NCBI GenBank assembly: GCA_963713615.1
Contig: CAVQMM010000001.1
Coordinates: 2,784,001 to 2,848,000 of the forward strand
Direction: 5' to 3'
Source: an uncultured Chlamydiae bacterium
Lineage (GTDB): Bacteria > Chlamydiota > Chlamydiia > Chlamydiales > JAJFMA01
Length of the DNA: 64,000 nucleotides
Shown: positions 1 through 64,000 of the stretch, piece by piece
How positions within the stretch are numbered: position 1 is the stretch's first letter
How the letters are laid out: each line of letters begins with the position of its first letter
Position numbers and translations under genes: made by a program
The notes under the pieces: model-generated
What the model saw: the letters and a program-made list of their open reading frames with translations, nothing else
The model's database searches: none
What the model was told of the DNA's origin: nothing

Positions 1-1
1 T

Positions 2-169
2 AACCCTTCTGAACGTTTCCCAGGATCGTCGGAACCTGGGCAATGGATTACGACCAAAGAGTTCTATCGTCTCGCACGTCTTTTTCATCCCGATAAGGGA
101 GGGAAGGGTTGTGAATCTCTTATGAAGTGTCTCAACGAAGCAAGGGATCTATCGAAAAAAGGATCCTAG
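2..169 (+). CDS. 3' end of a gene with a C-terminal J-domain (runs off the window start)
   Basis: Frame from nt 2 reads NPSERFPGSSEPGQWITTKEFYRLARLFHPDKGGKGCESLMKCLNEARDLSKKGS*, stop TAG at 167-169. HPD motif between J-domain-like helices II and III. Not in the ORF track because no start lies in the window. Confidence 0.75.
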   Translation, partial: NPSERFPGSSEPGQWITTKEFYRLARLFHPDKGGKGCESLMKCLNEARDLSKKGS

Positions 170-231
170 GCACATGTATATACCCGGCAACAGAAAATCC
201 GAGAGGAAGAGAGAGGACGGATAAAGATTGC

Positions 232-1011
232 TCACGAAATGAGACTCGCAATAGAATGTCGCAATTTGCTCCAAAATGTTGCGGGCTCATAACGCAGAAA
301 GACGAGCTGATCCCTATTTGGTATGCGCTTAGAATACCTTAAACGTTGATATCGAAGCTCTACCAGCATATCCTTAGTGGGTTCCCAAGCCTTGACGTCA
401 TCAGCAGCTTTCTCCAACAAACCACTTAAGAGGGCTTTTTCTTCAGCCTTAATGGGGCCATGAAAGAAAAATCTGAGTTGGATTTTGGTATTAGTCTGCA
501 TAATGGCAACGGCGCGCAGAGCTGGCGGTACCCGCTCAACAAGCGCATCCTGAGTAATCAGCCTTACACCTAAGAGTATGTCTTCAGAGGTAAGCTCTTT
601 TAATGATTTTAGAAGGTATTGGTGAGAAGCAACAATCTCCCTAGGAAACTGATCAGGATCGTCCAAAGAAGCCCAATATTTAGCTTCCTCTTCATCGCGA
701 GGAACAGAGGATTCGTACCGCATGTACACACACGCTCCTAAATGAGGCGGTGAATACGGAACATCGACCCTAATAGCATCATAGATGACTTCAATATGCT
801 CACCATCATCGTGTTTTATGTCATTCAAGAGAGATGCCATCGCTTCTTCATACAAACTGCGATCTAATCCTTCAAGAATTCCGTGATGATAAAAATATAC
901 CAACGCAACACGCTCGAACACTTGAACAAACACGGCACGAAGATCAGGCCAAATACGCCCTATCAATGCGGTCTGAACGGAAAGCCTGAGCTTAGCTAGA
1001 GACAGCGTCAT
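232..1011 (-). CDS. Candidate toxin immunity protein, two tandem ~100-aa repeats
   Basis: Two copies of AL-x-x-x-(I/V)-(W/P)-P-x-LRAV...(Y/F)F(Y/F)-x-x-G...RYE. Start placed at MTLSLAK (ATG 1011) by similarity to MALSVRY of the upstream paralog. Lies downstream of a toxin gene. Confidence 0.7.
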   Translation of the reverse strand: MTLSLAKLRLSVQTALIGRIWPDLRAVFVQVFERVALVYFYHHGILEGLDRSLYEEAMASLLNDIKHDDGEHIEVIYDAIRVDVPYSPPHLGACVYMRYESSVPRDEEEAKYWASLDDPDQFPREIVASHQYLLKSLKELTSEDILLGVRLITQDALVERVPPALRAVAIMQTNTKIQLRFFFHGPIKAEEKALLSGLLEKAADDVKAWEPTKDMLVELRYQRLRYSKRIPNRDQLVFLRYEPATFWSKLRHSIASLIS

Positions 1012-1715
1012 TCTGGCTACCCCCTGAAAGTGTTTCAGGATTGGGCTCATAGCGAAAATAGACCGCTCGGTAAGTTTTGGGCAACCACTCAGGATAGTCT
1101 AGCCTGATTAACGTCGGTACAATGGCTAGTCCCTTGGAAGGAGACCACGATGCCATCTCGATCGTCAATTCGGCGATTGTTTTATCTACAAGCGATTGTT
1201 CATTGCGCTGAATAAGGCCATCGAAATAAAAGTATACAGTAAGCGTACCATTTGCTACCTCAAAGGCTACCCTGCGAAGGTTTGGGGGTACATGGCCTTG
1301 CAACGCAAAACCGATGAGCATGTCAAGGTCTGCTTCCAAATATTTCCCTTTGGGATCTAGTTCTAAACACCTTTTAAGGTATTCACGGTCCAGAGTCTTG
1401 GAATAGGCTATGGGTTCATGCCTAAAGAAGACACAACACCCCAACTGCGGAGGCCTCTTGGGGAAAGTCTACGCGAACAGTGACAGAACTACAAATATTC
1501 CACCTTCCCCGGTCAAAACCGCAATCCGCGAGGATTTCAGTGAGGATGTCGGCTGCAAGTTCCTTACCAAGCTCATCGATAGGTCCGTGATAGTAATATC
1601 CCACGTCGAAGGAGTTTTCAATACAATCAACATAGACAGCACGTAATGCAGGCCAAACATGTCCTAAGAGCGCTGTTTGAGCGGATAGACTGAGGTATCG
1701 TACAGATAAGGCCAT
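992..1715 (-). pseudogene. Paralogous two-repeat candidate immunity protein split by a +1 frameshift at 1460-1463
   Basis: ORFs 1422..1715 and 992..1444 join as ...VRVDFP/KRPPQLGCCVFFRHE if one C of TTTCCCC is removed. This matches IRVDVPYSPPHLGACVYMRYE in the paralog. The ATG overlaps the toxin stop (TAATG). Confidence 0.7.
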
Positions 1716-3244
1716 TATTTTCTGAACTCAAAAAGAATAGGCACGATGTGTACTCCCTTTTTTGAATAGTGTATCTCGCCGATAGTTGTTGCGGTTTTTG
1801 CTTTTGTCTCGCGGTCCACAGCATAGCCAATCATCTCTCCAAAGTCTACAGCCTCTCGATAACCTGGCTCACCAAATTTATTTTTGTTTCTTGTTGGCAC
1901 TCCTTTGCCCCCATACTTGTCTACTAGCCCTTGTGCATCTGGATGTGTTAAGATGCTCCGCTTAGCGTCATAGTTATGAGCGCTTGGGACATGCTTATTT
2001 TGTTTGTCCCACTCAATTTTGAAGCGGCTAATTGTCTGCTCTCGAGATGCAAGATGCTTGGCTGATTCGGCGATGATTTTTTCGGCATTAGCTTCAGAGA
2101 CCCTCATGGTGTCAAGGAGAACTTCACGGTTAGCATTGCGCAGCTTGCTTAGATAGGTTCCCCCCTTGATGCTAACCTCTGCCGCTAGTAAATCAATGCC
2201 ATATTTGCCCAGGGCATATCCAAAAAGCTCAGCACGCTCGCTATCTGAAAGAGTTTCGTAGTGGTCAGCCAGCATGCGTAGTTCTACGATACAATCATCC
2301 AGCATGGCTTCGTCTACAGACTGCATGAACAGAACGGTTTGCACCATAGCATCGTGGCTACAGTTGATAAAATTATTCAGTGAGGCGCCAGGATCTTGGG
2401 CACAAGTCCACAATGCAGTGCCAATACCTCTTAGGGTATTCCACAGGCAAGGAATGATCTCCTTAACTGAATCAACGGCACCTGAAGTCAAACTACTAAG
2501 AAATGTATCGGCAAATTCGGTCGAGGTTTTGAGCTTTACTGTAGCTAGTTGTTTTCGAATCCCTGAGCTGTCATAGTCGCTCAAAGCCGCTTCATAATCT
2601 CCTGATTCAAAATGGGCTACTGCCCTTTGGAAATAGGCCTGCTTATTTTGGGGATTTTTTTGAATGAGATCGGAAAGAACGTCAATAGCCACGTCATACT
2701 TCAAAACCTGAATGAGAGCCTCTCCTTGTGCACATTGCATGTCCGGTGTGAAAGCCTTAGGTGATCCACCATGACCTATAAAGGACTCAAGGTTAGCGAC
2801 GCATCCTTCATAGTTTCCCTTATCAAAGCAGATGCGTCCTCTTTCATAGTAAGCGCTGAGATGACCATGTTTAGCCGCACAATCGGTGTAAATTTCAGAA
2901 AAAATTTGGGAGGTCTCCTGCCATCCACTGAGGAGGATATTGACACCTGGGGGATCGCATCTGTCCAAGCATTCTCTAAAGACATTGGATAGATCGGTAT
3001 AGGTGTTTTTATAGAGCACCTGCTTTTCTGCTAACTCCCAGACTGAGCTGACATAAGTGGTTCTAAAGAGACGTCCACCAGCGCAGTGTGCATCATAAAT
3101 ACTACAGGCTGCACAACTCTGAGCTTTGCGGATGTCGTTGCCATGCTGGGTACAAAAACGAGTCGTAGCAGCATAACCCAGTCCAAAACAACACGTTGCA
3201 AAAAAGAATGCTAATAGAACAATCCGTTTCATCTTGCTTCTCAT
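1715..3244 (-). CDS. Secreted TPR-containing polymorphic toxin with C-terminal Ntox50-like (predicted RNase) domain
   Basis: GAGG SD before MRSKMKRIVLLAFFFATCCFGLGYA (signal peptide). TPR-like helices (AYYERGRICFDKGNYE, AYFQRAVAHFESGDYEAA). C-terminus KQNKHVP..HNY...RSILT..DAQGLVDKYGGKG...EAVDFGEMIG...TTIGEIHYSKKGVHIVP fits the toxin type 50 pattern. Confidence 0.8.
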   Translation of the reverse strand: MRSKMKRIVLLAFFFATCCFGLGYAATTRFCTQHGNDIRKAQSCAACSIYDAHCAGGRLFRTTYVSSVWELAEKQVLYKNTYTDLSNVFRECLDRCDPPGVNILLSGWQETSQIFSEIYTDCAAKHGHLSAYYERGRICFDKGNYEGCVANLESFIGHGGSPKAFTPDMQCAQGEALIQVLKYDVAIDVLSDLIQKNPQNKQAYFQRAVAHFESGDYEAALSDYDSSGIRKQLATVKLKTSTEFADTFLSSLTSGAVDSVKEIIPCLWNTLRGIGTALWTCAQDPGASLNNFINCSHDAMVQTVLFMQSVDEAMLDDCIVELRMLADHYETLSDSERAELFGYALGKYGIDLLAAEVSIKGGTYLSKLRNANREVLLDTMRVSEANAEKIIAESAKHLASREQTISRFKIEWDKQNKHVPSAHNYDAKRSILTHPDAQGLVDKYGGKGVPTRNKNKFGEPGYREAVDFGEMIGYAVDRETKAKTATTIGEIHYSKKGVHIVPILFEFRK

Positions 3245-3577
3245 GTTATTCCTCTCAGATCGCAATCTGGTTCTAACATTTGCCATAGACTGTAAACTCT
3301 TTTCTGAGATTCGTGCAAAGATAAAATTGGATTTTATTCGTAAGAGACTTCCCCTTCCCCGTTTATGAGCTTCTTTCTCACACGATCCCACATAATCTCA
3401 CATAGGCCTGATGTGAGAAAAAGGTTTTGTACGGCAAGCACTACATTCTCTCCCCTCTCCTCCTTCTCATCAGGGCGATCGCATCTAAATTTTTGACTAG
3501 GTATTATATCTCCTCGCCATCCATACTATAGAGGAGATAACAATGTCAGCAGCAGAGCGTCTTAAGATTGTTTTTCA

Positions 3578-3820
3578 GGTTCATCCGGTTTTGTAGGCCT
3601 TAGGTGAGAGGAAAGAAATAGGATTTACCACAGAGAGCACCGAGACGCAGAGATCGGAGAGAGAGGAAGGGAAGAACATGACCTATTAAGATCAAAAAAA
3701 CGATCTCTTCTTTCCTCTCTCTCCGATCTCTGCGTCTCGGCGCTCTCTGTGGTAAAATCCTAAATCCTCTCCCTGCTAACTTCTGCCTTTGTAGTCAAGT
3801 CCTACAAAACCAAATGATCC
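3578..3820. mobile_element. Second MITE nested in the ISAs1-like element
   Basis: 20-bp imperfect IR GGTTCATCCGGTTTTGTAGG / GGATCATTTGGTTTTGTAGG. 8-bp direct repeat GTTTTTCA at 3570-3577 and 3821-3828. Confidence 0.75.
3619..3762. repeat. Long hairpin (~57-bp arms, ACCACAGAG..ACGCAGAG type)
   Basis: TAGGATTTACCACAGAGAGCACCGAGACGCAGAGATCGGAGAGAGAGGAA pairs with the arm at 3706-3762. Confidence 0.85.
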
Positions 3821-3990
3821 GTTTTTCAGCAAGCAGAACAAGATGAAAATGTCGGCTGAGTTCCTGTTTCGACTCGTTAGTCAAGGAAATTAAGATGCGA
3901 TCGCCCTGTCCTTCTCATCCCCCTCTGTGGTAAAAATTCCGCGCTTATGACACAATCATCAAGCAAAAATGAATTCGCGAGGAACAGGTC

Positions 3991-4476
3991 ATGTCAAAAG
4001 TCCGAACTGGAATGGGTCAGGATAGTCATCGTTTTCTACCACCTGAAAGCTCAAAGCCTTGCGTGATCGCGGGTTTGATTTTCGAAGATGTGCCTGGCTT
4101 CAACGCAAATTCCGATGGCGATGTGGTCTTTCACGCTATCTGCAATGCGATTACGTCCTTGACGCATGTTCTTATCCTAGGCGGCATCGCGGACGATCTG
4201 TGCCTTAAGGATGGCATCACCGATAGTGAAGTCTATCTCCGTAAGGCCGCAGAGACCCTCGGCAGACAACAAATTACTCATATAGCGGTTTCAATAGAAG
4301 CCAAGAAGCCAGCGTTCAAGAAACGTCTGACGCAGATGCGTGAAAACATCGCGCGTGTTCTTAATCTGCAAGTTGAGCAGGTGGGTATCACCGCAACGAC
4401 AGGCGAAGGCCTGACAGACTTTGGGTGCGGCGATGGGGTGCAGTGCTTTGCTATCGTGACAACGGTAGAGAACTAA
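3991..4476 (+). CDS. ispF: 2-C-methyl-D-erythritol 2,4-cyclodiphosphate synthase
   Basis: RTGMGQDSHRF, SDGDVVFHA and ATTGEGL motifs; 161 aa. Confidence 0.95.
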   Translation: MSKVRTGMGQDSHRFLPPESSKPCVIAGLIFEDVPGFNANSDGDVVFHAICNAITSLTHVLILGGIADDLCLKDGITDSEVYLRKAAETLGRQQITHIAVSIEAKKPAFKKRLTQMRENIARVLNLQVEQVGITATTGEGLTDFGCGDGVQCFAIVTTVEN

Positions 4477-5627
4477 TAAACATCACGCAGATAACGACCG
4501 GCCTCACGCAGGGCTTTAACGTAGGCTTTAGCCCCTTCAGCATCTCTAGCGCCTTGTTCAGCTACGATTTGATGAAGAGCTTGATCGACATCCTTGGCCA
4601 TATTCTCAGCATCACCGCAGACGTAAAAATAGGCCCCTTCTTCAAGCCATGTGTACACCTCTTTAGCATGCTCTAGAAGGCGATGTTGTACGTATTCTTT
4701 CTGCGCCTGATCGCGAGAAAAGGCAGTATCAAGCCGCAGATGCCCTGACATGACCAGATGGTGCCAGTAGTCCTCGTATAAAAAGTCATGGGCACGATTC
4801 CATTCACCAAAGAAAAGCCAATTTTTACCCAAAGCTCCCTGAGCCATGCGTTGCTGCATAAAACCGCGATAGGGCGCCACTCCAGTGCCAGGTCCTACCA
4901 TGATCAGTGGGGCGTTCGAGTCGGCTGGAAGAGTAAATTCCTTGGACGGCTGCAGATAGGTGGGGATAACAGGCTTTAACAGGGGTGCTAAGTCACAGAG
5001 ATAGTGAGAACAAATTCCCCTCCGCAAGTGGTTGTTGGAGGTGTATTGCGTCATGGCGACGGTTAAATGCACCTCTTGCCCCACCGCAACCATCGCCGAT
5101 GCAATCGAATAGAAACGCGGGAGCATGGGACCTTGTAAATCTGCAATATCTTGAGGAGTCACCAAAGCCTCAGAATGTTCCTCGAGAAAATCCCAAAGTT
5201 CTCGACATTCCAGGTATTCTTTTAATTCGGCTTGCTGTTCAGGAGCCAAAAGGCCGAGAAGTCTGGCTTTCTTGTCAGCATTATCCTGTCTTTCTGCCAG
5301 TAGGGTAAGCAACTTCTTGCTACAGCGGCTGATATTAGCTCGAGATGAGAGATACTCACTGAATGGCAGGGTCTCACCTTTCTTAGTGATGATAGGTTCC
5401 TCACCATCGGATCCTATGCGCTTCAAAATGCGCTGAACAGTAGTAGGATCGTTTAGAGGATAAATCCCTACACTATCGCCAACTTTGTAACTCAAATCTG
5501 AGCCTCGAAGATCCAATACCATGTGATAGGTACTTTTTTTGGATTCGGGCTTAGTCAATGGATAACGCTCTAGAAGCGCTGCCATAAAAGGATTAGCACG
5601 TGTGAATTCTGGTGTTCCATCTGCCAT
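4473..5627 (-). CDS. cysJ: Sulfite reductase flavoprotein-like oxidoreductase (FAD and NADPH domains only, no flavodoxin domain)
   Basis: PRFYSIAS, GICSHYL, MVGPGTGVAPYRGF, FYVCGDA and C-terminal RYLRDVY. Confidence 0.85.
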   Translation of the reverse strand: MADGTPEFTRANPFMAALLERYPLTKPESKKSTYHMVLDLRGSDLSYKVGDSVGIYPLNDPTTVQRILKRIGSDGEEPIITKKGETLPFSEYLSSRANISRCSKKLLTLLAERQDNADKKARLLGLLAPEQQAELKEYLECRELWDFLEEHSEALVTPQDIADLQGPMLPRFYSIASAMVAVGQEVHLTVAMTQYTSNNHLRRGICSHYLCDLAPLLKPVIPTYLQPSKEFTLPADSNAPLIMVGPGTGVAPYRGFMQQRMAQGALGKNWLFFGEWNRAHDFLYEDYWHHLVMSGHLRLDTAFSRDQAQKEYVQHRLLEHAKEVYTWLEEGAYFYVCGDAENMAKDVDQALHQIVAEQGARDAEGAKAYVKALREAGRYLRDVY

Positions 5628-5723
5628 AGGCTCACCAGCATACCTTACTTATCCCATACGCAGCAACCCATTCTATGGACTAAATGCTTTTGGCACTCCT
5701 CTTTCAAAAGTCATTGCGCTTGA

Positions 5724-6135
5724 CCCTAAGGCGCACCGCTTTCGCGGTGCAGGAACATGTTGTGCGATACCAGGGGTTGCTAGCGCTTCGCGCTTAAGCA
5801 CCCCTGGCTACCTATCGGTAACCACTTCGTGGTTTAGGATGATCATGCGGCTAGGCACAATACACCAGAGGTTATCAGCGCTTCGTGGTTTAGGATAATC
5901 ACACTGTGACATTGTTACCACGAAAGTGGTTACAAATTCGTGGTTTAGGATGATCACACTGTGACATTGTTATCACGAAAGTGGTTACAACTTCGTAATT
6001 TAGGATAATCACACTGTGACATTGTTACCACGAAGTGGTTGCCAGTAGGTAGCCAGGGGTGCTCAAGCGCGAAGCGCTAGCAACCCCTGGTATTGCACGA
6101 AATGTCCCTGCACCGCGAAGCGGTGCGCTTTAGGG
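5724..6135. repeat. REP/REPIN-like element: ~110-bp inverted arms around ~55-bp tandem repeats
   Basis: Arms 5724-5833 and 6027-6135 contain GTAGCCAGGGG..ACCCCTGG hairpins. Units beginning TTCGTGGTTTAGGATRATCA at 5825, 5881, 5936 and 5991. Confidence 0.85.
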
Positions 6136-6260
6136 AATTTGCGTATCCAAAAAATGTGCAAAGTCCTGCTAAATTTCAAGATCCTTGCCTAAATTTTGCT
6201 TTATCTTAGGTGCGATGCCGACTATGGTGAGGGAATACCCTCATAGCCAGGAGGCTAGCA

Positions 6261-9041
6261 ATGGCCGCCATTGATATCAACCCGCAGCAAAGCGCCTCGA
6301 TAGTCTATGTGTTCCCTTTTGGCAAAGGCATCAGTCTGCCATCACCAGATCGCAACCTATTGGGAGGTAAAGGGCAGAATCTTATCAAAATGGCTTCCAT
6401 AGGCCTTCCCGTCCCGCCGGGTTTCATCATCACCACAGAGACATGTCTTCATTTCCTCCGCAAGGGAAAGCATCTACCCGAAAAGCTTGAAGAACAGATT
6501 CAAGCGGCTATCAAGATCCTTGAGAACTTGATTGGCGCACAATTTGGAGGAGACACGAATCCTCTAATGGTGTCCGTACGGTCGGGGGCTCCGGTTTCAA
6601 TGCCTGGGATGATGGATACCATTTTGGACTTAGGCCTAAACGACCGCACCGTCGTGGCGTTTGCAAAGACGACAAATAACGAACGTCTAGCCTATGATTG
6701 CTACCGTCGTTTTATCAGCATGTATAGTTGTATTGTCCATGGCATGTCTCGGGATCTCTTTGCCAGCGAACTGGAAGCGCTTAAGAAAAGCAAAGGTGTC
6801 GAGCGTGATACAGAATTGGATGTAACTGCCTTAAAGCAGCTTTGCCAAAGATACCAAGAACTGTTTAATCATAAAATGGGTCATCAATTTCCACAGGACA
6901 CCTATCAACAGCTGATAGAGGCCATCCGAGCGGTTTTCTCAAGCTGGGAAAGCGAACGCGCCACTCTCTATCGACACGTCAACCATATTCCAGATAACCT
7001 AGGAACTGGGGTTACCGTCGAAGCAATGGTCTTCGGCAACCGCAACGACCGATCAGCTACTGGCGTCGCGTTCACACGTAATCCATCCACTGGCGAGAAC
7101 ATCTTCTATGGAGAATTCTTACCGAATGCCCAAGGTGAAGATGTCGTCGCAGGCACCCGTACTCCACATCCTATCAACGAGCATCAAAAATCTATTACTG
7201 GATCGACTAAGGCTAGCCTTGAAGAGATGATGCCAGACGTCTACGAAGAGCTGAGAGGTGTCGTAGGTGTTCTGGAAAAACACTACCGCGACATGCAGGA
7301 TATCGAGTTTACAATCGATGATGGGCATCTCTATATGTTGCAGACACGTACTGGCAAGCGGACAGGGTTTGCATCGGCGCGCATGGCCATAGAGATGCTT
7401 GATGAAGGTCTGATTGATGAGGTCACCGCCCTCAAAAGAATCGAACCCGAGCAACTGGAGCAGCTTCTAGCGCCCGTTTTTCATCCCAAGGACAAAGAAA
7501 TGGCTCGTCGCGTCATGGTAGCTAAGGGGATCAATGCTGGTCCAGGGGCCGCCTCGGGAGTGTGTGCCCTTACGTCCGCGAAGGCACAAGAATATCAGCT
7601 GATGAATAAGCCCTGTATCTTGGTACGTCATGAGACCAACCCTGATGACTTCGCGGGCATCGTCGCTGCCGAGGGTATCCTGACGGCCCGTGGAGGAAGC
7701 ACCAGCCATGCAGCTGTTGTCGCTCGTGGTATGGGAAAACCATGCATTTGCGGCTGTGGAGAACTACAGATCGATTTAGATCGAGGGACAGTAACAGCTA
7801 ACGGACAGACCATCAAGGAAGGTGATTCCATATCAATAGACGGAAGCTCCGGCGAGGTATTTTTCTGCAAATTATCAACCAGCCCATCAGAAATCTTACA
7901 AGTTCTGTTAACCAAAGAAATTTCTCCTGAAGCGAGTAAAGTCTTTCAGAATTATACTAGAATCATGGCTCTAGCTGACAAGTACCGCAAACTAAAGGTA
8001 CGAGCCAACGCAGATACATGCCACGACAGTGTGGTAGCCCGTTGCTTTGGATCAGAGGGCGTAGGTCTTTGCCGCACAGAGCACATGTTTTTGGAAGAGC
8101 AAAGGCTTTTTGATGTGCGACGCATGCTTTTTAGTACCAGCCGAGAAGAGCGCGAGGCAGCCACTCATCAGCTCCTACCCTCACAAAGAGAAGATTTTAA
8201 GCGCCTCTTCCGCAGTATGAATGGAATGCCGGTAACGATCCGCTTGCTAGATCCGCCGCTTCATGAATTCCTTATGGTCGCTCCTGAAGCCATCAAAGAC
8301 CTAGCGGAGCGTCTTCAGATCCCTTTAGACAAGTTAAAAGAAACCGCTAACGCGCTCCGTGAACATAATCCAATGCTCGGATTTCGCGGATGCCGTTTAG
8401 GTATTCTCAATCCAGCTCTTACGCGTATGCAAGCACGAGCTATTTTTGAAGCTGCTGTGGAAGTCACCTTAGAAGGGTGTGCGATCTATCTTGAAATCAT
8501 GATCCCTCTGGTCGCCTACGAGCAGGAATTCATACATCAGAAGATGATTGTCGACGCAGTAGCTGAGGAGGTCTTTAATGCCAGAGGTCTGTGTATTAAC
8601 TATAGCCTTGGAACCATGATCGAATTACCACGGGCAGCACTACTGGCCGACCGCATAGCAAAAGAAGCCTGTTTCTTTAGTTTTGGCACCAATGACCTAA
8701 CCCAAACAACGCTAGGCATGAGCCGAGACGATGCGAATCACTTCTTACCTCTGTACATTCAGGGGATACCAAATCCTTCTGCCCCCAACGATAAAATGTA
8801 CATGATTCCCAATGACCCCTTTCAAACCATTGATCAGGATGGCGTTGGGGAGCTCATGAAAATAGCTGTGGAGCGGGGACGCAAAACACGTCCAGGACTC
8901 AAATGCGGCATTTGCGGTGAGCATGGTGGAGACCCACAAACAGTGATGTTTTGCCACCGCATCGGCCTCGACTACGTTTCCTGTAGTCCCTATCGCGTGC
9001 CCATCGCTCGTTTAGCCGCCGCCAGAGCTACTCTTATCTGA
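6261..9041 (+). CDS. ppdK: Pyruvate, phosphate dikinase
   Basis: LLGGKG, VSVRSGA..SMPGMMDT, QGEDVVAG, GGSTSHAAVVAR, FSFGTNDLTQ and GICGEHGGDP; AGGAGG SD. Confidence 0.98.
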   Translation: MAAIDINPQQSASIVYVFPFGKGISLPSPDRNLLGGKGQNLIKMASIGLPVPPGFIITTETCLHFLRKGKHLPEKLEEQIQAAIKILENLIGAQFGGDTNPLMVSVRSGAPVSMPGMMDTILDLGLNDRTVVAFAKTTNNERLAYDCYRRFISMYSCIVHGMSRDLFASELEALKKSKGVERDTELDVTALKQLCQRYQELFNHKMGHQFPQDTYQQLIEAIRAVFSSWESERATLYRHVNHIPDNLGTGVTVEAMVFGNRNDRSATGVAFTRNPSTGENIFYGEFLPNAQGEDVVAGTRTPHPINEHQKSITGSTKASLEEMMPDVYEELRGVVGVLEKHYRDMQDIEFTIDDGHLYMLQTRTGKRTGFASARMAIEMLDEGLIDEVTALKRIEPEQLEQLLAPVFHPKDKEMARRVMVAKGINAGPGAASGVCALTSAKAQEYQLMNKPCILVRHETNPDDFAGIVAAEGILTARGGSTSHAAVVARGMGKPCICGCGELQIDLDRGTVTANGQTIKEGDSISIDGSSGEVFFCKLSTSPSEILQVLLTKEISPEASKVFQNYTRIMALADKYRKLKVRANADTCHDSVVARCFGSEGVGLCRTEHMFLEEQRLFDVRRMLFSTSREEREAATHQLLPSQREDFKRLFRSMNGMPVTIRLLDPPLHEFLMVAPEAIKDLAERLQIPLDKLKETANALREHNPMLGFRGCRLGILNPALTRMQARAIFEAAVEVTLEGCAIYLEIMIPLVAYEQEFIHQKMIVDAVAEEVFNARGLCINYSLGTMIELPRAALLADRIAKEACFFSFGTNDLTQTTLGMSRDDANHFLPLYIQGIPNPSAPNDKMYMIPNDPFQTIDQDGVGELMKIAVERGRKTRPGLKCGICGEHGGDPQTVMFCHRIGLDYVSCSPYRVPIARLAAARATLI

Positions 9042-9773
9042 TTGATCGTCAACCTGTATGGGGAGCTCCTTACCGAGCAATACCTGTGTCGTATATAGAC
9101 TGATGGCTCGTGCAAAAATGACTGCAATAAACATGATACCAATAAACACCTCTAGGAGGGCGAAGGAGCGAGCGTGCTGAGTAAAAGGAATAATGTCGCC
9201 ATAGCCCAAAGTCGTAATCGTACAAAAAGAAAGCCAAAAAAGCTCCGACCATCCTACGTGAGGATTCATCCCAGCAGCAACGATGCGGAAGGAGCCTGGA
9301 CGCACGATTTCCAATACATGAAATAGCGAGGCAAAGGCCAAAGACACCAGGAAGAACAGTGAAGCTACCTGATAGAGCTCGTTAGCTGTAATTTTAAAAG
9401 TATTTACATGGTCCCATGCGAGAAGCCAGACGGCATACAGATAGAGAAAAAAGGAAAACAGCGCCGTTAGGACCTGTACTATAACACTGCATTCTACCCC
9501 TTCACAACGCAACCAGGAGAAGATAATCATAGGGACGCCGAGGAGCATGGTGATGATCAACTGGCGTCGACGAAAACTAACTGCCCAAATAATGGTAGCT
9601 ACGGTGGTGAGATTTAAGAGCTTAAGAACCCAAGAGGGATCATGAGTCACGGGATCTTCTAGGAACGGATATAAGAGGAGAAGTGCCATCAGAGTAGCGA
9701 ACACATACATCCAACGGCGCCGACGCAGTAGTGGCCTGTTGTGTCGCAGCTTTTTAAAATGCCCTTTGAGCAT
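9012..9773 (-). CDS. Potassium channel family protein
   Basis: Selectivity filter TTLGYGD with flanking TM helices. Overlaps the ppdK 3' end convergently by 30 nt. Confidence 0.85.
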   Translation of the reverse strand: MLKGHFKKLRHNRPLLRRRRWMYVFATLMALLLLYPFLEDPVTHDPSWVLKLLNLTTVATIIWAVSFRRRQLIITMLLGVPMIIFSWLRCEGVECSVIVQVLTALFSFFLYLYAVWLLAWDHVNTFKITANELYQVASLFFLVSLAFASLFHVLEIVRPGSFRIVAAGMNPHVGWSELFWLSFCTITTLGYGDIIPFTQHARSFALLEVFIGIMFIAVIFARAISLYTTQVLLGKELPIQVDDQSDKSSSGGG

Positions 9774-9915
9774 ATTTCAAATCCATTTCAATATTTTCAC
9801 TCACCCTTTGTTTTTCACAGTACAACACAGCCCGAAAAGTTCATAAACCTTTTGAAGAAACTTTCATGAATACTTAGGATAGACCCCGATAGTAAGATGC
9901 CATAGGAGGCTATCC

Positions 9916-10041
9916 ATGGAAGCAATCGGGGTGGTCACCCATTTTGAATCCTTTGTTAATCAGCTTGTGATGGATAGGCGCCATGGCGGGAAGATTAGCG
10001 AGGATCTCATACAAGTGAGCCGAATACTACAAGAGATTTAG
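9916..10041 (+). CDS. Possible 41-aa small protein or truncated gene
   Basis: AGGAGG 6 nt before ATG; MEAIGVVTHFESFVNQLVMDRRHGGKISEDLIQVSRILQEI*. The stop coincides with the edge of a palindromic element. Confidence 0.35.
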   Translation: MEAIGVVTHFESFVNQLVMDRRHGGKISEDLIQVSRILQEI

Positions 10042-10277
10042 CCCTCACAATCGTATCTCGGCGCGAAGCGCTTTGGAGTGCGGTCGCTCGCGACCGCTTT
10101 GGATTTGGGCGAAGTTGGCATTGCAAGAAACGTAACCCTTCTCTCTAGGGGTAACTGTGGGGGGGGGGGGCAGCCTCCAAAGAACGGCGCGCGATTCAAT
10201 AGGCTCGCCCAAATCCAAAGCGGTCGCGAGCGACCGCACTCCAAAGCGCTTCGCGCCGAGATACGATTGTGAGGGCT
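10040..10277. repeat. Palindromic element family A, copy 1 (~240 bp)
   Basis: ~73-bp perfect inverted arms AGCCCTCACAATCGTATCTCGGCGCGAAGCGCTTTGGAGTGCGGTCGCTCGCGACCGCTTTGGATTTGGGCGA with an internal GTAACCC..GGGTAAC hairpin. Confidence 0.9.
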
Positions 10278-10285
10278 TCTTCCCA

Positions 10286-12079
10286 TCAGATGTGGCTGCC
10301 TTCTTCTTCGACCATCAGGTGAAGTTCGTTAAGCTGCGCTTCTGCTACAGGACAGGGGCTTTCCATCATCACATCAGCAGCCTTCTGCGTTTTGGGGAAC
10401 GCCACAACATCTCTAATGTTCTCAGTATTAGTCAAAATCATGTTAAGGCGATCTAGGCCCAAAGCGACTCCAAGATGTGGTGGTGTGCCATAACCTAACG
10501 CTCGCACAAAGAAGCCAAACTTGCTTTCAATCTGCGCTGGCGTCAGTTGCAAGATCTCGAAAATCTTCTGCTGCAATTCACTGTCATGAATCCTTTGCGA
10601 ACCTGACGCAATCTCATAACCGTTCAACACCAAGTCATAACTGAGCGATCGTACCTTCAGCGGCTCAGTACCTACTAGGTGGAAGTCATCGAAATTCGGC
10701 GAAGTGAACGGATGATGCTCCGAAACAACACGACCCTCTTCGACATCCCAAGCAAATAGCGGAAATTCCGTGGCCCACAAAAACTCAAAACGGCCAGGCT
10801 CGATAAGGTTTCTATCACGCGCTAGCTTACGTCTCAGATGATCGAGAGATTGATTCGTGCGCTCTTTGCTATCTGCCACGAAGAAGACTAAATCATTCGG
10901 CTCGATGCCCATACGAGTAATGAGCTCTTGCTGCAATTCTTCCGTAAAAAACTTCGCTATGCCACCACTGAGCTGCCCTTCAGAGTGTTTCATGTAGGCG
11001 AGGCCTTTCACACCTAGCTGTCCAACAAACGCCGTATACTCGTCGATGCCTTTACGAGATATGTCAGCACCGCCCTTAACACAGAGGCCTTTGACGCAAT
11101 TACCTACTTTAATCTGCTCTTGGAATACGCCAAAAGCGCATTTATCAGCAATATCGTCGACGCGAATGAGCTCCATGCCAAAACGTAGATCGGGCTTGTC
11201 AGTACCATAACGTTCCACACACTCATGGTAAGGCACTCGACGGAAAGGTGTAGGGAGATCTACACCGATGGTCTCTTTAAAAACATGCTTGCAAAGGCCT
11301 TCAACAATTTCAAAGAGCTCTTCTGTGGTACAAAAACTCAACTCGATATCGATCTGATGAAACTCGGGCTGGCGCTCCGCGCGCAAATCTTCGTCACGAA
11401 AACAGGGAGCGATCTGAAAATAGCGGTCCATGCCACCAACCATCAACAACTGCTTAAATAGCTGTGGGGACTGTGGCAAGGCATAAAAGCTCCCTGGATA
11501 GATCCTTGACGGCACTAGATAATCTCTGGCACCCTCGGGAGTGGACTTTCCTAAAATCGGCGTGGCGATCTCCAAGAAGCCATGTTTGTCGAGGTAGTTA
11601 CGCGTCGCCATCATGGCTTTATGACGAATAACAAGCTTTTGGGCCACATCACCACGACGTAGGTCTAGGTAACGATAGCGTAGGCGCAAATCTTCATTCA
11701 CCTCGACATTTTCATCACAGATAGAAAATGGTGGTGTCTTTGCCTTCGACAATACCGACAGCTGGTGGACAGTGACCTCTATCTCACCTGTGGGAAGGTT
11801 TGGGTTAGCCATTCCCGTGTGTCGAGCCAACACCTTACCTTCAACGCTGATCACCCATTCCGAACGCAATGTTTGTGCGATAGCATGAACTTCAGGGTTC
11901 TTCACCGGATCAAAAACTAACTGTGTGATGCCAAAGCGATCGCGAAGATCGATGAAGATCAGGCCTCCATGGTCGCGAAAGCGATTGACCCATCCCGACA
12001 GGCGAATTGTGCAATCGATATCTTTTTTGCGTAAAGCGCCACAATCATGAGTGCGACGAAATTCTACCATGATTTCCAA
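10286..12079 (-). CDS. aspS: Aspartate--tRNA ligase
   Basis: RTHDCG, RDHGGLIFIDLRD, PEGARDYLVPSR, FRDEDLRAERQPEF and YGTPPH. Confidence 0.98.
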   Translation of the reverse strand: MEIMVEFRRTHDCGALRKKDIDCTIRLSGWVNRFRDHGGLIFIDLRDRFGITQLVFDPVKNPEVHAIAQTLRSEWVISVEGKVLARHTGMANPNLPTGEIEVTVHQLSVLSKAKTPPFSICDENVEVNEDLRLRYRYLDLRRGDVAQKLVIRHKAMMATRNYLDKHGFLEIATPILGKSTPEGARDYLVPSRIYPGSFYALPQSPQLFKQLLMVGGMDRYFQIAPCFRDEDLRAERQPEFHQIDIELSFCTTEELFEIVEGLCKHVFKETIGVDLPTPFRRVPYHECVERYGTDKPDLRFGMELIRVDDIADKCAFGVFQEQIKVGNCVKGLCVKGGADISRKGIDEYTAFVGQLGVKGLAYMKHSEGQLSGGIAKFFTEELQQELITRMGIEPNDLVFFVADSKERTNQSLDHLRRKLARDRNLIEPGRFEFLWATEFPLFAWDVEEGRVVSEHHPFTSPNFDDFHLVGTEPLKVRSLSYDLVLNGYEIASGSQRIHDSELQQKIFEILQLTPAQIESKFGFFVRALGYGTPPHLGVALGLDRLNMILTNTENIRDVVAFPKTQKAADVMMESPCPVAEAQLNELHLMVEEEGSHI

Positions 12080-12086
12080 GCCTGGG

Positions 12087-13370
12087 TTAATTAGCGTTAG
12101 CGGACAGGTAATTTGACAGCTCTTCTAGGATAATGGATACTTTATTACCAGTAGCCATTTCTTTTAATTCAGCTTGTCCAGAGGTGAGTTCGTTCTCTCC
12201 AATGACAGCAACGAACTGTGTTTTGAGCGAATCGGCATAAGACATCACCTTACCGAGTTTCTTGCCTGTGAAGTCCATCTGAGCATTAATTCCATTTCGA
12301 TGAAGTCTTCCCAAGAGGGCAAAACATGCCTTGCGAGCGGCATCGCCCAAAGGAATAATAAAAATCTGTGGCCGTGGCTGCTCTGGAATGGCAATGTTCT
12401 GCCGCAGCATAGTTTGGATAATTCGCTCAATGCCAGTACCAAATCCAAAGCTGGGAAGGTCAGGACCTCCTAAAGCCTTCAACAGGCCATCGTAGCGTCC
12501 ACCACCGCCTATACTATTCTGTGCCCCAAGGTCCTGCGAGACTATCTCAAATACGGTCTGATTGTAGTAGTCGAGGCCGCGTACAAGGGAACTATTGACC
12601 TCGTAGGGAATTCCAATGATGTCTAAACAGTCTTTGACCTCTGTGAAATACTGCTGACTGGCTGGGCTTAAGAAGTCTAAGATGGATGGTGCCTGACGGC
12701 AGAGCTCTTGATCGGCAGGATCTTTTGAATCGAGGATTCGCAACGGATTTGTCTCAAAACGTACTTTGCTGTCGTCTGACAGACGTTCAAGATGGGGGCG
12801 CAGATAATCCCGCAAAGCGTTGCGAAAGTTATCGCGCGAGGTATCATCACCAATTGAATTTAAATAAACCTTAAGATTGCGAAGACCTAGGCGCGTGTAC
12901 ACGGCGTAAAGAAGGTCGATCATTTCTACGTCTTGCTCCGGGACGGAACACCCGATGGCTTCAGCACCAAACTGGTGATGCTGCCGGTAACGACCTGCCT
13001 GAGGCCGGTCATAACGGAACATGGGGCCAATATAAAAGAGCTTGTGAATCGGTGCAGTCGTCTGTAGTTGTGCATTGAGAAAGGCACGCATGACAGGAGC
13101 GGTTCCTTCTGGCCGAAGCGAGAGGGATCTGCCACCTCGATCTTCGAAGGTATACATTTCTTTAGAAACGATATCCGAAGATTCCCCTACACTGCGTTGA
13201 AACAGTTCGGTACGCTCGATAATTGGTGTGCGTATTTCCTGATAGCCATATTGCTGGGCGAGCGAACGCATTACCCCTTCTACATATTGCCATAAGAAGG
13301 AATTGCGCCACGGCTCGCGCTCTTCGCCGGGGATGATATCGAAAACACCTGGGGGCAATTGATATTTCAT
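12087..13370 (-). CDS. hisS: Histidine--tRNA ligase
   Basis: LRPEGTA, FRYDRPQAGRYRQ, VRGLDYY and GGGRYDGL. Confidence 0.98.
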   Translation of the reverse strand: MKYQLPPGVFDIIPGEEREPWRNSFLWQYVEGVMRSLAQQYGYQEIRTPIIERTELFQRSVGESSDIVSKEMYTFEDRGGRSLSLRPEGTAPVMRAFLNAQLQTTAPIHKLFYIGPMFRYDRPQAGRYRQHHQFGAEAIGCSVPEQDVEMIDLLYAVYTRLGLRNLKVYLNSIGDDTSRDNFRNALRDYLRPHLERLSDDSKVRFETNPLRILDSKDPADQELCRQAPSILDFLSPASQQYFTEVKDCLDIIGIPYEVNSSLVRGLDYYNQTVFEIVSQDLGAQNSIGGGGRYDGLLKALGGPDLPSFGFGTGIERIIQTMLRQNIAIPEQPRPQIFIIPLGDAARKACFALLGRLHRNGINAQMDFTGKKLGKVMSYADSLKTQFVAVIGENELTSGQAELKEMATGNKVSIILEELSNYLSANAN

Positions 13371-13448
13371 TTGATGGTAAACGCCTTATAATGAACTAAA
13401 ATTATTGTAATTCTGCGACGACTATCCGTAAAGCAAGAAGTGAGGTGA

Positions 13449-13671
13449 CGGTTCGTGCGAATTAGGAGTAACACGGATGCACTCGGATCTAGGAGGATTT
13501 AGGAGGATTAGGATGGCAAAACGGTCGTTCAGGTTTTTCTCATTTTTTTCAAATTCCATATTCCAACTCCTAAATCCTAATCCTCCTAGATCCGATTGCA
13601 TCCGTGTTGCTCCTAAAAAGCTGAACGAACCGTATTTTCGCGCCTTTGCGTTAAAATTTCGCACGAACCGT
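13449..13671. repeat. Repeat family B inverted pair inside a 14-bp outer IR
   Basis: Arms 13461-13514 and 13568-13616 (AGGAGTAACACGGATGCAC.CGGATCTAGGAGGATTTAGG). Outer IR ACGGTTCGTGCGAA at 13449-13462 and 13658-13671. Confidence 0.8.
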
Positions 13672-16124
13672 TATTCTTCTTCGGAAGGCGTTTTTTGCCT
13701 GATAAGCAAATCAAACTCATGAAGGTAGTAGTCTCGCTGTTCCGGGTCTTCGACTCCTGCGGTCAGCAAGATATTCTGCACACGTACACGATTGTGAGGG
13801 TTAAAAGCACTAGCCGTCAGGGGAGTGGTTGCGCCCAGGATGAGTTGCTCGAGCCTATGAAGAACATTGACCTGAAGTTTGTTATGCAATGTGCGGAGCC
13901 GTTCACTACCGGTAAGCGCAGGCTCCTCAGCCAAAGCTTTGTTAGCGCCAGCAACGGCCGCTTCTAGGGCCGCGAGATCAGGGGCTTGCTGAATTTCCTG
14001 TAGATGTGCAGCAAAGGCATTAGGGCGATCTCCAGGGGGGTCTTCTTGAGCTACAGGCGGAGGCGGCTCAGTCTGTAAGAACTCAACAGGCAGAAAGGCG
14101 CCCAATCCAGCCTTTTGAACTTGTATGATAAACTCATCATGGGACAATAACTTGTCTTCCATGACATTAACTCGATAGGCATCGACAATAGCATGACGGA
14201 TGTCAACCTGCTGCCCTAGATCTACGTCTTCGAGTTCCTGTAAAATGCGATTTGCTACCACAACGAGGTCTGGATTTGGAGTGTTGATATGTTCATCCAC
14301 AAGCTGTAGCAACTGTTGTTTAAAGGGTAGCAGAACCTGTTGTCGATGTTCAGCAATAGCTTTCAAAGACACATTAAGAGACGCTACAAGCGAGGTGGGT
14401 TGTTCGATGGATTCAATGGGCACAGTCTCTTTCGCGGGCTCGACAGGAGTTTCATTGTTCTTGAACTCCGCTTCAACAACGGTAGGCAAGGTCACAGGTG
14501 GTGTATCTTTTGCCGCTTCTGGAACCTCCTTTTCAAGGGCTACAGCGCTCACGACACGTCCATCATGTTCCAGGGTTAACTGAGCGAACGTAATAGGCTC
14601 ATTAGGTATCCACGTTTGCATTAGCTTGATGACCTTATGCGTTGTGGATTGCTCCAGGGATGAATAGAACACAAAATGTGATAGCTTGGCCATATCCGTA
14701 ACGTTTTTCTGGAGCTCCTGAATTTTTTCTTCGCTAAGTGGTGTAGGGCCTGGATTGACAATCTGTGCCATCCCCTCTGTTAGGGGTGTGCTAAACTGAT
14801 AGTATCTGGGGGCGTTATAGACGCGAGTCTCAGCGCCAGGTCTAATTTTATTGAGCCCTTTAGGGGGCAAAAATTCGCGATGCTCAGTATCTGTAGCAAG
14901 TGTCGTCAAACGGATCAGTGAAGCCTGATTCACAAGGTGCGAAACCTCCAAAGCATTGGAGCCTTCCAGGGGCTTGGGATTTGCCAATAAACGGTTGAGT
15001 GAACGTAAATCCGTCGTTTTGTGCAGTTCCATCGTCCTTGAATCGAGCAAAATAGTCTCTCGAGAAAGAAGCCACTGCCATAGGCTTGGTGCAGGCTGTG
15101 CTAGTAGAAGAAACTGTGACAAGTCTCCGCTGGTATAGACACGAAGCATGTAAGGACAATTGGTGAAAGACCCTTGTTTATCTACTGAAATCAATGACGG
15201 ATAATGCGCTGGCAAAACATTGCCTAAGGCTTCTTGTAAAAAGTCGGGGTCCCCCCAATTCTGATTAGGCGGCTTTATTTGATGAATCTGCGCATATGTC
15301 AGAGCCATGGACATGTCGGCAAGACCTTGAGCAGCTATGAATTCTTGCTCATCACTCTTCTCATTAAAGGTAAAGTAGATACCCGATCCCGTAGCGGCGA
15401 GAATGGCGAATAGGACAATAAGAATAGCGAGAAAGGGGCGCCAAAAGGCCCTTCGGGAGACCTCTGCACTAGACATACCACTATCGAAGGTGTTTTCATT
15501 GAAAGCCGCGCGCCGAATGCGTCCTGACTGACGCTCATTCAAAGATCGTGGGGTCCAATGCCGCTGAGTCTTTGTTACTGGTTCGGAGGAGGTCTCATTT
15601 CTCGGCTGAATAGGCATAGAAACGAGGGGTCGTTTGAATGAATTGCCTTTGACAGGGTTTGTTTGTTTGGCCTTCGGCTCTTTATCAAAACCTTCAACCT
15701 CACGAATTAAGGCTTCGACATCGACATCATCACCACTAGACAATTGACTTGTGGAAAGTGATGTTTTCTTCTTGATAGCGTTAGACAAAGCATCCTGAAC
15801 ACTCTCCAAGGGCTGCCCACTAGAAGTGGTTTCGGAATTCCCTTCGAACGTGATCTCTGCCTCAGCAACAGCTAACCTATCACCACTGGCGATTTTCTTC
15901 TTTCCAAAGGGACGACCATTTAATGTGACAAAAGGGTCATTTGCAATATTTTGAACAAAAAAAACCCCTTCCTTTTCGAAGATACGAATGTGCTCCGTTC
16001 GCAGGGAACTCGTATCAAACGGCAAACCAATCAGGTCCGCAGAGCCCGCTCCAAGCAAAACGGAATCTTTATTGAAGACCTTCTCGGACTGCTGCGCACC
16101 AATCTGAAGGGTCAATTTTATCAT
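13671..16124 (-). CDS. Membrane-anchored protein with N-terminal FHA-like domain
   Basis: EHIRIFEKEGVFFVQNIANDPFVTLNG...GDRLAV beta-sandwich pattern and a single TM (FLAILIVLFAILAA). Start at MIKLTL assumed. Confidence 0.7.
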   Translation of the reverse strand: MIKLTLQIGAQQSEKVFNKDSVLLGAGSADLIGLPFDTSSLRTEHIRIFEKEGVFFVQNIANDPFVTLNGRPFGKKKIASGDRLAVAEAEITFEGNSETTSSGQPLESVQDALSNAIKKKTSLSTSQLSSGDDVDVEALIREVEGFDKEPKAKQTNPVKGNSFKRPLVSMPIQPRNETSSEPVTKTQRHWTPRSLNERQSGRIRRAAFNENTFDSGMSSAEVSRRAFWRPFLAILIVLFAILAATGSGIYFTFNEKSDEQEFIAAQGLADMSMALTYAQIHQIKPPNQNWGDPDFLQEALGNVLPAHYPSLISVDKQGSFTNCPYMLRVYTSGDLSQFLLLAQPAPSLWQWLLSRETILLDSRTMELHKTTDLRSLNRLLANPKPLEGSNALEVSHLVNQASLIRLTTLATDTEHREFLPPKGLNKIRPGAETRVYNAPRYYQFSTPLTEGMAQIVNPGPTPLSEEKIQELQKNVTDMAKLSHFVFYSSLEQSTTHKVIKLMQTWIPNEPITFAQLTLEHDGRVVSAVALEKEVPEAAKDTPPVTLPTVVEAEFKNNETPVEPAKETVPIESIEQPTSLVASLNVSLKAIAEHRQQVLLPFKQQLLQLVDEHINTPNPDLVVVANRILQELEDVDLGQQVDIRHAIVDAYRVNVMEDKLLSHDEFIIQVQKAGLGAFLPVEFLQTEPPPPVAQEDPPGDRPNAFAAHLQEIQQAPDLAALEAAVAGANKALAEEPALTGSERLRTLHNKLQVNVLHRLEQLILGATTPLTASAFNPHNRVRVQNILLTAGVEDPEQRDYYLHEFDLLIRQKTPSEEE

Positions 16125-16240
16125 CGATTGTGCCACAAACAAGCTCTAGACTTTAGATTACTAATACGTAATTATATCAGGACTCAGAATATCCTACCAC
16201 TCCTTAGAAGTAGCATGGATACGAACGGTTCGTGTCCCTT

Positions 16241-16445
16241 TTAGGAGTGACACGGATGCACACGGATCGAGGAGGATAGGATTTAAATTAGGATTTAGGA
16301 GTAAACCAATTCTAATTCTTCTTCCTAAACCCATGCTTATTGTTTTAGTTTTGAGGAAGTGTTCTTCTATCCTAAATCCTATCCTTCTAAATCCTCCTAG
16401 ATCCGTGTGCATCCGTGTTACTCCTAAATCCTATCCTAAATCCGT
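16241..16445. repeat. Repeat family B inverted pair
   Basis: TTAGGAGTGACACGGATGCACACGGATCGAGGAGGAT at 16241, with its reverse complement at ~16368-16445. Confidence 0.85.
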
Positions 16446-16447
16446 GG

Positions 16448-18244
16448 CTACTTGAATTGCAGGCGATAGAGCTTCTCATAGATGCCGCGCTGTCGCAACA
16501 GCTGCTCATGCGTGCCTTCTTCAGCCACTTTCCCTTGAGACATGACCATGATGCGGTGAGCGTGCTGAATGGTAGACAAGCGGTGCGCGATAACGACGGC
16601 AGTCTTTTCCTCTAAGATTTTATTCATCGCCGTCTGAATCTTGCGTTCGCTAGCAGTGTCGATGTTGGCCGTTGCTTCATCGAGGATGTAAACACTTCCA
16701 TTGTGAGCGACGGCCCGCGCCAAGGTGATCAGCTGGCCTTCGCCAGCCGAAAGACCACTTCCTCCACCCGAAATGATTTGTTGCATGCGCATGGGACTTT
16801 TTTCAACGACTGGCTGAAGGTTGACGTACGTCGCGGCACGATCGATCATTTCCTGGGTTACTGAGGGACTATCCATGGCGATATTCTCAGCCAGTGTGCC
16901 GCTGAATAGAATGGGGTCTTGTGGAACAACACTGAACTGACGCCGTAAGGACTGAAGGGAATAGTCTTTGATGTCTCGGCCATTGATTTTTATAGAACCT
17001 TTTTTGATATCGTATAGCCGAAGCAGAAGACCGATTACCGTCGTCTTGCCTGCTCCTGTGGTTCCTACAATCGCTAAGGATTCGCCTTTTTGTACTGTGA
17101 ACGACAATCCATGCAAAATCCAGTTGTCAGCTTGATAGGCAAACCAGACATCTTCAAAAGAAATCGTATGGATATCACCAAGCTCTTCACCGACTCCATA
17201 GGGCTCTCGTTCTCGATCTAAGATATCAAAAATCCGCTCTCCGGCAGCGACAGCGGATTGCAGAACATTGTAACGTTCGGCAAGGTCTGAGATCGGCCTG
17301 AAGACCATCAGCGCATAGAGACTGAAGGTAAAGAACAGCCCGGCATCGAAAATTCCCGGATTTATCGCTAAGGCCATCAAAGTAGCGAAAATCATGACCA
17401 GAACGAGGTTATGCAAAAATTCGATCCCGGCGATAAACACAGCAAGGTTTTCGATACTCTCCAAGTTGGCTGTGCAGTAGTCGCTATTAATTTCTTCAAA
17501 TTCCACCCTCTCACGTTTATGAGAACCAAAGACCCATATGGTGGATACGCCCATAAGACGCTCTTGAACAAAACCGTTTAGAGCCGAGACAATAGCACGA
17601 AGTAATTCAAAGCAACGCCGCTGATTACGCCGAAACTGATGCGTCAGCCACCAAAGAAGGGGGACAACGGTCAAAGTGATGAGAGATACCTGCCAGCTGA
17701 GATAGGTCACGGCTCCCATAATACCCGCCAACAAAAGCACGTTTCCCATGATCGGTACGATACTCTCGGAATAGAGTTGATTGATTTGTTCTACATCATG
17801 GATTGTCCTGCTCATCAATCGTCCCACCGACTGTCCATCGAAAAATGAGATGGGCATTCTTTGAATAGCATCATAGATCTCTGATCGCAAAGAAAGCAGA
17901 GCTCGCTGACCCACCCAGTTTTTCACTAAGACATTTACAGCATCGAAGACATATCCTAGAGCCAAAAGGGCCGCTAAACCTATACCCCAATGAACTAATT
18001 CCATCGGAAATACTTTCTCAGACATCAGCTGCACAGGTCCAAGGATTTCCTGAGCAAGCTTACCGATAAGTATTGGCACGACAGCTTCAACTGTCTTCGC
18101 CAGCACCAGCAACACCACGGACAAACCAATCAGGATGCGATAGTCCGATAGATAGCCTAGCAGGCGTCGGAAGATGGTGAAGTCTACTCCTTTAAAACTC
18201 ACCTTCTCACGGTCATAGGAGCGTCGATAGGGAGGCAGTTTCAT
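16448..18244 (-). CDS. ABC exporter, fused permease/ATPase (MdlB/YheH-like half)
   Basis: TM domain, GTTGAGKT, degenerate signature LSAGEGQ, ILDEATA and IAHR. Confidence 0.92.
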   Translation of the reverse strand: MKLPPYRRSYDREKVSFKGVDFTIFRRLLGYLSDYRILIGLSVVLLVLAKTVEAVVPILIGKLAQEILGPVQLMSEKVFPMELVHWGIGLAALLALGYVFDAVNVLVKNWVGQRALLSLRSEIYDAIQRMPISFFDGQSVGRLMSRTIHDVEQINQLYSESIVPIMGNVLLLAGIMGAVTYLSWQVSLITLTVVPLLWWLTHQFRRNQRRCFELLRAIVSALNGFVQERLMGVSTIWVFGSHKRERVEFEEINSDYCTANLESIENLAVFIAGIEFLHNLVLVMIFATLMALAINPGIFDAGLFFTFSLYALMVFRPISDLAERYNVLQSAVAAGERIFDILDREREPYGVGEELGDIHTISFEDVWFAYQADNWILHGLSFTVQKGESLAIVGTTGAGKTTVIGLLLRLYDIKKGSIKINGRDIKDYSLQSLRRQFSVVPQDPILFSGTLAENIAMDSPSVTQEMIDRAATYVNLQPVVEKSPMRMQQIISGGGSGLSAGEGQLITLARAVAHNGSVYILDEATANIDTASERKIQTAMNKILEEKTAVVIAHRLSTIQHAHRIMVMSQGKVAEEGTHEQLLRQRGIYEKLYRLQFK

Positions 18245-20046
18245 GAAACTTCATCTCCCGTTTCTAGAGACTGTAGTTCAACTAAGGCTGCGTAGCGCCC
18301 ACCTAAAGCCATGAGCTCACTGTGTGACCCATCCTCGGCAATCAAACCATCGTTCATATACAAAATGCGGTCCATTTGTTGCAGCAAAGGCGCGCGATGG
18401 GTTACTAAAATGACGGTCCTGCCCGCGAAGCTTTCACGCATATGTCCGAAAATTCTCTGCTCTGTGGCAGCATCAACGGCGGAGAAGATATCATCCAATA
18501 ACAAAATAGCTCGCCCTGCTAAAAAGGCCCTGGCAATGGCGACACGCTGCTTTTGGCCCCCAGAGAGACGCACACCGCGCTCACCTACCACGGTGTTATA
18601 TTGCATGGGGAAGCCCAGCACACTCTCATGTAGGTCAGCCAAGCGGGCAACCTGTTCAATTTCCGCTAGATTGGGAGCTTCAAGAGCCATCCCAACATTG
18701 TCAGCAACAGATTTGGAAAAGAGGAAGGGGGCCTGCTCAACAACAGCCATCGAACGATGAAGAGCTTCTCGGTGATATTCGTGAATGTCCCGACCGCCGA
18801 TAGATATCATCTCGTCAGGAATTTCGTATTCGCGATTGAGCAGACGTAGGAGGGTCGTTTTACCTGAAGCTACGGGTCCCGTAATACCGATAAAGGAACC
18901 TGAGCGAATAGTCAAAGAAACATTTTGTAAAGCGGGACGGTTTGCCGTGGGATAGGTAAAGGAGAGGTTATGAAAGCTAATATCGGCATTCGGGGGAACT
19001 TCAGGACCATTGGGGGGCCCTTCGGATACTTCAATAGGCTCTTCATAGATGTGTACCATACGAGCGTAGGCAGCACTACCACGTTGATACATAGGTAGTA
19101 CCCACCCGAGCATAAGAACTGGGCCAAAAATCGTCGATTGAATCCACATAAATGAAACAAAGTCTGCACTTCCGAGTTCAGTCCATCCGTAGAATAGGCT
19201 ATAGCCTGCGAAGAGAACCAATGCAACCGTGATGGCTTTGGTGAACAAGGTAAGAAAGGGAAAGAATAGCCCTCGCAAGCCAGCTAACCAGATGTTAAGC
19301 CTAAAGTAGCGCATTCCCAAGGCCTCGAAATGTGCTTTTGAAACCTCTTCCTGAGCCATGCTCTTTACCACGCGTGCTGCTGAAAAATGTTCCTGCGCAA
19401 AGGTGCTCATCTCACCCAGCACATCTTGGACCTCTTTTGAGCTTTGATACACCTTCCTCTGCGTGGTGAGAACAAAGAATGGCAAAACGAGTATGGGCAA
19501 AAGAGATAGCAAAGTCATCGGAGGTGAAATGCTCGCCAAGGCCGCTAAGGCAGGAATCACTAAAGTGGCAAAATAGAGGGGATACATAATACCCGGACCT
19601 AATACATCGCGATAGGCCGCAATGTCATTGGTCAGAACGCTCATCAGATCACCCACATGATGCCGATCATAGAAAGCCCGAGACTGCACCTGCAAGCGAT
19701 CGAATAACTGCGAACGCACCTCTCGCTCCACGTCGCGACTGACTGCTACAAACTCTACGCGCATGCGGTATTGAAAATAGGCCGCAATGAGAGAGATAAC
19801 GATCAGGATGATTACCCACACAGGCATGTGTTGGGCATAGGCTCCTAATCCAGAAGCTAACAATGCTGGCAAGCCTTTCCCCTGCTCTCCGTTTTGCGGG
19901 CTGATAGATAGGATAGCTTGGCGAAAGACCAAAGGATTGAAAACGAGCAATCCATTGGAAATCATGACCATCGCCAACGCAACACCTAAGCGTCGCCAGT
20001 AGCGTCTAGTGATGGCTAATAGATTGTTTAAGAGGCTTTTTTCCAT
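18241..20046 (-). CDS. ABC exporter, fused permease/ATPase (MdlA/YheI-like half)
   Basis: GPVASGKT, LSGGQKQR and degenerate Walker B LLLDD; ATGA overlap with the partner gene. Confidence 0.92.
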   Translation of the reverse strand: MEKSLLNNLLAITRRYWRRLGVALAMVMISNGLLVFNPLVFRQAILSISPQNGEQGKGLPALLASGLGAYAQHMPVWVIILIVISLIAAYFQYRMRVEFVAVSRDVEREVRSQLFDRLQVQSRAFYDRHHVGDLMSVLTNDIAAYRDVLGPGIMYPLYFATLVIPALAALASISPPMTLLSLLPILVLPFFVLTTQRKVYQSSKEVQDVLGEMSTFAQEHFSAARVVKSMAQEEVSKAHFEALGMRYFRLNIWLAGLRGLFFPFLTLFTKAITVALVLFAGYSLFYGWTELGSADFVSFMWIQSTIFGPVLMLGWVLPMYQRGSAAYARMVHIYEEPIEVSEGPPNGPEVPPNADISFHNLSFTYPTANRPALQNVSLTIRSGSFIGITGPVASGKTTLLRLLNREYEIPDEMISIGGRDIHEYHREALHRSMAVVEQAPFLFSKSVADNVGMALEAPNLAEIEQVARLADLHESVLGFPMQYNTVVGERGVRLSGGQKQRVAIARAFLAGRAILLLDDIFSAVDAATEQRIFGHMRESFAGRTVILVTHRAPLLQQMDRILYMNDGLIAEDGSHSELMALGGRYAALVELQSLETGDEVS

Positions 20047-21722
20047 GCACCTTGGCTAACAAGCTCTTTAGCAATACGATCGGGAATGACGCGGTCGAAG
20101 AGAACTTGTTGAAGTTTGGCGACATCACGATCAAGGGATGTCTCACTAGCCTCAACTGCTCGGTACCAAACCCCCACATAGGGCTTGTTTAAGGCCTTCG
20201 CCGCCTTAATCATTCCCTCAACATTTTTCTTTTTATCATCGATGAATAAGATCTTGTCGTAGTTAACGCTATTTTGCTGCAAGAATTGGAATAACACAAT
20301 AGCCTTATCGTTCTGCAACCCTGCAAAAACGACCCCGTTGAGATACTTGGCTGGATAAGGCGTAAGGAGTGTGAAGTCAGCTTTAGCAATAGAATTCTTG
20401 CCAAAATCAATCCAAAGAGATTGCAGCGCATCAAGAGTAGGGTAAGCCATTTCGATATAGCGCGCTGTCAACCCCATCATCTTGCATCCACGCAGCTGTA
20501 GCGCATGCACTACCTTAGCGGTATCCAGTTCCACGGGCCGCACAGAAGTACGCATGAGCACCTGATGCCAAAAAGGCACAAGGCGATCCAGCGCTTCTTC
20601 CTTGCTCATTCCTGCCTCCATAGCTTGCTTGCACACATGGTCCGCCCAAACGTCACCACCAAGCGATGAATCCGTGCGTATAAGAGTATCATTAAGATCG
20701 AAAACCACCAACGTGTTCTCGTCGGCCAAGTCCAATAAGTCAGCGATACGCTTGCTTTCACGTATCTCTACCGAAACATCATGGCTAGGCAATGATGGAA
20801 CAGAATGACTATTTTGTGTCTTAGTAAACACTAGTGTCTGATCTGCACGAGCACAACCTGTAATGGGGTCCTTGTACAAGGCAAGCAGCTTTTGTGCCTC
20901 TGGCATCGCCAAAATACGCTTGGCTAGATCGTCAGGAATAACAGTGCCCGCATAATGTTGCTGGAAATCGGCTACCTCAGGATCGAATGCAGCAGCTTTG
21001 TCATCCTGTCCACTGTAACGCAGACCAACGAATTCGATGTTTTTCTGCTGGCAAGCTGTCTGCATCGACGAAATATTGCCCTGACGATCATCTACAAAGA
21101 CGACTCGGCGAATGGAAGAATCGGCGATTTGCTCCAAAAATTGTTTAAAGATTTCACCTTTGGGATTGCAGTCGTGAGCAAAGATAACGCCTTCATGGAA
21201 GCTTGCGGGATAAGTAGCATCAAACCTAATGTCATTGTTTACCCAAGGATGAACAGAAAAATCTACGTCGATGCTATGTAAATGCTCGATGGTAGGTGGA
21301 AGTATCTTCGGTTGACGTGCTGTCAAGGCTATGACGGAATGAGCAGTCTGCTGCCAGTTTTTGATGCGATGCGCTAGACCTGCCTCACACGGCTCCACAG
21401 TGACATAACGCTGCATAGGCGAGAAGTGCACATAGGAAAGAGTCATTGCCGCTGGCTTGTCAAGGCCATTGGCCAAACCGCGATGAACAAGATGATGAAA
21501 CCATTCGGCTCCGCCAATTAACGTTGAAGAGCAAAAAACCGTGTTGTCTAGGTCTAGAACAACAAGCGTATCGGCTGTGATATATCTGTCTAGCACTGCA
21601 AAATCAGGCCCATCCAATACAAGTGAGTTTGGTGTTTCGCTTGCTAGGGTACGTGTCTGAAATGATAGTCCAATAGTCAGTGCTAAAAGGGCACACAGAA
21701 GAAATGCAGAGACTTTTCGCAT
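20028..21722 (-). CDS. Exported protein with two tandem DUF2608-like (HAD-fold) domains
   Basis: Signal peptide. Domain 1 LVVLDLDNT..LTAR..K..FVDDR; domain 2 LVVFDLNDT..LTAR..K..FIDDK. Confidence 0.8.
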   Translation of the reverse strand: MRKVSAFLLCALLALTIGLSFQTRTLASETPNSLVLDGPDFAVLDRYITADTLVVLDLDNTVFCSSTLIGGAEWFHHLVHRGLANGLDKPAAMTLSYVHFSPMQRYVTVEPCEAGLAHRIKNWQQTAHSVIALTARQPKILPPTIEHLHSIDVDFSVHPWVNNDIRFDATYPASFHEGVIFAHDCNPKGEIFKQFLEQIADSSIRRVVFVDDRQGNISSMQTACQQKNIEFVGLRYSGQDDKAAAFDPEVADFQQHYAGTVIPDDLAKRILAMPEAQKLLALYKDPITGCARADQTLVFTKTQNSHSVPSLPSHDVSVEIRESKRIADLLDLADENTLVVFDLNDTLIRTDSSLGGDVWADHVCKQAMEAGMSKEEALDRLVPFWHQVLMRTSVRPVELDTAKVVHALQLRGCKMMGLTARYIEMAYPTLDALQSLWIDFGKNSIAKADFTLLTPYPAKYLNGVVFAGLQNDKAIVLFQFLQQNSVNYDKILFIDDKKKNVEGMIKAAKALNKPYVGVWYRAVEASETSLDRDVAKLQQVLFDRVIPDRIAKELVSQGAWKKAS

Positions 21723-21830
21723 GGCTAGCTCCTACAGACTCTTGAACGAATTTTCAGGAGATTATGACGCAGGTAAGACCTTTTTGCAAGACACAAACAC
21801 AGTGAACAACTCTTTAGGAGTCCTTTTGCA

Positions 21831-22913
21831 TTATTGACTTAGAAGCGTTACAAAGACGTCATTGATGTAATATTTTTCGCGACCGACCTTAACGCCTCTT
21901 AATACTCCAATTTGTTCTAGCTTTTGAAGATAGCGTGATGCCGTTTGTCTTTGAGCGATACCTGCGTTTTCCAAAAAAATAATTTTGCAATAGGGATGCT
22001 GGAAAATAACCTCCAAGAGATCCTTAGAGTAAATCTCTGGGGCGGTGTCCTTTACCTTCTTTATGGTATCACGAAACAGATCATGAATTTTTAATAGCCG
22101 AACTCTAGTCTGATTAGCGGTATCATGAATAGCATCCAAAAAATAGACTATCCAGTCTTCCCATTTAGCCTGTTCCGTAATACTTCTGAGCCCGGAATAG
22201 TATTTTGATCGTTGCTCCATAAAGTAACGAGAGAGGTAGAGAACCGGGGTGTCTAGGAGTTCCTTTTCAACCAAGTATAGAATGTTAAGGATACGTCCAG
22301 TTCGGCCATTCCCGTCGTGAAAAGGATGTATCGCCTCAAATTGATAATGAATGACTGCCAACTTGATCAAAGGGTCTACCGAATCTCGAGCATAAATATA
22401 GTGTTCCAGATTAGCTAACTTGTCACGAATGACGGCTTCTCCCTCAGGAGGTGTATAGATGATTTCACCTGAAGGCGTAGCCAGTTTGGTTCCCGAAGTC
22501 CTTCGAACAACCGTTTCACTACCTATAAGTATGGTGCAAAGTTCCTCAAATAGTGTCGTAGTCAGTAAACGTTTCTTACTCTTGAGCGCAAAATATCCGT
22601 GCCAGAGAGCATCGTGGTAGTGCAAGACTTCTTTCGTGTCCAAAGAAACCTGGTGGTCACGAGATGTGAAAGCTCTATACAGTTCATCGTTTGTGGTAAC
22701 GATATTTTCGATTTCCGATGATAGCTTAGCTTCCTGCAACCCAATTGTCTGGATCAGAACAGACTGATTTGGAATCAATGGACCGGTTCCTTTTAACTCG
22801 GCCAGTGCTCTATGGGCAGCAATAGCCTTCTTTAGAACAATCGCAGTTTCAAGCTCTTGATCTGGAGGCAGAAGAGGTAGATCATTGTAACTTTTTTCAC
22901 GATGATAAGACAC
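21831..22913 (-). CDS. Fic-family AMP transferase (class II, SoFic-like, with C-terminal HTH)
   Basis: Canonical HPFHDGNGRTGR, N-terminal inhibitory motif SSEIEN, C-terminal RQTASRYLQKLEQIGVL. Confidence 0.92.
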   Translation of the reverse strand: MSYHREKSYNDLPLLPPDQELETAIVLKKAIAAHRALAELKGTGPLIPNQSVLIQTIGLQEAKLSSEIENIVTTNDELYRAFTSRDHQVSLDTKEVLHYHDALWHGYFALKSKKRLLTTTLFEELCTILIGSETVVRRTSGTKLATPSGEIIYTPPEGEAVIRDKLANLEHYIYARDSVDPLIKLAVIHYQFEAIHPFHDGNGRTGRILNILYLVEKELLDTPVLYLSRYFMEQRSKYYSGLRSITEQAKWEDWIVYFLDAIHDTANQTRVRLLKIHDLFRDTIKKVKDTAPEIYSKDLLEVIFQHPYCKIIFLENAGIAQRQTASRYLQKLEQIGVLRGVKVGREKYYINDVFVTLLSQ

Positions 22914-22920
22914 CCAAACT

Positions 22921-23060
22921 CCTGATATGTCGATTTGATCAACATATTAGCATAATATGTCGATTTTTTAACGAAAAATCAACATATCAGGAAACTCATC
23001 CAGCAATTTAGCGGTAAAAAGGGGTGAATACGTCGATTTTTTTCCGAAAAATCGACATGT
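22921..23060. promoter_or_regulatory. Three palindromic operator-like boxes upstream of fic
   Basis: ATATGTCGAT..ATCAACATAT at ~22925 and ~22955, and GTCGATTTTT..AAAAATCGAC at ~23032. Confidence 0.5.
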
Positions 23061-23079
23061 CAAGAACCTTGAGGACGAT

Positions 23080-23307
23080 CAATCGTATCTCGGCGCGCAG
23101 CGCTTTGGAGTGCGTGTCGCTCGCGACCGCTTTGGATTTGGGTGAGCCTATTGAATCACACACCGTTCTTTGGAGGCTGCCCCCCCTCACAGTTACCCCT
23201 AGAGAGAAGGGTTACGTTTCTTGCAATGCCAACTTCGCCCAAATCCAAAGCGGTCGCAAGCGACCGCACTCCAAAGCGCTGCGCGCCGAGATACGATTGT
23301 GAGGGCT
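23080..23307. repeat. Palindromic element family A, copy 2 (core inverted relative to copy 1)
   Basis: Same arms and core as 10040-10277. Confidence 0.9.
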
Positions 23308-23373
23308 TAGATTAAGGCCCATGAGGCTTGTACATGGTCGTCACTTCGTGACTAGAAGACAGGCGCTCCCTAG

Positions 23374-25356
23374 TCACCACCCAAAAAGGTTGGTAAGGAT
23401 TCGGCTAACGTCGTTGTAGGTAAGAAAGACAAAAAAGACAATTAGCAGCAATGCAAAGGGCACAATCATCTTTTCCAATGTCTTGATCTTAATACGGCGT
23501 CGGCTGATCAACTCAAACAAAGAAAAGCATACAGTTCCGCCATCCAATACAGGTATAGGCAGGAGGTTTAGGATCCCTAAGTTGAGACTTACAGCACCCA
23601 ACCAAAAGAGCCCTTCCTTGGCACTCACAGCCCAATTTTGCTGAATGACCTGCACCAATCCTATGGGTCCAGCAATCCACTTGGGGCTCAAGGTCCCAGT
23701 CGCAAAGGCTTTTAATGTTCGCCAAATCTCGCTACAGACGCCCTCAAACAAGGCGATTGGTCCTGGATTATAGACGACTGTACGGTCGTGGAAGTAAGGA
23801 GGGCCCAGGTGTAGCTGCCGTTCATCCTTATCGATCACTTCTAAGGCATAGGCTCGACGCTCAGGATCATCGATGGCTTCAAACTGCCGACGTGTATCGC
23901 GAATCTTAGCGGCGTACAGCGACTGAGCCTCTGAGGTGGTGGCAAACTCTCGGTGCGTCTTTGGCGTAATCGCATTAAGCCGATAGAGGTTGCCTATCGA
24001 TGTTGCGGTATCAGGAATCCCGATTCCTGCGATAAGATGCTGAAGCTGATCCCAATTGATTTCTTTATCAAATTCTTTGTTTGCCTGCGTCCAAAGGACC
24101 TTCTCATTGTTTTCGCCTGGTGCGCTGCGCGAAACAATCATCACAACTTTAGGCTCTTGTATATGCAGAAGAAGATCATGCGCAAACTTGATAGGCTCGC
24201 CATTGACAGCGATGATCTTATCCCCAGCCTTCAGGGGCTCCTCAACAATGGAAAAAGGATGTGCAGGAAATGCTGCCTTTTGCGCTTCGGGGTCAATATA
24301 GGGAATCATCTCTTCAACAACGGCTTCATGCGTAAGAGCATAAGGGATCATATTGAGCTTAGAAACCCGCAGCTTTTGAAGTCCTGCCTCATATTGCCAA
24401 TCAGCAAGTTCGTCCCGGAATGAAGATGAAAGCTTTAGCTCTTGAATAGCACCTCTTGGTACTCTTTTAAGCAACTTTTTACCTTGTCGATCAATCGTCA
24501 ACAACGTCTTAGGCTCATTCAGAAGATAGGAGAGCTCTGGCTGAGAAAAAATTAATTCTCCATTGGCCCAAATAACACGATCGTTCGCTTGTATACCGCT
24601 CATATTAAGAGGAGACCCACTAGCCAACATTTGTGTTAACTCATCCATAGAACTCACGGATGGGTCATAGATGAGATAGCTAGCGGAATCGAGGATGCCG
24701 GCGGTCTTTAACGTTTTGTCGGGAGACCGAGGGTGCGGATAGACATTAACTTGCACGTCAAACGGCTCTTCAGTGCCTTTGAAATAGTTGAAATGCTCAC
24801 CATGAATATGTATGGGCCCGTCCGCTGTCAGAGCTTCGTAAAGGTGGTCTTTATTGCTGGTATAAGCACGATCACCATAGGCAACGATCTCATCGCCAGG
24901 TCGCACTCCATCTTGAAATAAATCGGATTTAGGATCGACCCAACCAATTTTGGAAGAGAATTCGGAAAAACTCTTGTCTCGTCCACCAACCATCCACAAC
25001 AGGCCAAAAGCGACAAAGGCGAGAACAATGTTTGCTAAAGGACCAGCTAAAGAAACTTTTATACGGTCAATGGGTGGCCGGCCAAAAAAGCCATCCGGAA
25101 TCTGGTAGGGATCGATGGTTTCATCCTCGGCATCCTGCCCTTTGATCTTTACGTATCCGCCAAAAGGAATCCAATTCAGTCTCCATTCGGTGCCATTACG
25201 CATCCAGCGGTAAATAGGCCTGCCAAAACCAATGCCGAAGGCTTCCACAGACATGCCCACTTTGCGGGCCATGAAGTAATGTCCCAACTCGTGAATGAAG
25301 ATAAGAAAACCCAACACAAGGAGGGCGATAAATAAATACATGAGACTTCCTAACAT
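23374..25356 (-). CDS. rseP: Site-2 zinc metalloprotease (RseP family, long form)
   Basis: HELGH, IPFGGYVK, AGPLAN, PDZ-like segments and NLLPIPVLDGG; adjacent to dxr. Confidence 0.92.
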   Translation of the reverse strand: MLGSLMYLFIALLVLGFLIFIHELGHYFMARKVGMSVEAFGIGFGRPIYRWMRNGTEWRLNWIPFGGYVKIKGQDAEDETIDPYQIPDGFFGRPPIDRIKVSLAGPLANIVLAFVAFGLLWMVGGRDKSFSEFSSKIGWVDPKSDLFQDGVRPGDEIVAYGDRAYTSNKDHLYEALTADGPIHIHGEHFNYFKGTEEPFDVQVNVYPHPRSPDKTLKTAGILDSASYLIYDPSVSSMDELTQMLASGSPLNMSGIQANDRVIWANGELIFSQPELSYLLNEPKTLLTIDRQGKKLLKRVPRGAIQELKLSSSFRDELADWQYEAGLQKLRVSKLNMIPYALTHEAVVEEMIPYIDPEAQKAAFPAHPFSIVEEPLKAGDKIIAVNGEPIKFAHDLLLHIQEPKVVMIVSRSAPGENNEKVLWTQANKEFDKEINWDQLQHLIAGIGIPDTATSIGNLYRLNAITPKTHREFATTSEAQSLYAAKIRDTRRQFEAIDDPERRAYALEVIDKDERQLHLGPPYFHDRTVVYNPGPIALFEGVCSEIWRTLKAFATGTLSPKWIAGPIGLVQVIQQNWAVSAKEGLFWLGAVSLNLGILNLLPIPVLDGGTVCFSLFELISRRRIKIKTLEKMIVPFALLLIVFFVFLTYNDVSRILTNLFGW

Positions 25357-25376
25357 AATACGATTACCCTGTTATC

Positions 25377-26513
25377 CTATACATAACTAGCCTCGTGTCG
25401 CGCTGTTCCATCGACTGCGAGAATAGAATCTAAAGTAGCGCCCGCCTGCACGATATGACAGGACATCAGGTCCGCCAGTTTAGTACCGATTCCCTTCCAG
25501 CTTATCTCGCCCTTGACAAATCTCTCTACTAGAACTTCGTTGGCGGCATTCATAAAGACTGGCAGGGTACCTCCGGTATGTCCAGCTTGATAGGCTAAAG
25601 ACAGACAACGAAAACGATCGGTGTCCGGCGCGGCAAATTCAAGCTTACTGCACTTGGAAAAATTAAATGGCTCCAAAATGCCTTTACATCGATGAGGATA
25701 AGTCAAAGCATATTGTATTGGAGTGATCATATCCGGAACACTCATCTGCGCCAGCATAGACCCATCGACGAACTCAACCATGCTGTGAATAATGCTCTGA
25801 GGATGAATGACCACCTCGATTTTATCCAAGGGGATGCCATATAGCCAATGAGCTTCTAAAACTTCCAAACCCTTATTCATCAGCGTGGAGCAATCAATCG
25901 TTATCTTGGGGCCCATATCCCAGTTGGGGTGACGCAGGGCCATCTCCACTGTGATGCTCTCGAGCTGTTCGGGATTCCAATGGCGGAAGGGCCCTCCAGA
26001 GGCTGTAAGAATGAGGCGACGCACAGTAGCAGAATCCTCACCCTCGAGACATTGAAATAGGGCGCTGTGTTCACTGTCGACTGGAATAATTTTGACATTG
26101 TTTTCTCGAGCCTTAGCCATGACCAAGGCTCCGGCAGACACGAGGACCTCTTTGTTAGCGAGGGCTATCTCTTTGTGGGCCTCGATAGCTGCCAAAGTAG
26201 GAAGAATGCCCGCAGTACCGACCATCGCAGCAACGACCATATCGACATGATCGCTTGCAACGATTTCGCAAAGACCAGCCATACCCGCCAAGACTTTTAT
26301 CTTGGGCAGCCGATGTTGTAACTCTTCAGCTCGCACCTCATCCCAAACAGCGATGACCTTAGGATGAAATTCCAGTGCCTGTTCGTACAAGGCATCAATA
26401 TTGGACTTGGCTGCCAGTGCTGTTACTTGAAATTGGTCTGAGAGATGCCGGACGACCTTTAAGGCACTTTTGCCTATCGAACCGGTACTTCCTAGAATGG
26501 CGAGACGTTTCAT
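25377..26513 (-). CDS. dxr: 1-deoxy-D-xylulose 5-phosphate reductoisomerase
   Basis: LGSTGSIG, LANKE, PVDSEH, HPNWDMGPKIT and NKGLE. Confidence 0.98.
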   Translation of the reverse strand: MKRLAILGSTGSIGKSALKVVRHLSDQFQVTALAAKSNIDALYEQALEFHPKVIAVWDEVRAEELQHRLPKIKVLAGMAGLCEIVASDHVDMVVAAMVGTAGILPTLAAIEAHKEIALANKEVLVSAGALVMAKARENNVKIIPVDSEHSALFQCLEGEDSATVRRLILTASGGPFRHWNPEQLESITVEMALRHPNWDMGPKITIDCSTLMNKGLEVLEAHWLYGIPLDKIEVVIHPQSIIHSMVEFVDGSMLAQMSVPDMITPIQYALTYPHRCKGILEPFNFSKCSKLEFAAPDTDRFRCLSLAYQAGHTGGTLPVFMNAANEVLVERFVKGEISWKGIGTKLADLMSCHIVQAGATLDSILAVDGTARHEASYV

Positions 26514-26609
26514 AGCTACAGCATTTGTTTACAGGGATATATGCCTTATAAATGATATAAAGCATTATAGCAGCCTAGAAGTGAATGTCAATAAGTACCT
26601 TGTGAGGAT

Positions 26610-27812
26610 TTATGCCACTTGCTCAGGCGGGGGGGGCAAAGAAGGCTCACGAAGCCAGCCATCTAGCTGATTTCTACGCGCATCGTTTGTTGGCGAACTG
26701 CCATACCAAAGACTTTTCTGTCCGCTTATGAAACTAGGATCATGCTTGTGTCCGCCTGGAACTTCTGTAAGATTGGCGAATTTTTGTGGCTTTTCTTCGA
26801 CCCACCCTTCAATTTTTTTCCAGTAAGCTTGTGGCGTAATCGCATCTTCCTCTGCCCTGACAAAAAGCGCTCGTCCTTTAAGACTCTGGATGCGGGATTC
26901 TGTGTCAAAAGTTGTGACGTTATTGAAGACTTTTTTGGCTACGTTTCGTAATTTTTTGGGGAACCCACGCTCCTTCAAATCATTTTCCACCGGTGTGGTC
27001 ATCTTATCAAAAGTTCGTTCCAATACAACATCTACATCTCGGACGGTTCCAAGATACCCTACAGCAGCTCCTCCTAAGGAATAGCCGATCGCCTTAGCAG
27101 AATTATTGGGATCTATACCCTTTTCGGCAGCTATATCCTGCATTTTATCATATGCGGCGACGGAATCTTCATAGATATGCTTTTCTGTAGCCTTGCCTTC
27201 ACTTTTTCCAAATCCTGAATAATTAAAAACCATGACGTTGTGGCCAAGTTTGGTAAGAGATTGTACCATTGGAACGACATAGTTTTCATTAGACTCATGA
27301 CTTCCACTGCAAATCAAAATTGTCTGATTAGTGGCCTTCCATTGAGCTTGATCCACCCCGGGGGGCGCTGTCGCCGTACTCGTAAAAAACAACCCTTCTA
27401 ATCTGCGCTCTTTCCCCTCTGAACCAGAGACGATTTCAACCTTCTCTGTGGTATACTTCAACCAATGACCCGGTGGATCAACAGCTTGGGGTGATTCAAG
27501 CCACTCACGTAGGTGTTCGTTCGTCCTTTTTACGTCTTTACCAAAACCAGAAACTGAAGCACGGGCTGTTACTGGCTGTAGGATCTTGCCAACGATACTA
27601 CTGGGGTTTCCCGGAGCCTTTATAGGCATCACGGGACCCTTAATTGCTTGATGTTCAGCTGGATTTTGATGTGCTATGTTTTGTTTAGCCACTTGGTCGA
27701 TTTCATTCTGGTGTAATTCCGCAACAGGTTCAGCTTGATGAACCTCATTATCACCACCCACCCCAACCTGTGGATTCTCGTGATGTATATCCCCTTGCAC
27801 ATCCATAAACAC
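26610..27812 (-). CDS. Alpha/beta hydrolase with disordered N-terminus
   Basis: FNYSGFGKSEG, nucleophile elbow GYSLGG, candidate Asp (EEDAIT) and His (GGH). Confidence 0.8.
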   Translation of the reverse strand: MFMDVQGDIHHENPQVGVGGDNEVHQAEPVAELHQNEIDQVAKQNIAHQNPAEHQAIKGPVMPIKAPGNPSSIVGKILQPVTARASVSGFGKDVKRTNEHLREWLESPQAVDPPGHWLKYTTEKVEIVSGSEGKERRLEGLFFTSTATAPPGVDQAQWKATNQTILICSGSHESNENYVVPMVQSLTKLGHNVMVFNYSGFGKSEGKATEKHIYEDSVAAYDKMQDIAAEKGIDPNNSAKAIGYSLGGAAVGYLGTVRDVDVVLERTFDKMTTPVENDLKERGFPKKLRNVAKKVFNNVTTFDTESRIQSLKGRALFVRAEEDAITPQAYWKKIEGWVEEKPQKFANLTEVPGGHKHDPSFISGQKSLWYGSSPTNDARRNQLDGWLREPSLPPPPEQVA

Positions 27813-27994
27813 ACCTCGCTAATAAATTAAGCATCTCATACAATAATTATAGTTATAAACTTATTTATTGTTCAAATAATCATTTTGCAACTACTTAATA
27901 AATGCATCTACCCGTGTATGGTTACATCTCGGCGTTCTCTGCTATGGTAAAAAAACGTCACAATCCTATAGTCTTTATGCTCAAAACCTGAACC

Positions 27995-30127
27995 GTGGAG
28001 ATGACAATGAAATATGACTGGGAGATCGAGGAAATTCGGGAAATCCATGATAGCCCCTTAATGCCGCTCATTCTACGAGCCAGCGAGGTACATGGTAAGA
28101 ATCATCCAGCGGGAGAGGTTCAGTGTTGTCAAATTTTAAACATCAAATTTGGAGGGTGCACAGAAGATTGTTCTTACTGTGCTCAGGCAGCGCGCTATCA
28201 CACAGGAGTTCAGGCAGAGCCTCTATTAGAAGTTGAGGAGGTGCGTCGCCAAGCGGAAGAATGTAAACGTCAGGGTGTAACCCGCATGTGCTTGAGTGCA
28301 GCATGGCGCGAAGTGCGTAATGGCAAAGCCTTTGATCAGATCCTCGATATGGTTCGTGTTGTCAAAAGTATGGGTTTGGAGGTTTGCTGCACCCTGGGAA
28401 TGCTCAAGGAAGAGCACGTGGAACGCTTAAAGGATGCTGGAGTCTATGCAATCAACCACAATATCGATACTTCGGAAGATTACTACTCCAAAATCATTAC
28501 CACTCGTAAATATTCCGATCGGCTACAAACGATCGCTCGCGTTCAGGCGGCTGGTATCTCCGTATGCTGTGGCGGTATCATTGGCATGGGAGAGACTCTA
28601 GAGGATAGGCTTTCCATGCTTCAAACGCTCTCCTCAATGACTCCACACCCTGACTCGGTTCCTATCAACCTACTATCACCGGTTCCAGGAACACCCCTAG
28701 GGCAACGCGCAAAGACGACGGGTTGGGAACTTCTACGAATGGTGGCGACAGCACGCATTCTGATGCCCAAGTCAATGGTGCGTCTTTCTAGCGGTCGCCT
28801 GGATTTGTCACTGGCTCAGCAAGCTCTCTGCTTTGTCGCAGGAGCGAACTCCATCCATGTGGGGCCTCGTTTATTGCTCACACCTAATCCCAGACATGAT
28901 GTGGATTGGGAGATGTTCCGCACCCTTGGTTTAACTAAACGCAGCGCATACCAGGCGGAAAATATCGCCACGAAAAAGACGGAAGTGGTTGACGTTAACA
29001 CATTCATGAACGAGGAGTTAGAAAAGCGAAAGACGCAAGGGATTCATAGAACCTTAGCCGTTACAGGTGAACTAATCGACTTCACCTCCAACGACTATCT
29101 GGGTCTGGCACGTTCTGACGAGCTTCTCCGAAATATCAACACCGAATTTCATTCGCTTGTCCTCGAAGGAGGCATTCGTCCCTATGTGGGCGCCACCGGC
29201 TCGCGGCTACTGACCGGTAATAGCACCTATGTAGAAGCTTTAGAAAAACATCTAGCGGTTATCCATGGCGCAGAGGCCGGTTTGCTCTTTAACTCCGGAT
29301 ACACGGCTAATCTTGGTCTACTATCCGCAGTCATTGGTAAGGACGATACGATTATTCTCGATACTCAAGTGCATGCCTCAACCTGGGAAGGAGCCAAAGT
29401 CTCAGGGGCGCGTCTTTTACTCTTTAGACATAACAATATGACGCATCTGGAATCTCAACTCAAAAAGGCCCAGGGACGCATTTTCGTGTGCGTGGAGTCA
29501 CTCTATTCCATGGGAGGAGACGTAGCGCCGCTGGATGCATTGTGCGATCTATGTGATCGCTATGGAGCCAATGTGATTGTTGATGAAGCACATGCTATTG
29601 GGGTGTTTGGTCCTAAAGGTCGAGGAGTGGTCAATGCACATAGCCTTGAAAAACGCGTTTTTGCACGCATCCATGCCTTTGGTAAAGCTCTAGGGACACA
29701 TGGAGCCATCGTCTTAGGCAGCAAAACATTGCGCGATTACTTGATCAACTTTTCGCGTCCTCTGATCTATTCCACCGCCTTTCCCCTGCACACTCTGGTG
29801 TCTATCCGCTGCGCCTATGACATGATGCTGTCAGCAGACGACAAACGTCAGCATCTGCAGAAACTCATTGTAGCTCTCAAGACTAAGGGTGTGGCGACCA
29901 CAGACTCTCCCATACAGCCCATCACTATCCATGGAGCTGAGCACGCAAAAAAAATGGCTGCCAGGCTAGCAGAGGTGGGCTATGACGTACGTCCTATCCT
30001 CTCACCAACGGTGCGTAAAGGGTCTGAATGCCTACGTCTCTGCTTGCATGCGTTCAATACAATGGAGGATCTCCATGGTCTTTGCGCTGCCCTATCCCAT
30101 GAAGCTGAGCTTTCGGTGACAGCATGA
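27995..30127 (+). CDS. bioB-bioF: Fused biotin synthase / 8-amino-7-oxononanoate synthase (BioB-BioF)
   Basis: N-half: CTEDCSYC, NHNIDT, VCCGGIIG, SVPIN, VRLSSGR. C-half: DFTSNDYLGL, FNSGYTAN, DEAHAIG, FGKALG. Single 710-aa frame. Confidence 0.92.
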   Translation: MEMTMKYDWEIEEIREIHDSPLMPLILRASEVHGKNHPAGEVQCCQILNIKFGGCTEDCSYCAQAARYHTGVQAEPLLEVEEVRRQAEECKRQGVTRMCLSAAWREVRNGKAFDQILDMVRVVKSMGLEVCCTLGMLKEEHVERLKDAGVYAINHNIDTSEDYYSKIITTRKYSDRLQTIARVQAAGISVCCGGIIGMGETLEDRLSMLQTLSSMTPHPDSVPINLLSPVPGTPLGQRAKTTGWELLRMVATARILMPKSMVRLSSGRLDLSLAQQALCFVAGANSIHVGPRLLLTPNPRHDVDWEMFRTLGLTKRSAYQAENIATKKTEVVDVNTFMNEELEKRKTQGIHRTLAVTGELIDFTSNDYLGLARSDELLRNINTEFHSLVLEGGIRPYVGATGSRLLTGNSTYVEALEKHLAVIHGAEAGLLFNSGYTANLGLLSAVIGKDDTIILDTQVHASTWEGAKVSGARLLLFRHNNMTHLESQLKKAQGRIFVCVESLYSMGGDVAPLDALCDLCDRYGANVIVDEAHAIGVFGPKGRGVVNAHSLEKRVFARIHAFGKALGTHGAIVLGSKTLRDYLINFSRPLIYSTAFPLHTLVSIRCAYDMMLSADDKRQHLQKLIVALKTKGVATTDSPIQPITIHGAEHAKKMAARLAEVGYDVRPILSPTVRKGSECLRLCLHAFNTMEDLHGLCAALSHEAELSVTA

Positions 30128-30753
30128 GTGCGATTATCGTCGCAGGAATTGGCACCGATGTCGGCAAAACGGTGGTCTCGGCAATATTAGTTCAAGCCCT
30201 GGGTTGCGACTACTGGAAGCCTATCCAAACCGGAGGTGCTGATACTGATGTGATTACGAACCTGGTGTCGCGGACCGATCTAACCATTCATCCTGCCTGC
30301 TATACCCTCGAGGCATCTGTCTCACCACACCAAGCGGCTCGCATGGCGGATTGCAAGATAGATGCAACGAAGATTCAACCACCAATAACCAATCGCCCCT
30401 TGCTTATTGAAATGGCTGGGGGAGTCCTCGTCCCCTTTAATGAAGAGAGGCTTCTATTGGACCTGATGACCTCATGGACAGCGCGTTGGATAATCGTCTC
30501 TAAAAACTACCTTGGAAGCATCAACCATACCCTGTTAACAATCGAAGCCCTGCAACGTCGACAGATAGCTCCTTGGGGGATCATCTTCAATGGAGTGGAG
30601 AATCCCGATAGCGAACGCTTTATTCTAAACTATACGGGTCTGCCATGTCTGGGGCGACTCGCTCCTGAGCCAAACATCAACCCTGAAACGATTCGGAGAT
30701 ACGCCACTTTATGGCAGGACAATCTACAGCAACACACCTCCATGACCTCGTAG
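30124..30753 (+). CDS. bioD: Dethiobiotin synthase
   Basis: GIGTDVGKT, WKPIQTG, EMAGG and LGSINHTLL. Confidence 0.96.
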   Translation: MSAIIVAGIGTDVGKTVVSAILVQALGCDYWKPIQTGGADTDVITNLVSRTDLTIHPACYTLEASVSPHQAARMADCKIDATKIQPPITNRPLLIEMAGGVLVPFNEERLLLDLMTSWTARWIIVSKNYLGSINHTLLTIEALQRRQIAPWGIIFNGVENPDSERFILNYTGLPCLGRLAPEPNINPETIRRYATLWQDNLQQHTSMTS

Positions 30754-32021
30754 CCACAGATCTACGGCATATCTGGCACCCGTTTGTTCAAGCGCAGACG
30801 GATGGCAATCCCATCCCTATTGAACGCGGGGAGGGAACGCTTCTTTTCGACATCGAGGGAACGCCTTACATCGATGCGATGAGTTCGTGGTGGGTTAACC
30901 TGCACGGACACGCACATCCTCACATCGCAGGACGCATCGCTGAGCAGGCTCATCGCTTGGAACATGCCCAATTTGCTGATTTGACGCATCAGCCTGCATG
31001 TGAATTAGCTGTAAGACTTTTGAAACACCTCCCTAGCAACCTCACGCGCGTGTTTTATTCCGACAACGGGTCCACGGCCGTCGAAGCCGCTTTGAAGATC
31101 GCCATGCAATATTGGTACAACCTAAACCCTGATAGCCCCCGCACAAAAGTGGTCTCATTTAAGCACGGGTATCATGGCGACACCGTAGGCGCTATGTCCG
31201 TATCCGAGCGAAGCCTCTTTTCCAAGCCTTTTGCACCACTCATGTTCAATACTACCTTTGTCGATCCCCCTGAACCTGGAAACGAACAAACTTCTCTGCT
31301 ACAACTTGCCAAAGCCTTGGAAGCAGATGACGTCGCCTGTTTCATCTATGAGCCTCTGCTGCAAGGCACAGGAGGCTTCCGTAGACACACTGCTGAAGGC
31401 CTTAATGCCCTTCTATCCCTGTGCAAACAAAACAATGTGATCACCATAGCCGATGAGGTTCTCACGGGATTTGGTCGTTTAGGCCCACTCTTTGTAAGTT
31501 CTACGATGGAACAGCAACCAGATATCATTTGCCTTGCCAAGGGAATGGCCGGGGGCTTTCTACCCTTGGCAGCGACGATCTGCAGCGAAAAAATCTATGA
31601 AGCCTTTCTGGCGCCAGAAAGACATAAAGCACTGCTGCATGGGCATACCTACTGCGCCAATCCCTTAGGGTGTGTCGCTGCACTGGCAAGCATGGACCTC
31701 ATCGAAAATCCCCTATGCGAAAAACAACGCGAAGGTATTCATCAGCAACATCTCGCCTTTGTAGAGGTCGCAAAAAACCATCCTAAGCTCCAACGTTGCG
31801 AAGCAATAGGAACCCTGCTTGTGTTGGAATATGCAACAAACGCATCGTATTCTTATTATGGTGAACATCGCAACAAACTAGCGAAATACTTTTTGGATAA
31901 TCGTATTCTTACCAGACCCTTTGGGAATTTGGTCCACATTCTGCCCCCCTACTGCATCACCAAGCAGGAGTTGGCCACAGTTTATGAAGTATTGCTACGC
32001 AGTCTGGAGGAAGTTGTATGA
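30711..32021 (+). CDS. bioA: Adenosylmethionine--8-amino-7-oxononanoate transaminase
   Basis: IWHPF, SSWWVNLHGH, DNGSTAVE, GYHGDT and IADEVLTGFGR. Confidence 0.96.
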   Translation: MAGQSTATHLHDLVATDLRHIWHPFVQAQTDGNPIPIERGEGTLLFDIEGTPYIDAMSSWWVNLHGHAHPHIAGRIAEQAHRLEHAQFADLTHQPACELAVRLLKHLPSNLTRVFYSDNGSTAVEAALKIAMQYWYNLNPDSPRTKVVSFKHGYHGDTVGAMSVSERSLFSKPFAPLMFNTTFVDPPEPGNEQTSLLQLAKALEADDVACFIYEPLLQGTGGFRRHTAEGLNALLSLCKQNNVITIADEVLTGFGRLGPLFVSSTMEQQPDIICLAKGMAGGFLPLAATICSEKIYEAFLAPERHKALLHGHTYCANPLGCVAALASMDLIENPLCEKQREGIHQQHLAFVEVAKNHPKLQRCEAIGTLLVLEYATNASYSYYGEHRNKLAKYFLDNRILTRPFGNLVHILPPYCITKQELATVYEVLLRSLEEVV

Positions 32022-32647
32022 GATCATTATTGAGCAGCATCATCGCAGAGCCCTCACTCCATGCGCGTTGGTTGAACGCGTTATCCTATATGGAAAATGA
32101 AGGGGCCAGGCTGATGGCAGCCTGTGAACATCCGACCCTTGTCAAAGAGCAAATGCTCAAGCATGCTGCTGAAGAATTTCGACACGCTTACTATCTGAAA
32201 AATCAAATTGGTAAGGTGTGGAAGGATGGTCTTAGCGGCTATCGCGTTGATGAGCTCTTTGGAGGGTACCACGCCTTACATTACATGAAAAAGCTAAACG
32301 TGGGAGTCAGCCGACTGCTCAAAAGACATGGCTACCTTGCAGCAGGGTTGCGGGGAGCTGCCTATACCTTGGTATCGTATGCTATCGAGGTGAGAGCTCA
32401 TGACGTCTATCCGGAATATCAAGAGGAGCTGGTGAGACAACGGTCGAGAGTGAGCGTGAGAAATATCATTATCGAAGAAGCTGAACATCTCGAAGAGATG
32501 ACGGCAGCGCTCGCTGAGCTAGACGATGGTGAGGTATTATCCGCTGAGGCCTGTGCAATTGAACGGACCTTGTGGAATAGCTTTTCAGAAGCTGTGCAGC
32601 TAACCCTGGAGAATACCGGGTCGATGACTTTGTTACTGCATTCTTAA
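32018..32647 (+). CDS. Ferritin-like diiron protein, probable BioE-type pimelate-generating oxygenase
   Basis: E (SYMEN), EEFRH, YAIE and EEAEH ligand pattern; ATGA overlap with bioA. Confidence 0.65.
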   Translation: MRSLLSSIIAEPSLHARWLNALSYMENEGARLMAACEHPTLVKEQMLKHAAEEFRHAYYLKNQIGKVWKDGLSGYRVDELFGGYHALHYMKKLNVGVSRLLKRHGYLAAGLRGAAYTLVSYAIEVRAHDVYPEYQEELVRQRSRVSVRNIIIEEAEHLEEMTAALAELDDGEVLSAEACAIERTLWNSFSEAVQLTLENTGSMTLLLHS

Positions 32648-32718
32648 CTTCTTTGTGGATTCTTAATCCCCTGTCAGGCATACCATAAGCTGGTTCGAGG
32701 ATCGGCAGGAGGTAGGCC

Positions 32719-33168
32719 ATGGTACTGGCCGCATTATTTTCTTCAGGGCATGCGCCGCAACATTTCGATTTGCAACCCCCATCGGTACCCAAAAAGCGTG
32801 AGCTGTGGTCACGAGCTGGTGAGATGATCACTCTTGTGGCCTATCTGGGCATTTCCATCTTAGCGTGTATGGCCTCACCGGTAGCTTTTAGCGTTGGTCT
32901 GGGCGGAGCAATCATTAGCGCCATGGTGATTAACACAACGATTGGCTTGCTGGCAAAAAACCCAGCTCTGCTAGAGGGATATCTCGGTCCGTTAGTAGGC
33001 GACATGATTTCTGCAGCATGTTTGGCCATTACCCTATTTGGAGGAACCACCCTGGCATTCCGAGCAACACGTACCGCATTATTACCCACATTAGTAAGCA
33101 CTTTGGTAGGCTATTGCGTGCCCCTAGCACTCTATCACGAAGTCAAAGCCCTAGTTTCGAGTGGTTAG
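32719..33168 (+). CDS. Hypothetical membrane protein (~4 hydrophobic segments)
   Basis: AGGAGG SD; 149-aa hydrophobic ORF. Confidence 0.6.
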   Translation: MVLAALFSSGHAPQHFDLQPPSVPKKRELWSRAGEMITLVAYLGISILACMASPVAFSVGLGGAIISAMVINTTIGLLAKNPALLEGYLGPLVGDMISAACLAITLFGGTTLAFRATRTALLPTLVSTLVGYCVPLALYHEVKALVSSG

Positions 33169-33306
33169 AACAAAGGCGGATAAAAGGGGGTCTTGGGAAG
33201 AATTGAATGAAGCGTTGAATCTCTTTAATCCCGCAAGAAATTTATTACAATCCATTATCGTAACCCCAACCGCACCAACCCACTCCAAACCCTAACGAGA
33301 ACATGC

Positions 33307-33693
33307 TTATCCCTCTGACTCCGTAGTTTCATCGGGTTGAGCTTCAAAAGCAAGTACGGTATCATCGTCTTTGTTAAAAACAAACCATTGACACCAATCA
33401 GAGCTGGTAAAGGTCTTCAAAATATAGTGATCACCGATGATCAAACGCATGGTCCGGTTGATATTGCCTTTGTTGTCATAACCATAGGCAACTTGTAGCA
33501 GTCCTTCAGACTGCGAAATCCCTTCCTGGCATATACCATGGCGATGCCATGGCCTGTTGCAATATCGACCCTTCGGGCCTGGGAAGGGAGAAAAGCCTGT
33601 CTTTCTAGACTGGATAGTGCCATACCACTTAAGCTCTCCAGAATCGCCTTCTCACAAAAAAAAAGTGATTTTTTTTCCAAAGAATCGATCCAT
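33307..33693 (-). pseudogene. Possible degraded gene: 129-codon frame with one internal TGA at codon 14
   Basis: MDRFFGKKITFFL*EGDSGELKWYG...ESEG*. The TGA follows a T9 run. No recognisable family. Confidence 0.25.
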
Positions 33694-33834
33694 GAGAGCC
33701 CAAATACTTCTGCAATTACCTCATATGGACAGTCATGGACGATATGGACGAATCCAAAATGAAAAATAAAATACAGATATGGTTCCCCGTGGAGCCTTTT
33801 GGTAACAGCCTAAGGTGAGGGCAAATTTACCGCT

Positions 33835-34101
33835 TTACTCAACAAGAGCGTCTTTGTCGGTGGTGATCTTCCAGGGATAGGTAGTCTTGGCAGCGCGTTG
33901 CAGCTGTGTCCATGCCCCTCGATCGAAGATGCCATCAGCTCCGCCACTACCGTTCCAGAAGAAACACCACATGGCTATTCCAACGAGTGGCACCACAACA
34001 TAGACAGCCATCAACCATCGTGGCACAGGGGTGTCTAGCTGTGCTGGTGCCCCTTCCGAATCAACGAAATCTTCACTTTCTGAAGTCTTGCGAGGTACCA
34101 T
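33835..34101 (-). CDS. cbb3 oxidase CcoP N-terminal-like membrane peptide, no heme motif
   Basis: AAGGAGG SD before MVPRK. LDTPVPRWLMAVYVV resembles the DNPLPRWW helix of CcoP/FixP. No CxxCH. Confidence 0.7.
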   Translation of the reverse strand: MVPRKTSESEDFVDSEGAPAQLDTPVPRWLMAVYVVVPLVGIAMWCFFWNGSGGADGIFDRGAWTQLQRAAKTTYPWKITTDKDALVE

Positions 34102-34297
34102 GGCTACCCTCCTTCTCGGGTTGTTCATCACTCATTTGCATCATGCGCTGTGCGGGTTCATCATCCATATCGAGTCGATCTTTACTCCAGAGATAGAGAA
34201 AGAGCATCAAAGCGCTGCCCACGAAAAAGATAACGATTGCATGATGCATCACGTTGCCATAGATACCTATGGAGTCAAAAATCCGCGCAGCTAACAT
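34073..34297 (-). CDS. Small single-TM cbb3-associated protein (CcoS/CcoQ-like)
   Basis: TM followed by LWSKDRLDMDDEPAQRMM, reminiscent of the CcoS tail; sits between ccoO and the CcoP stub. Confidence 0.55.
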   Translation of the reverse strand: MLAARIFDSIGIYGNVMHHAIVIFFVGSALMLFLYLWSKDRLDMDDEPAQRMMQMSDEQPEKEGSHGTSQDFRK

Positions 34298-34298
34298 T

Positions 34299-35567
34299 TT
34301 ATGGTTCTACCTTTTTTATTCCCTCAATGATCTCAGTAGTATTCAAGGGATCAAGCCCCAACCACCACGCTTGCGTTGGGGGCGTGATACGGGTACCTTT
34401 GGTCATCAAATACTGGAAAACAGCTTCAAAGCGATAGTTTGGTATTCCTACCGAACTCGAGGCCTGCCCTCTTGGATCATCATCAAAGAAATGGCGGAAT
34501 GAGGGCATAATGCTACCGGGACTAGGTGTGCGTGGTTGCCAAAAGTGACCTTTATGCCAATCGCGGCTAGGGCGTTTAACTCCCACTCGCGCTAGGTCAG
34601 GTCCGATGCGCCGCGTTCCAGGAAAGGTAATCTTCTGATAGATGTACTCATTGCCCGATGAGGGTGGCGCTGCAAAGGCTGCACTGCCATTCAACACACT
34701 GTCTTGGATCAGCGTACGACTTTGGTCAGTATGACAGTACCAGCAGCCTTCAATAGCAAAAATATGTTCACCCATAGCGATGAGTTCCTTGCGCGATATG
34801 AAGCCTAGATCTTTGCCCGTGAGCTGCGCTAGGTCCTTGACATATTCGCCATTAGGATCATACCGGTAACCCATGGTATGACCGATGCCAAAGCGCCTGA
34901 AACGATAGGCCTCGGGATTCAGTACATAGGTCACACCGGGGTCCTTATGATAGTCCTGGGTAGGTCCATCGATAATTTTGAAATGTTTATCTACATAGTC
35001 TTCGGTGGTCCCGTCGGTCTGCGAATGCGCAAAGGCTTCCTTCCTTCCCGGATCATATAATTCCATGATCGAGCGATCGACACGCGCCAGACCGCGCTCC
35101 TTCCAGTCAGGATGTTGCTGTTCCCATTCTTTCTGAAGACTGGTGCGCAACTTGTCGGCCTCATCAACAGCATCTCCTATGGGCTTGCGCAGAAGAAGAA
35201 TGTGCGATGTAAGTCTGAGCTCTTTGTCTCCAAAGCGAGTGACAAAGCGTTCAAGGTTTTGTGGTGCCAGAATGCGCATCTGCTCCGTTTCGCGAAAGGC
35301 CATTAGCGTAAAGCCATCCTTCAGATGGTGTACATAGTCTAGACCAGGAGCCCCAGGTACCGCTCTAGCCGCGTAGAAATTGGGGTCGGCGACTTCATAC
35401 ATCTGTACTTGAAAATGGCTGGAAGGCTGTACCCAGCTTGGATCTACCAGGTTAGGGGCTAAAACCGTCGCAAGGATAGAGGTCAGGAACAGCAGAAAGA
35501 TCCCTATGATGGTAAGAACCGCTGACTTCTCAATTCGACTAGTATGGGGCTTGTTTGATTCTGTCAT
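34299..35567 (-). CDS. ccoO: cbb3-type oxidase subunit II, enlarged (422 aa)
   Basis: N-terminal TM, EGCWYCHT, GTRRIGPDL and GSIMP, with a large insertion before the heme domain. Confidence 0.85.
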   Translation of the reverse strand: MTESNKPHTSRIEKSAVLTIIGIFLLFLTSILATVLAPNLVDPSWVQPSSHFQVQMYEVADPNFYAARAVPGAPGLDYVHHLKDGFTLMAFRETEQMRILAPQNLERFVTRFGDKELRLTSHILLLRKPIGDAVDEADKLRTSLQKEWEQQHPDWKERGLARVDRSIMELYDPGRKEAFAHSQTDGTTEDYVDKHFKIIDGPTQDYHKDPGVTYVLNPEAYRFRRFGIGHTMGYRYDPNGEYVKDLAQLTGKDLGFISRKELIAMGEHIFAIEGCWYCHTDQSRTLIQDSVLNGSAAFAAPPSSGNEYIYQKITFPGTRRIGPDLARVGVKRPSRDWHKGHFWQPRTPSPGSIMPSFRHFFDDDPRGQASSSVGIPNYRFEAVFQYLMTKGTRITPPTQAWWLGLDPLNTTEIIEGIKKVEP

Positions 35568-35569
35568 GG

Positions 35570-37039
35570 TTATGCCTGAGCCTCAGCTATAACGCGTTCA
35601 ATTTTTTGAGGTCTCGTTTGTGGCTTCAGCAATATCGTGTTAAAGACATTCACAAGAAAGATGCTATTGGCAGAAAAAATGATAATTCCTGCGATGGTAC
35701 GCGTAAGCCACCAATAGTGCATGCTTGCTATGGTATCTAAAAACTGTAGCTTGCTGAGATTGCTTTGGAAGACGCGATAGCTATCACCATCTGCCCATGT
35801 AGACCACTGAAGCCCCTGCAAGAAACCTCCAACATGCAGCGCAATAAACATGAGAGAGGCTCCCAGCATATTCAGAGTAAAATGCCAATCGGCCATACGC
35901 TTCGAGTAGAGAGGCTTGCCCGTTAGCGCAGGCAAAGCCCCATAGACGCCTGCCATGGCGAAAAATGTAAAGGTTCCATACAGCGACATATGGGCGTGTC
36001 CGATGATCCAATCCGTTTTCGACGTTATTTCATTGACGTTACGTACCGCCATGAAAGAGCCTTGCGTGCTGACCATCAAATAAAACAACACACCCATAAT
36101 AATAAAACGGACGGCGGCAATCTCGTTGTACTTATGCCAACGGCCCTTGAGCGTGTAGAAAAGGTTGTATACTACGGTCCAGACAGGAATGAATAACCAG
36201 ATAGAGAAAATGATGGCGACAGTTTGAATCCATTGAGACATAGGGCCATGGATGATGTGGTGAGAACCCACCCAAGCGTAAACGAAGGCAATGGACCAAA
36301 AGCCCACCATGGAGAGTTTGTGGCTATAGATTGGTGCGTTGGCCATCTTGGGCAGGAAATAATAGGCAATGGCCAGGCCCATCGGTGTAAAGACCAGTCC
36401 TACCAGGTTATGGACGTAGTAAAAGCTCATGTTGACTCTGGAGATTCCCTCAGGAATCCAGTTGATCGCAAAGTTACCCGCGAAATAGGAGATGCCTCCC
36501 CACAACAGTGTGGCCATGATATACCACAGCGACACATACATTTTTTCATATTTGCGATTGGCGATAGTCATGTAGATATTGACCGAGACCAATGTCCAGG
36601 CGACCAAACCAATGAATTTGATCGGCAAATAGGATAACCAGGTGGGAAACTCGGCATACTCCCATCCAAAGTTCGTTCCCCAAGGAAACGAGTAGGTGCC
36701 CGGAACAAAAGCCAGCCAATAGAGGGCTGCAGACCACATACCAAGTTTACGGCTCCAAAGGGGAACACCGCAGAGGCGCTGTGTAATGTAGTAGAGAAGC
36801 CCAAAGTTGGCAGGCAATAGCCAAAGTAACAGGACATGCCCAACATGAACGGGCCGAACTTTTCCGAAGTGAATATACTCACCGGCCCAATAGTCGGGCA
36901 TCACCATTCCATTAAAGGAAATAAACACTCCGAAAAACATCCCAATGACCATAAAAACAATGGCGGGATAGAGGAAGAGTTTTACCGGCAGATCCTCAAA
37001 CTGAGGTTGGGCGGGCTGAGCTTGTGCGACACTTTCCAT
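35570..37039 (-). CDS. ccoN: cbb3-type (C-family) heme-copper oxidase subunit I
   Basis: RPVH, EYAE, YVHNLVG, YAWVGSHH (helix VII Tyr) and WIIGHAH; about 12 TMs. Confidence 0.92.
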   Translation of the reverse strand: MESVAQAQPAQPQFEDLPVKLFLYPAIVFMVIGMFFGVFISFNGMVMPDYWAGEYIHFGKVRPVHVGHVLLLWLLPANFGLLYYITQRLCGVPLWSRKLGMWSAALYWLAFVPGTYSFPWGTNFGWEYAEFPTWLSYLPIKFIGLVAWTLVSVNIYMTIANRKYEKMYVSLWYIMATLLWGGISYFAGNFAINWIPEGISRVNMSFYYVHNLVGLVFTPMGLAIAYYFLPKMANAPIYSHKLSMVGFWSIAFVYAWVGSHHIIHGPMSQWIQTVAIIFSIWLFIPVWTVVYNLFYTLKGRWHKYNEIAAVRFIIMGVLFYLMVSTQGSFMAVRNVNEITSKTDWIIGHAHMSLYGTFTFFAMAGVYGALPALTGKPLYSKRMADWHFTLNMLGASLMFIALHVGGFLQGLQWSTWADGDSYRVFQSNLSKLQFLDTIASMHYWWLTRTIAGIIIFSANSIFLVNVFNTILLKPQTRPQKIERVIAEAQA

Positions 37040-37062
37040 ATAATGTTTACAACCAACTAATG

Positions 37063-40000
37063 CTATGTGTGGGACTTTAACGGTTTAGCAGCCTCTATGA
37101 ATTCATTGACCTGCTCAACAAGCTTCGTCTGGTTCTGACGAGACCGAGCGGCATCCTCAAGCGTTGTCATGAGCAATATTTCTAGTTGCTGAAAACTCTT
37201 TAGCCGCTGCTCTAGCTCGGTAAGATGCTCTCGACCTGCGGCAGAGGGAATTTGCCCTTCGAGCAGCTTCTTTTCTTTCTGAATAGCCGCTATTTGCTGA
37301 TTAATGAGAACGATGACATTTTTGCCACCAGCTACAATCTTTTGAGCATCGGGAGAGTAAGGATCCAAACTCAACTTACCATCGTTGTAGTCATAGTGAG
37401 TGGCGTTGAGTCCGACTAAATCAACGATTTGATCGGAAATATCACCCTGTCCAGCATTCGTCAATGCTGAGGTACCGAGGATATTGTAGATATCCTTAGA
37501 CTGTTTAATTTCCTCGATCAGCTTCTGGAAGACATCATCAATGGCTTGTTGCTTCTTAACTTGCTCAGCAAGCGAGAGCTCATTTTGGTAGGCTTTGACA
37601 AGTGCCGGCACAGCTGTCTGATCTAATGCCAGCTTAGCTTCCTGATCTTCTTTGAAGCTATGTGCCGCTTGATAGGCGTCTTGCAGTTTTTGTAATATTC
37701 CATATTGAACAATCTGTTGCTGCCTGACAGTATCAACGGCTCTATCGAACGAATGATATAAGACCTCAGCTAAGTGCTCTCTCAGGGCATGCTCCTCACT
37801 TAGACTGCGGATGTACATGACCAGCTGCAAACGCTGTAGGGAGTTAGTAAAGTCTCCCCAAGGAATCATGGCTGTGCCAGGCACGCCATATTTGATCGAC
37901 TGGATCAGCCGTAAATCATCGCGCGTGTTAATCCAATCGAGGTTTGTTAGCATACGTGGTTTGGATTCAGTCATCGTACCGGCGCGAAGACCATTACCAG
38001 CGCCCTCTTTACCGTGGCAGATGGCACAGTTTTCAATAAATGACTTCTCTCCTGCCGCCAGATTTTCTGGTGTATAGTACTTTTGCTTGATGTAGTACGC
38101 CTTACGATCCACGCCAGATACGGGATAGGGTTTGATGTCAAACACATCCGATACATGTTGGGCATTGGGATCAGGCGTCGTCATTGGCTTGAGAGCTGCT
38201 AAAAACTTAGCAGCGCCTTCGGCATCATAAAGCGCGGAACCTCTCAGAACATCGCCCTCTTGATGTAATTCACGTAGCACATCTTCAGGTTGATAATGCC
38301 ACTTGAGAGGCTGTGTTTGACTGTTATCTTCTTCTGGGATGCCTATGAATAACCAGTCAGCTAGACGTTTAATCTCCTGAGACGTAAAAACCGGCGTTGT
38401 GTTCCCATGGATTTTGTCTTTGGCCAGCTCGCCCCAAGGAGGCATGGGTGTCCCCTTCACTCCATGTGTGATGGACTCTATGACGCGTTCTTTTGTAAGG
38501 TTTTGCAAAAAGTTGGCGTTGCGTAGATTTTTTGGAATGGGATAGAGCCACTGCGCTACAGGTCCATCACCCTGACGGTAGTCGCCGTGACATTGTGCAC
38601 AATTAATATGGTAGGCCACTTCGGGGTTGAAGCCGCGATTGTCCCACAACTCTCGTTCCACCGCCGCATTGCGAGGTGCTAGAGTATCTAACATGTAGGT
38701 CAAGGTATAGAATTTCGTCTCATCAAACGGAAAGACGGGCATGATGGAACGAGCGACATGTGTCACAGGGTTATAGAAGTGTTCCATAAGCCACTCGTCG
38801 GAACGATAAATGCCCGACCAATTGGGTCTAGGGCCTACAAGGCGTCCCAGACCATACTCTTGAATATACATCTTCAATACGCGTTCTACACGCTCTTTCC
38901 ACTGATTCAGCTGTGCCAGGGCTGCCGCTTTTTCTTGGGCAGAAGCCGCCTTAGCAGCTGCTTGCTGATAGTATGCATTTTTGGCGCGTGAGGCAAACTT
39001 GAAATCGGAATACAGGGCCTCGATAATACCCGGATGCTTTTCCTCAATTTCCTCAATAATCGATCCCTGACGCACACCATCGGCGATTCTATGATCGATC
39101 TCGTCAGCATGATCGTCTATAGCCTGAACGATTTGTGATCCAAGAGCTTCTTCTGGAAAAAGACCGCTAAACCATTCATGTTGCTTATACATCTCGGCAA
39201 AAGTCGGTTCATGGCCTTTTTCGATGGCAAAGCCCACATTGGATTCGAATCCCTTAAGACGATGGCATGCGGAACACCCCTGAGTGGCGAATATCGTCAT
39301 CCCAAAGCGCAAATCGTGAATTTTTGCCGCAGGAACGGGCAATTCAAAAGACTGCTTCTTCTTGCCCTCTTCCCATTGTTTTACAATGACATCGTAGTCA
39401 ACCTGCGAGATAGCATGCGGCCGCCCTCTCTGTCCTAGTAGAAAGCAGGTAATAGCTTCGAGCTCTTCGTGATCAAGTTTATAGTTTGGCATGGTAGAAG
39501 TTGGTAGATCGGCCTGAGGCCATACGACGGACTCCTTGACAAACCAAGGATATTTGAAGCCTTCAGCGGTTAGTTCAGGGCCCACTCCCCCTCTCGCCAG
39601 GCCAGCAATGCGGTGGCAGGCATAGCATGCCTGAGAAATGTAAAGCTGCTCGCCACGTTCATAGCATTGGATCATGCGATCAACATCGCCAGTGACAGCT
39701 TGCTTGACCTGATCCTGCGCAAGAGAGATCGAAAGACCACTTTCGGCCTTTCCAATATGATGTAAGAAAATTTGTTGTCTTTCTGCCGCCGCGGCCTTAG
39801 CAAATAGGTGGCCTTGTGTGTCCTTGTGTGCCTCTACAAATTTGTCAATGGTCGCATCAGCTGCCGTGGGTTGTGCCCAAACACTCTTATCCAGTTCGTC
39901 GGCAATTTTTTGCGTACCCAGCGATGCCAATATCTGTCCCTCGATGTACTTTAGGGCAGCTGTCTGGCGGGCTAAGTTATCCACTGCGGGAATATTCCCC

Positions 40001-41115
40001 ACGGCGACACGCAAAAATGCTGCCTGTGCTGCAGCCTCTCCACGCTCTGTTTGTGGCAAGCTATATTCCGTTTCTCGTGCTGTAACAGCCTTCAACGTGG
40101 CGTCATAACCCTGGGAATTAATAGCTTTGCGAAGGGTCAACAAGGTGATCAGAGCTTTCTTTTCAGTGTTGTAAGCCTTCTGAACGTCCTGCGCCTGCTG
40201 GGCAGTCTGGTTCTTTAGGTTAGTGACAGTGCTGATGGCCCCTTGGAGCTGCGACGATGACGACAGGTGACACTGCACGCAATTGGCTTGAATTAGTTCT
40301 CCAGGAAATATCGGAGTTGTCTGAAAAAGCAGTTTATGCCCCGGTTTATGGTTAAATATTTTTGAGAAGATAGGATCATTGTCAGGATCAACTTCAAGAA
40401 ACTGCGGTTCAGGCCCTTCAAATGACTCTGGGTATTGCCCATCAAACACGGGTCCATGAGCCTTTTCAATGGTTAAGGCGCGACCATTTCCGCTGTGGCA
40501 TACAGTACAGCCATATTCTTCCACGGGGTGAAACTCGAAGGGACGTGATTCCTTTCCGATCAAAGGATGCATCGCTATGGCTTTGGTCATATCGACTTGG
40601 CGGTCTCCCACCCAAGCCGATTTTAAAGCCTTCAGCTTGTCAGCTTCGGCTATTCGCTCTTTAACCTGGGCCTCATCGCTATGCTCTTTTAAAGCCTCCA
40701 GAGCTTTCTCGTCGGATAGGGCAGCAACCCTGTCATCAAGCAGCTGCCAGACATAATTTTCGTTGGCCACCTTAACGGGGTAGCCTTCTTTGTCCAGAAC
40801 GACTTGTCCATTGACATCCGTGGCGATTTTTGTGGGCGAAAAATGCGCTAGCTGGAGTGCAACATGACAGCTTGTGCAGCGGTCTACGATCTCAGGACCA
40901 TTGTGCTCCTGAGGTAAGACTATCTGCCTGATACCTATATCAAACGGTGCCGGATTTTCATGGGTTATCGTGGATCGAAATTCCTCTAAGGCGATATATG
41001 TCTGCTGAAATTGCTTGTATTGGGGATAAACTTCGCGCGACAAGAAGATGCCAAAGAGGATCGTGGTGACCACGAGTAAGAAGATCAGGCTCAGTTGATA
41101 GAGTTCAGATCGCAC
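37063..41115 (-). CDS. Membrane-anchored heptaheme c-type cytochrome (1350 aa)
   Basis: N-terminal TM; CTSCH, CTVCH, CVQCH, CYACH, CSACH, CAQCH and CAICH; long helical inserts. Confidence 0.9.
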   Translation of the reverse strand: MRSELYQLSLIFLLVVTTILFGIFLSREVYPQYKQFQQTYIALEEFRSTITHENPAPFDIGIRQIVLPQEHNGPEIVDRCTSCHVALQLAHFSPTKIATDVNGQVVLDKEGYPVKVANENYVWQLLDDRVAALSDEKALEALKEHSDEAQVKERIAEADKLKALKSAWVGDRQVDMTKAIAMHPLIGKESRPFEFHPVEEYGCTVCHSGNGRALTIEKAHGPVFDGQYPESFEGPEPQFLEVDPDNDPIFSKIFNHKPGHKLLFQTTPIFPGELIQANCVQCHLSSSSQLQGAISTVTNLKNQTAQQAQDVQKAYNTEKKALITLLTLRKAINSQGYDATLKAVTARETEYSLPQTERGEAAAQAAFLRVAVGNIPAVDNLARQTAALKYIEGQILASLGTQKIADELDKSVWAQPTAADATIDKFVEAHKDTQGHLFAKAAAAERQQIFLHHIGKAESGLSISLAQDQVKQAVTGDVDRMIQCYERGEQLYISQACYACHRIAGLARGGVGPELTAEGFKYPWFVKESVVWPQADLPTSTMPNYKLDHEELEAITCFLLGQRGRPHAISQVDYDVIVKQWEEGKKKQSFELPVPAAKIHDLRFGMTIFATQGCSACHRLKGFESNVGFAIEKGHEPTFAEMYKQHEWFSGLFPEEALGSQIVQAIDDHADEIDHRIADGVRQGSIIEEIEEKHPGIIEALYSDFKFASRAKNAYYQQAAAKAASAQEKAAALAQLNQWKERVERVLKMYIQEYGLGRLVGPRPNWSGIYRSDEWLMEHFYNPVTHVARSIMPVFPFDETKFYTLTYMLDTLAPRNAAVERELWDNRGFNPEVAYHINCAQCHGDYRQGDGPVAQWLYPIPKNLRNANFLQNLTKERVIESITHGVKGTPMPPWGELAKDKIHGNTTPVFTSQEIKRLADWLFIGIPEEDNSQTQPLKWHYQPEDVLRELHQEGDVLRGSALYDAEGAAKFLAALKPMTTPDPNAQHVSDVFDIKPYPVSGVDRKAYYIKQKYYTPENLAAGEKSFIENCAICHGKEGAGNGLRAGTMTESKPRMLTNLDWINTRDDLRLIQSIKYGVPGTAMIPWGDFTNSLQRLQLVMYIRSLSEEHALREHLAEVLYHSFDRAVDTVRQQQIVQYGILQKLQDAYQAAHSFKEDQEAKLALDQTAVPALVKAYQNELSLAEQVKKQQAIDDVFQKLIEEIKQSKDIYNILGTSALTNAGQGDISDQIVDLVGLNATHYDYNDGKLSLDPYSPDAQKIVAGGKNVIVLINQQIAAIQKEKKLLEGQIPSAAGREHLTELEQRLKSFQQLEILLMTTLEDAARSRQNQTKLVEQVNEFIEAAKPLKSHT

Positions 41116-41132
41116 TAGTTATGCCCTCTCGC

Positions 41133-42458
41133 TCAATGTCGGGAAAAGGTTTCGGTCCATGGCCAGATCCAGCCCCAATTAGCCCCTCGAAAAAATGTTC
41201 CTATCACAATCAGAATTGCCTGGCTCGTCATGAACAATGTCCACAGAAAAATCGCCAAATAACGGCTGCGATGGAACCAGTATCCGGTACCATAAGGATT
41301 ACGATCGAGGTATGGCACAGCCATCAAGCCCACGACGATCAGACCTGGAATACCTACTCCTCCCCAGAAAGCGCTGTAGGAAACCATTTCCTGCAAACCC
41401 AAAAAGTACCAAGGAGCCTTGGAGGGATTCGGTGGTGCTGTAGCGTTCGCTGGTTCCTCTAACGGAGCATCGATAAATGAAAGTCCCAGAGTCAACACCA
41501 ATGTAAAGAGAAAGGCAACTGTCTCAGCTCGCAAAAGATTCGGCCAGGTAAAGATGAAGTTATAGGGCCCCTTGTCAACGGTTGGACACGTCCCACGCAC
41601 TAGCTCCATCAGTCCATAGGTGCGCTTGACCCCTGGAGCGAATGTCTCCTTGGTGTCGGATCGTTGCACCACACGAAGAGGGTCTGGTCGAATCTTATCG
41701 GGTGGACGCGATAGTCCCCCATCCTTGCGGATGCGCCAAAAATGCACGCCAATGAGAGTACCGGCGATCAGGGGCAACACGACGACGTGAAGAACATAAA
41801 AGCGGATCAAAGCGTCTTGTCCTACGCTTGTAGAAGCCAGCAGCATGACGCGGTTAACGTTGTACTGAAAACCAGGCAGATTAGGGGCATAGCCAGCAAT
41901 CTCCGTTCCTACGGTAATAGCCCAGAAGGCCAGTTGGTCCCACGGTAAAAGGTAACCTGTAAAAGACAATACCAAGGTGAGCACGAGCAACGTGACGCCG
42001 ATGACCCAATTGAACCGTCGTTCTCCTTTATAGGAGCCCGTATAAAAGACCCGGGACATGTGAAGCATGACGAACATCACCATCAGGTGAGCGCTCCAAC
42101 GATGCATGTTGCGGTACATCTGTGCAAAAGGGGTGGTGTCCTGCCAATCCTTCATGATGTCGTAGGCACGGTCAACCGTAGGGATGTAGAAAAACATCAA
42201 GACGACACCCGTCCAGGTCAGAATTAAGAACAAACTCGTAGAGATAGCACCCAGCCCTAACGTATAGAAGGGGTCGACACTGTTCTTATGGCACTTCACA
42301 GGGTGAAAGTGCAGGAAAAAATTCTTAAAGACGATTTCGGACCGATCGACATCATTGTTGGGATAGTTATGCCGAAAAATTGAACGCAAAAAGGTTCTAG
42401 GAAGATTGGCTAAGTATTCAGCCCAGGATTCACGTGGTGTGCCCTTAAAGACAGCCAT
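41133..42458 (-). CDS. petB: Cytochrome b of a Rieske/cytb complex (b6-like plus subunit IV-like in one chain)
   Basis: RNMHRWSAH..LHMSRVF, FTGYLLPWDQ, RFYVLH-x14-H and the Qo motif variant KAPWYF. Confidence 0.92.
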   Translation of the reverse strand: MAVFKGTPRESWAEYLANLPRTFLRSIFRHNYPNNDVDRSEIVFKNFFLHFHPVKCHKNSVDPFYTLGLGAISTSLFLILTWTGVVLMFFYIPTVDRAYDIMKDWQDTTPFAQMYRNMHRWSAHLMVMFVMLHMSRVFYTGSYKGERRFNWVIGVTLLVLTLVLSFTGYLLPWDQLAFWAITVGTEIAGYAPNLPGFQYNVNRVMLLASTSVGQDALIRFYVLHVVVLPLIAGTLIGVHFWRIRKDGGLSRPPDKIRPDPLRVVQRSDTKETFAPGVKRTYGLMELVRGTCPTVDKGPYNFIFTWPNLLRAETVAFLFTLVLTLGLSFIDAPLEEPANATAPPNPSKAPWYFLGLQEMVSYSAFWGGVGIPGLIVVGLMAVPYLDRNPYGTGYWFHRSRYLAIFLWTLFMTSQAILIVIGTFFRGANWGWIWPWTETFSRH

Positions 42459-42488
42459 AGTTAAAAAGTTACTCCCATCGCATTGTGG

Positions 42489-42998
42489 TTAGACCATCGG
42501 CGCAAACCACGCTTCGATGTCATTTAATGTTGTTTGTGACTTATCACACATAATTTCGCCCGAAGCTCCCAGAAAGCACTTAAAGTAAACTAAAGGGCGC
42601 GGAGCCGGGCCTCCAGTGTTATGCCCTAATAGGTCATAGGTAGAACCGTGGCAGGGACATTGATAGCCTGTCTCTACCATATGTACCGTGCATCCTAAAT
42701 GTGTACATACCGCCGTTTGAACACGCACTTTGCCATTTTCCGAATCTACAAAGACCTTCTGCTTGGGCACAAAAACTTTTCCTTGGTGAGCGAGAACTTC
42801 ATCTGGCCGTCCCAAAGAAAAAATGCTCGGAGGAATCTTCATCGCATTAGGCCAGAGAAAACCCAGCATTGAGGCACCCATCAGATTCAGGGCTCCGAAG
42901 CCTACCCCAACGCCTAATAGAGCTAAAAAAGAGCGCCGAGAAATGCGAGGATCCCTGTCATCTGCATCAACATTTAAAGAGTTCCGTAGCTTAGGCAT
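42489..42998 (-). CDS. petC: Rieske [2Fe-2S] subunit
   Basis: SRRSFL twin-arginine anchor; CTHLGC and CPCHGSTY; GPAPRPL. Confidence 0.93.
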   Translation of the reverse strand: MPKLRNSLNVDADDRDPRISRRSFLALLGVGVGFGALNLMGASMLGFLWPNAMKIPPSIFSLGRPDEVLAHQGKVFVPKQKVFVDSENGKVRVQTAVCTHLGCTVHMVETGYQCPCHGSTYDLLGHNTGGPAPRPLVYFKCFLGASGEIMCDKSQTTLNDIEAWFAPMV

Positions 42999-43066
42999 GT
43001 AAAAATCCGTTTTTTATAAATGATATATGCGTAAAGCTCTTTCTTGACAATACACTCGTAGAGCCT

Positions 43067-43476
43067 AGGATTCGGATTAACACGGATTTAGGATGGGATT
43101 AGGAGTAACACGGATGCACACGGATCTAGGAGGATTTAGGATGGGATTAGGAGTAACACGGATGCACACGGATCTAGGAGGATTTAGGAGGATAGGATTA
43201 GGATTTAGGATAGGACTAATGGTGGATTTTAAAGAAGTAAAAATGGGGTCTAGGAAAACTCCTAAACAATTTTTTACTCTTAATTCTATCCTCCTAAATC
43301 CTCCTAGATCCGTGTGCATCCGTGTTACTCCTAATCCTATCCTCCTAGATCCGTGTGCATCCGTGTTACTCCTAATCCTATCCTCCTAGATCCGTGTGCA
43401 TCCGTGTTACTCCTAATCCCATCCTAAATCCTCCTAGATCCGTGTGCATCCGTGTTACTCCTAGTCCCATCCTAAT
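43067..43476. repeat. Repeat family B expanded inverted cluster (2+ forward, 4 reverse units)
   Basis: GGAGTAACACGGATGCACACGGATCTAGGAGGAT units at 43067-43212, inverted at 43286-43476. Confidence 0.9.
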
Positions 43477-43618
43477 CGTCCTTATCCTCGCTCTCATCGC
43501 GGAACATCTGGTATTTGACATCTTCCACATCATCAAACTGCCCTTTGTACCAATAGTAGAGGAAGATCAGGAGGGCCGATAGACCTGCAGCTAAACTCAG
43601 CACCAGGTCTACAAACAT
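43472..43618 (-). CDS. ccoS: cbb3-type oxidase assembly protein CcoS (48 aa, absent from ORF track)
   Basis: MFVDLVLSLAAGLSALLIFLYYWYKGQFDDVEDVKYQMFRDESEDKDD*: TM plus GQFDD motif. ATG lies 1 nt after the oxidoreductase stop. Confidence 0.85.
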   Translation of the reverse strand: MFVDLVLSLAAGLSALLIFLYYWYKGQFDDVEDVKYQMFRDESEDKDD

Positions 43619-43619
43619 C

Positions 43620-45452
43620 TCAACCTATCCACCTAAAGCTATAGTTCATCGCATCCATCGTTACTGCTTGGGTTGGGCACTTTTCAGCACACAATCCACA
43701 GCGAATGCACAAGTCCTCATCTTTCATCATGATGGTACCCATGAGGGCTAGGTCATGCTCCGACATTTCCACTGAATCCACTCCGTAGAAGTTATCCACA
43801 GCACGGCGCACATTGCCCTCTCCAGCATCCAAGTTTACTTTGCTGACAGGCACCTGCATTAAGCAATTGGTAGGGCATACATCAACACATCCATTACATT
43901 TGATGCAGAGCGTCCCATCGAAAACCGGAGAGACATGACACTGCAAACAGCGGTTGGCCTGCTGATGCACAGCTTCGTCGGTATAGTTGTTCTCAACATA
44001 CTCCAGGTTCTTAACACGACTGTGCGCCGGCTGCGAGGTAGGCAATGCCCACTTGGTCCTCAGATATCCCTTGTCACGCATAGGAATAATTTCTGTAAAT
44101 TCAGCCACGAACTCACGATAGGGTTTTGTGCCACGTAGATCGCTGTCTATCGTCCTGGCAGTTTCTTGACCATGCCTGATAGCCGTGATAAACAACGCCG
44201 GACCGAATCCCACATCGCCGCCCGAATAGACTCTTGGAACACTCGTACGCCCAGTGCCTCTCTCTGTTTTGATGAGACCTCGGTCAATCACTAGCTGGTC
44301 ACGCTTATCCCAGCCGTCGAGGAAGGCGGTATCCATTGCCTGACCAATGGCCAGCGCTACCGTGTCACAAGGAATCACATACTGGCTGTCTGGAACATAC
44401 TTAGGGGCAAAACGTCCCTGAGAATCAAACAGGCTGTAGATAGGCTGTACCTTAAGCCCAATCACTCTGCCCTGTTCATCGCGCTCAACAGAAATTGGCC
44501 CGACACGGTTGATCAGCTCCACACCTTCTTCATGCCCATCTTCGATTTCGAATTCATCAGCTGTTTGTTCATCGCGGGATTCCAAGCAGACCATGGTGAT
44601 CTTTTCCGCACCATTTCGTACTGAGGAGCGCGCCACATCAAAAGCCACGTTGCCCCCACCAACAACGACGATGCGCTTACCAATAGCCCAGCGCTCATCA
44701 GCGCATAACACTCGCAAATACTCAACACCACGAATAATATCGGGACCATCAGCTCCCGGGATGGGCAGCTCGCGAGATTTCCATAGGCCAATGCCTATGA
44801 AAATGGCATCATATTTTTCCTGAAGCTGGTTCATTGTGATGTCGCGACCAATCTTAGTATTGTAGTACACCTGAGCACCCAGATGTTCGATCGCACGACA
44901 TTCAGTAATGGCTAATTTATTCTTTAGACGATAGGTGGGCACGCCATGGGTCAACATACCGCCAGGCATAGACATCATCTCAAAGACATCCACAGCATAG
45001 CCCAAGCGTAGCAAGTCGTGAGCTGTTGTCAGTGAGGCTACTCCAGCACCAATACAAGCAACTTTCAGTCCATTTGGTGTAGGCTTGGTAGAACCGCGGG
45101 CAAAGCTAAACTCCAAGGATCGATTGAGGGCCGCCTGATCTTCTCCAAACCATTCATCAAGATAACGCTTTTGAGCACGAATGGTGAGCGTCTTATCCAC
45201 ACGATCACGACGACAGGCTATTTCGCAGGGAGCTCCACAGATCATGCCACAGATCGATGCAAAAGGATTCGGACCACGGGCTATTTTGTAGCCTTCTAGA
45301 AGATTGCCCGCATGAATCGCCAGCATATAGCCACGTCCATCCGTATTCACTGGACAACCATCACGGCAGTCAATCTGACGCAAGTAGTAATCGACATCTG
45401 GAATGGTAACGTCGTACAGTTGGCGGTAGGCGTCGTCAAGCTCTTCGGTCAC
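43620..45452 (-). CDS. FAD/NAD(P)H-dependent Fe-S oxidoreductase (GltD/NfnB/DsrL-like) with C-terminal 2x[4Fe-4S] ferredoxin
   Basis: CRDGCP, CGMICGAPCEIAC, IGAGVAS, GGGNVAFDVAR, RCLQC, CIKCNGCVDVCP and CIRCGLCAEKCP; AAGGAG SD before the GTG start. Confidence 0.88.
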   Translation of the reverse strand: MTEELDDAYRQLYDVTIPDVDYYLRQIDCRDGCPVNTDGRGYMLAIHAGNLLEGYKIARGPNPFASICGMICGAPCEIACRRDRVDKTLTIRAQKRYLDEWFGEDQAALNRSLEFSFARGSTKPTPNGLKVACIGAGVASLTTAHDLLRLGYAVDVFEMMSMPGGMLTHGVPTYRLKNKLAITECRAIEHLGAQVYYNTKIGRDITMNQLQEKYDAIFIGIGLWKSRELPIPGADGPDIIRGVEYLRVLCADERWAIGKRIVVVGGGNVAFDVARSSVRNGAEKITMVCLESRDEQTADEFEIEDGHEEGVELINRVGPISVERDEQGRVIGLKVQPIYSLFDSQGRFAPKYVPDSQYVIPCDTVALAIGQAMDTAFLDGWDKRDQLVIDRGLIKTERGTGRTSVPRVYSGGDVGFGPALFITAIRHGQETARTIDSDLRGTKPYREFVAEFTEIIPMRDKGYLRTKWALPTSQPAHSRVKNLEYVENNYTDEAVHQQANRCLQCHVSPVFDGTLCIKCNGCVDVCPTNCLMQVPVSKVNLDAGEGNVRRAVDNFYGVDSVEMSEHDLALMGTIMMKDEDLCIRCGLCAEKCPTQAVTMDAMNYSFRWIG

Positions 45453-45744
45453 AATTTGCTCCTTAGTAGCGCGTACTGTAGCAAACCAAACCTATTTTTG
45501 ACGAAATCTTTACTTGCATGCGACAGAGACCACAATCGATCGCAAACCTGGAAGTTGGACATTTTTTGGCTCAGTGCGATATAAAGACCTCTTACCAAAA
45601 ACAACCATTCATTACCTCGCCAACAAAAAATAACCTTGCATATTTATTCATCAATAATGTAAGCTTATTACGGAATAATAAAAATCTAACTTATTAACAG
45701 TTGTTATAACCAGTTAAAAACAACAAAAAAACAAGGCTTATAAA

Positions 45745-46791
45745 ATGGAAAACTTTAAACCCTCTCTGGGCGCGCTTGATTTACTTCTAACAGTAAACAA
45801 GTATGTTCAAACAAAGACTCTAGATAAATTAATCGAGACGCAAAGCAATTCACAAAAAAAAACAACACTGGAATGCTTAAAGATACTTACATCAGAAGAA
45901 ACTCTTAAAAACAAAAAAGGTATTTTAGACAAAAAAGAATACATCCAATCCGTCATACACCTCTTGAACGCACATTTAGAAAATTCAGCAGCTATCGTAG
46001 GGCAACAAACGCTTATTACTACCACAACAACACAACAAACCCAACATAATAATAATAATAATAACATCGCAAATTCATTACAAAATAACATAGAAAACAC
46101 AAAAACACCAACAAAACTAAATACAATTGAAAAAGAAATTTTTGACCACATTACAATTACATGCAAATACCAACCGGCAATAGATCACATTGCATTTAAG
46201 CGAATTTTAATTAAATACACAGAAGATGAAATACTAAAAGCAATAAATAGTCTATCGGAAAATAAACTAGCAAGTGCAATTGATCTAGAAATGTTAAAAT
46301 TTACGGCAAAAGACTATTTTGAACGAAAACCTAAAATATCCCAAGCCTTCGAAGCGTTTGCAAGAGGCACAATGCCAACCATTAACTACATATTGGAAAA
46401 GCAATACCAGAACATAGGCAGTAAAAGAATTGATTATTGTGAAACCGATTCTTGGAAAGAGGAACTGAGGGCCCAAGGACAAAACGTGGAAGCTAACATC
46501 TTTGAGCGTCTAGTTGGTGATGTTATCACGCACATCGAATCCGAAAGATGCCGCTATCGTAAGAACCCAGGCAATTTCACAAGAACGGATTTTCGCCCCT
46601 CCCAATTAAGGATGCAAGTCGGTCTTCTACAGGCCTGCAGAGTCCAGGATAGAGAATCCCTAGAATTGCTAAAGGAGTCCTCATTCCTTGGTGCTCAGTT
46701 TAACGTTCTCGCTAACAAGATCCTAAACAGATCTGATATTTCCGAAGAAAGTCGCCATGTGTTGATCGAAGTAATGAACAGTCAACGCTAA
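45745..46791 (+). CDS. Hypothetical protein, A-rich 5' half with poly-T/Q/N tract
   Basis: 348-aa ORF containing TTTTTQQTQHNNNNNN. Confidence 0.7.
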   Translation: MENFKPSLGALDLLLTVNKYVQTKTLDKLIETQSNSQKKTTLECLKILTSEETLKNKKGILDKKEYIQSVIHLLNAHLENSAAIVGQQTLITTTTTQQTQHNNNNNNIANSLQNNIENTKTPTKLNTIEKEIFDHITITCKYQPAIDHIAFKRILIKYTEDEILKAINSLSENKLASAIDLEMLKFTAKDYFERKPKISQAFEAFARGTMPTINYILEKQYQNIGSKRIDYCETDSWKEELRAQGQNVEANIFERLVGDVITHIESERCRYRKNPGNFTRTDFRPSQLRMQVGLLQACRVQDRESLELLKESSFLGAQFNVLANKILNRSDISEESRHVLIEVMNSQR

Positions 46792-46843
46792 GTAAAGGAC
46801 CAAGCGACGAAAGTCTTTTCATTTAAAATGCTCGCAAACCCTC

Positions 46844-46872
46844 TTGACAAACAACCCTATTGACGGTATAGT
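46844..46872 (+). promoter_or_regulatory. sigma70/sigma66-type promoter
   Basis: TTGACA-N17-TATAGT. Confidence 0.65.
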
Positions 46873-47082
46873 TATTAAATAATTCACACACATTTAATAT
46901 AAAGAAATGAGTTCTTTTAACATCAACAGACAAGGACGTTCATTGGAACCCAATTTCAACGAACTCTTTAATAGATACGATGATGGGAATATAGTACAAA
47001 ACCCAAAAAATCCTATGCCAATTCTCCACTGAGGGATATTCTGTAAAATCCATCAGTACTTCAAAAGGCATTGTGAGGCAAT

Positions 47083-47679
47083 ATGCGCGAAACGGTAAAT
47101 CTTTTGCATGAAATCGGTCAGCTATCTAAAACACCACGCACAGGGTTCGTTTTTTTGGGTACTGGTCAGCAGTCTGTAGCCGATCATAGTTATAGTGTAG
47201 CCATGATCTGCTTCATCCTGGCCGATCTTTGCGACGAAGAAATCAACAGGGAGCGTCTGTTGCTATTAGCTCTCTGTCATGACTTGGTTGAGGCACGCAC
47301 CGGCGACCTCAACTACGTCTATCAGCGCTACATGAAGTCTGACGACGATAAAGCAATGGCGGACCTAGCTCAGGATGTTACCTGTGGCGATGAGATCGTT
47401 GAGTACATTCGAGAATTCGATAACGCAGACTCTATTGAATCCAAACTTGCCCATGACGCTGATCAGATAGAGATGCTTCTGACTTTGAAACGAGAATCCG
47501 ACACCGGTAACCCACGCGCTATGGTATGGTACGATATTGTGATTCAGCGCGTCAAAACACCTATAGGAAAGAAGCTGGCGGAAGAAATTCGCCATACGCC
47601 CTCCGATGAGTGGTGGATTGCCGACCGCACGGACAGTCACTGGGTCCATGGCAACAAACACAAGAAGCCGCATGTTTAA
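47083..47679 (+). CDS. HD-domain hydrolase (YfbR/HD_3-like)
   Basis: PRTG, QSVADHS, CHDLVEARTGD and DADQIE. Confidence 0.9.
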   Translation: MRETVNLLHEIGQLSKTPRTGFVFLGTGQQSVADHSYSVAMICFILADLCDEEINRERLLLLALCHDLVEARTGDLNYVYQRYMKSDDDKAMADLAQDVTCGDEIVEYIREFDNADSIESKLAHDADQIEMLLTLKRESDTGNPRAMVWYDIVIQRVKTPIGKKLAEEIRHTPSDEWWIADRTDSHWVHGNKHKKPHV

Positions 47680-47717
47680 TTGTCGACCGCGAAGCGATGA
47701 TTAACGCATCGACCTAA

Positions 47718-47757
47718 GCCCTCAAAGGCAGCGCTTCGCGCCGAGATACGATTGTGA
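47718..47757 (+). repeat. Partial family A arm between convergent genes
   Basis: AGCCCTCA..AGCGCTTCGCGCCGAGATACGATTGTGA. Confidence 0.7.
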
Positions 47758-47815
47758 ATCAAGAAAAAGATGTGTGTAACACTATGCATGGAATGACTGC
47801 GCCACAGATCTTGCA

Positions 47816-48103
47816 TCACCAATAGGCGATTTGAAAGCCTTCAAAATGATGTAACGGCTGACTATAAGTCGATTCAATGCGATCGATGTGAGCAAAGCCT
47901 GGTTCAGACTTCAGCCGCTCCAGCAGCTCTTCGAGCTGTTCTGCTGTTCCCTGCGCAATCAGTTCCACAGTGCTATCTTCACAGTTGCGGACCTTGCCAA
48001 CTAATCCTAGATTTCGAGCATGTGTTTGTATCGTCGCTCTAAATGCCACTCCCTGAACACGACCACGCACTATAGCATGTAACTCAATCGTGTCCTCCTT
48101 CAC
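47816..48103 (-). CDS. acyP: Acylphosphatase
   Basis: GRVQGVAFR and GKVRN. Confidence 0.93.
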   Translation of the reverse strand: MKEDTIELHAIVRGRVQGVAFRATIQTHARNLGLVGKVRNCEDSTVELIAQGTAEQLEELLERLKSEPGFAHIDRIESTYSQPLHHFEGFQIAYW

Positions 48104-49143
48104 GCTCCGACAGCCTCTTCCTTTAGATCCCCATCCATTTCAAGAGGAAATTCCATGATCAGAGTACGTGCCTCTTCAATGCTCTGTACACGACTCATTC
48201 TATGTCTAAATTCTCGCGTCCCCTTGGAGCTTTTAATGTACCAACACCCCACACGTCGCATACTCACCAAAGCCCTCTCTGGGGCTTCATAGTCGATCTG
48301 ATGATAGAAGTGTTCCAGAAGTGCCTGACGGTAGTCCTCCACGCCACGCTCTGGCACAGCTTCCCCCATACCAGCGGTGACGATATCTTGAGCTATCCAT
48401 GGCTGTCCCATCGTCCCTCGAGAGGCTAGGATGGCATCACATCCAGTATGCTTAAACATGCGTAGTCCTGCCTCGGCACCGAAAACATCGCCATTACCGA
48501 AAACCATGATCTCTTTGGCAACGTCTTTGCAAGCTTTGATGTGATCCCAATTCGCTGCACCTTTATAGGCTTGCTCGCGTGTTCTTCCATGGATAGCGAT
48601 GGCCTTAGCACCAGCTGCTTCAGCAATGCGCGTTATCGTCGCCGCATTGATATTATTGTCATCCCACCCAGAACGAATCTTGACCGTCACCGGTATATTC
48701 ACAGCAGCCACCATATTAGCGATGACCTCGCCAATGCGTTCTGGGGTACGCAGCATGCCCGACCCGCTGCCATCTTTCGTAACCTTATCCACAGGACAGC
48801 CGCAGTTGAGGTCGATGATGTCAAAACCCAAATCTTCAAGAATCCTGGCAGCCTGCCCAGCAAACTGGGGTTTACTACCACACAACTGTGCCCCGATAGG
48901 GTGCATACTGCTTTCATAATCGAGCAGATGGAATGTGTTTGGCTCTCCACGTATCAAAGGCTCGAGCTTAACCATCTCGCAGTACATCAGGCCAGGACGA
49001 TATTTCGCAGCCATACGACGGAAGGGCAAGTCGGAACAACCCGCCAAAGGCGAAAAAATGACTCGGTTAGGGAGGACTAACTGTCCAATCTGAAGAGGAG
49101 CTTGCGGTTGATGTGTCACAGAAATAATCTCGCTACGATCCAC
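48100..49143 (-). CDS. dusB: tRNA-dihydrouridine synthase
   Basis: IDLNCGCP, PVTVKIRSGW, IHGRT and FGNGDV. Confidence 0.92.
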   Translation of the reverse strand: MDRSEIISVTHQPQAPLQIGQLVLPNRVIFSPLAGCSDLPFRRMAAKYRPGLMYCEMVKLEPLIRGEPNTFHLLDYESSMHPIGAQLCGSKPQFAGQAARILEDLGFDIIDLNCGCPVDKVTKDGSGSGMLRTPERIGEVIANMVAAVNIPVTVKIRSGWDDNNINAATITRIAEAAGAKAIAIHGRTREQAYKGAANWDHIKACKDVAKEIMVFGNGDVFGAEAGLRMFKHTGCDAILASRGTMGQPWIAQDIVTAGMGEAVPERGVEDYRQALLEHFYHQIDYEAPERALVSMRRVGCWYIKSSKGTREFRHRMSRVQSIEEARTLIMEFPLEMDGDLKEEAVGA

Positions 49144-49376
49144 TTCACCACACCTTCAATGAGCCCAAGACTCATAAACGCAAAAATGGGACTAATGTCT
49201 AACATACCTAAAGGCGGTATAATACGACGAAATAGGTTCAAGTAAGGATCTGTGTAAAAAGCGACGAATTGCATAATGCGATAATTCGCCAACTCAGGAG
49301 CCCACGACACCATGATGCGTGCAAAAAGCATCAGAGCATAGATAAGAAACAAGCGGTCTATAACTTCTATAACCAT
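49116..49376 (-). CDS. yggT: YggT family membrane protein
   Basis: TDPYLNLFRRIIPPLGMLDISP. Confidence 0.93.
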   Translation of the reverse strand: MVIEVIDRLFLIYALMLFARIMVSWAPELANYRIMQFVAFYTDPYLNLFRRIIPPLGMLDISPIFAFMSLGLIEGVVKWIVARLFL

Positions 49377-49567
49377 ACTAGTAGCGTCTAATGACTTATA
49401 CCACGCGTGGTATACGGTTGATATATCTTACTTCCAGCTGCTTAGATTACCTGATATTCGATTTTTTGTCTGTCACAATATTGGTTCTTGTGAGGAATTG
49501 GGGGCTTTGGAATCCTAGTCGACTGCATCGCCAATATCCGAAAGTAACGCTAAAAAGGCTTCTTCAA

Positions 49568-49877
49568 TTTTCACCGTCGAGGCGCCGAGATAGGAGAGAG
49601 AGGATTAGGAGAGAATGTGCCGTTTGTGTGTCCTTGGACAAAATGCTAACCCCTCAAGAGGTCCTTGGGCAGCGTTTTTGCCCAAGAACACACAAACGGC
49701 ACAGGTACTCAATCTAACTTTTTTGAGGACCTGTTCAGTTACTACCGACTCTGGACAAAGTCCTGTCTAAGGGCACTACAGAATCGTATTCCTGCGGGAA
49801 CCCTTAGACTGGATTTTGTCCAGAGTTGGTAGTAACTGAACATTCTCTCCTCTCTTTCCTATCTCGGCGGTGAAAAT
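49568..49877. repeat. Branched palindrome holding two different TGT..ACA hairpins at symmetric positions
   Basis: Outer arms 49568-49618 and 49840-49877; hairpins 49616-49703 and 49732-49842; central stem ACAGGTACTCAA / TTGAGGACCTGT. Confidence 0.8.
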
Positions 49878-50193
49878 CCTAAAAAAGTCCCACGAACTTC
49901 TACGCGCTTCGGCGGTGAAGATTCCTAATTCTTAGCTTAGCGTATATATGCCCCTGCCCGATGCACCCAATTCCACTCCCTCCTCTCCTTCCTTTGTTAC
50001 GAATTTGTACCCCACTAACGCCTTGTTATTTGGAAGTCCCAACAGACTACTTTGAGGTCATGGTCTATAAATCGACTTTTGCATTTACCTCAAATGTGCC
50101 AAAAGCTTGATAAATGTAGCACTAATGGTGTATACCACAATAGGTCATAAAGGGCTGTTTTACGTAGGCGATCACCCAAGAGAACACTTGCAC

Positions 50194-51858
50194 ATGTTTG
50201 AAAAACCTACCGCCCAATATCCGCTAGGTCTCGAGCAAGCCGATGATGAGCTGAAAGGCGCTCTTTTGACCCGCAAAGGGGGCAAAGCCAAGATCCTGCG
50301 TCTCTTTACAGTGGCCATCGAGCAGCGTGAAGCTGCATTGCACCATCTCAATATCCTGCACTCGGTTAACCCAGCGCTACCTAGGGAACCCCTTCGACGT
50401 GCCCTCTATGTTACAGGTCTCTCCACACAGCAAACACTCATACGCACTCTTGATATCAAGCTCACCAAAGCAAGCGATATCGATGCCGTATTACCCTTTC
50501 AGTCAGAACCGCTAATCCCCTATCCCGTTGATCAGGCTGTTTTAGATAGAGTTGTACTCAGTCAGGACGAAAATGGATCACAACTAACCGTCTTTGCGGT
50601 ACGCAAAGACCATCTACAACAGCACTTAGATTTTTTTACCGATCTGAATATTGAGCCGGAATCGGTGAGTTGCTATCCAGCTGCCCTGGCAGCCTTCTCT
50701 AAAGAATATACGCAACTTCAAGAACCTCTATTTGTCGTGCATCTGGCAGCTAAAGAAATCACTATTTTATTGGTCGACGATGGTAAAGTTCTAGCAGGTC
50801 ACTCCGCAAATCAAGGAGTAGGTCAGCTAATTGATGCCGCAAACGCTTCAGCCATCAGCCTCGATGCTATCGATTTTAATGCTGTCATAGCAGATCCGCA
50901 GAATCCTATGACTCCCTTTGTTGAGGCTCTTCGCATAGAGCTGCAAAGAGCAATCTTCGCTCTTACCAAACAAGCTCGTGGACAGGAAATTGGTTCTATC
51001 TTGCTAACAGGAGACGGTGCCCCTATTGGCAATATAGGTGAATACCTCTGCTCTCATCTTCAAAAAACACTAGTTTTGCCTACAGCACCCTTTGACCCTG
51101 ACATTCCAACCTCAGCATTACAACGTTTTGCAGTACCCATAGGATTAGCTCTTGGCTGCCTACTTGATAGTAAAAATTGTATCAACTTCCGCCAAGGGGA
51201 ACTCGCCTATCCACATCCATGGAAACGTCTCAAACGCCCCCTAGCCGCTTATGTTGTCTGCTGTGTTCTTATTGCCATTCTCATCTTTGTCCAGGGACAC
51301 GAATCCCAAAACAGCTCCATACAAGATGCGCGCGCCCGCTACAAAGTTCTCTTGACCACATTGCGAGTGGACCACTCAACCTTCGAAGAAAAGGCCTTCG
51401 GAACAAAAGAAGCGGATGTGCGGCCTATTGATTCTTTAGACATTGAAGACCTGACTCAACGCATCGACTGGATAGAACAGGACATCCAAAATACTTCCTA
51501 TCTATTTCCTTTAAATCCCAATATCGCCAGAGTTGGCGATGTCTTAGCCTGGATATGTGATAGCCCTAAGGTGTACGCTATAGACCCAAAAACCAATGAA
51601 CGCATCGCGCATATTCAAATCGAAAACTTCAACTATAGCATGGTAAAACGGCCTGAGAAGACAAAGCAAAAAGAGCGCTATCAAGTGAGAATAGACCTGG
51701 AATTCTCTAGTAAAGAACCTAACTGGGCGCGCGAATTTAATGATATGTTGGTGGCCCCAAATGCCTTTGTAGACCCGCGAGGAGAGCTCAAGTGGAGCGC
51801 TGCGCAAGGTCGATATCGTGTCTCCTTCTTTTTGAAAGACAAGACCTTTTATCCATAG
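50194..51858 (+). CDS. PilM/GspL-like actin-fold protein with TM and periplasmic tail
   Basis: LPFQSEPLIPYPVD, ILLTGDGA, FAVPIGLALG, INFR then a TM. Start at MFEKP assumed. Confidence 0.7.
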   Translation: MFEKPTAQYPLGLEQADDELKGALLTRKGGKAKILRLFTVAIEQREAALHHLNILHSVNPALPREPLRRALYVTGLSTQQTLIRTLDIKLTKASDIDAVLPFQSEPLIPYPVDQAVLDRVVLSQDENGSQLTVFAVRKDHLQQHLDFFTDLNIEPESVSCYPAALAAFSKEYTQLQEPLFVVHLAAKEITILLVDDGKVLAGHSANQGVGQLIDAANASAISLDAIDFNAVIADPQNPMTPFVEALRIELQRAIFALTKQARGQEIGSILLTGDGAPIGNIGEYLCSHLQKTLVLPTAPFDPDIPTSALQRFAVPIGLALGCLLDSKNCINFRQGELAYPHPWKRLKRPLAAYVVCCVLIAILIFVQGHESQNSSIQDARARYKVLLTTLRVDHSTFEEKAFGTKEADVRPIDSLDIEDLTQRIDWIEQDIQNTSYLFPLNPNIARVGDVLAWICDSPKVYAIDPKTNERIAHIQIENFNYSMVKRPEKTKQKERYQVRIDLEFSSKEPNWAREFNDMLVAPNAFVDPRGELKWSAAQGRYRVSFFLKDKTFYP

Positions 51859-51868
51859 GAGTAAATCA

Positions 51869-52486
51869 ATGAGTGAAAGCATTACTCCGAATCGCATGAT
51901 CCTTTACATAGCCATTCTATTTCTGCTGCCTATCTTCTATGCCATCTATAGCACTAGGGCTTCTCAGACACGTGTAGACCGCTTGATATCGCGCATTGAC
52001 AATACTCAACAAACGGCCTATTTACATGAAAAAAAATTAGCACCTAACCGCGCTATCCTAGCGACTTATAGAGATGCCGATCGCTCGTACTTGGATAAAT
52101 ATGTCGAGAGTATCTCTCTCCTTCAGGCTGAAACCACAATGCTCCAGCAAGCCTTGAACAATCCTGTTGTGGCCCCTGACCCCTTCCTCATCAGTCGCAT
52201 GGAAGCTATTAAGAAAAACACGATACAGTTTTCCGAAGGAACCGCAGAACCCTATCCATTCTTTAAGGAAACCCCCGAAACGCTTGCACGTCCTGTAGAA
52301 GTCGATCTCAGCGATATTCGAAAAATTTTGAGTGAGGTGGAAGGTATCACCATCGGTTCCGATGAGCCTGGACCACACCGTCCCCAACTAATCATCACAG
52401 ACTATAAGCTAGAACGCAAAACAACTCCGCGGCAGGGTCAGTTGTACTCACTAACACTAAAGCTGATCAAGCGCGAATATTTCTAA
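51869..52486 (+). CDS. Single-TM protein (possible GspM/PilO-like)
   Basis: AGGAG SD; N-terminal TM; operon position. Confidence 0.65.
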   Translation: MSESITPNRMILYIAILFLLPIFYAIYSTRASQTRVDRLISRIDNTQQTAYLHEKKLAPNRAILATYRDADRSYLDKYVESISLLQAETTMLQQALNNPVVAPDPFLISRMEAIKKNTIQFSEGTAEPYPFFKETPETLARPVEVDLSDIRKILSEVEGITIGSDEPGPHRPQLIITDYKLERKTTPRQGQLYSLTLKLIKREYF

Positions 52487-52496
52487 GGTACCTCCT

Positions 52497-53804
52497 ATGA
52501 TTCGCTTCTCTCATGCACTCTTATCTCTCAGTTTATTTCTATTGTCCTTTCTGGGATGTTCTCGATGTCCCCAAACCTGCGAATATGAACCGCCATTAGC
52601 TTGTCTCACCTTCATTGACCGAGATGGCAGTACGATCACTATCCAAGCTAACGAGCGCCTAAAACAGTACGAGAATGTGGATTTTCTAGGGCCCCAGCCC
52701 TACGACAAGGTCATGCGTATCTACAAACGCGATAGCGACGGTAATATCTGTACCTTTATCACAAGCTATCACCCCAACGGACAGCTTAAACAGTACCTAG
52801 AAGTGCTTAACGGCGGAGCCTATGGAGCCTACCGAGAATGGCATGAGAATGGTACTCTTAAACTTGAAACCTACGTCATGGCTGGCACTGCAGATATCAC
52901 TCCTGAAGCCCAAAAAAATTGGCAATTCGATGGCAAAAGCCATATTTGGGATGACTGTGGTAATGTCCTTGCCTGCTTTAATTATTGCAAGGGAGCCCTT
53001 GAAGGCGAATCCTTTCATTATTATCCCGACGGACAAATCAAACTTCACACTTTTTATGTTCGAAACCTGAAGCAAGGCAAGGAAGAAATGTTCTTTGCAG
53101 ATGGCCAGCCAATGGCCTGTGCAAACTGGTCGGAGGGTGAATTAAGAGGCAAAGCAATGCGCTACTGGCCCTCTGGTAGTCTAGCATCAGAGGAAAATCA
53201 TGACGGCCCCTACCTGCTCGATGCTGAATACTTCACCCCAGAAGGTACCCTCCTTAGCAGCATCACTGACGGTAAGGGAACGCGCGCTATTTGGAATAAG
53301 CATTTTCTTAAAGAGCTTCAGGAGTTTAGTGACGGCGTTCAAGACGGTAAAGTCAAAGTCTTTGCTGACCGTGGCTATGTCAAAAATGTTTATCATGTGA
53401 AAAATGGAATGAAACATGGGGATGATTACCGCTATTATCCTCCTCCAACTGGCAACCCAGGAAAAGACCCGGATACCCTGCAGCCCCAGTTACTGATTAC
53501 ATGGCATGAGGGACAGATCCATGGATTCACCAAAACGTGGTATCCCGATGGTACATTGGAAAGCCAGCGAGAGATGTCCAGTAACCACAAAAGTGGTATT
53601 GCTACAGCTTGGTATAACGATGGCAACATCATGCTGATGGAAGAATATAATAAAGACAAGTTGATCCGAGGCGAGTACTTTAAGAAAGGCAACCGCAGAG
53701 CAGAAACGCGTATCGTCGACGGCGACGGCATCGCAAGCCTGTATGATAGTCATGGGCAGCTGCTGCGCAAAGTCAATTATTACCATGGTAATGTCCTGGA
53801 CTAA
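52497..53804 (+). CDS. MORN-variant repeat lipoprotein
   Basis: Lipobox FLGC; repeated (Y/W)-x-x-(N/D)-G motifs (YHPNGQ, WHENGT, YYPDGQ, WYPDGT, WYNDGN). Confidence 0.8.
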   Translation: MIRFSHALLSLSLFLLSFLGCSRCPQTCEYEPPLACLTFIDRDGSTITIQANERLKQYENVDFLGPQPYDKVMRIYKRDSDGNICTFITSYHPNGQLKQYLEVLNGGAYGAYREWHENGTLKLETYVMAGTADITPEAQKNWQFDGKSHIWDDCGNVLACFNYCKGALEGESFHYYPDGQIKLHTFYVRNLKQGKEEMFFADGQPMACANWSEGELRGKAMRYWPSGSLASEENHDGPYLLDAEYFTPEGTLLSSITDGKGTRAIWNKHFLKELQEFSDGVQDGKVKVFADRGYVKNVYHVKNGMKHGDDYRYYPPPTGNPGKDPDTLQPQLLITWHEGQIHGFTKTWYPDGTLESQREMSSNHKSGIATAWYNDGNIMLMEEYNKDKLIRGEYFKKGNRRAETRIVDGDGIASLYDSHGQLLRKVNYYHGNVLD

Positions 53805-53812
53805 GCAAAATA

Positions 53813-54355
53813 GTGCACAAACACGACCTACGTCTGCAATTCACAAAAATTCGACACCAACTGCCAATACAAAGAAGGTTGGAAGCTGTCACATTCATCT
53901 ACAAGGAAATACTTCAATTTGCAGAACACCATCACTGGGTCATGTCGTACGCTTCCTTCGGGGATGAACTAGACACCACCCAGCTAAATGACTCCTTGGC
54001 ACAGATGGGAAAGCTCATTCTTCCAAAAGTAAATGAGAAACACAAACTCACGATATTCCACGTGGAACACACCCAAACACAACTGGTCCGCTCCAAATGG
54101 GGCATTCTAGAACCCAACCCAACCCTATGCAAAAAAATACCCACTACAGAACTTACATTAATCCTAGTGCCTGGTCTGGCTTTCGATGCGAATCATCATC
54201 GTCTTGGCTATGGCAAAGGAATCTATGACCGGTTTCTTTCAACTTTGCCAAAAATAGTCCATCGTCTTGGAATTGGTTTCAAAGAGCAACAACTCTCCTC
54301 TCCCTTACACAGCCTAGACCACGATATTGCTGTAGACGATCTATTGCTTGGATGA
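53813..54355 (+). CDS. ygfA: 5-formyltetrahydrofolate cyclo-ligase
   Basis: WGILEP, LVPGLAFD, RLGYGKGIYDRF and HDIAVD. Confidence 0.93.
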   Translation: MHKHDLRLQFTKIRHQLPIQRRLEAVTFIYKEILQFAEHHHWVMSYASFGDELDTTQLNDSLAQMGKLILPKVNEKHKLTIFHVEHTQTQLVRSKWGILEPNPTLCKKIPTTELTLILVPGLAFDANHHRLGYGKGIYDRFLSTLPKIVHRLGIGFKEQQLSSPLHSLDHDIAVDDLLLG

Positions 54356-54356
54356 C

Positions 54357-55595
54357 CTAGTGTCGTATAAAGCCACAACCTTCGCAGCGAGGTCCGATGC
54401 CATCATAAAGACCACGAGGAGCTCCGCAGCTTGAACAAGTCTCAGGGACTTCTTCAGTGACCTGCCCTACTTGATCTTTAGACAACCCGACTTGTTTTGT
54501 AGTCTGCCCGACTTGTTCTTTAGTCTGGCTTACTCGTTCTGCAGGGGGCTCTGCTTTCTTCGGTTTTTTGGGCGTAAGTAAGAACGCTCTAAAATGCCCT
54601 TTATGCTGACCAACACCAGTGATCTCACCACGATTGTTGATGGATGAGGCTATAAATAAATGCCATCCACTATCGCTATCAATCAGCTTATTCAAGTCCC
54701 ACATGCCATTTCTTTCATCCCATGTAAAAGCTCGCGGAAAATTGGGACCCTTAGCGACGCCGACGACCTGACCGACCTCATTGATATCATTAGCAATACT
54801 AACATCATCTCCGAGAGTTCCGAGGTCCTGCATGCCACCATCTTCTTTCCAAAGAAAGGCGTGGGTGTGCCCCTCTTCATTATGTGCATGGCCCACCACC
54901 CAGCCTTTATTGTTAATGGCACGGGCTCCTGAAAGATCCCCACCCAAAGTTCCTAGGTCTCGCATGCCTTTGTCATCATCCCACAAAAAAGCGTGGCTAC
55001 GGCCATCGCTTCTTCCTGAGCGTCCGACCACCTGATTGCTGCCGTTGACGGCTACTGCGGTGCTGCAATGGCCACCCAAGGTTCCGAGATCGCGAACAGG
55101 CTCTTTAGGTTTCCAGATGACAGCATGATGAGTCTCTTCATTCATGCTAGAGACCCCGACGATGACTCCTTCATCATTGATCCCTGAAGCAGCAGAAAAG
55201 GAACCATGAATCGCTGGCAACATGGTCATTCCATGAACCGGTGTCCAAAAGAAGGCGTGGATTGGTCTATCGCCAAGACGCGCTCGCCCAACCACAACCC
55301 CTTTTTGGTTTAAACTTTTTGCAGCACTAAAAACAGCATCAGCGACGGAGAGATCCTTCATTCCATCTTGCGGACTCCAAAGCATTGCTCGCGTTTGTTT
55401 TTCTGCGGGGAGCATCGAAAAGCCTACGATTTGCGTTTGGTCATTGATAGCTTTACCTGACGAAACGGTATCGGATCCGATGGTCCCTAAGTCGGTAATT
55501 TCATAGTGAATTTCAGCCGATAACGCGCAGAAGAGGCTCAAGGCCCCAGCTAAAAGCCAGCGATGAAACATTGTAGCCAACCGCAAACAACTCAT
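54357..55595 (-). CDS. Secreted HAF-repeat beta-propeller protein with C-terminal zinc ribbon
   Basis: Signal peptide; about 7 DLGTLGG..S.A..IN..G.VVG..HAFLW repeats; QVGQ heptads; CSSCG..CEGCG. Confidence 0.85.
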   Translation of the reverse strand: MSCLRLATMFHRWLLAGALSLFCALSAEIHYEITDLGTIGSDTVSSGKAINDQTQIVGFSMLPAEKQTRAMLWSPQDGMKDLSVADAVFSAAKSLNQKGVVVGRARLGDRPIHAFFWTPVHGMTMLPAIHGSFSAASGINDEGVIVGVSSMNEETHHAVIWKPKEPVRDLGTLGGHCSTAVAVNGSNQVVGRSGRSDGRSHAFLWDDDKGMRDLGTLGGDLSGARAINNKGWVVGHAHNEEGHTHAFLWKEDGGMQDLGTLGDDVSIANDINEVGQVVGVAKGPNFPRAFTWDERNGMWDLNKLIDSDSGWHLFIASSINNRGEITGVGQHKGHFRAFLLTPKKPKKAEPPAERVSQTKEQVGQTTKQVGLSKDQVGQVTEEVPETCSSCGAPRGLYDGIGPRCEGCGFIRH

Positions 55596-55742
55596 AATGA
55601 TTCCTTGTCAAGAAGCTATTTAGCATAGCCAACCGCAGCTTTTTCAACAACACAGCTAGAACCAAATTGGACCAATCGCTATTCTAGACGCCATACCACA
55701 ATTCAGATCTCATCAATGTTAACCAGGTAAGGAGAAGGGGCT

Positions 55743-56816
55743 ATGGCCGAATCAGAGCGCAAGGGCGATGCAGAACGTAAAAAGGCGTTAGAACTCGCCG
55801 TTAGTCACATTAAGAAGCAGTTCGGTGACGGGGCGATTATGTCCTTAGGTGCCAAGTCAGCAAATCGAATAGTGGACGTAATCAAAACAGGGGCTCTCTC
55901 CTTAGACATCGCTTTGGGCATCGGTGGATTGCCCCGAGGACGTGTTGTAGAGATCTATGGTCCAGAATCATCAGGTAAATCGACTTTAGCCTTACATGTC
56001 GTGGCTAACGCTCAAAAAAATGGTGGTTTGGCAGCATATATCGACGCTGAGCATGCCCTTGATCCCGCCTACGCCGCCAAAATCGGAGTTAATCTCGATG
56101 ACCTTTTGATCTCCCAGCCTGATTGTGGTGAGGAAGCCCTTAATATCGCCGAGATGCTAGCACGCTCCAATGCCGTCGATGTGATCGTCATCGACTCCGT
56201 CGCAGCATTAGTTCCAAAATCCGAACTTGAAGGTGAAATCGGTGATTCTTTTGTTGGCTTGCAAGCGCGTATGATGTCTCAGGCTTTGCGAAAACTAACC
56301 GCCACTCTATCCAAGAGTAATACCTGTGCTATCTTCATTAACCAAATCCGCGAAAAAATTGGCGTCATGTACGGCAGCCCAGAAACAACAACGGGTGGAC
56401 GGGCGCTAAAATTCTACGCCTCTATTCGCTTGGACATTCGACGCATCGGCGGCATCAAAGTTAATGACAGCGCCGACATTGGAAACCGAGTAAAGGTTAA
56501 AGTTGTCAAAAACAAAATGGCCGCTCCTTTCCAGGTCGCTGAATTTGACATTCTGTTTGATGAAGGTATTTCGCGTGCTGGTTCAGTCATTGACATGGGA
56601 ACAACGCTTGCTGTCATCGACAAGAAGGGCGCTTGGTTTAGCTTCAATGGACAGCGACTCGGGCAAGGCCGTGAAGCCGTGCGTGAAGAGCTCAAGAAGA
56701 ATCCCAAGCTGTTTGAAGAGATTGAAGGCAAGGTATTGGACCTCTGCCGCAAAACACCCCTCTCTAAAGCGGAACCCGAGCCACAACTTGCAGGGGCAAC
56801 AGCCGGAGCTGACTAA
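55743..56816 (+). CDS. recA: Recombinase A
   Basis: [23 protein letters not shown] and GGRALKFY. Confidence 0.99.
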
Positions 56817-56825
56817 CAACGTCGA

Positions 56826-56845
56826 GAGGGGGCTCCTAGCCCCCT
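56826..56845 (+). terminator. Hairpin after recA
   Basis: GAGGGGGCT-CCT-AGCCCCCTC stem-loop; no clear U-tract. Confidence 0.45.
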
Positions 56846-56975
56846 CCATCCTTATAGGGATTCGGTGAAGGCTGTACGAGTGTAACCAACTCACCCTTAA
56901 CGAATTACAGTGAAACCGTTTCACACGACCGTCGCAAGGAACCCAAAGCGGTCGCAAGCGCCCGCACTCCAAAGC

Positions 56976-57259
56976 CATAGGCATCAACTTAAGCAACTAA
57001 CTGCGCCCTCACAATCGTATCTCGGCGCGCAGCGCTTTGGAGTGCGTGTCGCTCGCGACCGCTTTGGATTTGGGCGAGCCTATTGAATCGCGCACCGTTC
57101 TAAAGAGGCTGCACCCCCCACACACAGTTACCCCTAGAGAGAAGGGTTACGTTTCTTGCAATGCCAACTTCGCCCAAATCCAAAGCGGTCGCGAGCGACG
57201 CGCACTCCAAAGCGCTGCGCGCCTATTTACGAAGTTAGTTGCTTAAGTTGATGCCTATG
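56976..57259. mobile_element. IS4-family (IS231-like ends) MITE carrying a family A palindrome
   Basis: 27-bp perfect IR CATAGGCATCAACTTAAGCAACTAACT. 10-bp direct repeat ACTCCAAAGC at 56966-56975 and 57260-57269. Family A copy at 57005-57223. Confidence 0.85.
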
Positions 57260-57304
57260 ACTCCAAAGCGCTGCGCGCCGAGAAACGATAGTGAAGACTT
57301 AGGT

Positions 57305-58168
57305 CTATGCATGTTTGTGCTCCAAAACATCAGCTAAGGCCAATAGCGCCGCTGAGTCTATTCCTAAAGCCCTAAGACAGCTTCGATAGCCATCCAATTC
57401 CTCTTGAAATTGACCATGTGCAGCCTCAACACCCATAGCGAGTGCCAAATTAACCCGGCACTCGTTGGCTATGTCCTGCTCTTTATCATCAAAGTCATCG
57501 GCAATCTGAAAGGCCATCCCATAATGCTTTGCTGCTGCTTTTACCCCAGTCAATTGCTCTGGATCCCCACCGCCATAGACCCACCCCAAAACAAACGCGA
57601 TCTCGAAAAGAGAAACCGTCTTTTTGCAAATCACCTCTTGCAAAGCTTCGGCTGTTATCTCCTTTGGAAAGAGGTCCAAGTATTGTCCACCAGAAGCTCC
57701 CTGGATCCCGGTATTCCAGGCCACGTTTTCAATAGCCATTAAACGCGCTTTGGCGTCGATAGAAGCATCCGCCTGGGTTAGGCAATGGTATCCTTCAGCA
57801 ATCAAAGCATAAGTCACCAGCAGGGCCACAGCTTCGCCATAGACCTTATGAACCGATGACTGTCCGCGACGTTCATTGTCATCGTCCATGCATGGCAAAT
57901 CGTCAGCAACTAGTGACGCCGTGTGAAAATATTCTATCGCTAAAGCTGCCGAAGAAACGTCGCAACCAAACCCAAGAGCTTCAGCGACTAGAAAGACCAA
58001 TGCCGGACGAAAGCGTTTGCCTCCACGGAGTGAGTAAGCACAAGCCTCAGTTAACGCCCCCTTGTCGCCCCGCTCCGCTAATGATGCTTCTATCCTGCCA
58101 TCGATGATTTCTTGGTAACGAGCGAGAAGGCTCAAATAGCTGTACTGTGGTGTCGTTGTCATGGCCAA
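57305..58168 (-). CDS. ispA: Polyprenyl (farnesyl/geranylgeranyl) diphosphate synthase
   Basis: GGKRFRP, DDLPCMDDD..RRG, GGQYLD, KKT and FQIADD. Confidence 0.92.
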   Translation of the reverse strand: MAMTTTPQYSYLSLLARYQEIIDGRIEASLAERGDKGALTEACAYSLRGGKRFRPALVFLVAEALGFGCDVSSAALAIEYFHTASLVADDLPCMDDDNERRGQSSVHKVYGEAVALLVTYALIAEGYHCLTQADASIDAKARLMAIENVAWNTGIQGASGGQYLDLFPKEITAEALQEVICKKTVSLFEIAFVLGWVYGGGDPEQLTGVKAAAKHYGMAFQIADDFDDKEQDIANECRVNLALAMGVEAAHGQFQEELDGYRSCLRALGIDSAALLALADVLEHKHA

Positions 58169-58173
58169 TTTCC

Positions 58174-58887
58174 CTACCGTTTTTTTATTAAAAAGGCATC
58201 TACACCATCGTAAGGCTCTATTGCAAGTGTGTACGGATTCATGATGCGATGCTTAGACGCCACCACTCCACTAACTCCGACGCAAGGGACGCAACAAACC
58301 TCACGGCCCAACAAGGTCCCGGGATTCAAGACGGTGTTGCATCCAATCTGGCAGCAATCCCCGATCACAGCGCCAAATTTCTTGAGCCCGGTCGGTATTC
58401 GCTGCTGTTCATGGCGTACGATAACCTGCTGCCTATCGAGACGCACGTTTGCACACTTTACGCCAGCACCAAGGTTCACATCGTTACCCAAAATGGAATC
58501 TCCAACATAGGCAAAATGGGCCGCATGAGCCCCATCGAGAAAAACCGCATGCTTGACCTCCGTCGTGTGACCAATCACACAGGCTCGTCCAGCAATGAAA
58601 TTACCGCGAATATATGCCCCCTGACGTATCTCACAGTTCTCTCCGATGATGCAAGGACCATGAATGTAACTGCCAGGTTCTATGCGGCAGCCCTTGCCGA
58701 TGGAAACCGTTTCTGGTTCGACAATTGTGACGCCTTCTGGAATTTCAGCCTCTATGCAACCGAGAGATTGTTGCTTTAAATAGTCCTTAAGGCGTAAAAG
58801 GGCTTCCCAAACGTGCTCACAATCGCTAAAAAGCGCTGCATGAGCAAAGGTCTCTAGATCGAAAAAGGTTGAGGGAGAAAAGTTCAT
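58174..58887 (-). CDS. glmU: GlmU-like hexapeptide acetyltransferase (C-terminal domain only)
   Basis: AHFAYVGDSILG, NLGAG and KFGAVIGD. Start at MNFSPS after GGTGG. Confidence 0.75.
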   Translation of the reverse strand: MNFSPSTFFDLETFAHAALFSDCEHVWEALLRLKDYLKQQSLGCIEAEIPEGVTIVEPETVSIGKGCRIEPGSYIHGPCIIGENCEIRQGAYIRGNFIAGRACVIGHTTEVKHAVFLDGAHAAHFAYVGDSILGNDVNLGAGVKCANVRLDRQQVIVRHEQQRIPTGLKKFGAVIGDCCQIGCNTVLNPGTLLGREVCCVPCVGVSGVVASKHRIMNPYTLAIEPYDGVDAFLIKKR

Positions 58888-59280
58888 TGAATCACCACCT
58901 GCTTTTGCTTTTGGCAAGGTTGTACCGCGCCCACACAAATGTTTCAACACCTTTCTTCCTAAGAGATTATCTTCTTATAGATAGTATTCTTCGTACTCTT
59001 AGGCGGTGGAAATGTTCGCAGTCTAGGCGTCTATGCTAGAGATTTCCAATGTCTATAGCCTGTTGACTGACGCATCATAAGTCGAGAGTTATCAACAGAA
59101 GGTTGCCATTTGGATTTTTTGCGAACCGATATCGACAATCTGCTGACAGTGATCAATCGGACCAGTGAACACTCAACCAAAGCTTGAATTGTGTACCACC
59201 TCGGCAGATAAAGCCTCTTGCTCTTTATTTTCATTTTTGTTATAATTTTTTTAAATAATTGTGATTAAGTTAACTAACGG

Positions 59281-60693
59281 ATGGTTTTATATATGAAAAA
59301 GTTTTACATTCATTTTGTTGCTCTTTTTGTTGGTCTTTTCCTCCCAGCCCTCGTTTTGGCTGCTCCGCTACAAGCAGGGGTAAAATCCGGTTTTCCGCTG
59401 TCGCAAAAGGATTTTCTTTTAAAAAACTATCATGAAATCGCAATTTCAACTGACCTAGAACCAGATGATGTGTTTGCTTTAGCTATCCTCTTTGAAGAGG
59501 CAAACCATATCTACCAAGAGTCTTTCGGCGAAAAATATCCAATAGATCTGATTATTGTAGGAGAGGGCAACACGACAATCAAGCGGATGAGATTGGAAAA
59601 ATTGCTCCAAGAACATTTCAATATTCCCCCCGGTGTAAGCATCGAGATCGTGGAAAGCAGAGCCACCGCAGACAATATTTTTACTTATGATGGTCTGGAA
59701 CTTTTCAAAAAAGAAGAGTTAGAAGGCATCCCTTTCCCTGATGATGATAACAATCAAGCCGTAGAGGCTCTTCAGGCGTGGATGGACCGAGCGGAAAAAC
59801 CGCTAATCATTCAGCTTCAGCCAGCCTATGAGCTTGTTCATCTTGATGCTGATCTCGCAAGCAAGACCTCTGTTCTATTTTACGGAAGCTTCAACCTTCG
59901 CAAAACCGCTCTGGATAGAGAGCTTCAAAACCACCCTGAACTTCCTTTTGGAGCCTTTCCCACGATCTCGGCTAAACTCGAGGCTTTAATGTCTCATTTT
60001 TCAAAGCGATTTTCCAAAATCGCTATTTTGGAGTCTTTTGGGGTCCTTGGAGAACAATCTAACGTATCTCAGGATTTTGAGTGGACACATCAGATTGGAC
60101 AAATGATTGTGATGACAGAGAATAAATTTCTTAAAACCTTCGCAAATCTAACATATAACTGGAATATCTACATGTTTAGTGAGGAGCTGATGGAATGCGA
60201 AAAAATCACGCTCAAATTGATCCAGGAAGAGACTGTTATCCAGGAAGAATCAGGTCTTAGAGCTCTTTTTGTAGACCTTCATGCTGATTTCGTTAAGGTT
60301 CGGAATGCGTTGTCCCAGGATCTTTTTCAATCGATGCATCGGCACGTCTTAGAGCACACATCTGAAATTGAGGCTAAGCTGAGTGAAGATTTGTTACCGC
60401 ATTGGAAAACACTCATTCGCAACCTCGATTTTGCTAAGAAGGTGAGTAGTGGACTCACCAGGAACGGCATTTCAGGAGTTCAGTTTACTCTTGCTGACGT
60501 CTTGGTAGCATTAGCAACAACCGATCATGCGGATCTTTTCCAGGCTGTGCCGATTAGGACTTCTTATAATGCTAGTGGATTTCTCGTGCCAACCATGGAT
60601 TTAGAATCCAATATCGTCCACTATCAACGAGTTGGTCAGAAAGAGGCAGCGTATGCGATCGAACGGTTTCTAAGCGGTAAAACTTATTATTGA
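59281..60693 (+). CDS. Exported hypothetical protein, nucleoside-hydrolase-like N-terminal motif
   Basis: Signal peptide MKKFYIHF..LA; STDLEPDDVFAL; late ADVLVA. Confidence 0.6.
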   Translation: MVLYMKKFYIHFVALFVGLFLPALVLAAPLQAGVKSGFPLSQKDFLLKNYHEIAISTDLEPDDVFALAILFEEANHIYQESFGEKYPIDLIIVGEGNTTIKRMRLEKLLQEHFNIPPGVSIEIVESRATADNIFTYDGLELFKKEELEGIPFPDDDNNQAVEALQAWMDRAEKPLIIQLQPAYELVHLDADLASKTSVLFYGSFNLRKTALDRELQNHPELPFGAFPTISAKLEALMSHFSKRFSKIAILESFGVLGEQSNVSQDFEWTHQIGQMIVMTENKFLKTFANLTYNWNIYMFSEELMECEKITLKLIQEETVIQEESGLRALFVDLHADFVKVRNALSQDLFQSMHRHVLEHTSEIEAKLSEDLLPHWKTLIRNLDFAKKVSSGLTRNGISGVQFTLADVLVALATTDHADLFQAVPIRTSYNASGFLVPTMDLESNIVHYQRVGQKEAAYAIERFLSGKTYY

Positions 60694-60713
60694 GATCGTG
60701 TCGGTGTGTACGG

Positions 60714-60744
60714 GAGCCTGTCATCTATAAAGATCGACAGGCTC
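60714..60744 (+). terminator. Hairpin downstream of the 470-aa gene
   Basis: GAGCCTGTC / GACAGGCTC stem. Confidence 0.45.
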
Positions 60745-60777
60745 TCATCTTCAGCTTATTATGGTGCACTTTAATCA

Positions 60778-61953
60778 GTGCAAATCAGCGGTACCATGAT
60801 TGCCAACAAAAGCTATATTGGATGCAGCCATTTCAAATTCTGCTCTGGATGTCTCTTAAATGAATCTGTAGATGCTCCGCCCATTTTACATGAGGTGGGC
60901 GAATTCTTTGATTTTCATGGCTTTAGTGGGCTTAAAGTCGTCGCGGGTTTAGCGCGTGGCTGGCGATGTCGTGCTAAGTTGGCCGTTCGAGGAACCATCA
61001 AAAGGCCATTGGTTGGCTTATTCGAAGAAAACAGCCACAAGGTCTTAAATATACCAAGCTGTCAGGTGCATCATCCTAGCATTAACAGAGCGGCTGATTT
61101 AATACGTTCATGGGTGCGGCAGGAACGCATAGAACCCTATGTAGAGGCTTCTGGAAGTGGCGAATTACGCTATATTCAGTTGGTCGCCCAGCGCACAACC
61201 GGTCGTATTCAACTGGCGCTTGTTGTTAATACCGCGACTCTTGACGTCTCGATAAAGGAGTTGTGGGGTGAACGTTTACAGCGGTTGATGGACACGGCGC
61301 CAGACCTGTGGCATTCGCTATGGATTAACACCAACACCAGACGAGACAACGTAATCTTTGGGGAAACTTGGTGGAGACAGCAAGGGGAAGAGTGGTTGTG
61401 GGAAACACTTGGTTCAGTGAATATAGCTTTTGCTCCGGCAACGTTTGGTCAGGCTAACCCGACCCTCTTTGAGGAGCTCCTACAAGAGCTTCGTTGTTTA
61501 GTGCCTATTAACGCGCACATAGCTGAGTTTTACGCTGGTGTAGGGGTGATAGGTATGAACGTAGTGGACAAAGCCCAAAGCGCGCTCTGTTGCGAAATAA
61601 ACAGGCATGGCGAAGCTTGTTTTAAAGCGGCATTAGATCGGCTTCCCGCTCACTTAGCCAAAAAAATAGCTTTTCATTATGGCCAGGCTGGGGAGTTTAC
61701 CGATTGGGTGGATAAGGCTGATGTTATCATTGTGGATCCGCCTCGGAAGGGGTTGGATGAACCTTTGCTTAAAGCGCTTACAGCACCGCATCTAAAGGCC
61801 AAAAGGCTCATTTATGTAAGTTGCGGTTGGAAGTCTTTCCAGCGTCATGCTGAAACGCTATTAACCTCTGGATGGCGGCTTAGCAGCGCAACAGCCTACA
61901 TCCTATTCCCCGGAACGAACCAAGTTGAGCTGTTGGTTGCATTTGACCTGTAA
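60778..61953 (+). CDS. RNA (uracil-5)-methyltransferase, TrmA/RlmD family
   Basis: CSHFKFCSGC, FGQAN, EFYAGVG, VDPPRKG and IYVSC. Confidence 0.88.
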   Translation: MQISGTMIANKSYIGCSHFKFCSGCLLNESVDAPPILHEVGEFFDFHGFSGLKVVAGLARGWRCRAKLAVRGTIKRPLVGLFEENSHKVLNIPSCQVHHPSINRAADLIRSWVRQERIEPYVEASGSGELRYIQLVAQRTTGRIQLALVVNTATLDVSIKELWGERLQRLMDTAPDLWHSLWINTNTRRDNVIFGETWWRQQGEEWLWETLGSVNIAFAPATFGQANPTLFEELLQELRCLVPINAHIAEFYAGVGVIGMNVVDKAQSALCCEINRHGEACFKAALDRLPAHLAKKIAFHYGQAGEFTDWVDKADVIIVDPPRKGLDEPLLKALTAPHLKAKRLIYVSCGWKSFQRHAETLLTSGWRLSSATAYILFPGTNQVELLVAFDL

Positions 61954-63636
61954 TGGCAGAAGAGTCGTGCCTACGGAGTAATGGTCCGAAGGTGTATTAA
62001 TATTTGGTAGTGCAATTGTAAGATCTGGTTTTGTTTGTTTAAACCCAACCGTTGGATTTGTCATTTGATAAAGACCTCCAGTTTCAGGTTTTAATATAAT
62101 CAGGTAGTCCTCTTCATCGACAGCAAATCTTCCAGCCTTTGAATGTTGAACGGTTACCATACGTCTTTTGATGGTGGTAGGGCCAACGCGTGTGGCAATA
62201 AGCCCGAGCGATTGCAATTGATTACGTAAAAGCTCTACGTCTTCATCTGATTTGGTATTTGCATCTATCCCAATCACGAGTTGAAGATCTTTATTTTCAG
62301 GTCTCTCGGTGAGTTGATGAAATTTTTCTACCACCTTAGTGATTTGTAGGCGTCCGTCGTCTGATTGGGTTGAATTTCCATGACCTGATGCTAAGAGGAA
62401 TTTCTCTCCTGTATCCTTTTTTGTCGCTAAAATAACGTTTAAACGTCCCCGCTCATATTCTTCGTAATCGTCAACGGCTATAACTTGATAGGTGGGCTCC
62501 CAAGCATCTCCTCGTAGGAGAACTAACGTGCCATCTGCAGCATTTTGAAGGCCCACGGAATGAAAGAGCCCATCTCCTGTGAGTAGTTGAGGGACTATGG
62601 TGTCACTTTCTTGGATAAAGACGATGCTAGCATCGGAAGCTATGAGATTGTCTCTAAACATCCTAGCTCTTTCGGTAGGATTTCCTAAGGTGTTTGTAAA
62701 TATTTTCTTCACCTTATTGATTTGAGAAATCATTGCGTCGTTTTGACAGGTCAAGTGAAGATTCATAGATTGATAAAGCCAATAAAGGAATACCTGACCT
62801 GCTGGAGTGGTAAAAACAGCTAAATCAGTATTGTCCGCATTTTCCCCTAAATACTTCTTTAAAAAGAGAGGGTCTATTTTTTTTACGGTATGTAGCAGTT
62901 TTTCTTTTGATTTTACACAGCTGATGATGTCCTTTGTAAAGAGAGAGTGCAATAGATCGATCTTTAGCTCAACGGAGTTTTTGCCTCGCAATGATTCGGT
63001 TGAACTGAGGATAGGCAGATCAAAAACTCGCCCTTCTCTTGTCGCTTTATCACGCAGAATCTTATCCAAACTCAATAGATCTTTTGGATTATGTCGAAGG
63101 AAGGAAAAGATTTTTTGATCACGGTACCGTTGCAAGAAATTGAGAAGGTCGGTGAGATCAACTTTAGAAAAACCATCAATTTCAAGTTCTTGCTGCTTTT
63201 TTGTAAGCTGTTTGATTAGCTCGGGAGGAATGAGTTCATGTAAAGTAGGGCCATGCTGGAAATCTTTTTGAACAGCCTTCGCGATCGACTGTTGACGGTA
63301 TTGTTCAATCTCTTCGGTAGATGGGTTGTCTTTTTTCATCTGACAAATGATTTGTAAATCAGGTGTGTTGCTTGCTAAGGCTTCTCTGGAAACGACTTGT
63401 TCAAAAACATATTCGCGAATAGGATTGACCTGATCTCCATAATTCCCGTCAAATTCAAAAGGATCATTAAATGACCCTAAAATATTTGAAGTAAAAACAA
63501 CGAGGGAATTCGCTTTATGATTTGCATAATCAGCCACGCAATCCTGCGCACATAAACCCTTCGTGAACCCAATGGCACAAAGTCCTAGGCAAGTTATAGC
63601 TAGGGGCATCCAGGTGAATCGAAAACATTTAAACAT
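61903..63636 (-). CDS. Exported endonuclease/exonuclease/phosphatase (EEP) fold protein
   Basis: Signal peptide; TSNI, FIQE, SGHG, IGIDAN, DYL and PSDH motifs in EEP order. Confidence 0.75.
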   Translation of the reverse strand: MFKCFRFTWMPLAITCLGLCAIGFTKGLCAQDCVADYANHKANSLVVFTSNILGSFNDPFEFDGNYGDQVNPIREYVFEQVVSREALASNTPDLQIICQMKKDNPSTEEIEQYRQQSIAKAVQKDFQHGPTLHELIPPELIKQLTKKQQELEIDGFSKVDLTDLLNFLQRYRDQKIFSFLRHNPKDLLSLDKILRDKATREGRVFDLPILSSTESLRGKNSVELKIDLLHSLFTKDIISCVKSKEKLLHTVKKIDPLFLKKYLGENADNTDLAVFTTPAGQVFLYWLYQSMNLHLTCQNDAMISQINKVKKIFTNTLGNPTERARMFRDNLIASDASIVFIQESDTIVPQLLTGDGLFHSVGLQNAADGTLVLLRGDAWEPTYQVIAVDDYEEYERGRLNVILATKKDTGEKFLLASGHGNSTQSDDGRLQITKVVEKFHQLTERPENKDLQLVIGIDANTKSDEDVELLRNQLQSLGLIATRVGPTTIKRRMVTVQHSKAGRFAVDEEDYLIILKPETGGLYQMTNPTVGFKQTKPDLTIALPNINTPSDHYSVGTTLLPLQVKCNQQLNLVRSGE

Positions 63637-63730
63637 GATAAAGTCGTCGTAAAAATTTGTTCTGTCGTGTTTAAACAGCTGGTTGTTTTATATGTTTATG
63701 TTGTTGTAATTTTACTATTTTTAAATTACT

Positions 63731-64000
63731 TTGAAAACAACAAAAAAATGGGAGAAAGAGGGGCTGTGTCACCACTATACCTACGATGGGTTTAGTCGCC
63801 TGATTCGCACCGATACCTATGACAGCCTGGGTACTCTGCAATACTCGCTTGACAAGGAATATACGGGAGCCATCTCGCGAGGGAAACTGACGCTCTGGGT
63901 TATTCCACCACCTTTGAGTACGACTTCGCTGGACGCAAAATAAGTGAACGCAAGCGGGGCGCGGGAGCATTTAGCCTATCCACCTGCGGCTATGATTCTC
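63731..64000 (+). pseudogene. Rhs/YD-repeat gene remnant with frameshift (runs off the window end)
   Basis: First frame HYTYDGFSRLIRTDTYD; after a shift near 63862-63866, GSHLARETDALGYSTTFEYDFAGRKISE. Confidence 0.7.

Follow-up and report, generated by a model that had tools for sequence, protein, structure and literature searches.

Chlamydiae are confined to eukaryotic cells and are not generally known to antagonize other bacteria. The locus investigated in this study, which resides in a window of 64,000 nucleotides (the whole stretch of DNA that was analysed) from an uncultured member of the phylum, raises the question of what purpose is served in such an organism by a putative exported toxin that is followed by two genes encoding repeated domains of a candidate antidote. 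Its features are compiled in Table 1.

Table 1. Features of the toxin-immunity locus, with positions referring to the window.
Feature	Position	Strand	Description
Toxin gene	1715..3244	-	509 aa; 505 aa if the second ATG at 3232 is the start; model pLDDT 83, pTM 0.81
Predicted Sec signal peptide	3170..3244	-	~25 aa; sequence and own heuristic
Cys-rich helical N-terminal region	2861..3169	-	105 relatives fall into 18 similarity clusters (69-362 aa)
TPR block	2549..2860	-	about three repeats; Pfam
Conserved helical pre-toxin domain	2036..2530	-	165 aa; without Pfam family; family marker
Ntox50 RNase tip	1739..2017	-	Pfam, catalytic residues, fold
Immunity gene 1	992..1715	-	two MafI2-like domains, ~1412-1715 and ~1040-1339; split by a frameshift in the assembly
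One-base insertion	1457..1460	.	breaks repeat 1 near its end
Immunity gene 2	232..1011	-	259 aa; two MafI2-like domains, 709-1011 and ~286-590

The toxin gene starts with an ATG that is preceded by the ribosome-binding site AGAGGA, and its product consists of a succession of modules, most of which had been recognized in the first-pass annotation of this DNA. The N-terminus, where a basic stretch is followed by a hydrophobic stretch and an AxA-like site, had been claimed to be a signal peptide. Its signal-like character has held up, but export is a prediction, since our home-made heuristic, which is positive for this toxin and for 81 of 105 full-length relatives vs 5 of 109 downstream genes, has a background of 27% (309 positives among 1164 long ORFs in the genome). 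The claimed Cys/His-rich segment, TPRs and helical region were all recovered, with nine Cys and four His located within residues 18-128, Pfam matches to TPRs at residues 172-225 (TPR_16, E 2.5e-9) and the helical domain placed behind the TPRs, an order that is preserved in all relatives with sufficient upstream sequence (110/110 and 133/133). The N-terminal region is the fastest-changing part of the carrier in a comparison of 105 relatives. Its exchange in the manner of the tip was considered and rejected: the region varies greatly yet tracks the helical domain in close pairs, and it is thus fast change alone that we claim.

The tip matches Ntox50 (PF15542) at residues 410-502 across the whole domain (92/92 positions, E 8.2e-26, 91 bits vs a cut-off of 22.2), which agrees with its initial description as Ntox50-like. 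Its closest counterpart in sequence and fold is YxiD of Bacillus subtilis, a metal-dependent tRNase (PDB 9V8I; PMC12700104; sequence E 1.5e-9; fold Z 14.1, rmsd 2.5, 97 aligned residues, 41% identity when structurally aligned), and the fold is shared with MafB2 of Neisseria meningitidis (sequence E 5.6e-4; Z 13.0, rmsd 2.0, 91 aligned residues). All five residues that are essential in YxiD are retained (K417, H418, H492, K495 and H499 in the numbering of the 509 aa protein), which account for the KH, H, K and HxVP residues of the family and whose roles are taken from work on YxiD and MafB2 (PMC12700104, PMC9970974). The predicted activity of the tip is the cleavage of tRNA or other RNA.

The toxin gene is coupled to immunity gene 1 by the claimed TAATG, and immunity genes 1 and 2 overlap by 20 bases. 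Their description as two paralogous genes with two domain copies each is borne out by the four repeats, which are all recognized by a single profile (E 4e-29 to 3e-19, with repeat 3 itself being part of this profile), but gene 1 as assembled consists of two frames, one of 97 aa and a second extending to 992, with an extra base near 1458. Since a 151-base contig from the independent run X3, which spans 1370-1521, contains one base fewer at 1458 and is otherwise identical, immunity gene 1 is probably intact in nature, and the insertion is probably an assembly error or a strain variant; this contig is shallow (depth 2) and originates from the one of four sequencing runs examined that covers the site. 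In the proposed pairing of the repeats, 1 is indeed closest to 3 (41/101 identical, score 195), whereas the pairing of 2 with 4, despite the second-best score (31/98 identical, score 121), is weaker in light of the 35 of 94 identical positions shared by repeats 1 and 4 (score 90). The candidate immunity domain is not a new domain. It is related to the solved Neisseria immunity protein MafI2, as illustrated by the match of its profile (E 9.8e-7, 89/97 positions) and by the fold of repeat 3 (PDB 8HHJ; Z 12.5, rmsd 2.2, 95 aligned residues, with the next row at 8.4), repeats 1, 2 and 4 being assigned by profile. The toxin-immunity pair itself is thus already known. With gene 2 as a phmmer query, the PDB gave no match, and MafI2 was found by profile only; PF26541 is listed on gene 2 in the protein collection.

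Whether this pair is part of a larger repertoire is reflected in the properties of the carrier family. A first full-length search, where 11 of 11 carrier matches contained Ntox50, would be misleading if taken alone: carrier homologues with differing C-terminal tips were found, as would be expected from the initial proposal, with the downstream gene changing alongside. A census of 136 carrier ORFs from 131 loci yielded, after 12 truncated ORFs were dropped, 124 distinct full tips, comprising 85 of the Ntox50, 17 of the RVMPG, 16 of the Ntox35-like, three of the RFDF and two of the DUF6883 type and one LHH/colicin DNase. A seventh and an eighth class were found outside this census, in L191 and P0178, and three of the eight are without a Pfam family; the RVMPG-type tip matches unnamed clusters and Ntox37 in the ESM Atlas, which is a lead only. 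On a quick tree of the carriers, where 37 of 108 forks are open, at least 13 changes between the six classes are counted, with a minimum possible of five and 35 in shuffles. The classes are strongly clustered, and switches between them thus appear less frequent than free mixing would produce. A recent tip swap is apparent in a single genome, where two carriers (L016 and L034) are 100% identical, their tips 61% and their downstream genes 15%.

The downstream gene follows the tip. A MafI2-like domain is located within 200 bases of 78 of the 81 Ntox50 tips that contain both KH and HxVP, vs one of 39 non-Ntox50 tips within 2.2 kb, and each of the non-Ntox50 classes is paired with its own downstream gene family. 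In L001, a paralog in this genome, and in L036, both catalytic motifs are gone and there is no immunity gene, although these two sequences from one genus may reflect a single event. The intact-looking Ntox50 tips of L011, L016, L056, L141 and L202 are instead followed by an unrelated gene of 220-246 aa, which is a candidate for a second inhibitor of Ntox50 that bears no relationship to MafI2. At least two immunity domains are present in 44 of the 76 Ntox50 loci where 1.1 kb of sequence is available, in stacks of up to five, and orphan tip-immunity cassettes are found in relatives (L071, L012 and L078), with no orphan tip at the locus studied here. A conserved carrier, a variable tip, a downstream gene that changes with it and, in relatives, orphan cassettes are the hallmarks of a polymorphic toxin.

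Collectively, an RNA-cutting tip, antidote genes and various tips with partners of their own on a widespread carrier suggest that the protein is likely secreted against competitors. We consider it probable that this locus represents a polymorphic toxin-immunity operon, with a swappable-tip carrier that is likely delivered into competing bacteria and MafI2-like domains that likely protect the producer. Of the two targets named in the first-pass annotation, co-infecting bacteria or host RNA, the former is favoured because of the orphan and stacked immunity genes. It appears unlikely that the RNase instead enters the inclusion or host cytosol to cut host RNA, with immunity guarding the producer prior to export, even though contact with the host cytoplasm is far more certain for chlamydiae than contact with competitors and the genome encodes a type II system: immunity tracks catalytic competence, is stacked as described and persists without toxin, and the searches found the carrier in none of 30 genomes of a small-genome family (f4). 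The available part of PMC3482391 bears on both sides, describing TPRs as common in host-directed effectors of endosymbionts and taking missing immunity genes as a mark of host-directed toxins.

The helical pre-toxin domain, which forms 693 clusters at 50% identity, would likely act as an entry domain. It is modestly hydrophobic (best 19-residue mean 0.84), and fold searches with the N-terminal region and the helical domain returned no specific match but generic TPR solenoids with Z up to 8.5; since both were folded as parts of the whole protein, a new fold is not claimed. The proposed entry role consequently hangs on one Planctomycetota Rhs protein (L169), which was selected by motif and where a homologue of the domain immediately follows the DPSG motif (hhalign 97.6%, 115 columns). 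A Pfam scan of 26 helical domains did not detect DUF1020/MafB (PF06255) at E up to 1, and matches to MafB and EndoU carriers in the ESM Atlas (0.84-0.91) are leads only.

It is the carrier that distinguishes the chlamydial protein from known systems. In agreement with the claim that it resembles none of the CdiA, Rhs, MafB and LXG types, Pfam and NCBIfam scans of the toxin found no signature domains or repeats of CdiA, Rhs, LXG/WXG or MuF, and no match to PF06255 at E up to 1; a search of the genome for PF06255 gave no match, but it did not register any of its controls either. With MafB2/MafI2 from N. meningitidis B16B6, as described in the available parts of PMC9970974 and PMC4287609, it shares a Sec signal peptide (here predicted), an Ntox50-type RNase tip with three histidines, a MafI2-fold immunity gene right behind, orphan tip-immunity cassettes and the confinement of the carrier to one lineage. 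In contrast, the chlamydial system lacks a DUF1020/MafB domain and mafA, its carrier is composed of a variable N-terminal region, TPRs and the helical domain, its immunity domain frequently occurs in duplicate or as a fusion, and it is hosted by obligate intracellular bacteria. YxiD, albeit the closest tip, has a Gram-positive carrier, and its immunity protein YxxD an Sm-like fold unrelated to MafI2. Unlike Rhs toxins, with which it has the homologue in L169 in common, the chlamydial carrier contains no Rhs repeats, barrel or recognisable self-cleaving protease. The tables of Zhang et al. 2012, in the available part of PMC3482391, include chlamydiae among the lineages with Ntox50 and Ntox35 and count TPRs among the repeats of toxins exported by Sec/T2SS. 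The passages of text available there describe neither a family of chlamydial TPR carriers nor a helical pre-toxin domain nor an Ntox50 immunity protein; a supplement may list members. In literature searches, mainly of open papers, we found no description of this carrier family. The suggestion of an undescribed chlamydial toxin class thus apparently holds for the Sec/TPR carrier but not for its toxin and immunity parts.

With respect to export, the gene upstream of the toxin is a divergent ispF, and the flanking sequence retrieved, of limited length in the case of long carriers, contains neither a conserved upstream family nor mafA or a dedicated partner gene. Genes for secretion or for a receptor are not among the conserved neighbours of the toxin, the sole recurring neighbour family being located downstream; a GspF-type gene and a secretin are found together at 2.707-2.715 Mb of C1, unlinked and 70 kb away. 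In the mechanism that we propose, the toxin would be exported by Sec and subsequently released via the type II secretion system of this genome, vesicles or host-cell lysis. Its variable Cys-rich region, as the likely site of target recognition, would bind to a receptor of bacteria that share the host cell, be they related chlamydiae or not, and the helical domain, perhaps freed by a cut at the TPR junction, would bring the tip into the target cytoplasm, where it would cleave RNA by its three histidines. Repeat 1 would be the cognate inhibitor, blocking the active site like MafI2, and repeats 2-4 would cover Ntox50 variants of other strains. Co-folding of the tip with repeat 3, the one repeat that was co-folded, gave a score of 0.01, which we count neither for nor against this role. 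The least probable of the readings considered holds that the toxin is retained at the surface or in the periplasm and mediates kin recognition in a shared inclusion by contact, fusion or lysis, independent of type II secretion. It would be consistent with the distance of the type II genes, with the toxin model being one compact unit and with MafB, which carries the same tip/immunity pair, is secreted by an unidentified route and has been detected in vesicles (PMC4287609, available part), but no lipobox-type or membrane anchor is evident by eye in the listed N-termini. This reading shares its antibacterial role with a released toxin and differs in delivery alone.

The family is widespread in environmental chlamydiae, with the helical domain present in 152 of the 401 chlamydial genomes searched (~38%). 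A genome scan with the single toxin protein as query gave no match, and the carrier was not found in the plasmids, phages and viral contigs searched. Among 34 genomes with an immunity domain and no carrier match in an earlier genome search, the profile still finds no carrier in 28, and in 19 there is no Ntox50 match; many of these genomes are fragmented, and toxin-less immunity genes may be remnants of decay. Frequent decay, the patchy spread, the variable neighbours and the missing dedicated secretion gene next to the toxin would be compatible with a selfish addiction module, in which toxin and antidote secure their own retention in the chromosome because loss of the antidote is lethal, and in which other cells receive nothing. 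We nevertheless regard this as very unlikely, considering the signal-like N-termini of most relatives, the lack of phage or plasmid matches and the non-cognate immunity copies, which would serve no purpose. Moreover, type II toxin-antitoxin modules have neither a carrier of 400-600 aa nor a toxin-first gene order. The sequencing runs share at most 17% of words with this DNA and no habitat is claimed; one RNA run covers positions 200-458 only, which does not show transcription.

Returning to the proposed polymorphic toxin, there is in our judgement an even chance that the family constitutes a phylum-wide interbacterial weapon of environmental chlamydiae, in which a Sec-exported TPR carrier combines a variable targeting region and an entry domain shared with an Rhs toxin with at least eight interchangeable nuclease-type warheads and their matched antidotes, three of them without a Pfam family, for use in shared host cells against other bacteria, co-infecting chlamydiae included, and which the small-genome lineage of animal pathogens lacks. 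If true, competition inside host cells would be common among chlamydiae and would shape their genomes. Amoeba-dwelling chlamydiae protect their hosts from other intracellular bacteria by a mechanism that is unknown, with interference by polymorphic toxins raised as one possibility in the available part of PMC6520448. The family provides a concrete candidate for this protection, and it yields an unnamed pre-toxin domain, the tip classes outside Pfam and a second candidate inhibitor of Ntox50.

The toxin encoded in the window ends in a predicted RNase domain of the Ntox50 type. The TPRs and the Ntox50-like tip proposed in the first-pass annotation are both found by Pfam, the latter over the whole length of the model (E 8.2e-26), and the tip resembles the two studied examples of this domain in sequence (YxiD, E 1.5e-9; MafB2, E 5.6e-4) and in fold (YxiD, Z 14.1, rmsd 2.5, 97 aligned; MafB2, Z 13.0, rmsd 2.0, 91 aligned). 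Its residues K417, H418, H492, K495 and H499 align with K446, H447, H521, K524 and H528 of YxiD, each described in the available text of PMC12700104 as required for tRNase activity and toxicity, while RNase activity and three essential histidines are reported for MafB2 in the available part of PMC9970974. All four downstream repeats score on the immunity-domain profile. The Neisseria immunity protein MafI2 (8HHJ chain A) is matched at E 9.8e-7 by a profile of 32 downstream domains, and a model of repeat 3 (pLDDT 91.6) superimposes on it with Z 12.5 (95 of 99 residues aligned, rmsd 2.2; the next match has 8.4). By this match in profile and fold, the immunity domain and its pairing with the Ntox50 tip are already known, and the candidate immunity domain of the first-pass annotation stands as MafI2-like but not as new.

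The proposed TAATG coupling is present, as an overlap of the toxin stop with the start of the next gene. The two two-repeat genes claimed downstream hold for the second gene; the first is broken in the assembly, and its two repeats can be read through, as in the second, only once an X is set at the break. In one of four runs compared, an independent sequencing run, a contig of 151 bases over 1370-1521 has one base fewer at 1458, the place predicted by the reading frame, and no other difference, evidence that consists of a single contig at depth 2. The GC content of the locus is close to the genome mean of 47%. An intergenic inverted repeat at 3624-3756 (45-base arms, 98% complementary) is a MITE- or REP-like element, of which the genome has five near-full copies and dozens of partial ones (99 matches, both strands), and two more inverted pairs are nested around it (3471-3908 and 3578-3820).

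Features of the toxin locus in the window
Feature	Position	Strand	Basis or remark
Toxin protein, 509 aa	3244-1715	minus	ORF
TPRs	toxin residues 172-225		Pfam
Ntox50	toxin residues 410-502		Pfam, E 8.2e-26, whole model
First downstream gene	1715-992	minus	two frames, break near 1458
Second downstream gene	1011-232	minus	two repeats
ispF gene	upstream of toxin	divergent	
Ankyrin-like gene	downstream	convergent	assigned by eye

With the full-length toxin as query, 11 carriers were matched including the query, all with Ntox50 tips, besides two phage minor-capsid fusions, a result that, taken alone, would have counted as refuting polymorphism. The helical region alone (2036-2530), for which no Pfam family was matched, matched at 261 places when 401 genomes of this phylum were searched, and these places lie in 152 of them. 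None of the 30 genomes of family f4 (1.0-1.2 Mb), which we infer to be that of the animal-pathogenic chlamydiae, had a match, and profile rescoring of 16 f4 genomes gave no carrier. The phylum was assigned from named relatives: the 38 loci in an all-species collection are labelled chlamydial (28), uncultured bacterium (6), Verrucomicrobia (3) and Planctomycetota (1). Verrucomicrobia labels are also mixed with Parachlamydiales proteins in one 90% cluster, so the carriers that bear them are probably mislabelled. A helical-domain profile retrieved 693 clusters at 50% identity, the best 150 of which comprise 107 Ntox50, 20 Ntox35-like, 5 other and 18 truncated tips, with a TPR block in all 133 that have enough upstream sequence. 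In databases, members go under 'tetratricopeptide repeat protein' or under 'polymorphic toxin type 50 domain-containing protein'.

Homologs with different C-terminal tips do exist. Of the 261 places, the stronger ones were fetched with their surroundings as 131 loci, which yielded 136 carrier ORFs after duplicate removal and, with 12 truncated ones dropped, 124 full tips in six classes: Ntox50 (85), RVMPG-motif (17; matching nothing in Pfam or the PDB; the gene behind them resembles SCO4402, with a score below cut-off), Ntox35-like (16; of 8 scanned, 3 fall below cut-off), RFDF-motif (3), DUF6883 (2; DUF4926 next in the one scanned) and LHH/colicin DNase (1). The shares are biased to Ntox50, the tip of the carrier from which the query was taken. 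Two further classes occur in locus L191, whose tip resembles PDB 6D7Y (E 1.4e-8), which we take to be a CdiA toxin, and in P0178, a protein from the profile search. Each of the five non-Ntox50 classes among the 124 tips has its own downstream gene family. Three classes are without a Pfam match: RVMPG-type (L066, L093, L111, L117 and 13 more), the second commonest tip and dominant in family f9, RFDF-type (L021, L089, L109) and KHG-type (P0178). A quick tree of TPR and helical domain (112 rows) requires 13 changes among six tip classes, compared to a minimum of 5 and to 35 in shuffles, so that tip switches are repeated but clustered. Two carriers of one genome (L016, L034) are identical, with tips 61% identical and unrelated downstream genes; carrier, tip and downstream gene are 97, 56 and 45% identical between L052 and L057, and 93, 51 and 31% between L043 and L045. 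Variation within a class is faster than class switching. Of 26 genomes from which two or more tips were fetched, 8 mix classes.

KH and HxVP are both intact in 81 Ntox50 tips, and 78 of them have a MafI2-like domain that begins no more than 200 bases away (32 of these were used in building the profile). Among 39 tips of other classes, one has such a domain within 2.2 kb. At least two immunity domains are found in 44 of 76 Ntox50 loci having at least 1.1 kb of room, and the four of the window are at the high end. One genome of the same genus encodes a complete toxin followed by two single-domain immunity genes; 3 kb further on, it has a truncated carrier, whose Ntox50 tip is a different one, with three additional immunity genes. 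The immunity profile matches in 123 of 400 genomes; among 34 that have the domain and no helical-domain match, 28 also lack the carrier by profile and 19 lack Ntox50, and in several carrier-less genomes only a stub of the tip is left before the immunity gene. In L038 (1171-1947) and L012, an Ntox50 tip remnant is fused between or before MafI2-like domains of immunity proteins, which would be a visible route from an orphan cassette to a two-domain immunity protein.

Four Ntox50 tips do not pass the test for KH and HxVP. L040 carries a frameshift and still has an immunity gene, L131 has EH in place of KH and an immunity gene at 300 bases, and L001 and L036 have lost both motifs and have no immunity gene. 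L001 (9209-10660; about 3887210-3888660 of contig C1 in G000, the genome of the window) is a toxin paralog, 38% identical, with its entire reading frame intact and the KH and HxVP histidines gone; a non-toxic function, for example as decoy or receptor blocker, may explain its retention. An adjoining gene, ferritin-like by eye (L001, 8537-9089), is apparently split by a short duplication or frameshift, possibly another assembly error. Behind intact Ntox50 tips (three in the fetched set and two elsewhere) stands an unrelated gene of 220-246 aa without Pfam or NCBIfam match, located directly behind the tip in L011, L016, L056, L141 and L202 and also present in L028, L032 and L101; in replacing MafI2, it is a candidate second, unrelated immunity protein.

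With respect to delivery, a custom heuristic scores the N-terminus as signal-like for 81 of 105 full-length carriers; the same heuristic is positive for 309 of 1164 long ORFs of the genome and for 5 of 109 downstream genes. The genome holds a GspF-type gene near one secretin and a second secretin elsewhere; one secretin domain (G000:C1:3343099-3343620) is part of a 2767-aa open frame, which is longer than is usual for secretins. No conserved partner gene was found in the upstream flanks of carriers. The region between signal and TPRs (69 to 362 aa, 18 clusters, 3.7% Cys on average) would form disulphides and bind a receptor. In Rhs toxins, the released cargo begins right behind a DPSG motif, and in the sole non-chlamydial match, an Rhs protein, the helical-domain homolog starts directly after this motif, a single case which suggests that the helical domain, itself just mildly hydrophobic, travels with the tip. 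In this Rhs protein, from a Planctomycetota locus (L169, 1156-3879), the C-terminal cargo begins with the helical-domain homolog and continues with a tip, and a small hydrophobic gene follows.

Judged by sequence, the locus is a real polymorphic toxin-immunity system, with predicted activity, export and target. The carrier system would work like MafB2/MafI2, whereas the chlamydial toxin belongs to none of the MafB, CdiA, Rhs, LXG or MuF protein types, for which domain scans gave no match, in line with the earlier placement outside known carriers (MafB as defined in the available part of PMC4287609). In the available text of PMC3482391, chlamydiae stand in the entries for Ntox50 and Ntox35, and TPRs are counted with the repeats of Sec-exported toxins, so that members may have already been seen in 2012; literature searches, mostly at listing level, gave no description of this carrier family. 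For symbiont-mediated defence in amoebae, polymorphic toxin domains are put forward in the available part of PMC6520448 as a possible but as yet untested explanation. Warhead and antidote are known, and the carrier, apparently undescribed so far, is widespread in environmental chlamydiae.

Follow-up and report, generated by a model that had tools for sequence, protein, structure and literature searches.

A linked Rieske/cytochrome b-cbb3 operon with a predicted NAD(H)-type oxidoreductase in an environmental chlamydia

Among the described systems closest to the locus analyzed here are the Rieske/cytochrome b complexes of anammox bacteria that are linked to an NAD(P) oxidoreductase; their function is debated, and bifurcation of electrons to NAD(P)+ is a proposal. 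In Kuenenia stuttgartiensis an extra haem was predicted by AlphaFold, and the same authors argued that a high-potential Rieske protein paired with menaquinone permits NAD(P)+ reduction and considered the input of NADH wasteful where NADH dehydrogenases exist (PMC12954380). The high-potential Ser/Tyr signature of Rieske proteins was defined in PMC4122944, and Fig. S1 of PMC5600118 places four chlamydial cytochrome b orthologues (GLGx, P-WY) within subfamily G; in the passages covered, the main texts of the two neither mention chlamydiae nor discuss a cbb3 link. In DsrL, a YRR motif marks the use of NADP, and the enzymes operate in both directions (PMC7596348). Complex III and CcoNO of environmental chlamydiae are also published (PMC9816063), and the operon presented here shows the composition of such 'PetBD plus CcoNO' entries. 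We found no description in the literature of a chlamydial operon that joins Rieske/cytochrome b and cbb3 genes; the initial annotation's proposal of an undescribed system was overstated, in that the parts are published and the module is not peculiar to this genome.

Organization and distribution of the operon

We identified nine intact open reading frames, all on the minus strand, at 33,835..45,452 of the window (the whole stretch of DNA analyzed, 64,000 nt). Family matches confirmed the nine co-oriented respiratory genes annotated initially, and the cofactor motifs, the seven CxxCH among them, are conserved. In operon order, the features are:

43620..45452, minus strand: flavo-Fe-S oxidoreductase (flavoprotein), 610 aa, DsrL/NfnB/GltD-like; PF07992, PF14691 and Fer4
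43472..43618, minus strand: ccoS (FixS) cbb3 assembly peptide, 48 aa; PF03597, E 3.8e-6; position conserved
42999..43471, no strand: REP-like inverted-repeat element with a long hairpin, between ccoS and Rieske
42489..42998, minus strand: Rieske protein, 169 aa; PF00355; twin-arginine anchor and both cluster boxes
41133..42458, minus strand: cytochrome b6-like chain fused to subunit IV, 441 aa; PF00033
37063..41115, minus strand: membrane-anchored seven-haem cytochrome c, 1350 aa; seven CxxCH, the number claimed at first
35570..37039, minus strand: CcoN, 489 aa; PF00115
34299..35567, minus strand: CcoO, 422 aa; PF02433; one haem (Cys275-His279, Met354)
34073..34297, minus strand: conserved single-helix membrane peptide, 74 aa, weakly CcoS-like
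33835..34131, minus strand: conserved haem-less homologue of the CcoP N-terminal membrane segment (FixP_N), 98 aa

The gaps from the flavoprotein gene to the 98-aa frame were 1, 473, 30, 17, 23, 2, 1 and -59 bp, so the close spacing noted earlier holds for most junctions (<=30 bp) but not for the one between ccoS and Rieske. This 473-bp gap is the inverted-repeat element, of which ~68 clusters occur in the genome, while the corresponding gap measures at most 203 bp in 56 relatives; the element is an inserted genome-wide repeat that lies outside the conserved operon. The GC content of the operon (0.46-0.50) resembles that of the rest of the genome and its orthologues (74-93%) occur across many families, which rules out a recent foreign insertion. 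The closest named relatives of the cytochrome b (74-87% identity) carried Chlamydiae, Parachlamydiaceae, Waddliaceae or Chlamydiales titles, with one exception titled 'uncultured bacterium'. The genome is 99% complete, and an OmcB-family match in it scores below the family cut-off.

We surveyed 301 genomes of the phylum, 300 of which were scored for TatC; as many as 13 of the chlamydial rows compared may be duplicates of others. An orthologous cytochrome b was found in 66 genomes (68 matches, two of them distant) and the flavoprotein in 64, all within the 66; in the other two the contig ends at the place of the flavoprotein gene. The ccoN gene was present in 71 genomes. None of the five genomes with ccoN alone had a flavoprotein or cytochrome b match, and one of these, on a single contig (G055), retained short remnants of flavoprotein and Rieske. 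TatC was detected in 61 of the 300 genomes, every one of them among the 66 with cytochrome b and none among the five with ccoN alone. These observations show that the flavoprotein, Rieske/cytochrome b and Tat are gained and lost jointly, and the operon offers a possible reason why some chlamydiae retain Tat. The CcsA family was present in 70 of the 71 ccoN genomes, and the genome of the window itself encodes CcsA, TatC and TatA, the maturation and export genes that the initial annotation had wanted confirmed. The linkage of complexes III and IV in one module, with an oxidoreductase of the anammox type, that the annotation had proposed was likewise supported. Of 59 chlamydial loci, 51 had the full gene order. 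In one case (L150) the cbb3 genes lie ~5 kb away from the complex III half; together with the five genomes that have cbb3 without that half, this suggests that a supercomplex is not obligatory.

The linkage of the oxidoreductase, kept in chlamydial loci, extended to other phyla as well. Among 67 non-chlamydial loci picked solely by cytochrome b similarity, the flavoprotein gene adjoined cytochrome b in 61 and the remaining six stopped at a contig edge; flavoprotein and ccoN occurred together in 15. The cytochrome b and flavoprotein trees had the same main clades (r = 0.94 for 43 non-chlamydial rows), a congruence that may stem from shared descent as the surveyed genomes are related and not independent. 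Two clusters that lie on one contig (L089 and L110) fell into matching separate clades in both trees. On these grounds of sequence, the flavoprotein can be assigned to the Rieske/cytochrome b half of the operon. The complex might still be a canonical Q-cycle complex III that feeds cbb3, with the flavoprotein as a co-inherited loose partner in a regulatory, assembly or redox-poising role. Such looseness would fit two observations: in Acidobacteria the flavoprotein gene has shifted from the first to the last place of the operon, and in at least one genome of the chlamydiae (G162) it lies apart from cytochrome b. It sits poorly, however, with a flavoprotein that was never found without cytochrome b in the 301 genomes and that was lost together with it.

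Predicted redox centres of the two halves

In the cytochrome b, ExtP-like and ExtQ-like halves are joined in one chain. The haem b ligands His119, His133, His224 and His239 were present in all 140 rows, the Qo motif is APWY, and K-A-P-W was found in every row with subunit IV. The four haem b histidines, the Qo motif and the adjacent gene for an NAD(P)/Fe-S oxidoreductase are features of the APWY clade. His50, Arg244 and Lys245 were also invariant (140/140), and the His-Arg spacing of 190-204 covers the value of 204 that follows from the Kuenenia numbering (PMC12954380). These extra residues, mapped by motif and spacing, are candidates that likely match the predicted extra haem site of the anammox complexes. 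Every canonical Q-cycle ligand is in place, as a plain complex III would have it, but the extra His and Arg residues are invariant on both proteins (Arg584 in 123/123 flavoprotein rows) and the anammox subunits co-migrate (cited in PMC12954380); we consider a merely co-inherited flavoprotein improbable. The site of the haem c_n Cys is Gly68 in 72/72 chlamydial rows, and Glu312 (72/72) and His/Asn307 remain near the likely N-side quinone pocket, so the usual quinone reduction may continue. The Rieske protein has Ser119 and Tyr121, a high-potential signature read from sequence that was conserved as Ser/Tyr in 70/70 chlamydial rows, and menaquinone-pathway genes are present in the genome.

The CxxCH motifs of the large cytochrome lie at residues 80, 203, 279, 497, 614, 839 and 1030. 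Three of its haems are likely bis-His (His183/196/220) and four likely His/Met (Met542/792/891/1083). Long helical inserts distinguish the chlamydial protein from the 600-aa non-chlamydial forms. When we searched with a model of residues 1-1128 (pLDDT 80.7), the fold matched single haem-domain proteins only, the best being 6h5l_B of Kuenenia. The last two haem domains were closer to this protein than to CcoP, and we do not adopt the idea that the large cytochrome took over the CcoP haems.

In CcoN, all six metal-binding histidines and Tyr254 were kept in 80/80 rows. In the same 80 rows Gln326 and Gly246 take the places of Glu323 and His243 in 3mk7_A, which serve in Pseudomonas cbb3 as haem b3 ligand partner and in the proton channel; O2 affinity and pumping may therefore differ. 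A literature search yielded nothing usable on the Glu323-to-Gln change in CcoN. The chlamydial CcoO has an insert of ~180 aa (61-240) that was modelled confidently as a beta-rich domain with no PDB match; the CcoO model gave no fold match at E 0.001 and its haem domain was poor, and the insert had no usable structure-atlas match. The 74-aa peptide, annotated as CcoS/Q-like, retained only the first of these likenesses (FixS in 1/22 members, no CcoQ match), while the CcoP stub was upheld: FixP_N was found in 15 of 36 aligned members of the 98-aa family, and among six weak PDB matches (E 0.0065-0.37) the four best were CcoP chains. A gene for the haem-bearing (dihaem) CcoP is absent from the operon, where the anchor segment alone is a gene. 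CcoP is dispensable for the CcoNO core, and an acidobacterial CcoNO, which may not belong to the same operon type, was hardly expressed, if at all, at nanomolar O2 (PMC8407424).

The flavoprotein and the direction of electron flow

The flavoprotein consists of an N-terminal Fe-S domain, FAD and NAD domains, a linker and a C-terminal 2[4Fe-4S] ferredoxin, with no transmembrane helix predicted. A CxxCH at residue 502 was discarded as a haem site because His506 is not conserved outside chlamydiae. Co-folding of a cytochrome b dimer (12-436) with the C-terminal part of the flavoprotein (468-610) scored 0.29 against a mark of 0.32. We hold that the flavoprotein is very probably a functional partner of cytochrome b. 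At the site of the YRR of NADP enzymes, which the solved homologues have, it carries Leu-Glu291; the Glu was found in 121/123 rows. The flavoprotein therefore looks NAD(H)-type rather than NADP(H)-type, and of the coupling to NAD(P)+ or ferredoxin suggested initially we favor only the NAD+ part.

Reduction of ferredoxin or NADP+ by the module, or a divergent CcoN that mainly scavenges O2 or nitric oxide instead of respiring, would be compatible with the NfnB-like fold and the retained flavin-side Arg175, with YRR in two Chloroflexota relatives, and with the substitutions at the Glu323 and His243 positions. However, Glu291 occupies the site in 66/66 chlamydial rows, CcoN has lost neither a CuB ligand nor the active-site Tyr, and with no POR found in the 99% complete genome there is little to support ferredoxin chemistry. 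We regard these possibilities as very unlikely.

Our preferred model, to which we assign a probability of about 0.45, is bifurcation of menaquinol with one electron passed to O2 and one to NAD+. Tat would export the Rieske protein and CcsA would attach the c haems. Menaquinol would be oxidized at the APWY site of the probable subfamily-G Rieske/cytochrome b complex, and the high-potential electron would run from Rieske through the three bis-His and then the four His/Met haems to CcoO and to O2 at CcoN. With this branch built in, a soluble cytochrome c and a haem-bearing CcoP would be unnecessary, and the CcoP anchor helix may survive as a small subunit. The low-potential electron would cross the membrane from haem bP to haem bN, pass to an additional haem that His50 may bind at the dimer axis, and go on through four Fe-S clusters and FAD to NAD+. 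The NADH could be reoxidized by complex I or Na+-NQR, both of which are encoded in the genome; given the large gap between menaquinol and oxygen, more ions might be pumped in this way than by a plain Q-cycle.

The same proteins could also work in reverse. The flavoprotein would then oxidize NADH and supply electrons to haem bN and to the quinone site on the N side, giving a one-piece chain from NADH to oxygen with an NADH-assisted Q-cycle. Heterotrophs produce excess NADH, and the NAD(H)-type signature, the conservation of Glu312 close to the probable quinone site, the missing haem c_n Cys and the ability of DsrL enzymes to go both ways are all consistent with such input. This reading leaves the predicted high-potential Rieske with menaquinone unexplained, however, and complex I and NQR, being encoded, would conserve energy better (the argument of PMC12954380). 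We judge it rather unlikely; if the flavoprotein is the functional partner of cytochrome b, the NAD+-reducing direction has slightly better than an even chance. The organism appears to be a heterotrophic symbiont without an obvious need for uphill NADH, a point that weighs against bifurcation.

Tentatively, and with clearly less than even odds for the picture as a whole, the operon may represent a widespread aerobic machine in which NAD+ is reduced in place of the Q-cycle's return leg. A seven-haem wire and a stripped cbb3 would lead to O2, a fifth b haem at the dimer axis and a four-cluster flavoprotein would lead to NAD+, NADH would be recycled via complex I or Na+-NQR so that additional ions are pumped, and chlamydial Tat would be kept essentially for this complex.

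Comparison with known systems

The chlamydial operon shares with the Kuenenia complexes Kustd1480-1485 and Kuste4569-4574 (PMC12954380) a b6-like cytochrome b with subunit IV, a multihaem c subunit, an NAD(P) oxidoreductase with four Fe-S clusters, the high-potential Rieske signature and, matched by motif and spacing, likely the same His/Arg residues for the predicted extra haem. It differs in that b6 and subunit IV are fused into a single 441-aa chain without a CxGG haem c_n site, the c subunit carries long inserts and seven haems, and a cbb3 oxidase encoded alongside would serve as the acceptor in what is an aerobic heterotroph. In chlamydiae, Acidobacteria and genomes of the Kiritimatiellae type, the core shared with anammox bacteria is linked to an oxygen reductase, which makes the high-potential acceptor identifiable and the bifurcation scheme assayable with oxygen. 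The APWY motif and the linked oxidoreductase are shared with subfamily G, the APWY clade, as described in PMC5600118 and PMC4122944; our own cytochrome b tree was built without reference members of other subfamilies.

The CcoN metal ligands, the CcoO haem, CcoS and the CcoP anchor segment are common to proteobacterial cbb3 (CcoNOQP, 3mk7) and bc1-cbb3 supercomplexes. In contrast to these, the chlamydial operon has no gene for a haem-bearing CcoP, Gln and Gly stand in CcoN where Glu323 and His243 would be, CcoO contains a large insert, and the partner is a probable subfamily-G complex instead of bc1. The flavoprotein has the four-part domain order of DsrL (Fd-FAD/NAD-linker-Fd) and, like the NAD(H)-using DsrL-1, lacks YRR (PMC7596348), but its partner is cytochrome b, not DsrAB, and two of its cluster Cys are supplied by the linker motif at 502/505. 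Unlike bifurcating NfnAB, it lacks the NADP-binding YRR, and no NfnA-like gene was seen in the operon.

Layout and spread of the operon in the phylum

The nine co-oriented genes of the initial annotation were recovered as nine minus-strand ORFs as described, and family scans backed seven of the names. The spacing was mostly close, as had been stated, with seven of eight junctions at ≤30 bp; the sole longer one, the 473-bp ccoS-Rieske gap, contained an inverted repeat, a REP-like element. Its core was found genome-wide in 70 and 73 copies on the two strands (~68 clusters). No fetched locus had the gap repeat. The last ORF, named as a CcoP stub, was indeed homologous to the CcoP anchor. The 74-aa ORF, described as CcoS/Q-like, was conserved but its resemblance to CcoS was weak. 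The genome also carried two ORFs, presumably of the GxxExxY type, one within a repeat cluster, and the window held two short tandem arrays.

Window positions of these features
33835-45452, minus strand: the nine-gene operon
42999-43471: ccoS-Rieske gap with the inverted repeat
16250-16420: further copy of the repeat
5882-6040: tandem array, 55-bp unit x2.9
54462-54540: tandem array, 21-bp unit x3.8

We surveyed 301 sampled genomes of the phylum; since these are related and mostly MAGs, the counts are descriptive. Cytochrome b gave 68 matches, 66 at at least 74% identity and two distant. The flavoprotein was found in 64 of the 301, every one within the 66, and in the two lacking it the contig ended at its expected place. 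Of 300 genomes scored for TatC, 61 had it, each of them belonging to the 66, and in some it lay within ~10 kb of the operon (e.g. locus L150:15076-15801). Because both were confined to genomes with cytochrome b, the flavoprotein and Tat track the Rieske/cytochrome b half of the operon. A plain Q-cycle with the flavoprotein as a loose partner seems improbable to us. ccoN occurred in 71 genomes, the 66 and five others. Of 83 genomes with CcsA, 70 belonged to the 71 that have ccoN.

Gene order was checked in 60 fetched cytochrome b loci, 59 of them orthologous, with the 74-aa ORF left unscored. The complete order was present in 51 of the 59. Among the other eight, six were interrupted by a contig end or a broken assembly. 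In another, the cbb3 genes lay 5 kb further along, and the last had unrelated genes upstream of cytochrome b and the flavoprotein on another contig. Among the five ccoN-only genomes, three retained ccoS-ccoN-ccoO and both small genes, one additionally retained the seven-haem gene and one showed just ccoN. In one such genome, G055 (L146:4166-8429), ccoN-ccoO and the small genes were intact and the flavoprotein and Rieske genes survived as short remnants of 38 aa and 77 aa, a deletion caught midway. Genome G199 carried a second, distant flavoprotein-Rieske-cytochrome b cluster (L056:196-4491; 37-47% identity), which grouped with non-chlamydial long cytochromes b and is either a transfer or bin contamination.

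Protein features and the proposed path of electrons

In cytochrome b, b6 and subunit IV were fused, with four haem His, an APWY motif, Gly where the haem c_n Cys would be, and invariant His50/Arg244/Lys245; the best PDB matches were b6 chains and began beyond His50. Residues were counted in rows that passed score and length filters, which removed fragments. The flavoprotein kept sixteen cluster-type Cys positions, the few gaps or substitutions being outside the chlamydiae, and had Glu291 in 121/123 and Arg584 in 123/123 rows; in homologues of solved structure, YRR occupies the position of Glu291. In the Rieske protein the twin Arg was seen in 68/70 chlamydial rows and Ser/Tyr in 70/70. As many as 13 duplicates may be present in any chlamydial count that covers L065-L077. 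The large cytochrome had seven CxxCH motifs, in agreement with its annotation as heptahaem, as did 69 of 73 chlamydial ORFs; the others were a six-motif protein, a gene in two pieces (6+1) and a contig fragment. Three extra His and four Met were invariant in 71/71 rows, and its predicted model was confident, with helical inserts. CcoN retained every metal ligand, with two substitutions fixed in 80/80 rows. CcoO residues 61-240 (window:34848-35387) formed a chlamydial insert, confidently predicted as a beta-rich domain, for which a fold search gave no PDB or atlas match.

Quinol would be oxidised at the APWY site, one electron passing along the built-in haem chain to O2 and the other to the N side. 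We favour, at a probability of roughly 0.45, that the N-side electron may reduce NAD+, because, following the reasoning in PMC12954380, the organism uses menaquinone while its Rieske protein has the high-potential signature, the candidate residues of the predicted extra haem site are conserved, and complex I and NQR are present. The opposite direction, with electrons entering from NADH via the flavoprotein, is less likely, and other chemistry is the least probable.

Respiratory context in the host genome

The 99% complete genome encoded the expected cytochrome c maturation and Tat functions elsewhere (TatC, TatA and a member of the CcsA family that carries a WWD motif), two PF02621 genes of the menaquinone pathway, complex I and an NQR/Rnf-family subunit; no POR was found in it. 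Since cytochrome bd, a second haem-copper oxidase (subunit I) and support genes lie elsewhere, the operon is one of three terminal branches and, contrary to what had been claimed, not fully self-contained. We take the second haem-copper oxidase to be bo3. The only other c-type cytochrome picked up by PF00034 was a separate membrane-anchored dihaem protein of 294 aa (G000:C1:84887-85771), presumably thiosulfate-dehydrogenase-like. Within the window, a biotin cluster (27995-32647) had a 710-aa ORF fusing BioB with BioF, followed by bioD, bioA and a 209-aa ORF without a family match, which we assume resembles a ferritin-like di-iron biotin-precursor enzyme.

Relatives outside the phylum and published systems

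Among the best 80 of 590 loci by cytochrome b similarity, all confirmed, 67 were non-chlamydial. The flavoprotein lay on the cytochrome b strand in 61 of these, the other six stopping at contig edges. In 15, the flavoprotein was accompanied by ccoN; most of these records were titled either Acidobacteria, where the flavoprotein gene comes last, or Kiritimatiellaceae/Pontiella, where it comes first. The seven-haem cytochrome in such loci was ~600 aa and in one case split in two. FastTree trees of cytochrome b and flavoprotein, built from 67 of the 108 available pairs, shared the main clades, with the chlamydiae forming a single long-branched group; the deep branching was not the same, and no donor lineage could be named from these two trees. 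In the Chloroflexota loci L129 and L137, cytochrome b was split and the flavoprotein was of the YRR type, so NAD and NADP forms probably both occur in the family.

Our literature search, with subscription journals largely outside its scope, found no paper on the joined flavoprotein-Rieske/b-heptahaem-cbb3 operon. Clusters of this kind may be described in ten Brink 2013 and Kartal 2013. The joined operon is real, conserved and under-described. PMC9816063 reported PetBD and CcoO/N in chlamydiae, and PMC5600118 assigned four cytochromes b from chlamydiae to subfamily G and noted linked oxidoreductases. Since the latter also mapped gene neighbourhoods onto its cytochrome b tree, the joined operon may already be drawn there.

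What the first reader, a model, noticed from the sequence alone, without database searches (positions are those of the whole stretch)
37063..41115. 1350-aa heptaheme cytochrome as a possible fixed wire from complex III to the oxidase
Seen: three N-terminal CxxCH motifs, then four class I-like domains each followed by a Met-Pro-type ligand motif (TMP, IMP, PMPPW, AMIPW). Long Ala/Gln/Lys-rich helical segments separate them and a coiled-coil-like tail follows. The gene sits between cytb and ccoN. Inference: it combines the roles of cytochrome c1, soluble cytochrome c and CcoP.
Basis: partly seen in the sequence, partly recalled or inferred. Interest (0 to 1): 0.7.

Follow-up and report, generated by a model that had tools for sequence, protein, structure and literature searches.

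The report
Seven-haem bridge from bc to cbb3
An environmental chlamydia encodes a membrane-anchored protein with seven haem-binding sites between the genes of its quinol-oxidising complex III and its high-affinity oxygen reductase; it is an enlarged form of a ~600-residue protein in the same operon of acidobacteria and likely carries electrons from one complex to the other without a soluble cytochrome.

Summary
Observation confirmed: 41115-37063 (minus strand) encodes 1350 aa with seven CxxCH motifs, one N-terminal transmembrane helix, three invariant extra His (likely bis-His trihaem) and four invariant Met. It was found in 44 of 200 Chlamydiota genomes; 42 of these 44 have the cytochrome b and all 44 have CcoN. 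The operon is flavoprotein-fixS-Rieske-cytb-heptahaem-ccoN-ccoO-ccoQ-like-haem-less CcoP stub. The genome search found no small cytochrome c and no cupredoxin. A CcoO-only search found the same operon in acidobacteria, with a ~600-aa seven-haem homologue. The helical segments are therefore chlamydial inserts, not spacers. A predicted complex with CcoO gave only weak support, and haem distances could not be measured. The protein is neither cytochrome c1 nor CcoP by family tests; it likely does their jobs. The scan reported this family before in six other genomes. The bc and cbb3 genes are published for Chlamydiae; I found no paper on this subunit. Verdict: new variant of a known kind, interest 0.5.

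The parts
37063..41115 (-). Heptahaem cytochrome c, 1350 aa (the finding)
41038..41094 (-). Single N-terminal hydrophobic helix, residues 8-26; likely a membrane anchor
   Evidence: Kyte-Doolittle 2.6, the only segment above 1.4; helix 2-28 in the model; also present in compact homologues
40246..40935 (-). Trihaem domain: CxxCH 80, 203, 279 plus invariant His183, His196, His220 (inferred bis-His haems)
   Evidence: His kept in 188 of 188 chlamydial and 33 of 33 compact homologues; low model confidence here
39691..40266 (-). Ala/Gln/Lys-rich helical hairpin insert, about 284-475; dispensable
   Evidence: model segment aligns with generic antiparallel coiled coils, Z about 8; haem 3-4 spacing is 62 or less in 14 of 186 homologues and 27 in 33 of 33 compact homologues
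39421..39675 (-). Class I haem 4 (C497, Met542), SoxX/CcoO-like
38671..39327 (-). Class I haem 5 (C614, Met792), FixO/CcoO-like, carrying a ~130-aa internal helical insert
   Evidence: PF02433 at 760-802; insert absent from compact homologues
37786..38634 (-). Dihaem module, haems 6 and 7 (C839/Met891, C1030/Met1083); Kustc0457-like, weaker CcoP-like; likely exit end
   Evidence: VIA Z 15.1, rmsd 3.8 A, 198 residues to 6h5l_B; Met1048 is Ile in 33 of 33 compact homologues, so Met1083 is the likely ligand
37066..37785 (-). 240-aa haem-free C-terminal tail; absent from the compact homologues
   Evidence: no convincing Pfam hit; compact homologues end 77-122 aa after the last motif; not folded alone
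43620..45452 (-). GltD-like FAD/NAD(P)/[4Fe-4S] oxidoreductase, 610 aa
   Evidence: Fer4_20, Pyr_redox_2, Fer4; upstream of Rieske in most chlamydial loci, downstream of ccoO in compact loci
43472..43618 (-). FixS/CcoS, 48 aa
   Evidence: PF03597 27 bits, above cut-off
42489..42998 (-). Rieske protein with Tat-like signal and Ser/Tyr (high-potential type) motif
   Evidence: S-x-Y in 89 of 89 chlamydial copies
41133..42458 (-). Cytochrome b (b6-like plus subunit IV-like in one chain), Qo motif APWY
   Evidence: APWY in 92 of 93 chlamydial and 30 of 30 compact copies
35570..37039 (-). CcoN, cbb3 catalytic subunit; metal-ligand His positions aligned and kept
   Evidence: E 2e-55 to 3mk7_A with alignment; which His bind which metal is recalled
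34299..35567 (-). CcoO, 422 aa, monohaem, with a ~215-aa insert of no known family
34073..34297 (-). 74-aa CcoQ-like small membrane protein (label inferred from position and size)
   Evidence: conserved by BLAST in related loci; no Pfam hit
33835..34131 (-). 98-aa haem-less CcoP N-terminal stub (FixP_N-like)
   Evidence: PF14715 E 0.015, below cut-off; conserved; 0 of 90 copies carry CxxCH

Best explanation
The protein is the seven-haem, membrane-anchored cytochrome c encoded in a conserved Rieske/cytochrome b-cbb3 operon, and it likely relays electrons from the Rieske centre to CcoO, doing the jobs that cytochrome c1, a soluble carrier and CcoP's haem domains do elsewhere. Shown: motifs, ligand conservation, linkage, the haem-less CcoP stub, and no small cytochrome c or cupredoxin found in this genome. 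Inferred: the N-terminal helix packs on cytochrome b; menaquinol is oxidised at the APWY site; the high-potential electron passes Rieske -> trihaem/haem 4 -> haem 5 -> haems 6-7 -> CcoO -> CcoN -> O2. The Ala/Gln/Lys helices and the tail are chlamydial add-ons, probably structural struts or oligomer contacts, and are not part of the electron path.
For: Linkage in Chlamydiota: 42 of 44 heptahaem genomes have the cytb orthologue and 44 of 44 have CcoN. In 40 loci, cytb is adjacent in 37 of 39 testable and ccoN in 37 of 39. Independent linkage: a search with CcoO alone gave 80 metagenome loci; 40 of 40 with at least 1800 nt upstream carry ccoN and a heptahaem piece, and 33 carry a complete 7-motif gene after cytb. 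Named members of those protein clusters are acidobacterial. Homology to the chlamydial profile: probability 100, E 2e-82, 583 columns, with the three His and four Met kept in 33 of 33. No substitute carrier: PF00034 and PF13442 hit only this protein and a TsdA-like dihaem above cut-off, and PF00127 hits nothing, in a 99% complete genome. Cytochrome c maturation genes and futalosine menaquinone genes are present. Haems 6-7 are modelled as a packed dihaem like Kustc0457 in two models (Z 15.1 and 15.6). G156 keeps heptahaem plus ccoNO without Rieske/cytb at the locus. Predicted complex of residues 816-1350 with CcoO 38-422: weak support, score 0.57 against best control 0.00, contacts agree 89% or more, partner pLDDT 78 or more. 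That mark was reached by 116 of 157 solved and 2 of 215 mismatched pairs, but at 0.60 or under by only 18 of the 157 and by both mismatches. It may reflect likeness to solved CcoP-CcoO.
Against: The trihaem region has pLDDT in the 40s-60s in both models. G055 and G095 keep fixS-ccoNOQ-stub with no heptahaem or cytb match, so the oxidase genes can persist without it. In four loci of the second set ccoN was found elsewhere in the genome, not behind the heptahaem gene (L119, L123, L149, L159). In L103's genome it was not found. Related octahaem proteins follow Rieske/cytb with no ccoN beside them (L144). Bis-His haems are usually low-potential (established knowledge), which fits poorly downstream of a Ser/Tyr Rieske, so the entry haem is uncertain. 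Kao and Hunte 2014 (PMC4122944, section 13 and passages) suggest APWY complexes may run in reverse and say none had been characterised. Kin are not independent, and the two chlamydial locus sets overlap.
Confidence: 0.65

Rival explanations
1. It is only the cytochrome c subunit of complex III. It meets CcoO transiently or through the membrane-anchored TsdA-like dihaem, so there is no stable III-IV supercomplex and no fixed wire.
For: Oxidase genes survive without it in G055 and G095. The operon breaks at the heptahaem/ccoN junction in several genomes. Homologous octahaems occur with Rieske/cytb and no adjacent oxidase. TsdA-sized cytochrome frames occur in many relatives. The complex score is weak.
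Against: G156 keeps it with ccoNO without Rieske/cytb at the locus. Several small genomes show PF00034 matches only inside this protein among the listed rows (24 matches unlisted). The CcoP stub has no haem domains.
Confidence: 0.2
2. The complex is an anammox-type NAD(P)H-producing bifurcating enzyme. The heptahaem drains the high-potential electron to O2 at cbb3, and the low-potential electron goes to the co-encoded flavoprotein. This is compatible with the bridge role but changes the purpose of the machine.
For: The flavoprotein gene stays in the operon in both phyla although its position moves. The Rieske is of the Ser/Tyr type in a genome with menaquinone genes. The same combination is proposed to make NAD(P)H in Kuenenia (Hauser 2025, PMC12954380, abstract and passages). 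A conserved His pair lies near the cytb N-terminus.
Against: The mechanism is unproven even in Kuenenia. No test of flavoprotein-cytb contact was made here. L102 and L046 show cytb-heptahaem-ccoNO with no flavoprotein or Rieske match in the locus. The flavoprotein could instead feed NAD(P)H electrons in.
Confidence: 0.2
3. The complex runs in reverse or as a branch point. Electrons from a periplasmic donor (for example thiosulfate via the TsdA-like protein) enter the heptahaem and are split between cbb3 and uphill quinone reduction.
For: APWY motif and the reverse-flow proposal (PMC4122944). TsdA-like dihaem in this genome, E 4e-38. G156 keeps heptahaem plus oxidase without complex III.
Against: The TsdA-like gene is unlinked (C1:84887-85771) and was not seen among the listed matches of several operon-bearing genomes. 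The reverse proposal rests on gene context in Geobacter, not on measurement.
Confidence: 0.1
4. One N-terminal haem is a catalytic or sensing site, for example for NO or peroxide, and not only a relay.
For: The fold of the trihaem domain was not identified, and its haems are likely low-potential.
Against: There are exactly seven candidate sixth ligands (three His, four Met) for seven haems, all conserved in both phyla. That leaves no obvious five-coordinate site.
Confidence: 0.05

Closest known systems
Compact ~590-640-aa heptahaem cytochromes of the acidobacterial fixS-Rieske-cytb-heptahaem-ccoNO operon (cluster members annotated only 'c-type cytochrome', e.g. Mesoterricola silvestris WP_316414145.1, Geothrix sp., Bryobacteraceae)
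   Same: Seven CxxCH motifs, same three His and four Met, N-terminal helix, same gene order, haem-less CcoP stub, flavoprotein nearby.
   Different: The chlamydial form is 2.2-fold longer. Motif spacings are 123/76/218/117/225/191 plus a 320-aa end, against 48/54/27/~114/82/112 plus ~90. Its CcoO is 422 aa against 189. Not functionally characterised in any paper I found.
Kuenenia stuttgartiensis Rieske/cytb complexes Kustd1480-1485 and Kuste4569-4574 (Hauser 2025, PMC12954380; Baymann 2012, PMC3509893, places Parachlamydia and Waddlia cytb in group A2 with them)
   Same: Membrane-anchored multihaem cytochrome c in place of c1/f, NAD(P) oxidoreductase gene in the cluster, Ser-containing high-potential Rieske. 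Kustd1485 is described as large with long helices.
   Different: There cytb is split into b6 plus subunit IV and has haem cN; the haem count is six or eight; no cbb3 oxidase is in the cluster. Direct sequence comparison with Kustd1485/Kuste4573 was not made.
Kustc0457 dihaem (PDB 6h5l_B) and Kustd1711 dihaem (7zs0)
   Same: Best sequence and fold match for haems 6-7 (Z 15.1-15.6; E 5e-13 and 3e-19). Kustd1711 is the best sequence match for compact haems 4-5 (E 5e-9).
   Different: These are stand-alone anammox proteins with other partners; the Kustd1711 two-domain arrangement does not superpose (rmsd 13 A).
CcoP of cbb3 oxidases, and the Pseudomonas bc1-c4-c5-cbb3 supercomplex (PMC10556555, abstract and outline)
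   Same: A class I haem chain from complex III to CcoO; haems 6-7 resemble CcoP weakly (E 2e-8 with the compact profile).
   Different: There c1, c4, c5 and CcoP are separate proteins. Here one chain would cover the path, and CcoP is cut down to a haem-less stub.
Actinobacterial bcc-aa3 obligate supercomplex (QcrC dihaem; recalled, with weak fold matches)
   Same: Menaquinol-to-O2 chain without a soluble cytochrome c.
   Different: Two haems, an A-family oxidase and a different cytb clade.

Membership tests
Cytochrome c1 (bc1) | One class I haem with a C-terminal membrane anchor (recalled) | tested here: not met
   Seven motifs; the only hydrophobic segment is N-terminal
Cytochrome c1 (bc1) | Match to the cytochrome c1 family model | tested here: not met
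   No such family among the Pfam or NCBIfam hits at E up to 0.1
CcoP | TIGR00782 score above cut-off | tested here: not met
   41.3 bits against 179.95
CcoP | FixP_N membrane segment joined to two class I haem domains | tested here: not met
   The FixP_N-like segment is a separate 98-aa ORF; 0 of 90 copies have CxxCH
CcoP | Dihaem class I module that contacts CcoO | tested here: inconclusive
   Module present; complex score 0.57 against control 0.00, weak
Compact acidobacterial heptahaem family | Colinear homology over all seven haem domains | tested here: met
   hhalign probability 100, E 2.4e-82, 583 columns
Compact acidobacterial heptahaem family | Same axial-ligand candidates (three His, four Met) | tested here: met
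   33 of 33
Compact acidobacterial heptahaem family | Encoded between cytb and ccoN | tested here: met
Anammox-type (group A2/APWY) Rieske/cytb complex | Multihaem membrane-anchored cytochrome c and NAD(P) oxidoreductase genes in the cluster | tested here: met
Anammox-type (group A2/APWY) Rieske/cytb complex | APWY Qo motif with a Ser-containing Rieske | tested here: met
   92 of 93 and 89 of 89
Anammox-type (group A2/APWY) Rieske/cytb complex | Split cytochrome b6 plus subunit IV | tested here: not met
   One 441-aa chain matches both ExtP-like and ExtQ-like models
Anammox-type (group A2/APWY) Rieske/cytb complex | Cys for haem cN | tested here: inconclusive
   The position I take from the recalled b6 motif is Thr; not aligned to a b6 structure
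Anammox-type (group A2/APWY) Rieske/cytb complex | Sequence homology to Kustd1485 or Kuste4573 | not tested
Obligate III-IV supercomplex | No soluble cytochrome c or cupredoxin encoded | tested here: met
   Own genome, 99.1% complete; HiPIP not searched
Obligate III-IV supercomplex | Stable physical association of III and IV | not testable with these tools
   Only one two-chain prediction, weak
Obligate III-IV supercomplex | Continuous haem chain within tunnelling distance | not testable with these tools
   Models are haem-free and their coordinates are not exposed

The most novel reading that the evidence does not exclude
Chlamydiae and acidobacteria share an undescribed, self-contained respiratory supercomplex. 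One heptahaem chain hard-wires an APWY-type Rieske/cytb complex to a CcoP-less cbb3 oxidase, and the pull of O2 drives the bifurcated low-potential electron through the co-encoded Fe-S flavoprotein to make NAD(P)H. This would be an aerobic, culturable counterpart of the mechanism proposed for anammox bacteria.
Probability: 0.2. Interest if true: 0.8.

Novelty: new variant of a known kind. Interest (0 to 1): 0.5.

Why it matters
It fills the gap in the published chlamydial respiratory chain: PetBD and CcoN/O are reconstructed (PMC9816063, passages), but I saw no c-type link named there. It points to a III-IV architecture in which one polypeptide replaces c1, the shuttle and CcoP's haems. APWY-type complexes were described as uncharacterised in 2014 (PMC4122944). 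The NAD(P)H-forming proposal for anammox complexes is hard to test in slow-growing anammox cells (my own knowledge). The compact homologue occurs in named acidobacterial species such as Mesoterricola silvestris, which makes both questions testable.

Tried and rejected
Plus-strand translation gave only stops, so the gene is on the minus strand. The idea that long helices act as spacers or as the wire was rejected: they are absent from compact homologues and partly from 14 of 186 chlamydial ones. A frameshift or assembly fusion artefact was rejected: the best 120 of 591 homologues listed are 1181-1426 aa and all have seven motifs. Plasmid searches found no match for the heptahaem and three partial cytb matches. 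No fold match was found for the trihaem domain in either model; that region is low-confidence and was not folded alone, so this shows nothing about novelty. The tail gave no useful Pfam hit and was not folded alone. The promoter scan gave 15 sites against 18.3 expected, so nothing was concluded. Sequencing runs held only small shares of the operon (best 0.21). One peat RNA run had a few exact 151-245-nt pieces in ccoN, the heptahaem gene, cytb and the flavoprotein gene at depth 2-4; DNA carry-over is not excluded, so this is not used as evidence of expression. Tail length correlates with CcoO length (rho 0.45, 66 loci), but kin are not independent and it was not used. A quick CcoO tree placed the chlamydial rows on a very long branch and did not resolve a donor. 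The search of the 50%-identity protein representatives never ran, and Dibrova 2013 (PMC3839093) was not held and was not read; it may describe this operon. Literature searches with no paper on this protein among the listed results: (the term 'heptaheme' occurred in none of the 15 listed). Supplements were not read, and most subscription journals are not covered.


Full report
OBSERVATION. The ORF is real: 41115->37063, minus strand, 1350 aa. It has seven CxxCH motifs at 80, 203, 279, 497, 614, 839 and 1030; none of 20,000 shuffles had more than two. It has one hydrophobic helix, residues 8-26. Pfam sees four class I stretches, with FixO-like and CcoP-like matches; NCBIfam gives only below-cut-off hits. 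The best 120 of 591 database homologues were listed; all have seven motifs, and the named ones are Chlamydiales, Parachlamydia and Protochlamydia. I pooled these with locus ORFs of over 900 aa and at least six motifs, which leaves truncated forms out. Of the 188 distinct proteins, 186 have seven motifs. His183, His196, His220, Met542, Met792 and Met891 are kept in 188 of 188 and Met1083 in 186 of 188. That is seven candidate sixth ligands for seven haems: three bis-His and four His/Met (inference).

CONTEXT. The minus-strand operon reads: Fe-S flavoprotein (610 aa), fixS, Rieske, cytochrome b, heptahaem, ccoN, ccoO, a 74-aa ccoQ-like ORF and a 98-aa FixP_N-like ORF. Gaps from Rieske to the ccoQ-like ORF are 1-30 nt. 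CcoN aligns to the solved cbb3 subunit at E 2e-55 with its His positions kept. The CcoP remnant has no haem motif in any of 90 copies among 118 loci. In the 99.1% complete genome, class I cytochrome models hit only this protein and an unlinked TsdA-like dihaem above cut-off. No cupredoxin was found. A six-frame CxxCH scan showed no convincing small cytochrome. A CcsA-type maturation gene with a ResB-like neighbour (label for the neighbour inferred), futalosine menaquinone genes and a second, 667-codon haem-copper oxidase frame are present.

DISTRIBUTION. The protein was found in 44 of 200 scored Chlamydiota genomes, this one included. The cytb orthologue is in 42 of those 44 and, at full length, in no other genome of the sample. 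CcoN is in all 44 plus G055 and G095. In 40 loci fetched from that sample, cytb is adjacent in 37 of 39 testable and ccoN in 37 of 39. In 78 further loci, found with cytb and overlapping the first set, the figures are 70 of 74 and 58 of 66. Some misses are inserted genes, a split gene or start-site artefacts. For five loci lacking a following ccoN, ccoN was found elsewhere in four genomes. Natural deletions cut both ways. G156 keeps fixS-heptahaem-ccoNOQ-stub without flavoprotein, Rieske or cytb at the locus. G055 and G095 keep fixS-ccoNOQ-stub without heptahaem or cytb. G109 holds a lone three-haem remnant.

A COMPACT VERSION. Earlier scan notes claimed a ~585-aa homologue in other phyla, and I tested this without using the heptahaem as bait. 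Short CcoO relatives were aligned and used on metagenome contigs; the best 80 of 570 confirmed candidates were kept. All 40 loci with at least 1800 nt upstream of ccoO carry ccoN and a heptahaem piece. Thirty-three carry a complete seven-motif gene of 587-715 aa after cytb. The order is fixS-Rieske-cytb-heptahaem-ccoN-ccoO, then two small haem-less ORFs (read in 9 loci), then the flavoprotein. The two profiles align colinearly (probability 100, E 2e-82), and the same His and Met residues are kept in 33 of 33. For 10 of the 33 proteins looked up, the taxon-bearing cluster members were all acidobacterial: Terriglobia, Bryobacteraceae, Holophagae. An Atlas cluster of 589 aa, commonest in Acidobacteriota, agrees as a lead. 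The chlamydial protein is therefore an enlarged form, with inserts after haems 1, 3, within 5 and after 6, plus a 240-aa tail. The insert after haem 3 is nearly absent in 14 of 186 chlamydial homologues. More distant octahaem relatives follow Rieske/cytb in a Bacteroidota-labelled locus (no ccoN beside it) and in a second, short-contig locus of G199.

STRUCTURE. AlphaFold2 of residues 1-1110 gave pLDDT 79 and pTM 0.70; the compact homologue gave 77 and 0.63. In both models, haems 6-7 superpose as a unit on the anammox dihaem Kustc0457 (Z 15.1, rmsd 3.8 A, 198 residues; Z 15.6, rmsd 3.3 A, 193 residues). Haem 7 alone also matches ActE of alternative complex III (Z 12.4-12.7) and CcoP (Z 9.7-11.3). 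Residues 284-475 align with generic antiparallel coiled coils at Z about 8, which suggests a hairpin whose ends lie together (inference). The trihaem domain is low-confidence and unmatched. Haem distances could not be obtained. A predicted complex of residues 816-1350 with CcoO 38-422 gave weak support: 0.57 against a best control of 0.00, contacts agreeing 89% or more, partner pLDDT 78 or more. The mark was reached by 116 of 157 solved and 2 of 215 mismatched pairs, but at 0.60 or under by only 18 of the 157 and by both mismatches. Likeness to solved CcoP-CcoO may explain it.

MECHANISM. Most likely (0.65) the protein is the cytochrome c subunit of this Rieske/cytb complex and also the direct donor to CcoO, replacing c1, a shuttle and CcoP's haem domains. 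Linkage, ligands and the missing alternatives are shown; direction, entry haem, stable association and distances are inferred. Rivals are a complex-III-only subunit with transient contact (0.2), reverse or branched flow (0.1) and a catalytic haem (0.05). A further reading overlaps with the main one: the whole complex makes NAD(P)H by bifurcation (0.2). The cytb has APWY in 92 of 93 copies and the Rieske has Ser/Tyr in 89 of 89.

WHAT IS KNOWN. Baymann 2012 (PMC3509893, passages) lists Parachlamydia and Waddlia cytb in group A2 with Kuenenia. Dharamshi 2023 (PMC9816063, passages) reconstructs PetBD and CcoO/N in Chlamydiae; I saw no c-subunit named in those passages. Kao and Hunte 2014 (PMC4122944, passages and section 13) define the APWY clade as uncharacterised and possibly reverse-running. 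Hauser 2025 (PMC12954380, abstract and passages) describes the Kuenenia multihaem subunits, Rieske potentials above +300 mV and the NAD(P)H proposal. Trojan 2021 (PMC8407424, passages) notes acidobacterial III-IV superoperons with aa3-type oxidases and a minimal CcoNO core. Hausmann 2018 (PMC6018796, passages) and the Caldithrix paper (PMC5317091, passages) added nothing specific. Di Trani 2023 (PMC10556555, abstract and outline) shows a multi-protein bc1-cbb3 supercomplex. Nine searches listed no paper on this protein. Dibrova 2013 could not be read and supplements were not opened, so prior description is not excluded.

VERDICT. A real, conserved and under-described variant of a known kind: the multihaem c subunit of an APWY Rieske/cytb complex, operon-linked to a CcoP-less cbb3 oxidase. 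It fails membership tests for c1 and CcoP but likely works like both. The scan has reported the family before in six other genomes. Interest 0.5.

Noticed in passing
window 43073-43473: A ~48-nt element in tandem and inverted copies fills the gap between fixS and the Rieske gene. It gives 172 short-BLAST hits in 68 clusters across the genome, so it is a dispersed REP-like repeat and not operon-specific.
   Followed up: partly
G000:C1:84887-85771 (L245): TsdA-like dihaem cytochrome (E 4e-38 to thiosulfate dehydrogenase) with a hydrophobic N-terminus; 260-317-codon cytochrome frames occur in many relatives. It is a possible second electron source for the oxidase.
   Followed up: partly
window 34806-35450: Chlamydial CcoO carries a ~215-aa insert with no Pfam match; acidobacterial CcoO is 189 aa.
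   Followed up: partly
window 43620-45452: The GltD-like Fe-S flavoprotein is 69-86% identical across chlamydial loci and stays in the operon in acidobacteria at a different position.
   Followed up: partly
L075 (G055), L076 (G095), L051 (G156), L067 (G109): Natural partial deletions of the operon: oxidase without heptahaem, heptahaem plus oxidase without complex III, and a lone three-haem remnant.
   Followed up: yes
L072 (G199:C155) and protein P0122: A second flavoprotein-Rieske-cytb-multihaem cluster on a 4.5-kb contig of a chlamydial MAG; contamination or separate acquisition not resolved.
   Followed up: partly
L246 237-1304 (G089): 355-aa dihaem protein that looks like a cytochrome c peroxidase/MauG-type protein (label recalled, not scanned); similar-length frames occur in several relatives.
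   Followed up: no
window 27995-32021: Biotin synthesis cluster with an apparent 710-aa BioB-BioF fusion followed by bioD- and bioA-like genes (labels from recalled motifs).
   Followed up: no
window 33300-33750: The stretch downstream of the operon drew multi-copy, partly matching contigs in four runs and may be another repeat or a mobile-element remnant.
   Followed up: no
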